Source: Selaginella moellendorffii (Eukaryota; Plantae; Lycopodiophyta). From it: a stretch of 64,000 nt of DNA. Below are positions 1 to 64,000 of this stretch, in pieces (the stretch's first letter is position 1; every line of letters begins with the position of its first letter). A program made the translations under genes and the position numbers. The DNA is taken from NCBI RefSeq assembly GCF_000143415.4, contig NW_003314286.1, positions 387,766 to 451,765 on the forward strand. The letters run 5' to 3'. Under the pieces are notes generated by a model. The model saw only the letters and a program-made list of their open reading frames with translations, made no database searches and was not told where the DNA came from.

Positions 1-2601
1 CTTGAGAAGAAAGGTACTAGTTGTTTTATCCCTATTTCTTGCGATTTTATGTATTTGGGGTAAACAGGTCCACCACGCATGGATTCTCCGCCTCTACCTT
101 CTTCTGCCTTCCTCACAACGATGAGTTCTCCAACGTTTACATCCGTTGAAAGAAATGTAGTGTCTCCTCGACCACTGCGGGTGAAAGCGGAAAGATCGTA
201 CAATCTAGACATGTGGACAAGGTCACCAACAAAGTCTGACGTCGAGCCTCTAAGTGGATCCTGGCATATCACTACAAATTCTGGAATGACATTTAGAGGT
301 GAGCTTTGATCATATCATAAGGAAGGTTTTATCCTTGTATGTTCCAGGTGATAGCTTTGCTCCAACGTCCGATGTTTACTTTCCATCTGATCAGGAAGTG
401 TCTGAAACTTCTCCAAGGGAATCAGTGAAACTCTTGCCTATGCCTGAAGTTTTCGACTTCGATAGAGGACTTCTGCTTGCAGTGCAGGCGGTTCAGGCAA
501 GAATTCTGATTTCCGTCTTTAATTTATATGCATTGCTTTTTGCTTCATCTGAATTCAGACCCTTCTAAATAAGAAAGGCGCTCCAATCATCGTCGGTATA
601 GGTATATGTGCATACCTCCTGCTTGTTGTTTCCTGAATGCACTCAATATTTCAGGTGGTCCAAGCGGCTCGGGAAAGACCAGCTTGGCTCACAAAATGGC
701 TAATATTGTAGGCTGTGAAGTGATCTCTATGGAGAATTACTTCAAAACCGAGGAGATAAAAGAGTTCAAGTATGACGACTTCACAACTCTCGATTTGGCA
801 CTTTTGCTGAAGGTATAATTTTTAATATTTGACGTTGCGTTGCTGATTCGTTTTTCTTTTTAAAGAATATTGAGGATGCGAAAACTATGCGACCTACAAG
901 AATTCCAGTCTTCGATTTTGAGAGAAACGTCCGGAGTGGAACAAAGGAATTGGAAGTTTCAGACGAGTGTGGAGTAGTAGGTGTTCATTCGCTTAACAAC
1001 TTTCAGAATATTTACGTTTACTTTTCAGGTAATAGTGGAAGGTGTTTATGCGTTGCATCCAGACATTCGAGGCTTTCTAGACATGTCGATTGCAGTTGTG
1101 AGTACACTGTTCTGTTCTATCTTCTTCTCGTTTTTTGGCTGATTACTTAAGGCAGGTTGGGGGCGTGCATTCACACCTCGTCACACGAGTCATGCGGGAT
1201 CTTGAGCAAACTGGGAGATCAGTTTCGCGACAAGAAGTTATGACTACTGTTTTCCCCATGTTCCAGCAGCATATTGAACCCCACCTCATGCATGCACATG
1301 TAAGCTCGCATCTCACGAATGGCAGGCTAATGATTTCTCTTGTGCGCAGCTCAAAATATGCAATGATTTTGATCCCGTTCATTCTCCCGAAAGTTCCATG
1401 TTCGTTCTAAAAAGCAGCAAGGAGGTATCCCTTTGTTGAGCTCTTTAAAATATGATGTCTGGATATTTTTTTAATAGGTTGCATACGAGGAGATTGCAAA
1501 GGTCTTGGACCGTGACAAAATGACCACCACTGTACAGACGTTTACAGACATCTATTTTCACCTACCTGGACTTCCTTCTACGAATAACCATTACTCTGAG
1601 AGCAAGTGGATACGCGTCCGCAATTGCGAGGGACGTTTTGCTCTGCTCATTAGGGAGGTATGTTTTGTTATCTACGTGGTTCTTTGATTGATGCATTTTC
1701 TACAGCCAATTAGAGAAGGCAATTTCATCATTCAACCAAGAGTTGATTTTGACATCAGTGTAAGGACCGTAGCAGGATTGTTAAGCTTAGGGTGAGTACT
1801 TGATTCCTGATCGTTAATACGTGCTCATGAACTCTATGAACCAGTTACCAGGCTGTTGCTTACATTGAGGCCACTGCAACCATCTACCAAGATGATAAGG
1901 TGCGTCAGTTTTCCAGTGCAGTAGTTTAACGTCCTCATTTGCAGCTTCTGATCGAGGTTGATCATCTAAAGAACATCTCTACTCCGTACATTCAAATCAA
2001 AGGTTCGAACAAAGAAGCTGTAGCAACCGCTGGTCATGCACTTAAGCTGGATGGAAACTACACCACCTCAGTAAGTCAAGCTGTTTGCCATGGCACAGTG
2101 ATCCGTTCTACTGTTTCCATTTTGTGATTCAGCCTTACATAGAGATCATCCTGGCGAACAGACCAGCTTTTGGTGATGGCATCACTGGCGTTCATGACTC
2201 TCAAGCAGCCAGACTCCAGGAGCTAGTGGATTTTGTGCAAGCACAGGTAACTATCGCTTTCCGCAGTTCTAGCGAGGTTTTGTGAAGATGGCTCTGTTGA
2301 ATGGACGGTGTTGCTTTTTGTTAGGACGAAGCCATTCATTATTTCGCATTGCAGGGTGGAAATCCCAGCTCGGAAACACTGGCGAGTCCAGCATTATCTG
2401 TTGAGGGCGTGCTGGATGGTTTCGACGCCAGATTGAAGAGGCTTGAGAGATGGCAAATCATAAACACGGTAGACTCTACGAGTTTCTATGCATGAAAGAG
2501 CTGAATTGTACTCTGCTGCGCAGGTTCTCTGGACATTTTTCGTGTCAGCGTTCATTGGCTACGTACTTTACCAACGATCGGCCAGGCGCCCAAGCAGATA
2601 A
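1..2601 (+). CDS. Uridine kinase-like P-loop + CYTH (triphosphate tunnel) domain protein with C-terminal membrane anchor, At2g01460-like; 5' end outside window, multi-exon
   Basis: Exon peptides GGPSGSGKTSLAHKMANIVGCEVISME (Walker A), VGGVHSHL, WIRVR..EGRFALLIRE and LLIEVDHL..PYIQIKG. Last exon VLWTFFVSAFIGYVLYQRSARRPSR* with TAA at 2599-2601. Introns ~50 nt GT/GC-AG. Confidence 0.85.
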
Positions 2602-3199
2602 GATTCATTTTCTTCTTTGCTGAGGAGGTAAAAGAACGGAAACTCTGTAAGTTCTCGCATTTGGAACACGCAGCAACCAATGGCAGCATGTTTTCAAAAC
2701 TTCACTGTTTAAGCTTAGTAGCGCTAGTGCCGCCCGAGGGATTCAAACACGTTACATCGAGCTCAGCACTGGAAGTCGTAGCAGCAAGGTAGCTGTTGTT
2801 TACATTGTTGCATTTACTTACTACTATAGATCAAGGAACACAGCGTTGATCAGGACTTTGTCCAGAAATTCCAGCGCAACGACAGAGATTTTTAGCAGCG
2901 ATGAGGATGACCAAGGTGATTGGATCCTCCACCCGGCTTGGCTGCTCGGATGGGACGCCGAGACGTCGAGCGGAGTTCGTGCGCGGTCACAGCGATTCTT
3001 GGTGGACACGGCGAGTGGAAGCACTTGGAGGAGTGTAATGATGTTTGTGAGCATTGACTGGATCCAGCCACTGAGGACTTTTGAGGACTGTGCTACGAGC
3101 CGATTTGAATGCGTGAGATTATTCTCTAGTTTATTCTCTTTGAGCGGTTATGATCTGTCGCTTTGAATGGTTGGGATTTGTCTTGTCAAAGAAGAACCC

Positions 3200-4945
3200 T
3201 ATGGCGGATCCACTGAGGGACTTGTGGGATTTGCCATTGAGCAAGGATGAGAAGCGCCAGCTCGCTGTGAAGCTGGGCATGCTGCAGCTGGAAGGGAAGA
3301 ATCCCTCTGTGTTCTTCCTGGCTCCCACGCCGGAGGAGAAAGCGGACGTGCTCAGGAGCTTTCTCAAAGGTATTTTTACACTCGCGGGCCTCTGACGATC
3401 GGCATGCTCTCTCTCCAGAGTGTGCGCCTCGAATTGCCGATGAGGATTCCATGGATGTCACGTACAAGACTCTCGCCGAGTTTTGCAAACCAACGGTCCC
3501 CGAGCTCCAAGGCTTGAAAGAGTTTCTCCTCAAGAAGCCCGATGGTTGCATAATTCGCGTGAGTCCCAGGACATACAAGCGGGTCCGTGACTACGATTTG
3601 CAGGGCCTCTTTGAGCCTTCGAATGGAGATCGCTGCTTCGCGCTCGAGGAGCATCTCGCCGGCTGTGTACTCCAACCAGAAACAGGCCTGTCTACATACA
3701 GATTCTCTCTTTCACTGACAGGGTGTTCTTGTGCTCGTTCCAGGTGCTTCAAGGCTCTCGTTCGTTCATGCCTGGGACAACCTGATCAACAAGTCTTTGC
3801 GACTGTTCTTGAGCTTGAGCTTCACCAAGGACCGTAATACGAATACTGCAATTCCCTCGCTTGTTGGATATGTGGGTGATCGCTGGTCGCTCTGGACAGG
3901 CGAAGAGGGAGGGGCTGGCAGCAGTAGTCAGCTCTTTAACAAGCGGAAGTGGTACTACAAGACAATCCCTTACATTCTCGGCTACCACGCAAGCGGCCTC
4001 GCAGTGACGCTGGTTGCGCTTTATAATAGTCGTGGGGATGGTCGTGGAGAGGCCTCGAGCATGGCTTTGGCAAACTTCAACTTGCACGACCTTGATGAAA
4101 GGATCAGACTGTTCATGGTTATGCTCAACATCGCTCGCGTGCTGGGAGGTTTGCACGAGATTTGTGTGAAGAACAACGAGGGGAGCGAGTTTGAGCTTGT
4201 GAAAGCCATAACGACCGGGAAATCGGTGACGCTGGCCGGAGATCTGGTTGTTAAAGGCTACCAGACGGAGGAGAAGAGGATGAAAGTCTGGAAGGTATAC
4301 TCCGCTCTCCGGGGCTGCCCAAACATGGAGAAGTGCTTGAGCGGGAAGCCAGCATACCAAAAGATCAAGCGGAGGGCGACCGGCGAGTACACGCTCAGGT
4401 TCTCTCCTCGCCTAAGCAGGACTGCTCGGGCGACAACGCAGGAATCACTCGTGAGAGCTCTCCTCGACGTCGCTGGAGCTCTGGCGTGGCTCCGGCGAAA
4501 GGGATGGATCCACAGGGACGTCCACTGGGGGAACGTGGCGTGGGACGAGGCAACCGGGGCGTGGACGCTGATCGACGCGGAGGAGGCGTGCACGGTTGAG
4601 CAGGCGGCACGAGCGGCGCATCCGTTGAACTCGCAGAGCCACGCGCCTGAGATGCTATCAGGTTGCCATGGTACTGCAGTCGACGTCTGGGGTTTGGGCT
4701 ATCTCATCAGGACCGCCAGTGACGTGAGCGTTGCGAGTAAGCTCGTGGATGATACCCTCTGGGAGCTCTCGGAGAAGTGTATGGCCATGGATCCTGCGGA
4801 GAGACCGAGCATAGCCCAGTGCCAAAGCAAGCTCGAAAGTTGTCTGGAGAAGATATTGTCAGATGAGTGTATGAATGTGTATAAACGGGCAAGACTAGTG
4901 GAGAGTAGTAATTCATTGTTCAAAACACGTTGGGTGGCGCAGTAA
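3200..4945 (+). CDS. Crinkler (CRN)-like protein: short N-terminal header, degenerate REase-like domain, C-terminal protein kinase fold; predicted exons 3200-3369, 3419-3685, 3744-4945
   Basis: GT-AG intron 3370-3418 and GC-AG intron 3686-3743 join three ORFs in frame (..FLK-ECAPR..; ..LQPET-GASRLSFVHAWDNLI..). Kinase motifs VVK, HRDVHWGN, LIDAE, HAPE, DVWGLG. The upstream SFxxxWD..RNTNT..P..GEE pattern resembles CRN REase-kinase proteins. Confidence 0.7.
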
Positions 4946-5198
4946 TTCATCGAGGAGACTTTAGTAAATGTAAACACGTAATAATGTAGATTAAACCACG
5001 TCAACAGGGTGGCGTGCAAACTCATTCATACTGTTTCTTGCCGGCTTCTTGGTCAAAGTAAACTTCAAGATGAACTTGCACAGGGGTCAAGGAGCACGCG
5101 TTAATTAACGAGAGGACGCTCCTCCGTATAAATTCCAAGCCTTGGGCTCCAAGCATAACGACCATCATATAAGTATCTACAATCAAGATGCAATCAAA

Positions 5199-5553
5199 AT
5201 GATGATCCTGGTGGTGCTTGTCTCCAGCGCGCTCCGTGGCCTGGATGCTGGCACCGTCTTGTTCAGGGACGCCGAGCTGTCGAGCGGGTGTGGGACGATG
5301 ACATGCCCAATCCCGGCGTGCGTGATTCTGGTGACCAAGGTCCACGGCTGCACGGGGGGCCAGACGGTCTCGGTGAACTGCGGAGAGTGGAGGCATTTCG
5401 AGGAGTTTAACAAAGTTTGCCAGGGAGGGGCGCTGAGCATCGACTGGGGAATCAAGCCTGAGGCTCCAATTCAGGAACAGCGCCGGGGACTTTGAAGAGT
5501 GTTTGCTCAAGAGTGGTTTCAATGGTGCCAAGTTTGGGTGTAACATGGGCTAA
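5199..5553 (+). pseudogene. Small secreted Cys-rich protein, copy 1 (frameshifted near 5455)
   Basis: Near-identical to the copy at 7110-7478. About 2 nt are missing at ATCAAGCCTGAGG versus ATCGAGCCGCTCAGG, which shifts the last ~30 codons. The original C-terminus (..GCNMG*) is still present with TAA at 5551-5553. Confidence 0.75.
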
Positions 5554-5660
5554 AACTTTGCCACGCTCATGGTATCCAAATGACAAATAATCTATGTATG
5601 AATCGTATATAGTTCATTTAGATTACTTGGAATCATGGTCAGGATCGCTAAGCGGTTCCT

Positions 5661-6100
5661 TCATCAAGATGAGGCCGACCGGCGAGTACACGCTCATCTT
5701 CTCTCCAGGCGACAATTCATGAATCACTCGTGATGCTCTCCTCACGTCGCTGGAGCTCTTGATCCTGGCGTGGGAGGCAGCCGGGGCGACGCGGAGGAGG
5801 AGCGTGCATGGGGGCGCGTGGCTCTGCGAGTTCAAGGGATGCGCTCCTGCTTGAGATGCTACCGGGTTGCCACGGTACTGCAATCTCATCAGGACCGCTA
5901 GTGACGTAAGTGTCGCGAGGAAGCTCGTAGATGATACCCCCTGGGAGCTCTCGGATGGATCTCGCGGAGAGACCGAGCAGAGCCCAGTGCCATAGCCTCG
6001 AAAGTTGTCTGGAGACGATATTATCAAATGTATGCTTAGCTGGGGTAACTTAATTCGTGATTTTAAACCATGAAACCAGCAGTAATTCATTGATGTCGAT
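5661..6100 (+). pseudogene. Degraded duplicate of the 3' half of the CRN-like kinase gene, with an internal ~40-bp inversion
   Basis: Collinear matches to 4364-4950 (e.g. GACCGGCGAGTACACGCTCA, CTCATCAGGACCGC, GAAAGTTGTCTGGAGA). Segment ~5813-5852 matches 4600-4646 as reverse complement. Confidence 0.8.
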
Positions 6101-6320
6101 TAAACCCATGCAATTACCGTATATTCATGCACCCAATTCCCATATATGCAACCATGAGCTAGATTAAAGCCCATGCTGTCGTAAGAATTTATAGAAATGC
6201 AAAAAAGTAGTAATCTAGATTTCAGAAACTGTTTCTATAAGGCGGTTGCCGGAGTCAAAGTAAACTTTCAAGCATGAACTTGCACAGGGGTCAAAGGAAC
6301 ACGCGTTAAGTAATGCTTCA

Positions 6321-6507
6321 GATGTCGATCAAAATACTGATCCTGGTGTTGCTCGTGTCTACCGAGCTATCCAGCGGGTGTGGGAGAATGACGTGCCCGA
6401 TCCCGGCGTGCGTGATTTTGGTGAACAAGGCCCACGGCCTGTCGGTGAACTGTGGCGATTCCAGGAGTTTAGCAGGGCGGAGGGCTGGAGCATATAATGA
6501 TCTTTAA
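6321..6507 (+). pseudogene. Small secreted Cys-rich protein, copy 2 (internally deleted relic)
   Basis: MSIKILILVLLV..ELSSGCGRMTCPIPACVILVNKAHG matches the other copies with several deletions. Shares the upstream block GAACTTGCACAGGGGTCAA..CACGCG. Confidence 0.75.
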
Positions 6508-7109
6508 CACAGTCATTTGAATCCCTGATAAAGAATATTCTCTTCTTATGTAAATCTTTGTGATTGGTTACGATTCATTCTTCCCAGAAAACGTGTATGA
6601 TGTTCTGTTCATTTCAGATTACTTGGAATTCACAATACGTTACTTTGGCCTGACAACGAACAAAAACTAAACAACTTGCTCTCGCATAAAATTTAAAACC
6701 CGGGATACGATAGCATGGAATTCAGCGCAGATGAATGATAGCCTTGCGCCAAGATTTCTTCGGCAGCGATCCACCCAGTTGAATCTGCCAATGTAACTGT
6801 GGATGCTTTGACACGGCAACTCGACATAGTGATTAGGTGTAGACTAACTACATTAAAGACCATGCAGCCATGAATTTCTAACCACGTAGTAATCTAGATT
6901 TAAAACGCAGTAATTTCTCATGCAACCACGTTGCAAACTATTCCCCGAGTGAAAGTAGAATTCAAAGTCAAGCATTCATATCCGCGAACTTGCGCAGAGG
7001 CCAAGGAGCACACGCGTGTTATGTAACGTTAGGATGCTCCTGCGTATAAGTTCCAAGCCTTGGCTCCAACCGAGAAGCATAACGAGCATCATATATCAAG
7101 ATGTGCGGG

Positions 7110-7478
7110 ATGTCGATCAAAATGGTGATCCTGGTGGTGCTCGTCGCCATCGGGCTGCGCGGGCTGGATGCTGGCACCGTCTTGTTCAGGGACGCCGAGC
7201 TGTCGAGCGGGTGTGGGAGGATGACGTGCCCGATCCCGGCGTGCGTGATTCGGGTGGACAGCGTCCACGGCTGCACGGGAGGGCAGACGGTCTCAGTGAA
7301 CTGCGGCCAGTGGAGGCACTTCCAGGAGTTCAACGATGTTTGCCAGGGCGGGGCGCTGAGCATCGACTGGGGGATCGAGCCGCTCAGGCTCCAGTTCAGG
7401 AACAACGCCGGGGACTTTGAGGAGTGCTTGCTCCAGCAAGATTTCAATGGCGCCGAGTATGGATGTAACATGGGCTAG
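7110..7478 (+). CDS. Small secreted 8-cysteine protein of unknown family, intronless (copy 3, intact)
   Basis: Signal-peptide-like MSIKMVILVVLVAIGLRGLDA followed by a ~100-aa mature domain with 8 Cys. GC-rich coding sequence, TATA-like GTATAAG near 7044, and two paralogues nearby. Confidence 0.75.
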   Translation: MSIKMVILVVLVAIGLRGLDAGTVLFRDAELSSGCGRMTCPIPACVIRVDSVHGCTGGQTVSVNCGQWRHFQEFNDVCQGGALSIDWGIEPLRLQFRNNAGDFEECLLQQDFNGAEYGCNMG

Positions 7479-7778
7479 GACTTTATAGTCACTAGAACCA
7501 AAGACTATACAGCTTGTACGGTATGATATCTCTGCTTGTTCTTTGTCTAATATCATACAATCACAAATATTAATCTAATAATCTTAGATTGATTACATGA
7601 CCATCATGGTGTGAGGAATTCACAAAAATGTTTGCGTCTGATACTTTGGTTTTTGCTAGAGGATCGATTGGAGCTTCCAGATTAGTGCGCAATGTGATCG
7701 ATTGCATTGATAGGCAAAATCTGGTGTCCAGTATAAATGTACAAGGAGAGACGAGGAGGTCTCCCTTCGTCTTATACT

Positions 7779-10700
7779 TTATAATGCGCTCTCCAGGAGC
7801 TCCATCTCGGGCGTTTTGTATCTGCAAACCTTTCACGCGTGAGATTATCTATCATCGCGCTGTCTAAGCGTACCTTTTCCTGGCGGAAGATTCACTTTCC
7901 AAGCTCTACGCAAGCACAAAGAAGACTCAAAGAGTGAGATATTGCATGGATAGAATTACCTCTGGAAGTAAGTCCTTGCGGGTGATTACACCGAGTATCC
8001 TAGAAGGCCGGGGTACAACGCAGACGTGACGAAGTCCCAGCTGTCGAAACAGGTTGTAGACCTGGAAAGCAAAGAGTGTGAGGATTCACGGCGGTGTGTA
8101 GTGTCGAGAATTTACCTTCGTGAGGGACATGTCCTCGGAAACTATGTAAGGCGAGGGATTTACAAACGGTTGTAAATCCAAATACATCTCCATTTCTACC
8201 GCTGTGAGATTGACGTCGAATATTGACAGACCCTTGCTAGACACGGGCTTTACAAAATCTGTGACGCTATACCTGCCAGTATCAAGAAAAACTTTAGTGG
8301 AAGGTATGCTGAAAGAATGCTTACTTGTTTTTGGTACGATTTTCATGTCCGGGAGTCGGACCGTGTTGAAAATCTGCTTTAGTTTGCAACACCACCAACA
8401 AATGGCTGCAAACGAGCATTATAGCCACGCAAAAGTATCTACATGCAACTTACCTCCGCAGTACGAGGCCAATAACTGCCGTTTCCCCGTTTTGAAGTTG
8501 CTCTATCACCTGCAAATGAAAATCAGCAACGCACTGGTCGATTCGTAATATTACATACCGGAAATCCATTGTGACTGACGCTACGTAAAACTGAAACGAT
8601 AGATCCCACTTTTGAAACTCGAGGGAAACTGACGACCTGCAAGACGACTTTAAAGACAAGAGCTAAGACAGTTCAGATTTACCTTGCTAGTGTGAAGGGC
8701 ATCCTTGGCAGACAGTTTTCTCAGAAATCGTTTGGGACGAGATTCAAGCAGGGGTATTTGTCGTAGATACGCTTGTTGCTCATAAAATCCCATATTAAAG
8801 GCATCTCCAACAGCCTGTAGAATGAGATACTTTAAGTTTCCATTTAGAAATGTATGTCCTTTTACCTTTGATATAAGAAGCACAAGCATTATCAATGGCA
8901 GGAGCTGCAGGTTGTTTGTGATCTCTACCATGATCACACACAACGATACAGTCATCCGCATGGAACCACCAAGAAAAGAAGCTGCTCCCAACAAAGCATA
9001 TCTGCATGGAAAACGAAAGCAGAAAGGATATGAGTGGAAAAAACTAAATAGCTCACGTTCCCTCGTCAATTCCGTCTTTCTTATACAGATTGACCACAAG
9101 CATCCCCACAAGGCGTCCATAAGTGGCTCCTATCATTATTCCGGGAACGAATTGGCCGGCAGGAACAGCTGTTCCGTAAGTTATAGTAGCAAGAAAGAAG
9201 AACAAAGCCTAAAATGCAAGGAGTTAGCATTCTTTCCGTGCCACTAAAGAGACTCTTACCAGGAACGTAAGTAAACTACGCGCACTGTACTCGTGAACAG
9301 TCTTCGTACTAAACAGGTTGCGAATGGCATCGTCCTAAAATTAATCCTCAATAAGAGCAGACAATATAAGGAAAAGAATAATAGAAAGGAAAACTTACGG
9401 GAGTATTGAAAAAAATCGTTGCAAGATCATTGTATTGGGAATCTTTAGGACAGTTAAACTAGAAAGAAAAGGGATTAGACTTGAAACAGAACGGGCTTGG
9501 AACTTACAAGAACATAATTTCCATAATGTTGCTGAGGTCGAGGGCAAACAATGTCTGGATATTTAACAGGATCGGGGCATGGAGTGCACTTGTTCAGCAG
9601 AGGTATACCAAAGGACAGCATAGACGTAATCAAAGACACCAAGCAGACCTCAATAATCTGCACAAAAGTTTATTCATGTAAGATTATCTCAAATGTTGTC
9701 AGTACCTTCACACGGTTTCCTCTCTTGTGTAGCACATTCCGACGATACGAAGAAAGCATATAAGTTAGTTGATTGAAGAGTGCGCCTGTAAGGGAACGTC
9801 ATAAGCTACACGGAGGAGATCTTTCTTACCTAGCAATCCTCCTATAACGCCAAGTAGTGCCATTGGCCAGAGTTCGTAAAATGAGTAATCTTCTTGACCA
9901 CTACGGACTAGTGTGAGCTTTGATCTGGAAAAGTAAAAAGCAGCTTACCCAGATGTATCCCATATAATAAAGCCACCAGAGCCAAAATGACCGCAATTTC
10001 CATGAGTACACCATCCCATTGCAGTTCGAACCATAACAGCAACAATAGCTGAGGTAAAAAAGACGCGCCAAAGCAATTGACTCCGCCACCTGAATCGCGA
10101 TGCTTTGAAATAAGACACAAGAAATAAAAGCTTTTCAAGCGTACCATGACGTAACTTCTTCAAGAGCGAAAAGCACTCCTCCTACCGGAGCTCTAAATGC
10201 TGCAGATACACCAGCAGCACATCCACACGTCACCTAAGCAAGGCTCCCAAGTTGAGAAAAACGATTGAATGCTTTTTAACACTTACAAGATCACGTCTGT
10301 CCCGATCGTTCTTAAACATTCTGATCCATCTCGAGTTGAGATAATATTTGGTAGAGCCTCCCTGTTCATTAGTCATCACTGTTAGAAGATCCTCACCTTA
10401 GCTAAGCATCGAGTGAAGTTTACCTGTCCGATCAGCGAGGCAATGCAAGCACCCGTGTGCACGAGAGGCCCCTCTTTACCCAAAGCTAATCCTCCCCCAA
10501 CAGAACCAATGCTTCCAAGTATCTGCAATGAGAAAAACCTTGAAAAATCTATACGAACGACGCCAAAGAACTTACTTTTCCGACAAGAGTTCGGAACAAA
10601 AGAATTCCTGGCGTATCTATGCCTGATGACCACCGCATTAGCAGACTCGTTAACCATCGACTAGCTACAAGACTTACCTACCGTTTAGATATCCTTTTAG

Positions 10701-11283
10701 TTCTGGAATGCCAGATCCAGCCGCAGCTGGAGCAAAGCTTGTGACAATGTACACGGAGGAGAAGACCAACGCAACGTTGAACAAGGCATAGATGACAAAG
10801 CCTGCAAGATAGGAATGCCTCATTATCGCAAATGTAGCGAGGAACTTCCACCCCGAGAAATTCTCTACGGCGACATTGATCGCGAAAGCTGAGAGGCCAG
10901 TCCCTGGTTGCATCGATTCCATCAAAATCCGGACAAGTCGAGCAACTTCCACTCACCTACACCGATAAATAGAGCAAACAGCCACTTCAATGTCACATAC
11001 GATCCCAGCTGCCACCAGCCCTTCATCGCCTGCCACGATCCAGCCGACAGATCTGTGAGACAAATGGGAAGCAATTTCGAACAGATCTCACCTGATCGTC
11101 ACGGTATGCGACGCTCTCAATGACCTCGTAATCCAAGCTCTCGACGACGCTGGAAGCTTCATTCGCGGCATTCCACTCGTCGGCTGCCACAGCTCCAGCA
11201 GCATCGTCGGAGAGAGGCGAATCGGTGGTGAGGAGGCGCGACCACATGAGGCCTGTAGCGCCTTCGCCAGACTCCACATCCAT
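7779..11283 (-). CDS. CLC-d: CLC chloride channel/Cl-/H+ antiporter, CLC-d type, multi-exon
   Basis: SLDYEVIES, GSGIPE (Ser selectivity), GKEGP (gating Glu), GGVLFALEE (proton Glu), GGSMRMTVSLCVI, and CBS region VYNLFRQLGLRH..VITRKDL. Start ATG at 11283 (MDVESGEG). Last exon and stop at 7779 are less certain. Confidence 0.9.
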
Positions 11284-12134
11284 GAGCGAAGCAGAGCGCG
11301 TCCGCAAAAACCCTAGCTCGCCCTGGACAGAGTCCACAGTGAAAGAGCGCTTTCCTTTCCCTGTAGTCTTGTGGACGGTCCAGATGCAAGATCAAGTGAA
11401 ATGAAATAGACTTGTTTACAAAAATAGTGCTGTGATTTCTCCTTCTTGCGTGAAAGCTTGCTGGATTTGCCATCACAGAAAGTCATATTGATAGATAATT
11501 ATAAATACTTCTATTACTTTGAAGAAACTCAACCCCCCAAACCTAAAACATTCCAGTCAAGTGGGAGTCAAATGTGAGTTAAGTGGGAATACTAATTTGG
11601 ATTGAAAATTTGTGACTCCACGACTTTGTAACCATAACAATATCACTCCACTCACACATCCAATCTAACAACCTGAATACACATGATCACGTGTGGCTTT
11701 ATAGGCATGGGATAGGGATCAATTACAGTGTGTAGCTGCGAAACACTGCATATTATTGCCATGTATCACCAATGCCAGGGTGATTGGTGAGACTGTCAGC
11801 GTCATGGAGGAGAGTGGGGGTGCAATCTATATGCAGCCAAGATGCTAATACACGAGGAGATTCCTTCAAGAGCATAGGTTGGAAGGGAATGTAATTCTAT
11901 AGCAAATTCTTCAATAATGGGAAAACTTTATAATATGGGGTTGTTGATGAAGCAGGATATTAGTAGTTCCATTAACTCACATTTATCCCAAGATCCTAAG
12001 TGAAGATCCTATTGCATTCACTAAGAGCCACATTCAACTACTATTATGTGTATGTTTTTCTTAAGCTATACATTTACTACAAAATGACATTATTGAATTT
12101 TATTGACATGTTTCACTATTCCAAGGGGAGAGAT

Positions 12135-14900
12135 TTCATTCATTCATTCATTAACTGTTTATAGGGTTTTGTGGTGCCCATCAAGAAGCATATGAGACCA
12201 ACAGATTATAGTAAGTTGTTTGATGATCTCATGAGTCATTTGTTTGCTGAGCTCCTCCAGGTCTTCTGCCACCACAGCTTCTATCACCACCCTCAGCTTC
12301 ACCGACCTGCCTATAGAAATTCACAGATGTCCTTGGCCCAATGTTCACCTATGAGAATTACATGTAGATCTGCACCCCAAGGACCTGTGGTTGGCATAGT
12401 GGAGCATAGGTTGACCACATGTTAACCACATGCTTCATGTCTTCAGCTTCTTAACATATGGGGTAGAGGCACATATTATATGGCAGTGGCAATCTCAAAC
12501 GATGTTTGAGTTCCTTGACACCTTGTTTTGTAGCTGGCCAGGATTCTCCAATTGCAGGGGGTGAGGTCATTGTAGATTGTGAAAGCAAATTGGCACCTCA
12601 GGTTTATAGTATTCATATAAATTCCAAAAAGGGCACTATCCTTTATTCAAACGTTGGAGACATTGCCAAGTCCAAAACTCCAATTGCTTGATCAATTCCA
12701 TCATCAATATGGAGAGGTTATGGCCAAGGGTGGCTATCCATACCTCGAAAGTGTGCCACCAACTTTTCCAAGAGCTAAGGCCATATGTTGTGATTTAGCA
12801 ATAGTTGCATGATTAGGTGTGGATGTTGTAAATGTGATTTAAGATATTGAAAGATACTTATTGGTCAATCTTTACAAATAGTCTCTTTTTACTACTACAA
12901 TGGTAACAGGTTAGTATTACTGATTTCCTTTATGGTCTTTACCCAAGTTAGTTGAGAAACTGGTCATTGCATGTGCACTTAACCATATAGGCATAAAGAT
13001 AGAATTTCTAAATGCTATTAGTTAAACATATTTCACATAAAAAATTCATTTGTTAACTTGCACTTGTTAATGTTATGAACTTCTATGATATTGCATTTAG
13101 TCTCTTAATATTGTTACATAATAATTTACCATGTCTACTCCTTGTTATCATGCCTCATATGTTGGTCTCATACCATATCCATATATCATTTATAGTAAGT
13201 GTCTAAATTTGCTCAGAAGGCATATCTACATAATGTAAAGAAGTGTATTAAATTTTATAATGTTGTTTCATATCTCAATTCACAATTTAGCATTTTTCCA
13301 TATTTAGTAAGTTTCAAGTTTGTCCCAAATAGGACTAGAGTGAAAGCCCAAAACATAAACACCTTGGCACAATTTTGCAACTCCACAGACCTTGTTGTGA
13401 CCATGTACTTTATTGTGGTTGCTCATGATCCACCGCCGGCCTCCCCCCCATCTTGAGGTGTTTAGTTGGCATTGAAGTTCTAGCCATGAACTAGCCAATA
13501 GAAGGAGGTTGTCTGCATATATAAGCAGCTGCAAAATCATGCCAGCAAGCAAGATCAAGGAGGGGGTGTGCCCTACTAGAGCATTTCCAGCCCATCAATG
13601 AATAGGCCAAAAAGAGTGGGTGACAAGGTGCAACCTTGTCAGACACCCATGCCATAGTCAATCTAAGTGTGCTGTAAAATGTCCACTTTCACATTTTTAT
13701 AAAGCCTTTGAATGAGCTTAATGAGCTCCAGTGGGACGTTTAGCTCATGAAGTCATGCAAACAGTCTCTTTCTTGATACCTTGTCAAAGGCTTTTACTAT
13801 GTCAACGTAGCATGCATAAACTGAGGTTCATGGATGTGCATGCAGCTTGTCCAGGGCTACCCATAGCGTCACCAAGTGGTCAATGCAACTATAATGTGGT
13901 TGGAACCTAGCTTGCCCTCTTGCTCGGCATCCTTTGTCTTCTGTCCAGCTCACGAGATGCACCACTTTGGCTAGAAGCTTTGCAAAGATTGTTGAGATCA
14001 TTATAGTATGATAGTTGGAGGGTAGTGATGAATCTCTTGCCTTGTAAATTGGTACAACTCTGTTGATGTTCCAGGTTTGTGGAAAACCATATTGGATGAT
14101 TTTGTGGAAAAGTTTGCAATAGCTTGGCTCTGAATCCATAGACATCAGCAGCCTTCTTGCGTGGGAGAGACTGGATCGTTACCTTCATTTGTTCCGTGGT
14201 GATTTGGAGCATTGCTTCCCCACTGGAAATGTTCAAACTCCAAGCTTCCTACCTCATACAGTTGGCGAATATGTTGAACCCAGAGTGTGATGTCCTCGAT
14301 GATCACTGGTTACGGAAAATTAAGCTTTGGAAGGTTTATGCCTCATTTCCCAGGCCTGCTATGCATTAAAACATTTAGTGTGAAAGCAAGCTCATGCCCT
14401 GGCCATTTTCCTAAAATCTCAACATAGAGATTGTGCTGTAGGGTGTCCTCTTTGTCTGGCTTGCTTGTATGCCTTGTGAAGCCGATGGCACTCCTCGTTC
14501 CACTAGGGTTTGACTGGTAAGCCGTGCTACTGAGGTGGTTTGCAGGATGCGGACCAGGAAATCTGCCCAGAAACCTATCTGGATGCCATGTTGTTCTTGT
14601 CTCTAAAGTTCTTCCACCGTGTGCTGCAGAGCAAGCGCTCAATGGGGCGCAGTTGCTAGATCACTGGTGCCTGTGTTGGCCATCCGATTTGAGTTTTTTC
14701 CTTGACTGGATTTCAAAAGCCCTCTTTTGTGCGGGAATATTTTTCCAGATTGTATCTTCAATGCCAAGGGATGTGTGCCCCTTTCAATTTGATGCGCCTG
14801 GACATGCAATGCCCAAATTGTCGAGGAGGGCCGCCAGCACAAGGAGTTCCCCTTTATGTATCTGCTGTCAAGTGATTAGGAGTATGATGTCTTAATGGCA
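12135..14900 (-). mobile_element. Degenerate non-LTR (LINE, possibly RTE-like) retrotransposon
   Basis: RT motifs WNINRVVPIYK..SNYHTI, RARGQARF..SCIDHL, QGCTLSPTLFGLFIDGL and LLIYADNL. C-terminal CCHC-like relic MCLYPIC*EAEDMKHVV near 12420-12480. (AATG)n tail at ~12135-12153. Many stops and frameshifts; boundaries approximate. Confidence 0.7.
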
Positions 14901-17900
14901 GACCATCACGAGCTGGTAACAAAGAGAAGAAACATCTCTTTTTACTTTTGTAGTTCATACAAACTTTGGTTTGTTTGTCTCATAGCAATCTGTGGTGTCC
15001 ATACCCAAGATTTCTCAACTTGGAGTAAGTAGGATTGATTATAACTTGTCTCTTTTGAAGTTACCTTTAGAAGGACGATGTCATTTCTTTAGTGACTAAG
15101 ACACTTTTTTTGTTTTTCTCTTACAGGTTCAAATCCCAACGTTGTGGTAAACATATGGAGAGAACCATCCTACGGGCTGTCATGGCCGTCACTACCACAG
15201 CCTACGAGTGAGCGGGCCATGGCAGTCAGGGCTTGGTCCCAGGGCTGTAATCTGCAAGCGGCTCACAGCCATGAGCCATGGCTGAGAAAGCGCTATGAAC
15301 ACAAAGCTAATCTTGCTGTTCGTGTTAGTTGGGGCTGGTCAGCACTCCAGTAGCTCAAGGCTAGTCAATTGGTAGTTTTTATTAATTGTTATAAATTAAT
15401 AATAGTTCTTGAGACAAAGAATTTTACCCTAGACCTAAACAATCTCAACAAAAGGTTAAATTTTAAAGGACTTTTTATTATGCTATTTTGGACCCATAAA
15501 GTGTTCCTTTGCTCAAAAAGAATGTGGAGCTACATTGGACGTAACTCTTCAGCCTAGTTATAGTTAAATAGGGGAAACTATTTCTGTTTCTCTTTCGCTA
15601 GCTGGAGGTAGCAAATCAACCTATCGTCGATCCATGGCCCCTGTAACAACGGTCAACTCGCACCTGGCATGGGTTTGCGATGGCCATGGCCAGATAACTG
15701 GTAGTAAAACCAGGGCTATATGGATGGATGGCTTTTACATGATTTTGCCTTTCTTACTTGCATAGGAAGAATCTGTTTTGTAACTACTATTCATTTATCA
15801 TCAATTGATAAATTATATTTACAAAAAAAAACTTTATTTAACATGAACAAGTTGTGAGTGCATGGAATATGGAAAGGGAATACATGTGCATATCAATTAG
15901 CCAAAAACCCTAACTTGTAAGGAGTAAGTGGTCCGGATTGAAATCAATCCAACAGCTACTAAAATCTCATTATGCTAATATTAGTATACTGTATTATAGC
16001 TGTACACTTGGACTTCACATCATCCCCTCTTCTCGGAATAATGAAAGACCATCAAAGTTCTCTTGTAGATGGGTTGAGATCTGAACAAGTGTTAGGAGAA
16101 GACATCGGCAGATTTATAGGTGGTATCAGTTGTTCTTGATCCTTTTGTATGAAGTGTTTCAACCGCTGCACATACACAATTTCTAGAGGATCGGCCTATT
16201 GGACGTCATGCCAAACCTTATAAGCTTGCGGTCCAACTTGCCGTAATACTCGATATGGTCTTTTCCACTAAGCAAGGAACCCCTTAGATAAACCATATAC
16301 CATAAAATGGGGAAAATAGACCAACACCAAATCATTCACTTTGTACTTTGCAGGTGGACGATGATGGGAGTTGTACCACCATTGTTGTCCCACTTGTATG
16401 CAACTTAAGTGTTCGGCAAATTTTGTTTGAACAAATGGAAGAATGTTTATCAAATAACCCCACAACCTAGCATTGGCAACTTGTGGCAATTACAAAGGTA
16501 AACCCAACTTTGTTAGTAATATTGGATCATGACCATATAAAAGTTTATATGGTGAAACATTAACAGAATTTTACACCCCTGTGACATATGCATATTGAAG
16601 AGACGGCAAATAACCATCCCAATCCAAATGTTGAAAGTTCATATACTTCACGATCATTCATTTGAATGTCCAAACGAGCCATTCCACCAAACTGTTTGAC
16701 TAAGGATGATAAGCACTCGTGAAAGTATAGCGTATCTCCAACCGAGACATCAAAACATGAAATGTTACAGCCATAAATGCGGGACCATTATCCAAAAGAA
16801 TCCACTCTGGACAAGAATATTGGAACACCACTCGATTGAGAAGGAAGTATTCAATAGCAGTTGCAAAGGCACTAGTAAAAGCACCAACTTCCACCCAACG
16901 AGTTAAATGGTCAAAAACAATAATAATATATTCATTACCAGCAGTCGATCGTGGAAAAAGTCCCATAAAATCAAATGCCACCAACTTAAATGGACGGGAA
17001 ACTGCAATTGACTCTAACTGTTACAAAAGGGAGTATTATGAATTTGGCACCAAATGTAGTTACGCACATCTCAAATAACATCACGTCGCATCTCCGGCCA
17101 ATAGAAGACTTGTGCAGCTTCTCAGTCACACAACGATGTCCCATATGCCCGCCTAGAACAAAAGAATCATGTTAGACATGGAGAAACTGTGGAATAAAGA
17201 CAAAAGGCACCACCAACTGTAAAGGATCATCAGGATCCGTCCCCACAAAATAAAGAAGGCCATCTTCAAGGCAATACTGAGAATATAAATGCTGGAATGG
17301 CAAGTCATCAGCAAGTGATACAGAATTCTCAAACCCATCTCAAAGCCTTAGAATCCATGGCTCAATTTTTTGAGCCTCACAAACCTCATCAACAAAAGGT
17401 AGATCTTGCTATGCACGTTGTGGACACTGAACATCAAGTACAGTAACTGCCGATGGCACAGAATCCTCATCTAAAAAATCCATAGATGCTGGAACAACAA
17501 GCTCGTCAAAAACATGAGAAAAGAGTGGAGAAGGAAGAGGAGCTCGAGAAAGGGCATCAGCATCAGCCATAGGACTCCTTGGGCGATGAACAACATCAAA
17601 ATCATATATCTGAAGCTTCAAAATCCACTAAGCAGTACAACCAACTAGATTCTTTTACTTCAATAATGAAGTAACAGTAGCATGATCACCTTCAAGTAAC
17701 ATTTGAGAACTATGTAGATATGCATGAAGTTTCTCGAAACCCCAGACTTCTGCTAAACACTCCTTCTTTGTCGTGGAGTAGTTTACCTCCGCTGATTGTA
17801 ATGTATGGCTTATATACGCAATGGGATGGTGCTAACAAGGCACACTTGGGCTCTCTTGCATCAACACATTTCCAAGATCAATATTAAAAGCATCCATGCA

Positions 17901-19958
17901 CAAAATAAAAGGTCAAGTGTAGTCAAGATATGCTAAAATCGAAGGATTCGTTAATAGTTCTTTGAGATCCACTAATGCCCACTCTCAATACGGAGATTAA
18001 ATGAAAGATGACGTTGATGATTTCAGCAATGCTTGCAATGGTGCTATGCGATTAGAAAGATAATCCACAAAATGACCAAGATACTGCACATTGCTCAAGA
18101 AGCATTGTACATCATTCACACACTTCGGAGTAAGGAACTTTAAAATAGCCACAAGTTTATCAAGATCAACTTGTAAACCCTTAAGAGAAATATAGTACCC
18201 AAGATAAGTTGTATCCTTGGACCCAAACACACACTTTGACCACTTCAGCTTTAAAATAATATCCCGTAGCCAATTCAACACTTTACAAATATTAATGTCA
18301 TCCCATGTTGATGACGAATATACTCCTCCCACATCCCTTCGAGTGGATCAAGACATCATCAATGAAGTCAGTAGTCACCTCCGGCATATTACAAAGAACT
18401 TCATCCATCATCCGTTGGAAAGTTGTTGGAGAATTGTTCAAACCAAATGGTATTACCAAGAACTCGTACAAACCAAATGGTGTATGAAAAGTAGTATTAA
18501 AAATATTTTTTTTGGCCATCGATATTTCTCAGTACCCAGAAGCAAAATCTAGCTTGGTAAACTAACGACTTTGCCCTAGATGATCCAAGAGATCAGCAGT
18601 ATGAGGAAAAGGGTACGCATCTGGGATTGTCACTTCGTTTAACGGATGGTAGTTAATGCAGAAATAAATACTTCTATCAGACTTCATCATAAAATGAGGT
18701 TCACATGCCCAAAGATTCCATGACTTCCAAATAACACCCTTCTCTAACATCTTCTTGATGTTTGCACGTAAAATCTTGATTTCTTTAGGTGACTGATAAC
18801 GAATAGAAACCTTGATTAGATGAGCATCCCCAATTGGAATCGAATGACGTGTGGCAATCTTGGCCCTAGACAAAAGTCAAATTCAAAGAGATTAGAATAC
18901 TCCTTCATGAGTCAGTCAACCGTTGCAACACAAAGATTGTCGGAGGGATTGGAAAAGGGAAGAGCAGAACAAGATGGAAACATAAAAGGAAGTAGTGGGG
19001 GGACAAAAGTAATGGAAGTAAATGTAAAAGTAAAGGGACGAAAAGGTACAGAAGTAAGAGGAATGAATGAAATATAAGGAAGTATGAGATAAAGGGGAGA
19101 AGTCTTAAAGTTATATTTGGCATAATTGCATTGCAACCAATCCATACCAAGGATGAGGTCAAAAGCTTGACTCAGCACCACCCATAATGATTGCAACCCA
19201 AACTCAAGATCACCCATACGCACAACTAGGTCCGCCTCATCCCGTGGACATACATGTGTACAGCTGTTGCCATAAAAAATGAAAACTAGCCCCACCACAC
19301 GATGCAAGTGTAGATGGCAACATGTGACAACAAGTCGAGCAATAGAAGATAAACTCAAACCTGTATCAACTAACATGGAGAGAATAATAGGAGACGGCTT
19401 GTTATAAAAACGAGTTTGGAAAGTAAACACTGGATGAATTAGTGCTGAGTGAACCCCTTGATGATACTTCGGAAAAAACAATGGAGAGGTCATTGATTTA
19501 TTCACATAAAATCCCTCCGTTACTCGCATGACTCCTCGTTTCCCGAATGCATTTTGGTGTTTAGACTTTCCACTACAGCAGCACCAACAAGACATTGTTG
19601 ACACCAAGGTCTTCACCCAGGAAATGGTGGCTATCAATCTGGAAAATGCCAACAATGCCGATAAATGTGACCAACTTCATCACACGCATAGTAATGAATA
19701 TCACGACCATAACCACAGCCTTGCTCTTGTTCTTGGACTCAAATAGTAGCAGCATCAACCTCTATTGAAACAAGACCATCACTTACAGGAAGTGAAGCTA
19801 AAGGACGTGCAACAAAAAGTGGAAGAGGCAATGTCTCATAATGTTGTGCCAAGCAAAGAGCATTGTCAAGGGTGGTGAAAACAAAAGCATGCACAAGTCC
19901 GACAAAATTTTGATGAGTGCTAGCCATAACATTCCTAGCTTGATCCGCTCTGACATAT

Positions 19959-20732
19959 TGTAGCACATGTGATCATGGGATGAGATTTGAATATACTGTC
20001 ACCGTGGATCCTTGAAACCTTGGGGGATAAATAGGGGATAAAATAGCCACTAAGGGCTCTCTCATCAAGTAATTGCCCCTTTTCCAATTTTCTTAAGGGG
20101 AGAGAGATAAGGTACACTACAGTTGGTATCAGAGCAAATGCCACGGGTTCGATTCCCATTGATTAGTGGCTACTTAAAAGTATAATATACCCTTGAGGAA
20201 GGTATATTCCTACCCTTAAATTTGAAATCGTAAATCGTAGGTATTGGGCATCCATGCGTATGTCCTTCCTCTTGTGTGGAGTATCCACGGACGAAGGTAT
20301 CCACCGTGGGACTGCGGTACGGGTGGATGACTAGTTGCTTCACATCGAATAACTAATCTACACAATGGAAGGATTGGTAGATTGAGTGTGGGAATGGAGT
20401 TGTTGGTTCCTTTTAGCTCAGTAGGGGTTGTTAGTTAATAGTCAATGAGAACATTGACATCTCTGAAAGGGGGGTGAGTGTAGCACATGTGATCATGGGA
20501 TGACTAGCTTAGTAGGGGTTGTTAGTCAATAGTCAATGAGGACATTGACATCTCTGAAAGGGGGGTGAGTGTAGCACATGTGATCATGGGATGAGATTTA
20601 GATATATTGTCACCATGGATCCTTGGAACCTTGGGGAATAAATAGGGGATAAAATAGCCACTAAAGGCTCTCTCATCAAGCAATTGCCCCCTTTCCAATT
20701 GGTTTAAGGGGAGAGAGATAAGGTGTGCTACA
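19959..20732 (+). mobile_element. TRIM (terminal-repeat retrotransposon in miniature), non-coding, nested in the gypsy gag
   Basis: Two 163-bp LTRs 19959-20121 and 20570-20732 (TGTAG..CTACA). 5-bp TSD CATAT at 19954-19958 and 20733-20737. tRNA-iMet PBS TGGTATCAGAGC at 20124-20135. [17 protein letters not shown] before the 3' LTR. No recognisable retroelement coding sequence. Confidence 0.92.
20414..20595 (+). repeat. 91-bp tandem duplication covering the PPT and the first ~25 nt of the TRIM 3' LTR
   Basis: Units 20414-20504 and 20505-20595 are near-identical. Confidence 0.9.
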
Positions 20733-21774
20733 CATATTTAACTCCGCAAAAAGCAAAAAGGCTTCAAAAATGAATGCACCAACTTAGATGGTCCTTGACG
20801 AAGATGATGCAATTGTTGGAAGGCATTATCACAATCTTCAGTATGTTTAAATGCACATTTGAAGACGTCTGGGAGAACACTCCAATCCCCATGAATGGTT
20901 GTGCTCAAACCATTGTATTACTACAACACCATCCCTTGGAGACATGTGGGAAACTTACGCAAATGTTAAGCATCATCCCAAGAATGATATGTGGCAATCA
21001 TCGTGAAGTGATCTAACCAATGATACACATCATCCTCAGGATTCCCGCAAAAGAACTCCGGCTGAACGTAAGGATTAGCACCAAGAGCAAAAAGAGTTGT
21101 ACTACGTGCCATGAATGCCACTATCAACTAAGTTTAGTTGTTCAATTGCAATCGCATAACATCAAGAAATTGTACCAATTGCTATTCTAGAGTCAAAGGA
21201 GGAAAAGACTACTGATCTGTCATGAAAATGAACAAAAAGGAAAGAGCAAAAGAAAATAAATGAAAAAAAGCTAAAAGAAAAGGGAGATCTAGACAATGCA
21301 AAAAGCTAAATCTAAACCAAAATCCTGAAAGGAAAGAACAAAAGAAAGGAAATTGAAAAAAACTAGATCTAGATAATATAAAGTTAGATCTAAACCAAAA
21401 CCCCAAATTCAAGAACTCCTTAAAAGCAATCAAAAGTGTCCCTCATCTCCACTAATGTGAATGCATGGAATATAAAAAGAGAATGGTCTTAGCAAGTCTA
21501 TGTATTTGCCTGGATTTTCTCATACTATTCAGGCACTGAGGGTCCTACACCTTGGCTGTGCTGATGTCTGTGATCGTTTTGCTGAAATCTGGGTCTCTTT
21601 AGGAGTTTGCCTTTCTCTATGTATGGTTTGTGAACAGGCGCTGCAACAGAGACATCCCCAGAATCGAGGGCAGCTGGGCACTTATTGCTTTGTTTTCAAG
21701 GCTGCAGCACATTGTGCTATGAGTCCTTAGCACTGGATCTTCTTCTCATCTGACATATTCTCTTCCACTTGCAG

Positions 21775-23237
21775 TGATAGATCTGTGGGAGAAAGTCGGC
21801 GAGGCGAAACTCGGAGTAGTGACAAGGGAAATGGCCACCGAGCTCGTCACGGCCGTGGTGACAACTGATTTCAAGCTGGAAGAAACAAGGAAAAAAGCGA
21901 GAATGATTTAAAATTCAAGGACTGTCAGCCTGACGACGTAAACTCTTCCAGACACTTTTATTGATACCAACATCTCGACCATCATGATCCGGAACGCTTA
22001 AGTATTTCTCGTACGGGTACTCTGGCAAGACGGTTTTTGGCTTCTACATGTTTTACAAGCTGCGGATGGATCCGGTGTTTTCGAGTTGGGCTATTATATG
22101 GGAGCAGGGTTCCACGCATGGCCCAGGTTCAAGTTATTACTTCAGGGCAAATGAGCTACTGCTGGGAAAGATCGGGGACTGCGACCATTGAATTACGGAA
22201 CATACTGTTTTTCTGGTAAACGGTCTGAAAGCATCACCACGAATGATTCAGAATAATACGCCTTCACGTCCGAAAACTATTCGACTAAGCCTATGTGGCA
22301 GTTCCTGAAAGATACGGACCTGGACGCATTCTACATGCCCCTGAGGGACTTGTGTGAATTGTTGCTCGCTGCGCCACTGGCCGGGCACGGGGATTGCAGC
22401 GAAGCAGAAGATAGGGAGCGTTACCACAAGTTTGGGGGTTCGGTGCGCTCTGTCTTGGTCCACCACAGGAAAACGAACTACAACAGCAGGTTTGATCGAG
22501 CCTTACAGACTGCGAAAAAGAAAGCGCAGATCGAGTACATGATTGGGAACGTATTGCAGGGGAATGACGTAAGTAGTTTCATTCTCCATTTGAAGATGGT
22601 CAGTAGAGATTTGAAGGAAACCATGGGTGTTTGCATCTCAGTACGTGGAGGAGCAACTTTCGTGGCTGGAAGATAGAGTATATCAGACAGAATCAGGGCA
22701 TCAGCGACGAAACGGTTCTCGTGGGCAAGAGGTTTGAGCATCAGCTACGATGTTCGAAACCGCGTCTCCAAGCACGACGCTTGCACCGGCCAATTTCGAC
22801 CGAAACATGTGAGATGCTTCAACGTCTTTTGAGACGCATGAATCTGCCTGAAAGCGGGAGAAAAACTGCGCTTATCCAGAGGCTGAGAGATGCTAATTTC
22901 AAGGGAGTCTATGACATGGAAGAAGGGCCAGTGATCGAGGACGAACAGGAGAAGATGGAAGACGACGCCGAAGGAGAGGTGGAGCCAGAGGACCAGGTCG
23001 AAGTGGAAGTGGCTGGGGAGGAACAGGAAGCAGTCCAGTTTAATTGCCAGGGGCCTAAAAAAAGTCTAGGGGTGATGGGGCCCATGCGCAGGTTACTGTC
23101 AACGATCGCCACCACGCCCAAGCCAAGTATATCGATGAGCTTATCAACAGGTACAACCTTAAGCGGTTCTACTTTGTTGTACCATAGAAAATGTTCAACT
23201 GGTACCCGTACCAGCTTTGAAGGAGGTTTGGGTCCTT
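21775..23237 (+). pseudogene. Crinkler-like NTPase/REase pseudogene with SAP motif and acidic tract, interrupted at 23238 by a TIR transposon
   Basis: Broken Walker A TGT..GKTVFGFYMFYKL near 22013-22065. FYMP..L.EL..RYHKFGGSVRSVL and GKRFEH are typical of CRN NTPase-REase proteins. SAP-like LQRLLRRMNLPESGRKTALIQRL. Several frameshifts. Confidence 0.6.
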
Positions 23238-23669
23238 AAGCTTTATTTCGTTAAAGTGGGAATTGTCATTATCCCACTTGTAAAATAAGGTTTCCAAACC
23301 TTTATATAGTATATAAATATAACAAAATTCAACTGCATTGAGGCACATGCCATTTTATCTTAAACAAGAAAATGTCTACTCAATCACTTCTCCTCCCCCT
23401 ACCATTGCTTCACCTCTCTCTTCTCCTTGTCATCGTCGTCTAATTTCTTTCCATCCTTTTAATATTGGCTCAGTTGCTCCGAGTCTAGGTGGAGCCCAAG
23501 TCCCTATTCAATCTTTACTTTCCCCTTATTAATAAAACAACTTCGTAGACTTCCAATAACATGCTGTAACACGCTGTAACACTTCTAGTATAATGCAAAT
23601 CCTCTCAAAGAATTATCTTTTAATATTAATACAATGGCATGGAACCCCATGCCATAATAAGTTACATTT

Positions 23670-24824
23670 TTAAATAAATACATAAACCCAGAGCTTCCGT
23701 GTTCGTGCCAATGTCTCGTGCAGACCCAATTTGTAGCACGTTTCTTGCTTGACATTCTGCGCGTGAGAGATGTATATGATAGATCGGAGGGGCGAGTTGC
23801 TTTTTATCAGGCGGACAACTCTTGTCTTGAAGACTTTCTTCACCTCCTCGCCCACCATAATATCCACAACTATCTCTTGCATCGCCAAGCTAGAATGCTG
23901 CCCGGAGACGGCATAGAACCGGATGTTCTAATCGTCCAACACCTTCCTATTGATCAAGTCTGGAAACCTCGTCTCGCCCTTCAATGTTCGGTAGTAGGGG
24001 ATCACGTCTGTGATGTCAGGTGTTACTGGACTTGTCAGCATCTTCTGCTTCAGTTTCTCCACCCACTCATCAGATACTAGCCTATGGTTGTATTTGCTTT
24101 GGATGTCGATGTGGCTCACGTCGATTGTATATACTTTGTTGGAATAGTAACAAGTACTATTATCTGCGACAATTTTTGCTGCCTCTTCTTGCTCTTTCTG
24201 CTCTTTGCGGCTCTTCTTTTTGGTGGGTGTAGTGTTCGAACCCGAGGCAATGGCATCACCGAGTAGCTTCTTTTTTGGAGTCGAAGAGTCGGACGTCAGC
24301 TTGAGCTTGACCACCCTTTTCTGCTTCGGGGTAGTTTCCAGATCGACCTCCTTCCCCTTCGCTTCGCGAACTGGAGTCACTCTCAACGGCTCAATGTTGG
24401 AATATAGTTTTTGAACATCGCCGTAGGTGAGGTCCGTGGATTCCATGTGATCTTCATAGACCCGCAGCGTCTTTGAAATTGTGGGCCTCCTGGACAACCT
24501 CTCCCTAGCTCCCTCTAGGAATTCCTTATAGCCGCTGCCCCCCTCCAGGAAGCCACTAGGATGTGCAAAGTGGATCTTGAAGGCAGACGCTGTCTCTACC
24601 ACAAGTGCCAGTCCATATTCTTGCATGGAACTGCATGGAGTGTCTGTCACTTGGATGAGGATCCCCATGCATTCTTTTCTCCCACCATCTGTGTTGTATA
24701 GCCTCAGATCCTCGCCTTCCATCCCGAAAGTCCAACTGGTGAGCTCCTCCCCCTTCTCTGCATCCACATTGATAGTGGCTGGAAGAAGAACGCAATTCCT
24801 CGCCTGTTCAGAAATGCACAACAA
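23670..24824 (-). pseudogene. Transposon accessory ORF with ParB/Srx (DGQHR-like) domain; one in-frame TAG at 23928-23930
   Basis: ORFs 23928-24824 and 23670-23888 are in the same frame. Read-through gives ..IDVSHIDIQSKYNHRLVSDEWVEKLKQKM..DVIPY..NIRFYAVSGQHSSLAMQE..IYISHAQN. Confidence 0.55.
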
Positions 24825-25695
24825 TTAGAGCTGACAGATGAAAAGCTAGCAGCTGGAAATAACATGAGGCCACACGCCATTCACCACTGCATCAGATGTC
24901 TTGAGGCTGCATCCTAAGATGGCGTGAGGCTACACGCCATTTGTAACCGGACTGCACTCGAGAGCCCAATCGGTGCATGCCAATGTTGCTACTGAATGGC
25001 ATGTGGCCTCATGCCATTTTCTACTTGGCCTAAAAGACTTACCATTTGAAGCCGAATGGAGGCGTGACAATCGAGGCCGGACTTGCTGGCGAATGTGCAC
25101 TGTGTGTGTAGCGGATCGTAGTAGCAAGGCTACTCTGCCACTTACAGTTGGAGAGTGGCGCTGAAATCTCCCGGGACGCCAAGTGGGCTGTGTGTGGGTG
25201 GCGGAGTGGGCGGCGGAGTTGGCGGCGAAGTTACAAACTGGGTGTGTCTTGAAGTGGACGCCGATGCACACGAACGCGATGCGAGCGCGAGTGTGATGCA
25301 AGCGCGAGTGGATGCCGATGCACACGAGAAACCTGTAGAGAAGGTAGATGAGCGCGATCGCGAGTGGGAGCGCGATGCGAGCGCGAGTACGAAGCAAAAT
25401 GCAAAACCTAACCTCATACGCGCGAAATGTCACGACGGTTGGTAATCCCGCAACGTCATCATTCCTCGGACTTGGGTGCCACCATTAATTTCTGGATCGC
25501 CGCGCGCATGCATGCACGTGAAATCCAAAAGAAATCCGCAACGTCATCATTCCTCGGACTGCATGCACGTGAAATCCAAAAGAAAGATCATGATTGGGAT
25601 ATCATTTAATACCCTCGCTATATTTATACCATGCATGATTGGATATTCCAAAGCATCTTGTATTTCCAAAAATGCCAGATGTTCAACTAAATAAA

Positions 25696-26332
25696 GAATG
25701 GTATACAATATCCTTCTTTGATGACCCTGTAAAGAAGCATCTCGATCGGACACCACATGAGACCACACGAGCCTTACAATGTTTCAGGGGCATTTGCCAT
25801 AGATCCAACCGTTATTTTGCTCCAAGATTCTACAGTTTGGTGTGCATTGACCTTTCCATCGACACTGCAAAGGGACATCACAATCAGATGTGGGATCACA
25901 AGAAACCAACTTCACTAACTCTGGTTTCACCAAGATCTACGTAAGGAGTTATGAAGTGAAAGGACCCTCTCTATTGAAATGTGTTTATGGTCCTAGGGGC
26001 ATTGTGACATATCAAAGGATTTTGCATCAAGTTCTGTATTTGCATGTTTATCAAGCTACTGAATTGCTAAACCCTAAACCCTCCCTAAATATGTGGCAAA
26101 TGCTGCGTGAAGAAAGATGCCCTTTCTGGGCAAATGCTGTAAGAGGCAGATGCCGAGCAGTTACACGGCGAATAATCTTGGCGCAGATCGCTGACATGGC
26201 ATGGCAAAGTTCGAATCACTGACATCGCACAGCTGGATCGAGGCAAGGACATGATGTGACAAAGTTCAACGTCCGACAGCAAAGTCTAGAAGCTACTTAG
26301 TTTGAAATTTGTCAGAGGAATTATAAGATCTG
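25696..26332 (+). repeat. Internal segmental duplication of the TIR element (second copy ~34071-35120)
   Basis: 25696-26156 matches 34071-34530, 26160-26332 matches ~34925-35097, and the match continues after the gypsy insertion at 33841-33860. Confidence 0.85.
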
Positions 26333-27482
26333 TGTAAGGAACCAACTCGCCGAGGTGTCGTAGGCTAAAGGAACCCTAAAAGCATGACCAAAATGACAAA
26401 GAGTTCATCGGGTGGGACCAAGTCGAAGATCGAGTCCAAGACCGACTCTAGGACCGAGTTCGAGATCGAGTCCGGAATTGAGTCCGAGACCGACTCGAGG
26501 ACCGAGTTCGAGTCCGAGTTTGAGACCGAGTTCGAGACGGAGTCCAAGATCCGAAATCGGGTCCGAGACCGAGTCCGAGGTCGAGTCCGAGGTCGGGTCC
26601 GAGATCGGGTCCGAGATCGAGTCCGAGATCGAGTTCGAAACCGAATCCGAAGTCGGATCCGAAATCGGGTCCGAGATCGAGCCAGAGACTAAGTCCAAAT
26701 ACTAATACGGGTCAAGGGTGAAAGCCCAAAGCGTGCGTCTCCCAGGGGGGGGGGGGGGGCTGCAGGGGGTTCCAAAAGTATAGTAGGGATAGTGAGGTCC
26801 AGGAACCAGTTTAGAAGGGACTCTCCAGTGGGGCTCCCAAACTGACTTGAGGTTGGGACTGGGACCGAGGGGCCTTGGGTGGGAGTGAGCATGGACTTGG
26901 TTGGTGCCGGAGGGGCCATCCAAGGAAGTGCTCAAGAGCAGCTCCCACTCCCGAAAGGGAAACCGATCGCGGTGCTCCCGGCTCATGTGGAGTGGTGCCC
27001 CACTTGAGTACCATGCGGCTCATTGGTCCTCGCCCTTCCTAGGGGCTTGGGCCTTCCTTCGGGATGGAAGTGGGGGGCGAGAGGTACCCATACCGGGCCG
27101 CTAGGCCACGGTGTTTCGCCCCGGCGTCCCGAAGCAAGCGTTGCCCTCAAGACTTGGGATTTAGAGGTCCCATGATCAAGTCTTGTGGTACCAAAGGATG
27201 TTAAGAACCTGGAAGCTTGGTGTGCTTGGCTGCTTATGCTTGCGGGGAGTGTAGCCGAACCTTAAGTCCAGTCTAACCCGGGGAGGGGGATTGGGAGTGA
27301 TTTGGGAATCCGTGGATGGATGGCTAACACTCCGTTGCTCGTGCAGTGAGTAGCTGAGACCAAGTAGGAGCTGGTACCATAGGCGAGAACCTTGGCAAGG
27401 GAACTTAGCAAAAGCCAAGGCAGTGTCGGACGGATAGACGAGGTAAGTTGGCAAATTGGAAAGGAAAAATTTGTGGCTTACA
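26333..27482 (+). repeat. 5' LTR (1150 bp) containing an array of 12-bp units (GAGTCCGAGATC-like, ~26422-26690)
   Basis: Near-identical to 32712-33835; differs by scattered substitutions and a 24-bp (two-unit) indel in the array. Confidence 0.95.
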
Positions 27483-30400
27483 ATTTGGTATCAGAGCCTT
27501 TATCTCAGTTCTAGCGAAGGATAGAGGCGGATTGCTGGGAGATGGCAAGGGCAGGGCGTAAGCGAACCCAGGTAGAGACGGAACCACCGTCGGAGCTGGA
27601 GCCTCCGGTCGAACAAGAGGCTATGGATGAGGAATCCTTGCATGAGGAGGACTCTAGTGAGGAAAGTTCCAAACAGGAGTCCGGTGGCGAGGTTCGGTCG
27701 TCCAAGGCTTGATTGGACGTGCTAGAAGGACAGTTGGCACAGACCAATGCCCTGCTGGAAACTCTCGTACGCAAGCTAAAGCGTGACGAGAGGCGGAAGA
27801 AAAAGAAAAAGACTGCGGATGCTGGCAGCGCAGAAGGTGCGGATCTTTCGGCCGGGACTGAGGCAAAACCAGACAAGGTCGAACAGACTGAAGTAGAATC
27901 AGTCCCTCAGGCAGTTCCCGAGTACAAACCAAAGCCCCCACCGGTCTTCAAGGGAGTGAACGACTATAAAGTGGTGGAGGATTGGTTTTACGATATGGAA
28001 GACTACTTCCGAGCATTGCGATTACCGAGCTCGGAGAAGGTCCCATGTGCAAAACCATACTTGGCAGATAATGCCAAGTCTTGGTGGAGAACGACAGAGG
28101 CCAACGAAGGACCAGTGGCCACTTGGGACATGATGAAGGCGAGGATCCGCGCAACATACGTTCCTCCGAATGCCACTCTACATCTGAGAGATGAGCTGAG
28201 TAGGCTGAAGCAGACTGGAACCATCCAGGAATATGTGAATGGGTTCATGGCAAAGAGGATACTTGTCACGGACATGGGGGATATGGATGCGTTCCATGCC
28301 TTCATATCAAGTTTGCAAACCTAGGCTCGCGGTGAGGTGATGCGGTGGAACCCGACCAACTACAAGGAAGCGTTGGATGCGGCCATCAAGGTGCATTTCA
28401 ACGATAACCTGCGAAAGGGGAACACGACGGGGTCGGGATCCACATTTAGCAAAGGGGCCAAACCAAGGGGAATGTATAGCAAGGGGAAATTCAAAAAGAG
28501 TTTATCTAAGAATGAGTCCTTGGGGTTCCGGAAAGGCAAATCCGGTGGCCAGCGAGCGAGTACGTGGGGGAGTCAAGCGAAAAAGGACAAACCCACAGAT
28601 AAGAAGGTCAAGTCGTATAGCAGCGTGGGAAACAACGTATGCTACAACTGCGGCGAAGCGGGACACTTCTCGAGGGAATGTCCCTACCCGAAGAAGGCCA
28701 GAGCCAATATGGCCATCAAGTCGGGTGAAGTCCAAACTGAGGTATGTGATCCAGTCCTTAACTCAAAGTTACTCATTACACGAGCAACTTTGGTAGAGAG
28801 TCGTTCGCGACATCTACTAGCCCTCCGAGGGAAGCTTAGAGGTAGCTTTGTTAAGATCCTTATTGACACGGGTGCTTCGGATAATTTTGTGGCTGCAGAC
28901 ATAGTCCGACAAGCCGGACTAACGGTGCAGCGGCTAGGCGAACCAAGGACTATAGAGTTTGTTCAGGGTAGCCAAAGCACCGATGAGGTACTTCGACAAG
29001 CGAGAGTTGAAGTGGGGACATGGAAAGTGGACATGAATTTCACCGTCTTGGACATGGCGGGATTTGACGTGATCTTCGGAATGGATTGGTTTAATCGGTT
29101 CGTGGTAGCCCTGCATGGACAAGGTAGGAACCTTGTGGTATTGGCGAATGCCCAAGGAAGAAGATCTAGGGTGGAGGCCCAGGATCTAAAGGTAGGGCAA
29201 AGCAAGGCCAAAGAGTCATGCTTAAACTTGGTGTCCACGAGAGGACAACTCACTAAAGGAACTAAGGCAGCCTTTTTGTGCTTACTCTCGGTGAAGAGTG
29301 ACAAAAAGACAAGAACGGAAGAAGTACCTTTAGTGATCCAGTAGGTGCTGGACCAATTCCAGGATACCATGCCGGAGGAGCTACCGGCGGGGTTGCCCCC
29401 CGCACGACCGATAAAACATAAGATTGAGCTGGTCGAGGGTGCTGAGGCGGTGGTTCATCCACCCTATCGATTGAACGAAAAAGAACTCAAGGAGCTCAAG
29501 AGCCAACTAGAGGAGTTGGTGGACAAAGGGTATGTTAGGTTGAGCAAGTCGCCGTATGGGGCGCCGGTGCTATTTGTGAAAAAGAAAGATGGATCTATGC
29601 GCATGTGCATAGACTACCGGTTGCTCAACAAGTATACCAAGAAGAACAAGTACCCTTTGCCAAGGATCGAGGACCTGTTCGATAGGTTGGGAAAGGCAAA
29701 ATACTTCTCGAGGATTGACCTAAGGTCAGGATACTACCAGATCAGGGTAGCTGAGGAAGATGTCGAGAAGACAACCTGTCGAACGAGGTATGGGAGCTTT
29801 GAGTTTCTGGTGATGCCCTTTGGGCTGTGCAATGCACCGGCAACATTTTCGGCGTTGATGAACCACATCTTTGTACCCTATCTGGATCACTTCGTGGTCG
29901 TCTATATCGACGATATCCTGATCTATAGCGAGACGCTAGAGGAGCATGCCGAACACTTGGCGAAGGTGTTTGAGAAACTAAGGGAACACAAACTGTATGC
30001 TAAAGAGAGCAAATGTGACTTTGCTCAACAAGAAGTAAAGTTTCTCGGGCATGTGGTGGGCCAGGACGGGCTCAAGGTGGACCCGGAGAAGGTCCAAGCG
30101 ATCCAGGAATGGGAGCGGCCTTCGAATGTACATGAGTTGAGGGCGTTCTTGGGGCTATGCAACTACTATCGAAAGTTTATCAGACACTATTCGAGAGTAG
30201 CCCTACCCTTAACGGACCAAACAGGAAAAGGGAAGATGGTATGGACAGCGGAATGCGAGGCGGCATTCGTCCACCTCAAAGGGAAGTTGAGGAAGGCTCC
30301 GGTGTTGGCATTACCAGATTTTGGTAAGGACTTTGAGGTAGACACAGATGCTTCGGACTTTGCGTTGGGTGCAGTTTTGAAGCAAGACAACCATCCAGTA

Positions 30401-31415
30401 GCGTTCTTCTCGAAGAAGTTGGACAAGGCTCAAAGGAAGTGGCCTGCCCACGAGAAGGAATTGTTTGCGGTGGTTAAGGCGCTCAAGGAGTGGCGACACT
30501 ACCTTGGGAGACACTTCAAGGTTTACACGGACAATGTGGCAACGAAACACTTCTTGTCACAGCCCGACCTGAGAGGGAAACAAGGTCGGTGGGCCAATGC
30601 CTTGGCCGAGTTTGATTGCGAGATTTTGTACAAGCCTGGGAAGAGCAACATCGTGGCAGATGTGCTAAGTCGAAAAGCGAGCTTGAGGTTGGCGATATCC
30701 AGCGCAACAGCAACCTTCTGGGACGATGTGCGGACAGCATATGAGAACGATGGTCTAGCACAAGAAGTGTTGTTGAGGAATCTGGAGGCGCGGGAAGCTC
30801 ACTAGAGAGGTGAGCTGCCAACGGAAGAGAAAACGGGCTATGCGGAACGCAACGGACTCATTTATTACAAGCAAACGAGGGTATATGTTCTAGAAGGGGG
30901 ACTAAAGAAGGTAGCCTTAGAAGAGTGTCATGACGGACCTTTTGCGAGACACGGCGGAGTGCCCAAGACGATGGGCTTACTCAAGAGGAAGTACCATTGG
31001 CCAGATATGGCTAAGGACGTCCAAGACTATGTAAAGACATGTCCAACATGTCAGCAGGTCAAAGCCGTGACTAAGGCTAGTGGGGGCTTGTTGCAAAGCA
31101 TCCCAATTCCAGATCGTCTGTGGAAATGTCTTACGATGGACTTCATCACGGGACTACCCCCAAGCGAGGGGTTCGATGCGATATTCGTGGTGGTGGATTG
31201 ATTTTCGAAGATGGCACATTTTATACCCACCACAACGGAAGTGGATGCGGAAGGTGTGGCGAAGCTGTTCTTCGAACAAGTGGTTCGAGTGCAGGGAAGG
31301 CCAGAAGAGATTATCTCAGATCGAGATAAGATCTTCACTAGTAGGTTCTGGAGGACCCTCCTGGAACAGTATTGCACCAAGTTGAAATTCAGCACAGCCT
31401 ATCACCCACAGACAG

Positions 31416-31462
31416 GTATGGGGTATTAAGTCAAGTTTGGTGGTCCTAACACTTCTTGACAG
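31416..31462 (+). other. Spliceosomal-type intron (47 nt) in the retrotransposon integrase core
   Basis: GTATGG...CTAAC...GACAG. Removal restores HPQT-DGQTERVN. Confidence 0.85.
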
Positions 31463-31880
31463 ACGGACAAACGGAAAGGGTGAATAGGCAGCTGGAGGAT
31501 TATTTGCGATGCTATGTCTCGGGAGACCAGACCGATTGGGCAAGTCATTTGGGACTTGCGGAAATGTGTTATAACAACTCACCACATTCGAGTATCGGGG
31601 TGAGTCCATGGGAAGTCATCAATGGGCGAGCTATTGAAGGTCCTGTGGAACTCGGCGTGGCCGAGTATCATGGAGAGCTACCCGCAGTGGAGGCATTCAC
31701 GGCGGAAAGACTCAACATTTGGAATCTAGTGAGGGATTCCTTGGAACGGGCTCAACAAAGGCAAACCAAGTATGCGAACCTAAAGCGCCGGGATGTAGAG
31801 TTCCAAGCTGGGGAGAAGGTGTGGCTGAACACCAAGAACCTCAGGCTACCAAGTGGGATCAGCCGAAAGTTGACCCAAAG

Positions 31881-31932
31881 GTAAAAATGCATGTATTCCT
31901 GTAAATGAATTGATCTTGAGTTCCTAAAGCAG
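31881..31932 (+). other. Spliceosomal-type intron (52 nt) in the integrase GPY/F region
   Basis: GTAAAA...AAAGCAG. Removal restores RKLTQR-FAGPYEIEARIGKVAYRLRLP. Confidence 0.85.
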
Positions 31933-32711
31933 GTTCGCGGGGCCTTATGAGATTGAGGCACGAATCGGTAAAGTGGCTTACCGACTCCGACTTCCTCGAG
32001 AGATGGGGAAGATGCACCCAGTGTTCCACGTGAACTTACTCAAGCCGTACTTTGAGGATCCGCTTCGCAAGGACCAAGTAAGACCTTTACCCGAGGTTAT
32101 CCAAGGGGAAGAGGAATACGAAGTCGAGGCCATCCTCAATGCGCGCAAGAGCAAGCGACAAGGACGCGAGGTGAGAGAGTTCCATGTGAAGTGGAAAGGA
32201 TTTCCACACTGCGAAGCAACATGGGAACCGGAGGAGAACCTAGCGAACGCGCGAGATCTAGTGGAGGAATTTCTGCAAGGCAAAACTCTATGTACTTATG
32301 CAAAGTTCAATTAAAAATATCAATTTGCAAAGTTGAGCAAGTGGCATATGTTGGGACCCGAAGGCGCGCCGAAGGTGAGCTAATTAGCATGGGTTAGCTA
32401 GGTCGACCAGGCGTAGGGAGCTACGCCCGACTCCCTGCGGGGATGTCGAATCCGTAGACGTATTCTACGGAGGTTGGGTTCGAGTCCCAACCCCCTAGTA
32501 AAGCAAGGCTAGGTTCAAGTCCCAACCCCATACTAGGGCGTGGTGAGGGGAGGAGTATAGGGACACCTATATTCCGTTGTCATGGGCTCTTGGCCAGGGA
32601 GGCTAACTTAGGCACACCGCTAAGTGGGGGGATGCCCCCGGAGACATGGTCAACAAGTCGTAGGATAAAACGAGACATTCGATGTGGGTATCGAACTTCT
32701 TGTGGTGGAGT

Positions 32712-33835
32712 TGTAAGGAACCAACTCGCCGAGGTGTCGTAGGCTAAAGGAACCCCGAAAGCATGACCAAAATGACAAAGAATTCATCGGGTGGGACCAA
32801 GTCGAAGATCGAGTCCAAGACTGACTCTAGGACCGAGTTCGAGATCGAGTCCGGAATTGAGTCCGAGACCGACTCGAGGACCGAGTTCGAGACGGAGTCC
32901 AAGATCCGAAATCGGGTCCGAGACCGAGTCCGAGGTCGAGTCCGAGGTCGGGTCCGAGATCGAGTCCGAGATCGAGTCCGAGATCGAGTCCGAAACCGAA
33001 TCCGAAGTCGGATCCGAAATCGGGTTCGAGATCGAGCCAGAGACTAAGTCCAAATACTAATACGGGTCAAGGGGTGAAAGCCCAAAGCGTGCGTCTCCCA
33101 GGGGGGGGGGGCTGCAGGGGGTTCCAAAAGTATAGTAGGGATAGTGAGGTCCAGGAACTAATTTAGAAGGGACTCTCCAGTGGGGCTCCCAAACTGACTT
33201 GAGGTTGGGACTGGGACCGAGGGGCCTTGGGTGGGAGTGAGCATGGACTTGGTTGGTGCTGGAGGGGCCATCCAAGGAAGTGCTCAAGAGCAGCTCCCAC
33301 TCCCGAAAGGGAAACCAATCGCGGTGCTCCCGGCTCATGTGGAGTGGTGCCCCACTTGAGTACCATGCGGCTCATTGGTCCTCGCCCTTCCTAGGGGCTT
33401 GGGCCTTCCTTCGGGATGGAAGTGGGGGGTGAGAGGTACCCATACCGGGCCGCTAGGCCACGGTGTTTCGCCCTGGCATCCCGAAGCAAGTGTTGCCCTC
33501 AAGACTTGGGATTTAGAGGGTCCCATGATCAAGTCTTGTGGTACCAAAGGATGTTAAGAACCTGGAAGCTTGGTGTGCTTGGCTGCTTGTGCTTGCGGGG
33601 AGTGTAGCTGAACCTTAAGTCCAGTCTAACCCGGGGAGGGGGATTGGGAGTGATTTGGGAATCCGTGGATGGATGGCTAACACTCCGTTGCTCGTGCAGT
33701 GAGTAGCTGAGACCAAGTAGGAGCTGGTACCATAGGCGAGAACCTTGGCAAGGGAACTTAGCAAAAGCCAAGGCAATGTCGGACGGATAGACGAGGTAAG
33801 TTGGCAAATTGGAAAGGAAAAATTTGTGGCTTACA
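32712..33835 (+). repeat. 3' LTR (1124 bp)
   Basis: Direct repeat of 26333-27482, followed by TSD ATCTG. Confidence 0.95.
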
Positions 33836-35614
33836 ATCTGGTTTGTCAGAGGATTTGATGTGCCGTTCAAGCGTGTGGGCTCATGCAATTTTGATCCCAA
33901 AAAATGCACCAAAAAATGCTCGGCGTCATCTGGCGTTATCTCTTGAATGGCATGGGGCCGCATGCCATTTTAAGGGGCACATAGGAGTATATTCTTAGAA
34001 TATTCTGACACGCGCGAGATTTTTTTGAGTTTTCTGGAGATCCAACCGTTAGATCGCAACTAGATTTTACAGAATGGTATACAATGTCTTTCTTGATGAC
34101 CCTGCAAAGAAGCATCTCGATCGGACACCACATGAGACCACACGAGCCTTACAATGTTTCAGGGGCATTTGCCATAGATCCAACCATTATTTTGCTCCAA
34201 GATTCTACAGTTTGGTGTGCATTGACCTTTCCATCGACACTGCAAAGGGACATCACAATCAGATGCGGGATCACAAGAAACCAACTTCACTAACTCTGGT
34301 TTCACCAAGATCTACGTAAGGAGTTATGAAATGAAGGACCCTCTCTATTGAAATGTGTTTATGGTCCTAGGGGCATTGTGACATATCAAAGGATTTTGCA
34401 TCAAATTCTGTATTTGCATGTTTATCAAGTTACTGAATTGCTAAACCCTAAACCCTAAACATGTGGCAAATGCTGCGTGAAGAAAGATGCCCTTTCTGGG
34501 CAAATGCTGTAAGAGGCAGATGCCGAGCAGATGTATCTCAGGCTAGCGAAGGGGACAAACGAAAGCTAGCTATAAACATGACGGGATGCAAATAGATTAC
34601 TAGGCTGGTCCTACGAAAATCAAAAACCATAATTAAAAACATTGAAAATGCAAAAAGAAAGGTTTATAATATTTTTGAATTTTAAGCAACCAAAGGAATG
34701 TAAGTAGGGCATGTGTTTGTAAGTTTAAAAATGCCTCAACCACTTAAATTCCCAAGTAAATAAAGCTATTTCTATTTTTGGTACAGGTAAACTTTATAGC
34801 GTGTGGGCTCATGCAATTTTGAACCCAAAAATGCACCAAAAAATGCTCGACTAGCATTATTCTTTGAATGGCGTGTGGCCTTATATTGCCATAAATGGAC
34901 GTACACACACAGCATAATTATTCCTTTACACGGCGAATAATCTTGGTGCGGATCGCTGACATGGCATGGCAAAGTTCAAATCACTGACATGGCACAGCTG
35001 GATCGAGGCAAGGACATGATGTGACAAAGTTCAACGTCCGACAGCAAAGTCTAGAAGCTACTCAGTTTGAAATTTGTCAGAAGAATCATAAAATCTGGTT
35101 TGTCAGAGGATTTGATGTGACGTTTAAGTGTGTATTATTTTTGAATTCTCGAACTCATTCCTAGGTTTATCATTTTTGTGCGCCGTGTTCTTGGTTCCGC
35201 TGAGCGCAGTGAGCGCTGCTTGTGTAAGCGGCGTTGTGAGCTGTGGTTTATGCGTCTACGAGCGGTTGCGGCATTGTGAGCGCCATTGCGAGCGGCAGTT
35301 TATGCAAGTGGCAGTTTGTGCGAGCGGCGCTACGGTACCACTAATGGTATGAGGGCTCATGCCATCTTGGGGCTTGCAAGTTCATCACTAGCATATTGCT
35401 AATAGTTTCTTTACCTGCCTGTAGCTGTGTGTTTATCAAGATGGCATGAGGCCTCATGCCAATTTTGTGAATGCAAAATTTTACGTGGGTGTCAATAGCA
35501 TGTTTGAATAATGGCATGTGGCCTCATGCTATTGAGGTTGTTTGGTATGTTATGATTTAGGCCATTCTCCAATCATTTTTTGTATGGTCTTAACTTTTTT
35601 TCTGCACTTTCAGA

Positions 35615-36313
35615 ATGGCCTCCGCAAGTGCGACGCATGTTCCCTCCATGGATCTTAAGAACCGTGCTACATGGATTCAGGCAAAGGTGTTTCTAAACAA
35701 CCCCGAGGGGGAGGTGGTAGCTGAGGGCTTAGCCACAGTTGTCGATCCAAGAGATGCGGTTGCTAATCAAGAATTGGGTTGGGATGATATTGGAATTGCG
35801 ATTTTAGAGGTTGTTGACACAGAAGAAAACAGTCTGACTATTAGAAACATTGTGCGGTGGAAATTGAGGCACTTAGTGTTTGAGAATGTGAAGGATTCAC
35901 AATCAAACACCACTACAACTGATGACAGAACATCTCTTCATGGGAAAAGAAAGTACACCTTCCTAAAGCACAGCCAAAGGGATCTGAGCAACGAACGGAA
36001 AAGGCAGAAAATGGCGATGGAGGTTCGAATGGTCTCGACAGTTGCTTGTTGCAAGAGGAGGTGCTGTCAATATGCTGATTGGGATGCTATTGAAGAGGAG
36101 AGAGCAAGATACAAGACATTGTCTTGGAAGGCAGCTCGCAATTTTGTGTATGAGGCATTACGGTCATCTGTTGATGCTTTAGAACATCAGGTGGGGGGCA
36201 TGGTCTTCCAGAGGGGTTTGGTCTGCATGAAGGCATGGAGAATCATTTATGGAGTCCCTCGAACCACATTCAAGGTACTAGAGAAATTCCTTAATAATAT
36301 GAATGTTATTTAG
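35615..36313 (+). pseudogene. N-terminal fragment of a Sola-like transposase (catalytic core not seen)
   Basis: CCKRRCC..R..Y..L..VCMKAWRIIYGVPRTTF resembles Sola transposase N-termini. The ORF lies inside the TIRs, with only ~450 bp before the right TIR. Confidence 0.55.
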
Positions 36314-38529
36314 TTTCATGAAAATACACTAAGGGGCAAATGAGTTAAATGACTTCTCCAGACTAGCAATGCCTCTTGCTACACCTTCACAATTAGATTC
36401 GTTAGAAAAAGATAACATTGAATAATATCTAAATGTTCTCACCATTAAGTTATATGTCTGGCTAATAGGAATGACGTTTATCTTGGAAAGCTCACCACAC
36501 ACTCAATGAACAAACAAATAGTGTGTGCGCGCATGCCATTGCTCTTCTTTAGCTTCAGATTCGGCTTGTTCACCTTGACAATGAGATTTATTATACAACC
36601 AGATGGACTCAGTCTGGACACAAAGTCACCGCGCTAGTCACCATGCCCCAGATATGTCTAGCCCCTGGACAAAAAACATATAATTTCACGTCATTTTCAA
36701 ATACTTGAAAATTTGTACCTAGTCCCATTTTACTGAATAAATCCCACTTTAACGAAATAGAGCTTCCTTGGAGTGTGGCTAGAGCTTTTTAGGCTGAATG
36801 AATTGTTGTTAGAACAATTCTTGTCCAAGATTTTAAATATTTACTATATAACACAATAGAATTTGTTGCAGAAAGAGTAAACTTGTCACTTTCTTAAAAT
36901 CCATATTATTTATTTTATAATGAAAGTTATGATCATTTAATTAATTTTTATTATATTTTTTTTATAAAATATTTTGTTTTATTCCTAAATCACATGTTTT
37001 ATGGGCAGAAATAACACTTTAAATGAAATAAAAATAAAAATATCACACTACATATCAAAGTGATAAATTTTAAATAATCCTATATAATAAATAAGAAAAA
37101 CATGAATTTACCAACATAACTATGAAAATACTAAATCTTTTGATAATTCAAGAGGTAATATTCTTACACAAATTAAAAATGTACCAGATACTCAATATTG
37201 TACAACAAAAGCTAAAAATAATGTAATTAGGCTCTCAATTTTTCAAGGGTTATTTAAAACAATAAAAATGTATTAATTAATAAGTACTAAATAACATAAG
37301 TGAGTATCTAATTTTAGATTATTATTTATAGCTTTAAAATTAAATAAATTTTATAAACGTTTACTAAACTTAATAACCTTAAATCTCTTTGAAAATTCTC
37401 TTAAAAATATACTTTATACAGAAGAATTTTTAATATCTTCAAATGAAAAAAAAAACATATTAGTAGTATCAAATTATAAAGTTTCATTTTATTCCGAAAC
37501 AAATATTTTATGAAGATTAGATAACAAACAAATTTATCATGGTCTATTTTCTTAACAACTTCAAAATGATAGTAATATTGTATTATATACAAAAAAAAAG
37601 AAAGTAATGTAGTATATTAATAAACACTAACATTTTCTATGATTTATTATATAAAAAGTTAAATTATAATTATTTTTAATATAAGATAAATAAATAAAAG
37701 CAGTTAAACTGGAATACTATTACAATCACTGATATTAGATATTTAAACTATAATTAATTTTTTTAATAATGTGTTTTAATTTAAATTTATTAGTAAATGA
37801 ATTTTTAACTAATAAAAAGTAGTGAAAGATGGTGGAATATGATAAATATAAAATATTTTTACACTTTTGAGAAGTTATTGGGTTGTAGTGGCTAAGTCAT
37901 TATGTATAAAATTAAATGCAAAATAATTTATGAGTTTTTTGCATGCAAATCAATTCAAGTGAGTGACTATCTTTCTGAAGATGTGATTATAGGTTTTTGT
38001 ATTGCAAAAATTAATTTAAATATATTCTATATTTTACTTTATTTATAATATGTAATATTTTTTATAAATATTATTATTTAATAAAATAAATTTATTCAAA
38101 TAAATAAATGATTGCTTTGAGATTAATAAATTTTTGTTATCTAAATCATTTTGTGTTTTCATATTTAAATTATTATATTCTTTTACTTCTTTTTTTTTCA
38201 TCATATAAATATAGTAATTCTAAATGTCAAATATGTGATTATATAAAAAAATGAATTTATAAAATCATTAAATGCTATATTTAAATATGGAGATGGATGC
38301 TTTTTTATTTTTAAAGATTCAATTTAAGCATTAGCTTTGCATATTACCTTTAAAATATTAATTTAGTGTGACATATCAAGTTGTATTATCTATAATAATA
38401 AGAACAAAGGGTGCAAACCCCACACTAGGCCCAAGGCAAGCTCGGAAGCCATGGTTCTCGGAAAAGAGAGGCCACCCTAGGCCCGGGCCAGGGCCAGTGG
38501 CCATGGTTAGCAAGAATATTAGCTCAGTG

Positions 38530-38991
38530 TTGTGGTGGCCAATGGGCAGGGTGCACATGTGGCTGGGAAGGGAAGAGGGTGACGATCACGTTCCAAGTCA
38601 CGGTGTTGTGTCCTGTGCTGGCCACTGAGTCGAAAACTTTGTGAGCTTCTGCAATGCAGCCACACCGTCCGTAGAAGCCCAGCAGAGAATTCATGACAAC
38701 CACCTCAACTTCCATCTCGGCATGATGGATCTGCTGGTGGATGGCCCTTCCAGTCTCCAGAACCATGGAGCTCCCACAGACCTAGAGTGTGGCAGCATAA
38801 GTTAGAGGGTTGGGTACTAGGCCTTGGACTTGCTGCATCCACAAGAAGAGATCCAGCACATCTAGTGATTGCTCCACCTGGACATATCTAAGCATCAGCA
38901 TCATCCATGAGACAATGTTGTGCCTTTCTATTTGGTCGAAGACTCTCTGTGTGTCCACCTCTTTGTAAACCACCCAGCATTTGCTGAGCAA
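38530..38991 (-). pseudogene. PLS-class pentatricopeptide-repeat gene fragment
   Basis: VFDQIERHNIVSWMMLMLRY..PNPLTYAATL and GRAIHQQI..VVVMNSLLGFYGRCGCIAEAHKVFDSV..VTWN. Contains stops and has no complete gene. Confidence 0.75.
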
Positions 38992-39255
38992 GTATTCGTA
39001 TTTAAATAATATATTATATGTAAATCTTATACCTTTAAATTAGTAGTTTATCCAGTTTTTTAATGTATAATTAATAGTGCAAATGTGAATTTGGAAATCA
39101 AAAGCTCCCGTGTCTGCAAATTCTTTCTTCTCCTTTTCTTAATCTCTCTATGAACTATATTTTTACAGTTAGCCAATCAACTATGCTTTTAAATTTTATA
39201 GCACGCCTAAAACCCTGGTCAACGTGGTTTGATAGTGGCCGTTCGATAGTTCTCA

Positions 39256-41212
39256 ATGGCGCTCTTGTATCCAGCCAGAGCGCCCGTTCTTCACCGCCCT
39301 AGGCTCGCTTGCCGGGCGTCCTCCGTGCCCTGGGGCTGCGACACCGATTCCAGTGCCTTAAATTCAGGGATTGCGCTCCAGCAATGGCTATCGCAGGCTG
39401 GATTGCCAATCCAGAAGGTGGAGCTCAAGAATGTAGGCGCCGGAGGGCGAGGTCTCGTCTCCAAGCGCATGCTCTACAAGGGCGATCGCTTGCTCTTTCT
39501 TCCGGCAACGCTGGCCATCACCACGGAATCGGTAGGCAAGATTTATTGGGATATTTTTCCATGAATGGATTTCGTGTAGGAATGGGCGTGCGCTGAGGCT
39601 GGAAAAGTGATAAGAGCGAAGGATTTGCCGGAATGGCCGTTTCTCGCGTGTTACCTCATCTCTGAGGCGTCCCTGGGAAAGAGCTCCCCATGGTATCCTT
39701 ACATTGCGGCTTTGCCGCGGCGTCCGGGCTCAATCTTACTATGGTATGTCGAATTTTTGTGATTGATAAAAAACCTTTGGCTAGCTTAAACCAGGACAGC
39801 TTTGGATGTCGAGGCTCACTTGTCCGCGACCTCTATCAAGGATCGAGCGCTTCAGTGCGTACGTGAAGTCGAAGACACGTAAGATCTTCCTTCTTTTCTG
39901 CTTCTTTGTGTTTTACTTTGCTTCTTGTAGGTTCAATGATCTGAATAAGCAAGTTTTCATGAAGAACAGGGAGGAGTTTCCTCCCGAGGTAGCTATCAAC
40001 TCGATTTATATATTGGCATCTTTGCTGTTGAATCAGGTCTTCAACTTGGAGTCTTTCAAATGGGCTTTTGGAATTCTATTCTCTCGTCTTGTAAGTAGTA
40101 AGAGAATCGAGAGAAAGTTCTCATCGGATGTTCATACAGGTTCGTTTGCCATCGCTCGGACAAAAGCTTGCACTTATTCCTTTTGGAGATATGCTCAACC
40201 ATGACACTGAGGTCTTTGGTCGAGACATTTATCAGTTTATTTGAATCAGGGTCTGCAAGCAGGTTACGACTTTCTTGGACTTCGATTCAGGCTCAAAGTC
40301 TATAACTTGCACATTGGATCGTGGTTATGAAAGCAACAAAGAGGTAAACGACTATTCTATCCGTCCAATGCCTTGATTGCGATTCTTTGGCAGGTTTTTA
40401 TTTCTTATGGAAAGAGGTCGAACGGCGAGCTGCTTGTAGCTTATGGCTTTGTTCCTTCCGGGAAAAACTCAGAAGATAGTGTAAGCATCACCCTTGGTTT
40501 GGATCCAGCAGATGAAATGTACGAGGCAAAATTGGGAGCACTCAAGGAGCATGGCCTCTCTCCGTATCCTTGGAAAACTCGCTAAACCTTTCTTGGTATA
40601 CCCTTGACAATATACTGGCAAAAGGCAACAAAGTTATCCGATCAAACTGAAGGGCTGGCCAGTACAACTCACCGCCTTTGCTCGCCTAATAACAAGTCCT
40701 CCTTCCCAGCTCCACCGATACTCAGAGGTACACGTCTTTATGTTAATTCCATTTTCACTCGAATTTTTAAACTATGTTGAAAACCAAATCATAGCTCACG
40801 TCTGCAGCAACTGAGAAACAAGGAAGGAGGATGCAGCCGGTATTCACGACTGAAGAACAAATGAAGGCTTACGAGATGATCCTCTCAGCTTGCAAGCAAG
40901 CCATCGCAGCTAGCAAAAACTACTTGGAGGTAGAGCAAGGAATTGTTTCGTTTCAACTAATGTTTCAATTTTTATTTCTTGCAGAGCAAGGAAGTTCCAA
41001 GGCATGGTTCCCTCCCCAAGCTCGCTAGCGCCTTGTGCGAGAGCGAGCTCAAGATTTTGTACCGGAACGAATATGTAAGTCAAACCAAACGCTGCAAGAT
41101 TATATCAAGCTGACGAATTTTATAGATCTTGAGAAGCGAGCTACGTGACCTCCGGTCTGGCAAAAACAGCGGCCTGCTCGGCAAAGTTAGCAGTATGTTC
41201 TTTAGAGACTAA
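39256..41212 (+). CDS. Chloroplast SET-domain protein-lysine methyltransferase, Rubisco LSMT family (At3g07670-like), multi-exon
   Basis: Transit-peptide-like N-terminus, WGCDTDS..LQQWLSQAGLP, GGRGLV, WPFLACYLISEA, LIPFGDMLNH, QVFISYGKRSNGELLVAYGF. Last exon ..SSMFFRD* with TAA at 41210-41212. Confidence 0.88.
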
Positions 41213-43881
41213 CGGGCATAAGATTAACGGTGTTATAATTATTCTCTTTCAAACTAGCATTGTTATGAATCATGACATTGAAGAAATTTTCCCATTTTCG
41301 TTAGTAATGTTTTATAATTAACATATAATTAATAACTTTAAATTATTAAATTAAGATGTTAACTAGTTTTATATTTCTAGCATTTATTAGCATTTTTGCT
41401 AAAAATATTTATAATTAAACTTAATGTTATAACTATATAATATTAACCATTTCAAGGGAAATTAATAGAATACCAACTTCTTTTAGGTCAATGTTTCACA
41501 AAGATATTTTATCAATCAATTCAAATAACAATATTGGATTACCATTTCTGTTTTGAATACAATTGAATTCAATAAGTAAAGTTGAAATAATGCTAGGATT
41601 TTATATAAAAAAACCATTATCTGAAATCTTAGTTAACTCTATGGCAACAAATATATGATTGCACATGCCTACATTATATATTTACACATGTGCAGATTTA
41701 TATTTTTGTTTTGAGTTGCATGCAAAAAATATTCAATCACTTTTTGATTGTTATATATAGGTAGTAATCAATTATTATAGAGGTGAGCTTGATTGATTAG
41801 AGCATGAAGGTGAGCACAAAGCCTTTTGTTAGATGTTTGGAGTGTTGAGTGAAATGGTTTTCCACAAGTAAGTGAATTTTACTGTAGTTGTAGTAAAGCA
41901 TTAATTCCATTGATTTCCCACATTTATAATCATGTGTACATATTTTTTACATTATAGTGATTTATTACTCTTGGGCATGTTGGTTTGTTGTGCTTGGGAT
42001 TAATGTGTAAACTACTTTCCATTACCTTCACTAATAAGAGTGTCTAAAGCACATGGCAATAACAAACTCAACCTACAACATCTAAAAGATGCTCAAAATC
42101 CAACTCATCTAAACCTTGCTTATATATTATAAAATTTGTTGTGGAGTCAAAATTTATATAAAACAAACTCACATACATGGCACTGACCTGGACTTTTGAA
42201 TGCATATGTGGCAAATGAAAGACATGCTCATGTGTTGAAAAGAAATTTTATCAAATTTTTTTTTTTTATAAGCCATATATGTGATGTGTTTTTATTTCAT
42301 ATATTTCGTAAGCTTCTACATTTTTTTGCTAGGCCACCCACCCTAGGTATACCTCCCCCTTGAGAGGTGTGCCTCCCACAAAAAACTGTCATTATAACTT
42401 TCTTTGAAACTATTTTATGGCCTGTGGGATTTAAGGTTGGAACACCTTAGGCTTCACTCTTTGTTCATTTCATTGGTACTGGAGATAGAACTCTTATTTT
42501 TAAATAGTAAATTCTGCAGCTTCATATATTATTATTTAAAAAAAAACCATTTCATCATTACCTATTATGTCAGAAAATATAATATTTAAAATGTTAATCA
42601 GAAAATAAATATAGATTCATATAACTCCAAAAATCAACAACTTAGTGCATCAAAAGCTAAATATTAGATGTGATTATTTTATATAGACCTTAATAAAAAT
42701 TATATCAGCATGCCACATCAATATTTATTGCCAACACAATTTTTAGTCTCTTGAAATAAAAATTCACATTTATATTTAGATTGTACTTTAATAATATATG
42801 CAGCAAATAAACTTCTATAGGTAAAAAATATAAAAAAGATCTATAATTTTTGTAAGATTACAAGATGGGAATCTAGTTTTATATTGTTCTGGTGAAAATT
42901 ATTTATGGCATTCAAATACTTACTGTAATAATAAAAAATGCCATTAAAATTTATAGTTGTTATTGCAAAGTGATTATAACTTAATTTTTTACATATCAAA
43001 TAACATTAAATATTAAGTCATTAATTGAACCCGTATGGCATTCTGGTAAAAGAAGTTCAATAGACCAATGTAAAATCCATTTGCATTTGTAAAGTATTAT
43101 CAAAATAATTGTTGTGTATTGCATTACAGCTGGTTTTTTGTTATACATTATCTAATATATTTATTTTGTTACAGTTTTCTAGCTATTATTACTTTTACAT
43201 TCTTTAAAATATCTTTTATTTTTTATATTGTGCAATATTTGGTTTTTCTTCTTTATTTTCTAAATATTATTTTTACTATATTTTAATTTATTAAATATTT
43301 TTGATATATTTTATAATTTCTATAATTATTTATACCAGGTTTTAAATATATTTATTATTATTTTATTATCATTTTGATTTATTTATAATAACATAAATTC
43401 TTTTTAATATAAAGTTACTCTTTATATATTATTTATACCAATAAATATATAATATATAAATATAAGTGGTAGTCCAGAATAATATAGTTAAAAAATATAC
43501 AAATTTAAGAAATATATATTTTGCTTAATAATTGGAAAAGAAGGACTTTGTGGAAGAATGTTTCCCTTATGTGAAAATGGTACTTGTCATTTTTCCTAGC
43601 ATTTATTGATAATCTCTTGGAACACTTGTTTCCATATTAGTTTTTGTATAGCCATGAATTCCCAACACCCTCGGGGTGGTCACTCTTATATAATTGTATA
43701 TATCATCTGCATGTACAGATTGGGGTTATTTTGGGTGCAAACCGTACGTATACATACAGGCCTTAGGGTTGAGTTTAATTTGAAAAATTTCGTAGGTACG
43801 GGTAGGGGCGGAGGCAGAGCTCCTCTAGGGTTCTCTACAGTAGCAGGCTGTAGAGGGCAATAGATCTCAGGCACAGTAGGT

Positions 43882-46800
43882 ATGGAGCGTGATGTTATTG
43901 TGTATGTAGAGGATGGGGATCAAAAGAAGCCTGTGGGTTTCGTTAGGGTTCAGAGGGAGTGTTCTTATCATCAGCTCCGCGAAGCTATTGTTTCAGACAA
44001 GATTGAGGGTCTTGTTAAGAGTGATTTTGTCTTCTTAGGTGCCCTTTCCCTTGCAATGACATGTAGGCAGGAGAGATATCCATTTTTTGGAGCTAAAGTT
44101 CTGGTTCGTGTGCTTAATCTTGTAGTAATAGAACCAATTCAAGAGGGGCAATCTTCAGTAGCAACCAGTGAAGCTCATGAAGAAGATTCAACTGGATTTT
44201 TACCTGGTTTGAATTCCAAACTTGCTTCAGCTAGAGATACATGACTGGAAGAGATCGTTCAAGCAGAATGAGAGAAAGTTGAGAGCAAAAGGGAGGAAAG
44301 ACAGGTTTGAATTGTTTTCATATGACTGGGATGGATGTGCTCACTTCAAAATCATGTGTCAGGAGTGTGGAATTGTTTATGGAGGAGGCCTGAAAGACAC
44401 CTGTTACAATTTCGTTTCAAAGCACTGCAGTGGAGCTAGGCATGAAGCAAACTACATGAAAAATCAGCTGCAGCGGGAGAAAAATGATCAGGAAAAAGCT
44501 GATGCGGAAAGTCCTATAGAGGGTGCTAATGAAGGTGCTAAACTTGCTAGTCATGAGGAAATAAAAAACGAAGTGGAGAAGCTGATGAATGAAACCGTGG
44601 AAAGGTTTTGCGATGAGAACAATGTTTGCTTCACTCTCTACGAACTAAGTGTAGGAAATTTTGAGAGAAGGAACAACATTCGGGTTGTNNNNNNNNNNNN
44701 NNNNNNNNNNNNNNNNNNNNNNNNNNNNNNNNNNNNNNNNNNNNNNNNNNNNNNNNNNNNNNNNNNNNNNNNNNNNNNNNNNNNNNNNTTGCAAGCATTG
44801 TGAGGAGACGTTAATGCTTTTTCCTCCTGCCGGGAGTCTCCTGAACAATTCTGATGGTTCACATTTCTAGGAATAAGCACAAGAATGCTGGCCGAGAAAG
44901 AAGCACTGGAGGTCGGCCAACTAAAGTTGCAAACATTGACAATAAACAAGGAAACCTCCTTAGCTATTTCACACGAGGTAAGAAATTGCATTCTAGTTTT
45001 TGTAAAGTTAATAATGTGTGTCGTTTAAATTTTTTCAGGAAAAGGAGTCTTGTCAAGCAATTCTTCTCAGAACTTCATAGCATCTCCAGATGAGTCTTCA
45101 AGTAAGTAGCATTTCATATGCTTTACATAGTGTGATTTCTTGTATAGTATAATCTGTTGTATGTTGATAGGAATTGAAAGACTTTGCTTTGGATACTGGC
45201 AAAACGATTACAAATATGGCTTGAGTTCTGTGAATGTTCGTCCTCTTCTCCAAGATGTAAAAGAGGGAGGTTGTTGGTTCTGTGATCCAAACTTCAAAGC
45301 AGCAGCAGATGGTGTTGTTGTCAACGGAACATTCAGATCAAAACAGTGTCTAAGAGTGACAAACAACATCTATGGATTCAAGAACAAGCAGTGCAAGTTT
45401 TGTATGACAATACCAGCTTGTAGTGACTTCAAAGGACGTGCTTTACGGGAAAGCAAAGCGACAATACCACAAGGACAAAGATTGAAGAGGCGTGGAATGA
45501 GACTTGACTACATGACTACAGCTGAGCACATAGATAGCAGCAGGCTAGTGCAAGCAGAGAATAGAAGGCTGGCATTGGAACTATCGACCACAAGATGCAG
45601 GATAGCAACTCTTTCAATTCATTGCTGAAGCTTAAAAGAAACTTTGAAGGAAAGTGCCATTCGTAAGGATATCAGAAAATTCAACTCTGATCTCAAACAA
45701 GCTTGGCAACAAGGCAAATTCGAGGGCAAGGAGACGGTTCTTCACGTGATGCAAGATTTGCTGCAGGGAATAACTAGGAGAAAACAAGGAATGAGGTATT
45801 TTTTTATTTATTCAAAGTTTTTTCCTTACACTCTTAGCAGGTACCATGAAACCACGAAATGGATTTTGCGAGTAACAAAAATGTGGGGGGGGAGCAGGCT
45901 TAACAACTTCCTTCACTTGAACCTTGGATTGCCAAGTTTGTCGACAACAAAGCGTGACATGAGAACAAACTTTAGATGCACAACAGGTTTGCAATCTGAG
46001 ATATTTTTGAACCTTTCTAAGGTCTACAAGTTCAAGATGGAGAGTTTACAGCTCAAGCTAGGGAGTGTGCCTGTTTTGATTGCAGAAGACGAAACAGTTA
46101 TTAAAAGGATGATCAGATGGATTGCTTGTGATGATGCTTTGCTCGGGTTTTGTGGAAAGAAGGGGGAGGGTCATAAGTGTGTGAACGATTTTGTCGTGAA
46201 GGTTGGGAATGGAGAAGTAGGTTATGAACAGATTACTCAGGCTTTTCTAGACAACGAGAAAGCTCACTATGCACAAGTGTTGATGGTTAATCCATTGCAT
46301 AGACAGTTGTCGTGCTTGGTTCTCTCTATTCAGCTTACTTGCAATCGGTTTACAGCTTCAGATGTTTGACACAATGGAACTTGATCCATCAAATATGGGG
46401 ACAGCACCTTCACAATGTTGTTGGCCCCCTGATTGGCCATTCATCAGATGGAGATCAGAGAAGGCGTAAACTAATGCTTGAAGACATGAGTCTAGGGGAT
46501 ACAACAACAGGAACTTACTCTGTACCTTGGTCAGGGTGGCTATTCTCTGGAAAGTGGAACTCAACAGGGAACCTTTTGATACATGATCAAAACTATGTGC
46601 ATAATGGGAAGAAGCTGATCAATCCATTGCATAGTGCAATAAGACAACTGTTTTTGGGGGATGAGTTTGTGCATTTGAATGACATTTGGGAAGTTTTCGA
46701 TAACTTTCATAGTAAACACGGACTGCAACTCGGGGATGTTAGGCGCTCTGATAGACAAAACTGGGGTGCTGCTCAGCGACTTTGTAGCAGGCCAGTGCAA

Positions 46801-48285
46801 GCATGTCTTTCGATTATGCAAGAAACAACATACAGAAGACCTTCACGTACGCTGGGAACCGAAACTTATCTTGCTGTGGTGGCATCATATATTGATATCT
46901 TTTTGCACCCATACTTGAGCCTTGGAGAGCGAGTGAGAGCTGCATCAATGGTGTCCTTCTTCTTTCGTTTATGGAGGTTGTGGATTCTGAAGGAAAGCAA
47001 GTGGAACTTGAAACACAACTTCATCAGCAAGGAAACCTTCTTGGACATTCAATTATCATGTCACTTTGTCGTCCTTCTAATCAGGTATGTTTCATATATA
47101 TTTTTCTTTTGTTAATTTTGCTTTTGAGATAGATATTTTCGGGATCACCATTCATATTTGCCAGTCCCAATTGATAGAACCAGTTCTAATGTTTGTGAGA
47201 ACTTTTTCTCCAAAATAGGAGGAATGATTGGGAATGAACGGTGTTATGACGGAGCTGATGTTGTTCATAGTGCGACTAGTATGAACATGCTAGCAGAATG
47301 CGAGGCAGCAGGTACATTGCTTTTCTCTAAAGCTCACAGGAAACAGGAAAATATTTGGGAAAAGATAGAGCATGATGGGAAGAGAGTAGTAGCAAACTTA
47401 GGGGATTACAGTTCGGTGGAGACAGATGCTCTGATAGTTAATGAGCTGATTCAGGGTAAAGCCAAAGCACAAGAACTTCTTCATGGCCTTGGCATCTCTG
47501 GAAGAGATTGGTGGGATAAACCTGAAGATTTTGAGGATTTTCACAAGGTTTCAGAAAATTCCGGAGAGCATGATATAGTCGATCAGTTTGAAGAGGAACA
47601 TATAGTAGGAGAAGAAGCTACTGAAGAAGCTATTGAAGCAGCAAGTGAACTGAGGCATACTTTTGATGCTGTTCTGGATCATATTGAAGATTCTGAGTCA
47701 TTAAAAGTGGAAGCAACAGTTTTGGTTGACAGGAAGAAAATCTGCAAGTCGACCATCGTTTCTCAGCTAAATGGAAATCCATTTCTCTCCAAAGATCGGC
47801 TCACACGGGTGAAGAATAACTTGACAGTTTATGAACCAGGAAGAAATCTCAGTGCACAAACAGCTCTTGGCATTAGGAGTGATTGTGCATTGTGGTTTGA
47901 AGAACAGGAAGGAAGTCATTTGAAGTTTGTTTGGTATGTTGGTCGAATTCTTTCCATGAGGAAAAAAGTGAACAATACCTGGAGGGACACAAGGGAAGTG
48001 ATTGAATTAACCAATCTTCCAGTTGATTCTGCTGATTTTCAAATGAACCTATGCTACTACAAGGAATGTGATGCTCCTAAAGCTGATGACGGAGGGAATT
48101 CATGGTATACATACAACCTTCATGATAATATGCTAGTGGAACTAACAAGTTTGATTGCTTTGGTATCATTATCATATCATCTAGAAGCCAAGAGATATTT
48201 GCTTCCACACCATGATAGGGAAGTTTTTGATAATTTCATCAAAGATAAAAGCAGGAATATCAATTGTCGTAGAAGGGTGAAATAA
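43882..48285 (+). pseudogene. Intron-containing DDE transposase, P-element-like, with N-terminal zinc fingers; nonsense codons at ~45626 and ~46367
   Basis: CQECG..H..H zinc finger, AEDET (D1), SSDGD (D2), QNYVHNGKK (DxxHxxK-like) and SNVCENFFS (E). Short AT-rich introns. Confidence 0.65.
44689..44788. other. Assembly gap (100 N)
   Basis: Run of 100 n. Confidence 1.
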
Positions 48286-48303
48286 TGTTTTTTATTAATG
48301 GAA

Positions 48304-48377
<74 letters not shown>
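48304..48377. repeat. (TA)n microsatellite
   Basis: About 36 TA units with one TG interruption, inside the transposon 3' region. Confidence 0.95.
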
Positions 48378-48380
<3 letters not shown>

Positions 48381-49199
48381 TTATGCAAAAATAACCAGAA
48401 TATTCCACGTATATATAAGAATTGGGGGTTTATTTAAGATTGAAAAAATGTGTATATGTAAGGGTATGGGGCAAATTATGAACAACAAAAAAAGTATACT
48501 AGGCCCCCTATTCTAAACTTCCAGAACACAGATGATATATACAGTTATATAAGAGTGACCACCCCGAGCCAACACCGGTCTTGATGTTTCACGTTAAGGG
48601 CTTTTTGTCTGGGTGTAGCTGCCACTCAAGGTCTTGTGTGATCCCAGTCAGTCCTCTAGGGAGATTGAGTTTTGAGGTCCATCAGGCTAAACACAACCAC
48701 TCATCTAGCAAGGAATGATAGACTGTTGAGTGTTGAATAGTAAGGGTTAGTCTCCAGGAAGCTTTTGTTGCATCCATTAGTGTGCATACCCTAAGATCTG
48801 CTAGCTAGTGATCTAGAAGTTAGTGGTACCATCATTGAAACATGGGAAAATAACAAGAAGAGAAAACTGATTGCACCATATTACTTATATAATTATTTTT
48901 GCATATTTAAATAATAGACATAATTATTATAAATATATATCAACTATTAGATGATAAAATAAACTAGAATATACTTACAAATTTTTAGAAAAGCTTATAA
49001 ATCATTAAATATATTTATAATTTATAAACAATATGCCAGAATATCCAAGTATATTCTCTTTTAGATTTGCTTAAGAAAATCAATTATGGAGAGTATGTAG
49101 GCATAACTTTTCTTTTCCTATTACTATGAGAGAAAGAGAGACAATAAAAACAATAAATAAGAAGAGTGTTACTACTAGAAATATTTATGTTGAACCCTA

Positions 49200-52010
49200 T
49201 GAGCGCATTTGAATTTAGAGTTGAACTTTAAACCTGTTGCGCTATGAAACGAAGGTCTGGTACAATCCCACAAGTACCAACTCCCTAAATCGAACACTTA
49301 CATGCAAAATGGTGTTAGGTGATGTCTAGCACAATTTTAGCATACCGGTGGCCTAATATAAAGAGGAGGGTACCCCACAAACTAGAGTAGTGTGGAGCTT
49401 AGGGTTAGACTCAAATTAGATGTAAAACAAAGAACGACATAACCCAACGGGAGCTAAACTAATGTCTTAAATGGTTGGACATGCAATCTAACCACTAACC
49501 CTACTATATATTTAGAACCCCCTATAACCCCTCTGTTGCACCCCTCCCTTGTAGGAACACACACTTTGGGCTTTTACCGTAACCCTCCCTTAGTATCAGG
49601 AGTTAGTCTCTGGGACAAACTTGAAACTTACTAAATATGGAATATTTTTAAATTATGAATTTGGACACAAGATAAACACTATTGTGTTCAAGACAATCTT
49701 TACATTCCATAAATATGCTAAATAAGCAAATCTAAACACTTTTCATAAATAGTATTTGGGATTGAAATGAGACTAACACAAAAGGCATGATAGCAAAGAT
49801 GTTTAGCAAATATGGTAAGCTATCATCTAGCGATATTAAAGGATTAGTCTCAATATGCAAGGGTTCTTATTATTAGCTAATGCAAAACATAATGAAACAA
49901 GAACTCTTTACTAGCTAAGTATGCTTAGTTAATAGCATGTAGAAATTTTGTCCTTATGCTCATCTGGTTTAAGTACACTTGAAATGCCTACTTAACTCTA
50001 TTAACACAAGAGGGACTACCAAAGAGATCCAACTATGCCAACCTCTTGCCATTATAATAGTAAAGAAAGAGTGTCTATAAGGATTGATCAACAAGTATTT
50101 TTCGATACCTAAAGTCACATTCGTAACAATAGCCAAGGAAACTAGAGAAAACCAAAGATCATAATAATGGAACATAGTGTGAATAAATCAAAAGATATAA
50201 GTACATATATGTGTAGAAAGGGGTTAATAAAACAATCTAAGTGTTCCTTTATATACCTAGTATATTTGCAACTGCTATTATAACCATTCACTACAAAGCC
50301 TATACCTGAGTTGCACATTCCATAGTGTGCCTAAACTTGTTGTAGGTAAAAGTAGTAGGAAAAAATTCTACTTTTCACTTTGACAGTTCCAAGCTGTCCT
50401 CATGCCTATGCTCTAGACTCTCATCTATGTCAAGTGGTCCTCCTTTATCCTATTTTGGTCATTCTCCCTCTCCTCCAAAGATGTCATTTAAACTCACATC
50501 AAGGAACTAGATCCTCCTTCCTTTCTTGTCCATCTCCCTTATGAGCTCCTAAGTAGTCCTCTCTTGTGTCTAGATCTGTTCATGGAGATGGTTATTCTCT
50601 TGTTTGAGTCACTGCATTTCCTCCTCAATGTGGGTCTTGCTACTCTTGCTTGTCGCTTGGGACCATTTTCACAAGGGTTGCGACAATCTCTAACTCCTGC
50701 TTCTTCTTTTGGACTTCCCCTTGTGCCTATGATATCATTTTTGAGGTCTCCAACATCTCTCTTGAAGAACACCATTGAGATGTTGCTGTGACAAATCATT
50801 TTTGCTAGAGGTGTATTGCTCTATATGCACACAGTTTGACAAAATTTCACCTTGGTAATATAGTTCTATGCACATATAAAAACTCCTACCATGGCAAGCA
50901 AGCTACTTTCAAATCTATAAACTAGCTTGTATTTGAGGTATTACTACTTTTGAAACCTCTATATCCTTTTTGGTTTCTTTTTGTTCTTTTAATGTTGTTG
51001 TGTTTCTTTTTCAGAGGCTTGTGATGATGGTGAGTTTTTGTGTCTATTGGTAATTGGATGATCACTAGGTATGCTAGATTTAAGATTTAAGTATTGTATA
51101 GTCCATTGTTTGATGTTAAAAGAAGAGTTCTAGAATTGCATTTGATGCATGTTTGCTATCTTTGCTTACTTGTCTTGTACATAGCTCTTTGAAAAATCTT
51201 GTATTTATGAGTGGTTTTGAATGCTTTTAGAATTTCTTGCTTACATCCAATCTTTAGAATGGATACATGAGACTTGCAAATTGATATCATATAAATGATG
51301 TAGTGCACATAGTTTTTACCCTATATTTTATAGTGAATTACCATAAAATAACTATAAAATAGAATGTAACTCTTGGACACGGGCAAAAACATTTTAGGGC
51401 TTTAGGCCATTTGAATGAATGAATGAAGGGAAAGAACTAAACTACAGCCAAGAAATGATAGAGCAAAAACATAAAGCAATATCAAAATAGTTTTAAAGCA
51501 TCCAAAATCCCAATGTCAAAATTAATAAGCAAAATAGTGCTAAATGGATTTTAGCATTATTATAGCATACCAGCCACTTAATATAAGGATATAAATACTC
51601 CATCAGCTTGGGATTAGACCCAAGCTAAACACAAACAAGGATAAACTAACCTAATAAGGAGGCAAACAATGTCTCTAATGGTTAGCTATGCCTAAGCTTC
51701 TTATTATCTCTACAATACATTTAGAACCCCTTATAGCCCCTTGAATATGAAAGTTTGATTTAGGCTTTCATCTTAGTCCTAATAGTTAGTTTCTAGGACA
51801 AATTTGAAAACTTATTAAATATAGAATAATGTTAGATTGTGAATATTGTGATGAAGAAAATCTCTATATTTTATAAATATACCTAACTAGTAGATCTAAA
51901 CACTTTCCATAAATAGCTAATGAGACCAATATATAAGATATAGTATTTAGTGGACAAAATAAGCTATTATATAGCAATATTGAGGGACTAATACTCAATA
52001 CTCACTAAGC
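49200..52010 (-). mobile_element. Ancient LTR-element relic: two decayed direct repeats (~49440-49930 and ~51645-52010) related to the chromovirus LTR
   Basis: 49490-49612 aligns to the reverse complement of LTR 26680-26800 (CCCTACTATA..GAACCCC, CTTTGGGCTTT, TTAGTCTCTGG). A second degraded copy lies near 51700-51920. Boundaries approximate. Confidence 0.55.
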
Positions 52011-53012
52011 ATATATGAAGCATATATAAGCATTTATCTTATCTAGAAAAATTTTCTGAATCTGATTTATATTGTTTGACATGTAAATTTAGATTATAAT
52101 TATTTCATAAATAAATTTAATTTTTTATAGAAATTTTGATCATATGAAAAATATTTAAATGATTTTATAAAAATTTATAAAATTAAATTCTCTTTTCCTC
52201 AACAAAAACTATATATGAGGTCCAGATGCACTTACATATATAATATTATCTTAGTATATTTAATAATTAGCCTATTAATCCTTAAATTAAATTTAGATAT
52301 TTAACATCATTTTTGCTGATTTGCTCAAATATATTAGTCATATTGATTTAACACCTGGTTGTTATTTTTGTCATTTTTTAACTTTTTATTATTTTTTAGA
52401 AAACTTTATTTTAGATAATAAATACCTCAAGAATGATTTCTAAAGAAATAGCAAAACTATAAAATATATCATTAACAAATCTAAATTCTGATATTAAATA
52501 TAATTTTTTCTTTGGATATTTTTCAGTTGATTTGTCATATAAACTAATGAAAAGCTATATGGATGTATAAAATTTTTCCAAACTCATACTATGAAATATT
52601 AAATCCAGTTGCCTCATATATTATTATAAAATCTAACTATTTTATTTTTTACATTTTATCATAATATAAATCAGAAAATATAAGTGAAGTTAATAACTCT
52701 AATTTTAAGATTACAAAAAGATAAAAATCTAGCTATATATTGTATATATCAAACAACATCAAGCACTAAGCTGTTAATCAAAAGCTTCAAAAGAATTTTG
52801 TTAAATTGTTAAATAAAGATTAGTCATTTTTAGTTTGCTAATACATGATCCCATTTCTTTTAATTATCAGGATTAAAGATAATTTGACTCACATTAATTG
52901 TTGTATAACCTAGAAATTTAGGGCTTTGCATTTGGTTCGTGGTCTGGGCTATGGCTATGGTGGTTCGGCTTCCCGATGGCGCGCTCTCTCCTTTTCAAAT
53001 CCTCCGTCGGCC

Positions 53013-54862
53013 ATGGTGAGATCAGCTGCGAGCTAGCTAGCTGTCGCGTGGTGTGTGCGTGAGAGCAAGAGATAGAGTGTGATTTCTTTCCAAGCTTCAC
53101 TAGATCGCACTGGCTAATCTTCCCCCCAATCTCTCCCAACACGCGCCCGCGCACGACCCTTACTCTCTGCCCTTCCGCTGCTGGCCCGGGAATGTGAGAG
53201 CCCACTACAACTTAAACGCCGCCAACGCCCTCGTCGTGGGAACGACTTTGCACGACCTCAACACAGTCGAGGCAAGAACTCCCGCCGCCGCCGATGTGGA
53301 AAGCATTGGCAATGCCGACGAGGGTGATGGAGGTGGCGACGCTGCCGCCGATAGCCTGGACAACGAGGAGGAATCTCCATCTGAGGTAGTCTTTCGTTGG
53401 CTTTCTAGCTTTTGCAGTTCTTTGCTCATTTTCTCATCGACCAGGATTGCGTAGCACAAGAGTACGAGAATCTGCAACCGGTGGATGGAGTGGACGCGGT
53501 GGACGGAGTGGACACAGAGCAGCAAATCAATCTCGAGAACGATGAGAGCTCGACTCCTGCGTTTGGTGTTCTAACTTACAGTGGTCAGTGTTGATGTTTT
53601 ACGTAGTTCCTTACTGTTTTTTCTTCTCCCTCGCTACAGACGTGGTCCCCATTGAAGCGGCCAGGGCTCGTTTCGTGCAGCTGATAATCGATCGCTTTAT
53701 CCAGCCCCGTTCATATCCCGTGTCCGATTCCCCCGAAGGGAACTATAGCAATCCAAACTCGAAGGAGAAAGAGAGCAAACGCAAGCCGAGTGAGGTGCAC
53801 TACGAGGGGGACCCCAGGTTCCTCCTGCCTTTGACGTTCGTCGCCAACTTATACGAGACGCTCATCTCGGAGATCGATGCGAGGCTGCACACCGTCGAGG
53901 GTGTCCACGAGAAGACGATGGGAGTTGCTCTTGAGGCCTCTGGAGGGCTATATAGAAAGCTGGTGAAAAAGTTTCCAAAGTCCGGTTGGTATTTCTTTCT
54001 TTCCTCTCTCATTTTCTCTGCTGACGTTTCTTTGCATTCTCTTGTGTCCACTGCAGGCCATCCGGTGTCTTTCAAGAGACGGGAGATGGCATCCGCGTTA
54101 GAAGCCAAAACAAAGTTCCCTCAGCTCGTTAGAGGAGACGAAAAGCGTGTAAGGTTCGTCGTTGTTCACGGCCTGGAGCTGATTGAGCGTCCGGAGATGC
54201 CACAAGAGGATGCTGAGTGGTACCCCTTTAGTTTTCTCAAAACTGGCTAGAAAACCATGACTTTCTCTCGCTTCCAGGTTTAAGAGACTCACTGGAAGAC
54301 AAGAAGCCGCAGTTACCGGAAGTGACTACAACTTCTATTCGGCCAGAGTTAAACACCGCCGGCTTACTGTTCGTGATCCACCACCCGTGCCAGTAAGCTT
54401 ATAGCTGCCTTTGAGAGGTGTCTTTGAAAACTAACTGGTGGTTTGCTAGCAGCAGTATCAGGCCGGGGAGTCTCCCAGTGTCATAACACCACACTCCCCG
54501 GTATTGAAAGCTTTTCTTCCATTTTTCTCCATGATTCTAACAAATTCACAGACTCGTGATCACCCGCAGATCCAGATGCAGCAGTCCCGTGTTCGTCACC
54601 AGGTGCAGCAGCCATCACAAACACACACCCCGCGCACTCCTCCCCATGTATCACGCGATATACAGTCTGGGATTCATCCTGGAATGACCGTGATGGTTCC
54701 GGTCAGTTCCGTCGTTTCTTCTTGCTGCCTCACCATCTGGTTTACTCGTTTTTGTAGCCTCCGAGCCCCGCAAAATTCTGCGACCAGTGTGGAGCTCCCT
54801 TCTTGAGGGAAACATCCAGGTTCTGCACAGATTGTGGGAACAAGCGACATGGTGTGCCATGA
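53013..54862 (+). CDS. Uncharacterised plant protein, At2g02148-like, with C-terminal double zinc ribbon; start uncertain
   Basis: HYNL..TTLHDLNTVE, IEAARARFVQLIID, YEGDPRFLLPL.FVANLYETL, GVALEASGGLYRKLVKKFP. Ends CDQCG..FCTDCGNKRHGVP* with TGA at 54860-54862. Confidence 0.82.
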
Positions 54863-54964
54863 AAACTCTGTACGTAATACACAGCCTTCTTTCCTTGTGA
54901 TTGTTGTGTATCTTTAATTCTTTCCTTGTGATTGTCTTTTATTCTAACAAGATGATTGTTAACT

Positions 54965-57260
54965 TTACACGGTGAAGACCTTGACAACCTGTTGGATGGA
55001 AGTCCTACACACAGGACATCCCCAAGTTTTCTCCTTGATCTCCATCAGGCAATTCATGCAGCCGGCGAGGTGGCCGCAAGGGATGCACACGCCTCTCGCG
55101 GGTGCGTCCCAGCAAACCACGCACTGCCCGCTCGCTTTTTCATCGCCAGTTCCTCCTGTTCCTGCTCTTGCCACTACCTTTTGATGCTCCGGATTCACTG
55201 CCTTCTTCTTGATGCCAAACAGCGAGAATCCAGACGGAGAAGCACCCTGCCGAGCCTCGGATTGGGTCGTAAGTTGGCGATGACTGCAAACTGGAGGTGG
55301 TGGCGGCGGCGGTGGACCGGAGGGCACGAAGATCTCCACGGGGACGTTGGAGCACCCAGGTGGTGCTGCTGGAGCCGAGGGATCTTTCACTGGAACGTTT
55401 CGGACTGGTGGCTTTGTGGCCACGGGCCTCGTTTGCCAGAAGCTCTCAACTCTAGTCCGCTGCTCGTAAGGTGGCGGTGGTGGCGATGGCGATTGCTGGA
55501 GCGGAAGTGATGTCGCTCGGCTCGGCCCGGCCTCCGGAGACCCCCAGCACGAGCTGTTGCTGGTGCTGTTGCTGTTGTCCGAGTCTAGTGACCATCTGTT
55601 CCTGCTCAGCGGCCCCCGTCGCTTGGCCGCCTTTGGAGGACTACTCAAAGATGGCCAGCACTCGTCGACGACGCTGGATGATGTTGGCGAGAGAATCAGG
55701 CCCTCCGCGTTGGCGGACTGTATCGAGGCGTTGATAGCCATTGCCAGTGCTACGTCTTCTGGGATCTCTGTTTTGCTGTGAGGTGGAGAGGATACCTTGC
55801 GTACTGGCGGGCACACGACTACCTGCTGTGGAGGAGGGGCAGTGACCGTCCGTGGTGGTGCCGGCCCGACAATCGTAATTGGCGGACCCCGTGACCGCGT
55901 CGGAGAAACGGACTCTTGGGGACTTGAAGTAGCACTCTGCTAGAAAAAAAAACAAAAACGAAAAATGTGAGCACAGTTACAAGGAGACAGCCTTGACTAT
56001 ACCTGTTGGTATGGTATGCCTTTACAGGCCCTGTGAAACTTCTCCAACTGTGGTTTGCGGCCTTCAAATTCTGACAGAAACTTGAACCTCGTTTCTGCCC
56101 GGCACACACATGCTGCGTTACTTAAACAAGCGAGGCTGGTCACTTACTTGACGATCTGTCTGTAAGAATCATCACGGGATCCGCAAGGCTGAAGTTGGGT
56201 TCCTCGATCTGGACTTTCGACAAAGCAATTATTATCCTTGGTAGCGACACCTAAACAAAAGCACAAGCTGGTTGGTGTCTTAGTCCAGCTACGACAAAAG
56301 AGAAACCTTTGGTGACTGGTAAATAACAAGCTCGTATCTCGGAAGCCTTCTAGCTTGCGCTGACGGCATCACAACAGCCCATCTGCATACGAGAAGAAAC
56401 ATCAGTTCAGTTCAACATGAAGTTAACGCTTACACTTTTCTGGTCACCCATTGAGGTGCTAACGCTTCAAGAAATCCAGGGCCGGATATCTCTCTCAACA
56501 CTCCACTGAAAAGGCACATCCTGTCCTGGAGATAACGTTTGAGATGAGAAACCAGCACATCACATCCAAAACATTGCTTTTCTTTCTTTTGCTCTCTGTT
56601 TACACGCACCTCAATGATTCGTACGACCGAGACATGGCCTCGGCTACGTGCCATATCAAGAGGTGTCTGGCCATCGTCATTCACAGCCAATGGATCAGCT
56701 GCACACACAAGAGACAATCGCTACTTAGAATGAAAGTACTCGAGCTTATACCAAACGTTTAGCTAACCTCCACGAGACAAAAGCAAGATCACCGTTTTGT
56801 CCAGCCCTCGCTTGGCCGCATGATGCAATGGAAATCCACCGTGAGAGCCTACAGAACACACGACAATCGTGCGTAAAACAACAAGGAGTAAACTACAATC
56901 CAATTGCCAGCCAGATCTCGTAACGAACAAAGTTGCCAACTGAAAAACCATAGAACAAAAGCACTAAAGTTACCTGGTCTGAAAGCTTTGATGCTGGCAC
57001 CCAGATTCAACAAAGTTATGACCATGTCGAAGAGCTCGCTTCTGGTGCAAGCCAGGATGAGAGGAGTCCGACCGTCCTTATCGGTCCACTGCGTAGAAAC
57101 CACAGAAAGAATTAGCAAAGAAGAAAGGAAATCCGATAGAAGGAAAAGCTTTGCTTACCTCCAAAGATGTTCCATCTCGCCGGAGAGTCTTCACAGCAGT
57201 GTGATTTGCATGCTGAACCGCTTGATAGAGTTGCTCTTCCTTAGACTGGCCTCCACCCAT
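54965..57260 (-). CDS. XBAT35: Ankyrin-repeat + C-terminal RING E3 ubiquitin ligase, XBAT34/35 family
   Basis: MGGGQSKEEQLYQAV (N-myristoylation-type start), ankyrin repeats GRTPLILAC, GFPLHHAAKRG and GQTPLDMAR, DVALAMAINASIQS, and RING CVVCWD..CIPCGHLAGCMNC..CPVCR. Confidence 0.9.
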
Positions 57261-58238
57261 TCTTTCTCCCTTTCTACTTCGTCGCTACAACCAGCTTGCC
57301 ATCTCTCTCGCAAACATCGCTAAGAGTGGAAAAAAATCAAAAAAACTACAAGAAAACGCTCTTTCCCACCAACGCTAGACCGAATCATCTGCCTCGCGCC
57401 ATCGATTCCTCCCAAACCCGGCCACATTCCCTCGAAATGCCTCCCCCACCGCCGCGACGCGCCCCTCCCGCGCCCCAATTCGCGAAATTCCCATGGCCGC
57501 CGCGCCGAATCCCTCAAATCCACACCGCATTGCCGCGATGATCAAATGTGCCGCTCCCTGCCATGGATCTGGCGCCCGGACTCGCCATGGCGAGAGGAGA
57601 TCTCACGCTACCGATCCCCTAAACGCGACAAGCGTTCTCATTAAACAGTCCACTGCCTCGTCCTCCATAGCCTTCTCTCTTCTCTCTCTTCCCTGTCTCT
57701 ACCGGACCTCCAGCGAAGCCTTGAGACGAGCCTAGTCACGCACGCCGAACCTCTTCCTCTTCCCAAACTGCTAGCCACGCTGGCACTTTCCGCCACGGTG
57801 GCCGGTGCTCCTGCGCACTAGTCACTACCCGACACGTGGTTGCGTTGTAGGTTATGACTGTCAGTTACTTCCTTATTACCTCCCTAGCCGATCTGGGCCG
57901 TTGAGCAGCCGACGCACGCGATACGTACACGTTTACTCCCGTTTTTATTACTGGGAAAAAAAAATTCTCTCCATCTCTTTTATCAAACGCTACACTCTAG
58001 TGATGTATGTCCCAACGAAGAACTTCTGGAAAAAACGAGATCGTCAAGACTTCCATTCATGGAGAGCACTGACAAGCTAGAAAAAATAAGATTAAAGAGA
58101 CTTACTTGGCCAGTTTTTTCAATGCCGCATTGGAAAGAGGTGGTCGATCATCGCAGCTCAGCGCATTGCGTTTGGCACAGTCCAGCCTATTAATGTTGGG
58201 GACTTTAAAAATCTGTCTCTCTGCGTTTCTCCTTTTAT

Positions 58239-60749
58239 CTACTGTACACTGGCCCTGTCGTCTTGTCTATGACGATATAGCTTCGCTATCGTCTTTCGTT
58301 CGCAGTCCTGTGGATGAGGGAAGCAAACAATAAAGAAAAAGTTTGGAAAACAAGGATCCGATGCGTGAAGTTACGTACCTTGAACATCGCAAATCGGAAG
58401 CGAGTGCCAATGTTTGTGCGAACCAACTTCATGTAAGTATACGCGAAGCTGAGCTGATCTCTCGGGGTGAAACGGTCTACCTCGTTGAACCACAGGCAGG
58501 AAAAAAGGTTGGACATTGGCGTGTGTGAACGAACGATTATCGAGCCCTCTGGAACGTCTGGAGAGAAGAAAAAAGCCAATGAGTACGCTGGTTGTAGCTG
58601 ATCAGTATATGTCTTACTGCTTGGTAGGAGGCGCTTGGGATCTGAAGCATTGAATCTCGTGAGGCCGTCCTGTTGATAGAATAGAAACTGCTCGTCGATC
58701 AAGGAGTGATTGAACTTGTTGAGCCTCTTGTTCTGCTGTACTTCGTCCCAGACACAGTGACGATCATAGTGGTTTGAGATTGTATACTCGTGATTTCCAC
58801 GCCAGAGAAAGTATTCCAGAATAGACAACGGATTGACCTGTAGCCTTAGCTTGCTGTCCAGCCAAATGGAATATCTGAAACAAAAGAAAGCTGCATCACC
58901 GCAGGAAAAAGAAGTGTTTCATACCTCGCGAATGGAAATAGGCGATGCGAAAGAAGCTTGGGAATTTTTCCAACCCGACGAAAATCTGCATACGGCAGAT
59001 TTGAAACTAGTACTACCCGCCAGATGCCAACGAATCCGTTCTCATCAGGAACTTGACCTTCTTCAAGCATCACATCCAGGCTTAATTGATCCACGAACAA
59101 AACAAAACATACTTCTTTCTTCAACGGGCTAGAGACCTGGAAACAGAAAGAAAACTCAGTTCATGGAGCGAGCGGTTTAGGAAACAAACTTACATACCTT
59201 TCGTTTTCTAGGCGAATGGAGCTTATCAGATTTGCCAAAGATGCAGGATGACACGGCAACCCGACAACCCGCCAAGTACTCTGTATCCTTATCACTGAGG
59301 TCAAAACCAGCGCTCTCGGATGGATCGGGCCCTCGGACGAAACCACAGTGTATAGTCTTGTTCGCCACACGGAACGAGTCCTCCCTTTCTTCTAAGGTTT
59401 GATGACCGGCAAATCTTGGTGTCCAAGAGCTGTCGTTAAGCGGCATTTCTTCCTTCGAAACATACTTCAGATCGAAGCGAGCGAATTTTAAGCTGTTGTC
59501 TGGTTCATGGACGTTGCTCAAGTTTGCAAAGTTTATCTCGCATGCTGGAATACACCCAAACGAAGCAGGTGAGAATCATAAATCTCGGAAACGCACGCAA
59601 AGTCTAGCTAAGTCCTGCAGCAGTCACCTTCTCCCTTGACTTTACAAACGCTCATGTACCTCATCACTAAGCAACGTAAACCCAACCCAGTTCCTCCGCT
59701 CTTCTAAGGAATTAGAAACGTACCTCCTCGGTGCTTTCGGGGTGGCCTTAAATGCTTCTGTTCTGATGTTACGGTTTCTTGAACTGCTGGCATACTTTTC
59801 CCTGCCCGCCTTACGACCATTGCCTCACTTTCTTCGTATTCATCTTCCATGTCGTCAAAATCCCTATCAGCCTCTGTTGCATTCGATTCTCGAAGGAGAT
59901 CGTCCTCGTACTGCTTCTCGTATTTCCTAAGCTCTTTCCGCCCTCTTTCATACGATAAACCCGGAACTTTCGAAAAGCTGTCCTCCGCAGCCGACCCGGA
60001 ACTGTTACTTGAAAGAATCTTGTCATTAAGCTCGGCCTGATTTTCCTGCACTTGGTTCCGCTGCAGCTCCTTTTGAAGCCTCGCATACTCTTCCTCAAAG
60101 CTCCCTTCTATATCCCTGTTCCTGTCATCGGTATCCCAGTCCCTGGAGTCCCTGTCGCCTTCTCGACCACGAATAGCTTGACCAAAGTGTAACCCGGGCT
60201 CGACTTTCCGTGTTTGTCCTCTAGTTACTGATCAACCAAGACACCAAACACGAAAGACTCTTAAGACCTTTCATTCCTAAATCAAACAGGAGGCTCAAGA
60301 ATGCTTACCTCGATGGTGCTTGAGACCGTGCTTCCGGATCTCTGCAAAAGTATCCTAAAAGCCACAAGGGAGCAAATAAGAAACTAGAAAACAACAGACA
60401 GGAAGCATACCGGGTGATTGAAAAAATCGTCCTTAGTCCCCAAGTCCCCTACAAAGAAATCGCTCAATGTCGCCACACAAAGACTAGAGCTCCACTTACC
60501 AGGAACAACGACCAAAGCCCGCCCGATGAAATCACTCCCCAGCAGCGTGAATCCCACCACTCCCAGCAAAATCGCCAAGTAGAGACCCGCGGAGCACTGC
60601 CTGCCCTTGCGTGGCGCCTTCTTTACCCGGCCCCTGCTACCATTGCTTTCCACATCACTGTCGTGGCCCCGGGCCGACGATCTGGCAGGCGCATTGGACT
60701 TGTGATCCCCGTTCACCATCGGGGCGCCGCTGCCTTGGCGAAAAGCCAT
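58239..60749 (-). CDS. DUF616 type II membrane protein (MUCI70/TOD1 glycosyltransferase-like family), multi-exon
   Basis: N-terminal TM, FAGHQTLEERE, IHCGFV, VCFVLFVD, RRVGKIPKLLSHRLFP, SNHYDRHCVWDEV, PEGSIIVR, WFNEVDRFTPRDQLSF. Last exon DCERKTIAKLYRH..Q* with stop at 58239. Confidence 0.88.
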
Positions 60750-61133
60750 GCATCACAGCCGCGATCCGGCCCCTGATCTTCGGATTCTACTCCTCCATCG
60801 CCGCCGCCGCCGGAGATCCAAGGCGGATGCGAGGGGGGAGGGGGAGAGGCACGCGCGTTCACCTGGAGAAGATCCACATCGCGTCCGCGAGGAGAGCGCT
60901 TCCAAAAACCCTACTCGCTCGCTCTCTCGTCTCCTCTCGACCAATTAAATTGGTGCTTGGGTTAAAAATATAAAATAAGATTTCGCCGCGGTGGAAAGAA
61001 TTATATCCAGTTAGTTTTTACCCTTTGCTGCGTTAGGAAGACAAGAGAACAAACAGAACTCTTGAAGAACTTCCTCGTTATAGTTTCAGACTTTAACAGC
61101 GGCGAGATCATTTAAAACAAGCTTGGAGCTAGC

Positions 61134-61277
61134 AGCGAACTTCTCCAACGAAAAAACCCCAAAGATCTTTGCTGGAACTGTGTGATCAAACATGACACTG
61201 ATCGAGCGAACTTCTCCAACGAAAAAACCCCAAAGATCTTTGCTGGACCTGTGTGATCAAACATGACACTGATCGAG
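61134..61277. repeat. 71-bp near-perfect tandem duplication
   Basis: Units start at 61134 and 61205 and differ by one substitution. Confidence 0.9.
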
Positions 61278-61798
61278 ATTTCTCTGGTTTTCGCTTCAGC
61301 ATTTAAAGAAGCCTCTGAATGATCTGAAAAGCTTTACGAGAGCACAGACTGGCGAACCTGAATGAGAGTGGCCTTTTGCGAATGATGATCATAGCAGCAG
61401 CGGCATAAGGCAAAGGATTAGCTTTACGAGAGAAAAGAGAGAAGAAACTTTACCTTTTCATCGGATTGTCAGCAGCTGCTGGAACACGATCAAAACGAAT
61501 TAAAATAAGCCAGACTTTCACATGGTTAGCCAGTGCTACACAGCTAATAAACAGCAAAAAAGGAAAAAAAGAAAGAAAAAAACTACTAGCCACAGGAAAA
61601 AACTGCAAAGCTTAAGAACAAGGAAAACGCTCAATAAGAGAGTTAGCTTGCAAAGCACAAACGAAAGATACAAAAGCATGGAAAACCAAAGACGAAAAGG
61701 AAGAACAGCAGGAAAACTATCTGCCAATCGCAGACCCAAAACTGACCAAGTAGCAGCACAATTGTAATGTACACGGTGGTCGAGACTCTCCCAAGCTT

Positions 61799-63010
61799 TC
61801 ACCGCCCTCCGCCAAAGTTGTCATATCCTTGATTCCTGTAGTCGCTGTAGCCACCACCACCGGCACCACCTCCTCCTCCTCCTCCATAGCCACCACTTCC
61901 GTAGCTTCGACCACCATAGCCTCCGCTGGCCTGCGGACATTGACGAGCAATGTGCCCCTCCTCGTTGCAGTTGTAGCATTTGCCGCCCCCTCCGCCGCCG
62001 CTGCGACCACCAAAACCTCCGCCATAGTTCGAGCCGCCGCCACCACCACCAGCAGCACCACCACGGACATTGTTGGGACACTCGCGAGAGAAATGACCAA
62101 CCTGGAGAGTAACAAAATCATCAAAAAAAGAAACCAAACATTTTTCTTTTCTGGAAAAAAAGCACAAGCACAGCAGGAACCAAACAAAAAACTGAATAAA
62201 CAATCGCGGCTTGGAAAAGTCAATGAAAACAAACAAGGCCAGAAAGACGAGAACTTACCTCTCCACACGAGTAGCATTGAGATTGGCTGCTCCTCCCTTT
62301 CGAGCCGCCCCATGCATCACCATACGCGCTGGCTCCTCCTCGATCACTTTCACGCGGTCGTCCTCTACTGAAGCTTCCATACTCTTGAGTCTCCGCGTAA
62401 GGCTGCTGCTCGCGGCCACGACCACCCCTGCTGAAGTTCCCATACTCCGGGTTCTCGAGAGGTTCTTCTCTCCTTCTCGGGGCAGAAGACCTCACATTCA
62501 CGTTTTGCTGCATCAAAGAATGAGAACCGAAAGAGAGAAGAAAAATCAAAACTCAAAACGTCACCTCAAAACTCGCTAGCAGCTCGTCGAGCTTCTTCTC
62601 TTTAAGAGCGATGTCCTCTTGGATCTCTTTCACCTTCAAAGGATCCACAGCCTTCTCCAGATCGCCTCGAGCATAGGCGAGCTCCGCCTCGGCGGCCTTC
62701 TTCTCTTCATACTGCGCCTCCGTGAGTTTAGCCTGGAAGAACATAAACACAAAAGGAAAGGCGATCCTCAAGCCGAAAACTTTTTAACATACATTGGGCT
62801 TCCAGTCGCGCTGTGCCTGCTCCTTCAAGATCTCGGTCTCTTTCTTCCCCAGGCGCTCGGCAATCACTTGCTCTCGCGGCCGCGCGGCTCCAAACGGATT
62901 TGGCTGACAAGAGGAGGCGAATCAATCGGCGCGAAAGAGAGAGAGAGACGCGAGAGGAGGATTACCTTAGAAGACCTAAGCGGCGCCTCTGATTTCTCTC
63001 CCTGGCTCAT
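61799..63010 (-). CDS. Gly/RGG-rich RNA-binding protein with eIF4B-type [10 protein letters not shown] motif, coiled coil and two CCHC zinc knuckles; 5 exons
   Basis: Spliced product [28 protein letters not shown]..[10 protein letters not shown]..[46 protein letters not shown]. Confidence 0.8.
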
Positions 63011-63059
63011 AGTTGCGCGATCGAGAACCCTGATCCCGGAAGAAAACCCCAGCTTCTAT

Positions 63060-63067
63060 AAACCCTA
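63060..63067. promoter_or_regulatory. Telo-box (AAACCCTA) upstream of the zinc-knuckle gene
   Basis: Exact AAACCCTA about 50 bp 5' of the ATG at 63010. Telo-boxes are common in plant translation-machinery promoters. Confidence 0.5.
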
Positions 63068-63139
63068 GTCAAACGCCGTGCTTCAAGTAAATATTCTAAA
63101 AAACGCGATACTTATGCTGACAAGATAGAAAAATGGATG

Positions 63140-64000
63140 TCAGCGTTTGATCATCGTCCAGAACGACGAGTAGTACAAATGCTGGAGAAAAAAAACCAAG
63201 TAAGAAAAAAACCTCAAGCGATAACCAAAATCACTCTTTTGATTGAGGGATAGAATGAAACCCACCTGACTCATCGAAGTTGGGCACGAAGCGTATGTAT
63301 TTTGCACTGTGGATTCCTTCTGCTCGAGGAAAAAAGAGGACATGGATCAAATCGATGAGAAAGTACTGGAGACTTTTACCTTCAGCTCGAATCCATAGCT
63401 AAAAGCTACTGTTTTCACGTCCTCCAAGCTCAGCTCTATGGAGATTTCCTAGAAAACGAGGAACATTGCTGATAGAAGAAACGAAAAAATTATAGAGGGC
63501 TTACGTCGTGGGAGGAGAATTCGTGAGCATCAGCGAAGTGGTAGAGAAGGGGCCCCAGATTGATCCACACCTGGCACGAAGAAAACTCCACTAACGTCTT
63601 AGATATCAAATCAAACAAACATCAACATCGATGCTTACACCACCGGGCTTGAGAACTTTGTGAATCACTTCTATGTAGTCCACGACGTTGTGCGCCGTGT
63701 CGATGAAGAAGCAAGTCACCACAGCATCCCAGGCACCTGTAAAACAAAAAAAAAAAAAACGAAAAAGTTTGAGAAAGAAACGATTGTTTTTGGTTTTTTC
63801 CTTGAAAGAAAGGCTAACCTGTTTGGCTCTCGTGGCCATAAACCTCCAGAAAATCACCGGCACACATCGAAAAGCCTTCAGTAATTCCTGCACTGTTATC
63901 TGAATATCCATGAGCTGAACTGTAAGATCGCTGCTGGAACTAGAAAACCTTCCAGGGTGAACATCAGGAAAGCGTACAGATTCGAGCTGATCCTTGTCCG
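63140..64000 (-). CDS. Carnosine N-methyltransferase-like (N2227 domain) SAM-dependent methyltransferase, 3' part
   Basis: [78 protein letters not shown]. Confidence 0.88.

Follow-up and report, generated by a model that had tools for sequence, protein, structure and literature searches.

Two short spliceosomal-type introns split the integrase of a chromodomain Ty3/gypsy retrotransposon family in Selaginella moellendorffii

The integrase frame of a high-copy LTR retrotransposon in the lycophyte Selaginella moellendorffii is split by two spliceosomal-type (U2-type) introns of 47 and 52 nt, and both are found across the family. The copy described here lies in a 64,000-nt stretch of contig NW_003314286.1 (positions 387,766 to 451,765), which is referred to as the window and supplies the coordinates used throughout. 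It is very probably a dead copy of a chromodomain Ty3/gypsy family whose introns are spliced out in transcripts and kept in the genome, with unspliced RNA likely being the form that is copied and active integrase likely being made from the spliced mRNA only. The evidence comes from the anatomy of the element, its genomic copies, contigs of presumed transcripts, and the pattern of variation in the exons.

Structure and identity of the element

The complete element spans 26333-33835 (7503 bp), and both of its LTRs have TG..CA ends. An earlier note, made from the sequence alone, had described a complete provirus with two LTRs, a primer-binding site (PBS), and a duplicated target site of 5 bp (TSD), and this description was borne out, with ATCTG as the TSD and the PBS at 27486. 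The features are as follows:

26328..26332, + strand: left TSD, ATCTG; the same 5 nt recur at 33836-33840
26333..27482, + strand: 5' LTR, 1150 bp, TG..CA; a 12-nt tandem array is followed by a G15 tract at 26745
27486..27497, + strand: PBS, tRNA-Met type, from the sequence and from the tRNA-Met PBS given for SM1-Galahad in the available text of PMC3350952
27542..31415, + strand: exon 1, encoding Gag (CCHC), protease, RT, RNase H, the integrase H2C2 motif, and the first two Asp residues of the DDE triad (Pfam)
31416..31462, + strand: intron 1, 47 nt, phase 1, GT..AG, with a CTAAC branch-like site and an in-frame TAA at 31427
31463..31880, + strand: exon 2, encoding the catalytic Glu of D,D35E (31474), the remaining integrase core, and the start of an SH3-like domain
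31881..31932, + strand: intron 2, 52 nt, GT..AG at an AG/GT proto-splice site, with TAA at 31882
31933..32314, + strand: exon 3, encoding the rest of the Tf2-type SH3 domain and the chromodomain (Pfam PF24626, PF00385; synonymous bias)
32280..32332, + strand: AT-rich tract, earlier proposed as intron 3; candidate internal poly(A) region
32712..33835, + strand: 3' LTR, 1124 bp, with a G11 tract at 33101
33836..33840, + strand: right TSD, ATCTG

The LTRs, the TSD, and the domain order Gag-PR-RT-RH-IN are those of a Ty3/gypsy chromovirus, and the chromodomain expected after integrase is present in exon 3 (PF00385, E 1.3e-16). Pfam matches place all exon 1 domains from Gag to the integrase core in one frame, and the SH3-like domain and chromodomain in other frames. 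The frame that opens at ATG 27542 and closes at TAA 31427 comprises 1295 codons; the exon 3 frame ends with the stop codon at 32312-32314. Five further in-frame stops, at 27710, 28322, 29342, 30803, and 31199, were missed by the earlier note and mean that the window copy is dead. Its LTRs are 98.4% identical (1104/1122 aligned bases), and the differences comprise 18 transitions and 0 transversions. The 12-nt tandem arrays (26416-26742 and 32771-33097) differ in length between the LTRs, and each is followed by the poly-G tract. The PBS at 27486 is presumably complementary to tRNA-Met. A polypurine tract was sought upstream of the 3' LTR, where the window copy has only a weak purine-rich stretch.

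The element is nested in a repeated unit of ~0.9-1.3 kb (25713-26332 and 33836-35133), whose copies include short runs of the telomere-like sequence AAACCCT (near 26070 and 34445). A joint between 26327 and 33836, as expected of an empty site, occurs in five contigs of DNA run X1 at a depth of 573, and represents either other copies of the unit or an allele free of the insertion. Elsewhere in the window, a possible DNA transposon at 43670-48568 is bounded by inverted repeats of 40 nt (98% complementary, 4.8 kb apart), which enclose several long ORFs that match no Pfam family (44213-48285) together with an N gap at 44689-44788. Three related, short, GC-rich ORF regions at 5097-7484 are 84-90% alike and resemble a small tandem gene family. 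Host genes on the minus strand at 54965-60700 comprise a RING-finger ORF together with a TOD1/MUCI70-like gene for a glycosyltransferase, the latter having short introns.

The element itself has been described before. The accessible text of Novikov et al. 2012 (PMC3350952) reports SM1-Galahad of S. moellendorffii as a multi-copy consensus of ~7.5 kb with LTRs of 1076 and 1146 bp, poly-G tracts of 11-25 nt, a tRNA-Met PBS, and hundreds of copies that are ~95% alike. The same source gives it an ORF of 3885 bp (1295 aa) without a chromodomain and two additional ORFs of 316 and 309 bp, the last containing the chromodomain, and its survey recorded no intact copy. The sister family SM2-Galahad is presented there as a single 1577-aa ORF that includes the chromodomain, also in hundreds of copies. 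The window element agrees with SM1-Galahad in size (7503 bp), LTR lengths (1150 and 1124 bp), and poly-G tracts (G15 and G11). Its downstream ORFs measure 318 and 309 bp when stop codons are left out (321 and 312 bp when they are included), so that the first is 2 nt off the published length. When both inserts are removed, the frame encodes 1557 aa, close to the 1577 aa of SM2-Galahad. The window element is therefore likely SM1-Galahad, an identification drawn from these described features and the short introns of the host rather than from sequence alignment. Published excerpts on the Galahad/Galadriel clade set its tRNA-Met PBS against the mostly self-priming Tcn1 (PMC6317226; PMC3350952), and the tRNA-Met-type PBS at 27486 fits the clade. 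The nearest RT-RH matches are 56-61% identical and carry no clade labels. Because the 1295-aa ORF of SM1-Galahad comes from a consensus, the stop within intron 1 is a trait of the family. Neither "intron" nor "splic" appears in the main text of PMC3350952 or in its supplement text (39,202 characters), figures apart, and its text, as far as available, treats as separate short ORFs the pieces that are joined here by splicing. The introns and their splicing are thus apparently the unreported part.

Evidence for splicing of the integrase frame

The earlier note had read 31416-31462 and 31881-31932 as GT..AG inserts that break the frame and introduce stops at 31427 and 31882 if retained, and all of these particulars hold. 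Its statement that excision restores the conserved motifs is also correct; without insert 1, exactly 35 residues separate the second catalytic Asp from Glu 31474. The pieces encoded by exons 1 and 2 are separated by exactly one residue in 79 of 80 homologues. One-residue spacing was found at junction 2 in 22 of the 34 homologues scored; in the remainder, alignment is poor or the spacing departs from this by a small number of residues within a variable loop. Exon 2 matches residues 1269-1388 of Ty3 Gag-Pol (7q5b; E 0.0003) from its first residue onward. Shuffling of the inserts (50,000 shuffles each) gave GT..AG in any register with a chance of 0.013 per insert. Further frame-breaking introns upstream were considered and rejected for the stretch from protease to integrase, where full-length homologues align without other frame breaks.

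The inserts are of host intron size, because they measure 47 and 52 nt and the four homology-supported introns of the MUCI70-like gene in the window measure 50, 60, 61, and 71 nt. The AT-richness emphasized in the earlier note is modest for insert 1 (GC 0.43 versus 0.52 in the exons), and insert 2 has a GC content of 0.33. The T content of the introns (0.33-0.34) compares with 0.33-0.44 in the host introns, and the long U-rich 3' tract of the latter is absent. The final 5 nt of intron 1 are identical to the end of exon 1. Repeats of 5 nt and 4 nt at the two junctions fit a duplication at insertion and point to no source. The earlier note had also pointed to an older gypsy element at ~16700 with the same integrase motif uninterrupted. 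This was confirmed by tblastn, but the element is decayed and very distant, making it a weak control. The old, decayed Ty3/gypsy remains at 16200-19400, on the minus strand, retain protease, RT, and RNase H, and the integrase is ~21-25% identical to the homologues tried.

The whole element is deeply covered by contigs of DNA run X1, in which the depth over the intron 1 and intron 2 bins is 0.57 and 0.80 of the median exon depth, respectively. Variants of the family occur inside both introns. None of the best 40 of 54 variant rows hits the GT or AG of either intron, and these rows include six within intron 1 and one within intron 2. Most copies read CACTAAC at the branch-like site of intron 1 (variants 31444 and 31445), and positions +4 and +5 of the intron 1 donor vary among copies. 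The earlier note had allowed that the inserts might be indels confined to this copy. That reading was rejected, as DNA contigs cover both inserts and the published SM1-Galahad consensus has the intron 1 stop and, after it, two short ORFs. Skipping of an intron in DNA was not seen among the best 15 of 24 joints listed or among the best 15 of 201 in X1. The lowest depth among the listed joints is 121.6, comparable to the 108-165 of individual long contigs, and rare variants are dropped from contigs; an intron-less copy may therefore exist in the genome at or below approximately single-copy depth.

Transcript-type data were contigs of runs X15, X17, and X18 (three studies, and three of six such runs), which are presumed to be RNA; that nature is a guess, and contigs give neither strand nor level. 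Both introns are skipped together in X15, on a single 2500-nt contig (record 8, depth 11.2) whose pieces 31340-31410, 31458-31878, and 31931-32261 are continuous in the record. X18 lacks intron 1 in record 12 (depth 3.1) and intron 2 in record 13 (depth 7.3). The skips are exactly 47 and 52 nt and match the GT..AG cuts after slides of 5 and 2 nt; they were read from the table of contig pieces and are absent from the top rows of the joint table. The outcome that the earlier note had regarded as fatal, a transcribed family without spliced reads, was thus not what was found, given the precise skips in X15 and X18. Unspliced forms were also present, since record 9 of X17 retains intron 1 and runs to 31885, and record 10 begins within intron 2. 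Variants 31845, 31854, and 31855, which are rare in DNA, are common to X17 and both spliced contigs, and 31642 is shared by X17 and X18. Closely related templates therefore give both forms. A nonsense change at 31627 in transcribed copies of X17 and X18 means that at least some transcribed copies are dead, and the splicing seen may come from such copies.

In three raw RNA-seq runs (12% of each), almost no reads fell in the internal region, and no junction was listed (joints need 3 reads). Raw RNA reads did match short LTR stretches (26952-27307 and 33071-33104) before continuing into unrelated sequence, a pattern suggesting that host transcripts of other loci contain pieces of the LTR. A protein search for the spliced product (243-2000 aa) returned a best match of 49% identity and none from the SM1-Galahad family, which is weak evidence.

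Variation in exons 2 and 3, which use different frames and lie beyond the point where translation of unspliced RNA would stop, bears on whether the spliced product was used. Thirteen of the 14 exon 2/3 variants with a DNA share of 10-90% (listed rows) are synonymous in the spliced frames, where about 34% of possible transitions would be expected to be so. The same proportion, 13 of 14, falls at third codon positions (binomial p 6e-6 against one third); this p value is indicative only, because the count draws on the best 40 of 54 rows by support, variants are linked in subfamilies, and two share a codon. When all listed exon 2/3 rows are taken, 23 of 30 are synonymous. The synonymous bias in the spliced frames indicates integrase under selection through the spliced mRNA and, as a pattern read from sequence, says that, during the period in which the family multiplied, its integrase was probably translated from spliced RNA.

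Proposed roles of spliced and unspliced RNA

New copies keep the introns, so the RNA that is reverse transcribed is likely the unspliced one, which would also be the packaged form. As the packaged genome, this RNA would be translated to a 1295-aa Gag-PR-RT-RH protein ending just before the catalytic Glu. The product of spliced RNA would be a polyprotein of 1557 aa that includes the whole integrase and the chromodomain and that could enter the same particle by co-assembly through its Gag part. In this way, a single-ORF element would produce less integrase than Gag and RT. Beyond the examined region, the X15 contig continues upstream for another 1677 nt and, if collinear, reaches ~29663 within RT; the message that is spliced is thus probably a full Gag-Pol. 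This modifies the model in the earlier note, in which unspliced RNA is packaged and integrase is supplied in trans from a spliced mRNA. Its core stands, since both RNA forms exist, the introns persist in genomic copies, and spliced RNA must be the source of integrase, but the spliced RNA is probably full Gag-Pol and not an integrase-only message. The statement in the earlier note that splicing controls transposition is, in the sense of a regulated switch, a possibility.

The earlier note had further proposed a third intron, of GC-AG type, at 32280-32332. No splicing was seen there, and record 11 of X17 passes through the tract. Donor position +4 differs in 95% of the DNA depth, and of three loose-end variants two are missing the acceptor AG. 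The stop codon at 32312 lies ~15 residues past the chromodomain, a tail length that falls in the range seen among homologues. Of all 40-nt windows in the internal region, the most AT-rich falls in this tract, which contains TGTA at 32291 followed by AATTAA at 32309, an order that we take to resemble plant poly(A) signals. By its composition, it may be a candidate internal poly(A) region and not an intron. Coverage by the spliced contigs of X15 and X18 ends at 32261 and 32266 without a loose end, and nothing from these runs covers the stretch up to 32400, across which the DNA continues. These ends lie ~50 nt before the stop codon and could reflect a fall-off in coverage; they give a weak hint that the spliced RNA ends ~400 nt before the 3' LTR.

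Passage through RNA reliably strips sense introns, a property exploited in the standard retrotransposition reporter. In this family, cleavage and polyadenylation of the spliced RNA might take place within the AT-rich tract that follows the chromodomain, ~400 nt short of the 3' LTR. An RNA ended so early would have neither the PPT nor the 3' R region and could not serve as a template, and the retention of the introns would thereby be explained. Early polyadenylation is only tentatively put forward, on weak inference, as the reason that spliced RNA escapes copying; preferential packaging of unspliced RNA or a low efficiency of splicing would be alternatives. In its fullest form, the proposal is that two micro-introns gained in integrase became a replication switch, that splicing together with polyadenylation before the 3' LTR yields a full-enzyme message that cannot be copied, and that the introns were thereby shielded through hundreds of retrotranspositions. 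This extended form is possible, though somewhat short of probable.

The introns could instead be real and have no regulatory role, if splicing were inefficient, mostly unspliced RNA were copied, and a little spliced RNA sufficed for integrase. The variable +4 and +5 positions of the intron 1 donor, the missing long U-rich 3' tract of host introns, and the retained introns in X17 all agree with such inefficiency. The only contig placed from X15 is fully spliced, however, and a self-sufficient intron-less copy should spread, yet none appears among the best-supported DNA joints; the absence of any role is considered unlikely. It is also conceivable that a small number of intron-less genomic copies, derived from retrotransposed spliced RNA, are the true active masters and the source of the spliced contigs. 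Those contigs do carry variants that are rare in DNA (31845, 31854, 31855, and 31699), and the DNA joints listed are the best 15 of 24, but three of the same rare variants occur in the intron-retaining contig of X17. Young copies such as that in the window (LTRs 98.4% identical) carry introns, so their parents did too, and the published consensus has the intron 1 stop. Such masters are accordingly judged extremely improbable.

A different challenge comes from SM2-Galahad, whose intact, intron-less copies might move an integrase-defective SM1-Galahad, the inserts then being lesions that happen to be spliced. This would accommodate the stops in the window copy and in some transcribed copies, as well as the record, in the available text of PMC3350952, of no intact SM1-Galahad alongside hundreds of copies of the single 1577-aa ORF of SM2-Galahad. 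It does not readily accommodate the 13 of 14 common exon 2/3 variants that are synonymous in the spliced frames past the unspliced stop, or a frame of 1557 aa without both inserts that is close in length to SM2-Galahad, and is regarded as very unlikely. The preferred reading remains that unspliced RNA is likely copied and that active integrase likely came from spliced mRNA.

Relation to known systems and significance

Plant LTR elements are described as generally intron-free in a 2025 review, with Ogre and EVD as exceptions (PMC12786077). The available text on Ogre (Tat clade) describes one retained intron between gag-pro and RT-RH-INT (PMC6317226, PMC4408406). The two systems are alike in that a sense-strand intron is kept in genomic copies and removed from some transcripts to give the full polyprotein. 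The Ogre intron is a single ~274 bp spacer between ORFs, as far as those sources describe it, and gates RT, RH, and IN together. The family described here instead has two ~50-nt introns inside integrase, one of them four codons before the catalytic Glu; only integrase and the chromodomain are gated, and the element is a chromovirus rather than a member of Tat. An intron of the Ogre type is absent, as gag to RT form one frame without an insert. In EVD and other Ty1/copia elements, a spliced and early-terminated shGAG RNA makes Gag only, and the consulted portion of the same paper reports no conserved splicing in Arabidopsis Ty3/gypsy elements (Oberlin et al. 2017, PMC5580714). Spliced and unspliced RNAs coexist in both cases, and the coupling of EVD splicing to early termination is a model for the weak hint obtained here. 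The logic is opposite, however, since the unspliced copia RNA is described as making Pol and the spliced RNA Gag only.

Foamy viruses provide a parallel in one respect, as their enzymes, including integrase, come from spliced mRNA and their genome is unspliced (PMC7828637, in part). According to the same partial source, their pol mRNA is spliced so that gag is lost and Pol is made as a separate product, with no small introns in the integrase frame. Penelope-like elements also keep introns after retrotransposition, which is called highly unusual in the available text of bioRxiv 10.1101/2021.04.23.441226, but differ in their non-LTR chemistry and GIY-YIG endonuclease and have no DDE integrase. 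Cer1 is described, in the text available, as making an export factor from spliced RNA (PMC10309623). No report of introns inside the integrase of an LTR element was found in the literature searched; most subscription papers and Repbase lay outside the search, and prior mention is possible. The literature found on the Galahad element or clade does not mention introns in the element.

When metagenome contigs were scanned for the pattern of an intron in the same integrase motif, the 1 match lay in an importin-like ORF and was rejected as chance. Loci related to exon 2 were not confirmed in viral contigs (10 pattern matches) or prokaryote genomes (54), as expected for a plant element.

The introns of this family represent a dated gain of introns by a gene whose homologues have none. 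The arrangement would add a further route by which a single-ORF element can limit integrase relative to Gag and RT. Because the introns distinguish genomic RNA from messenger RNA, they are a natural marker with which the choice of RNA for packaging is testable in plant LTR elements with existing data. Annotation based on ORFs wrongly calls such families non-autonomous, and similar cases may be overlooked in genomes with short introns.
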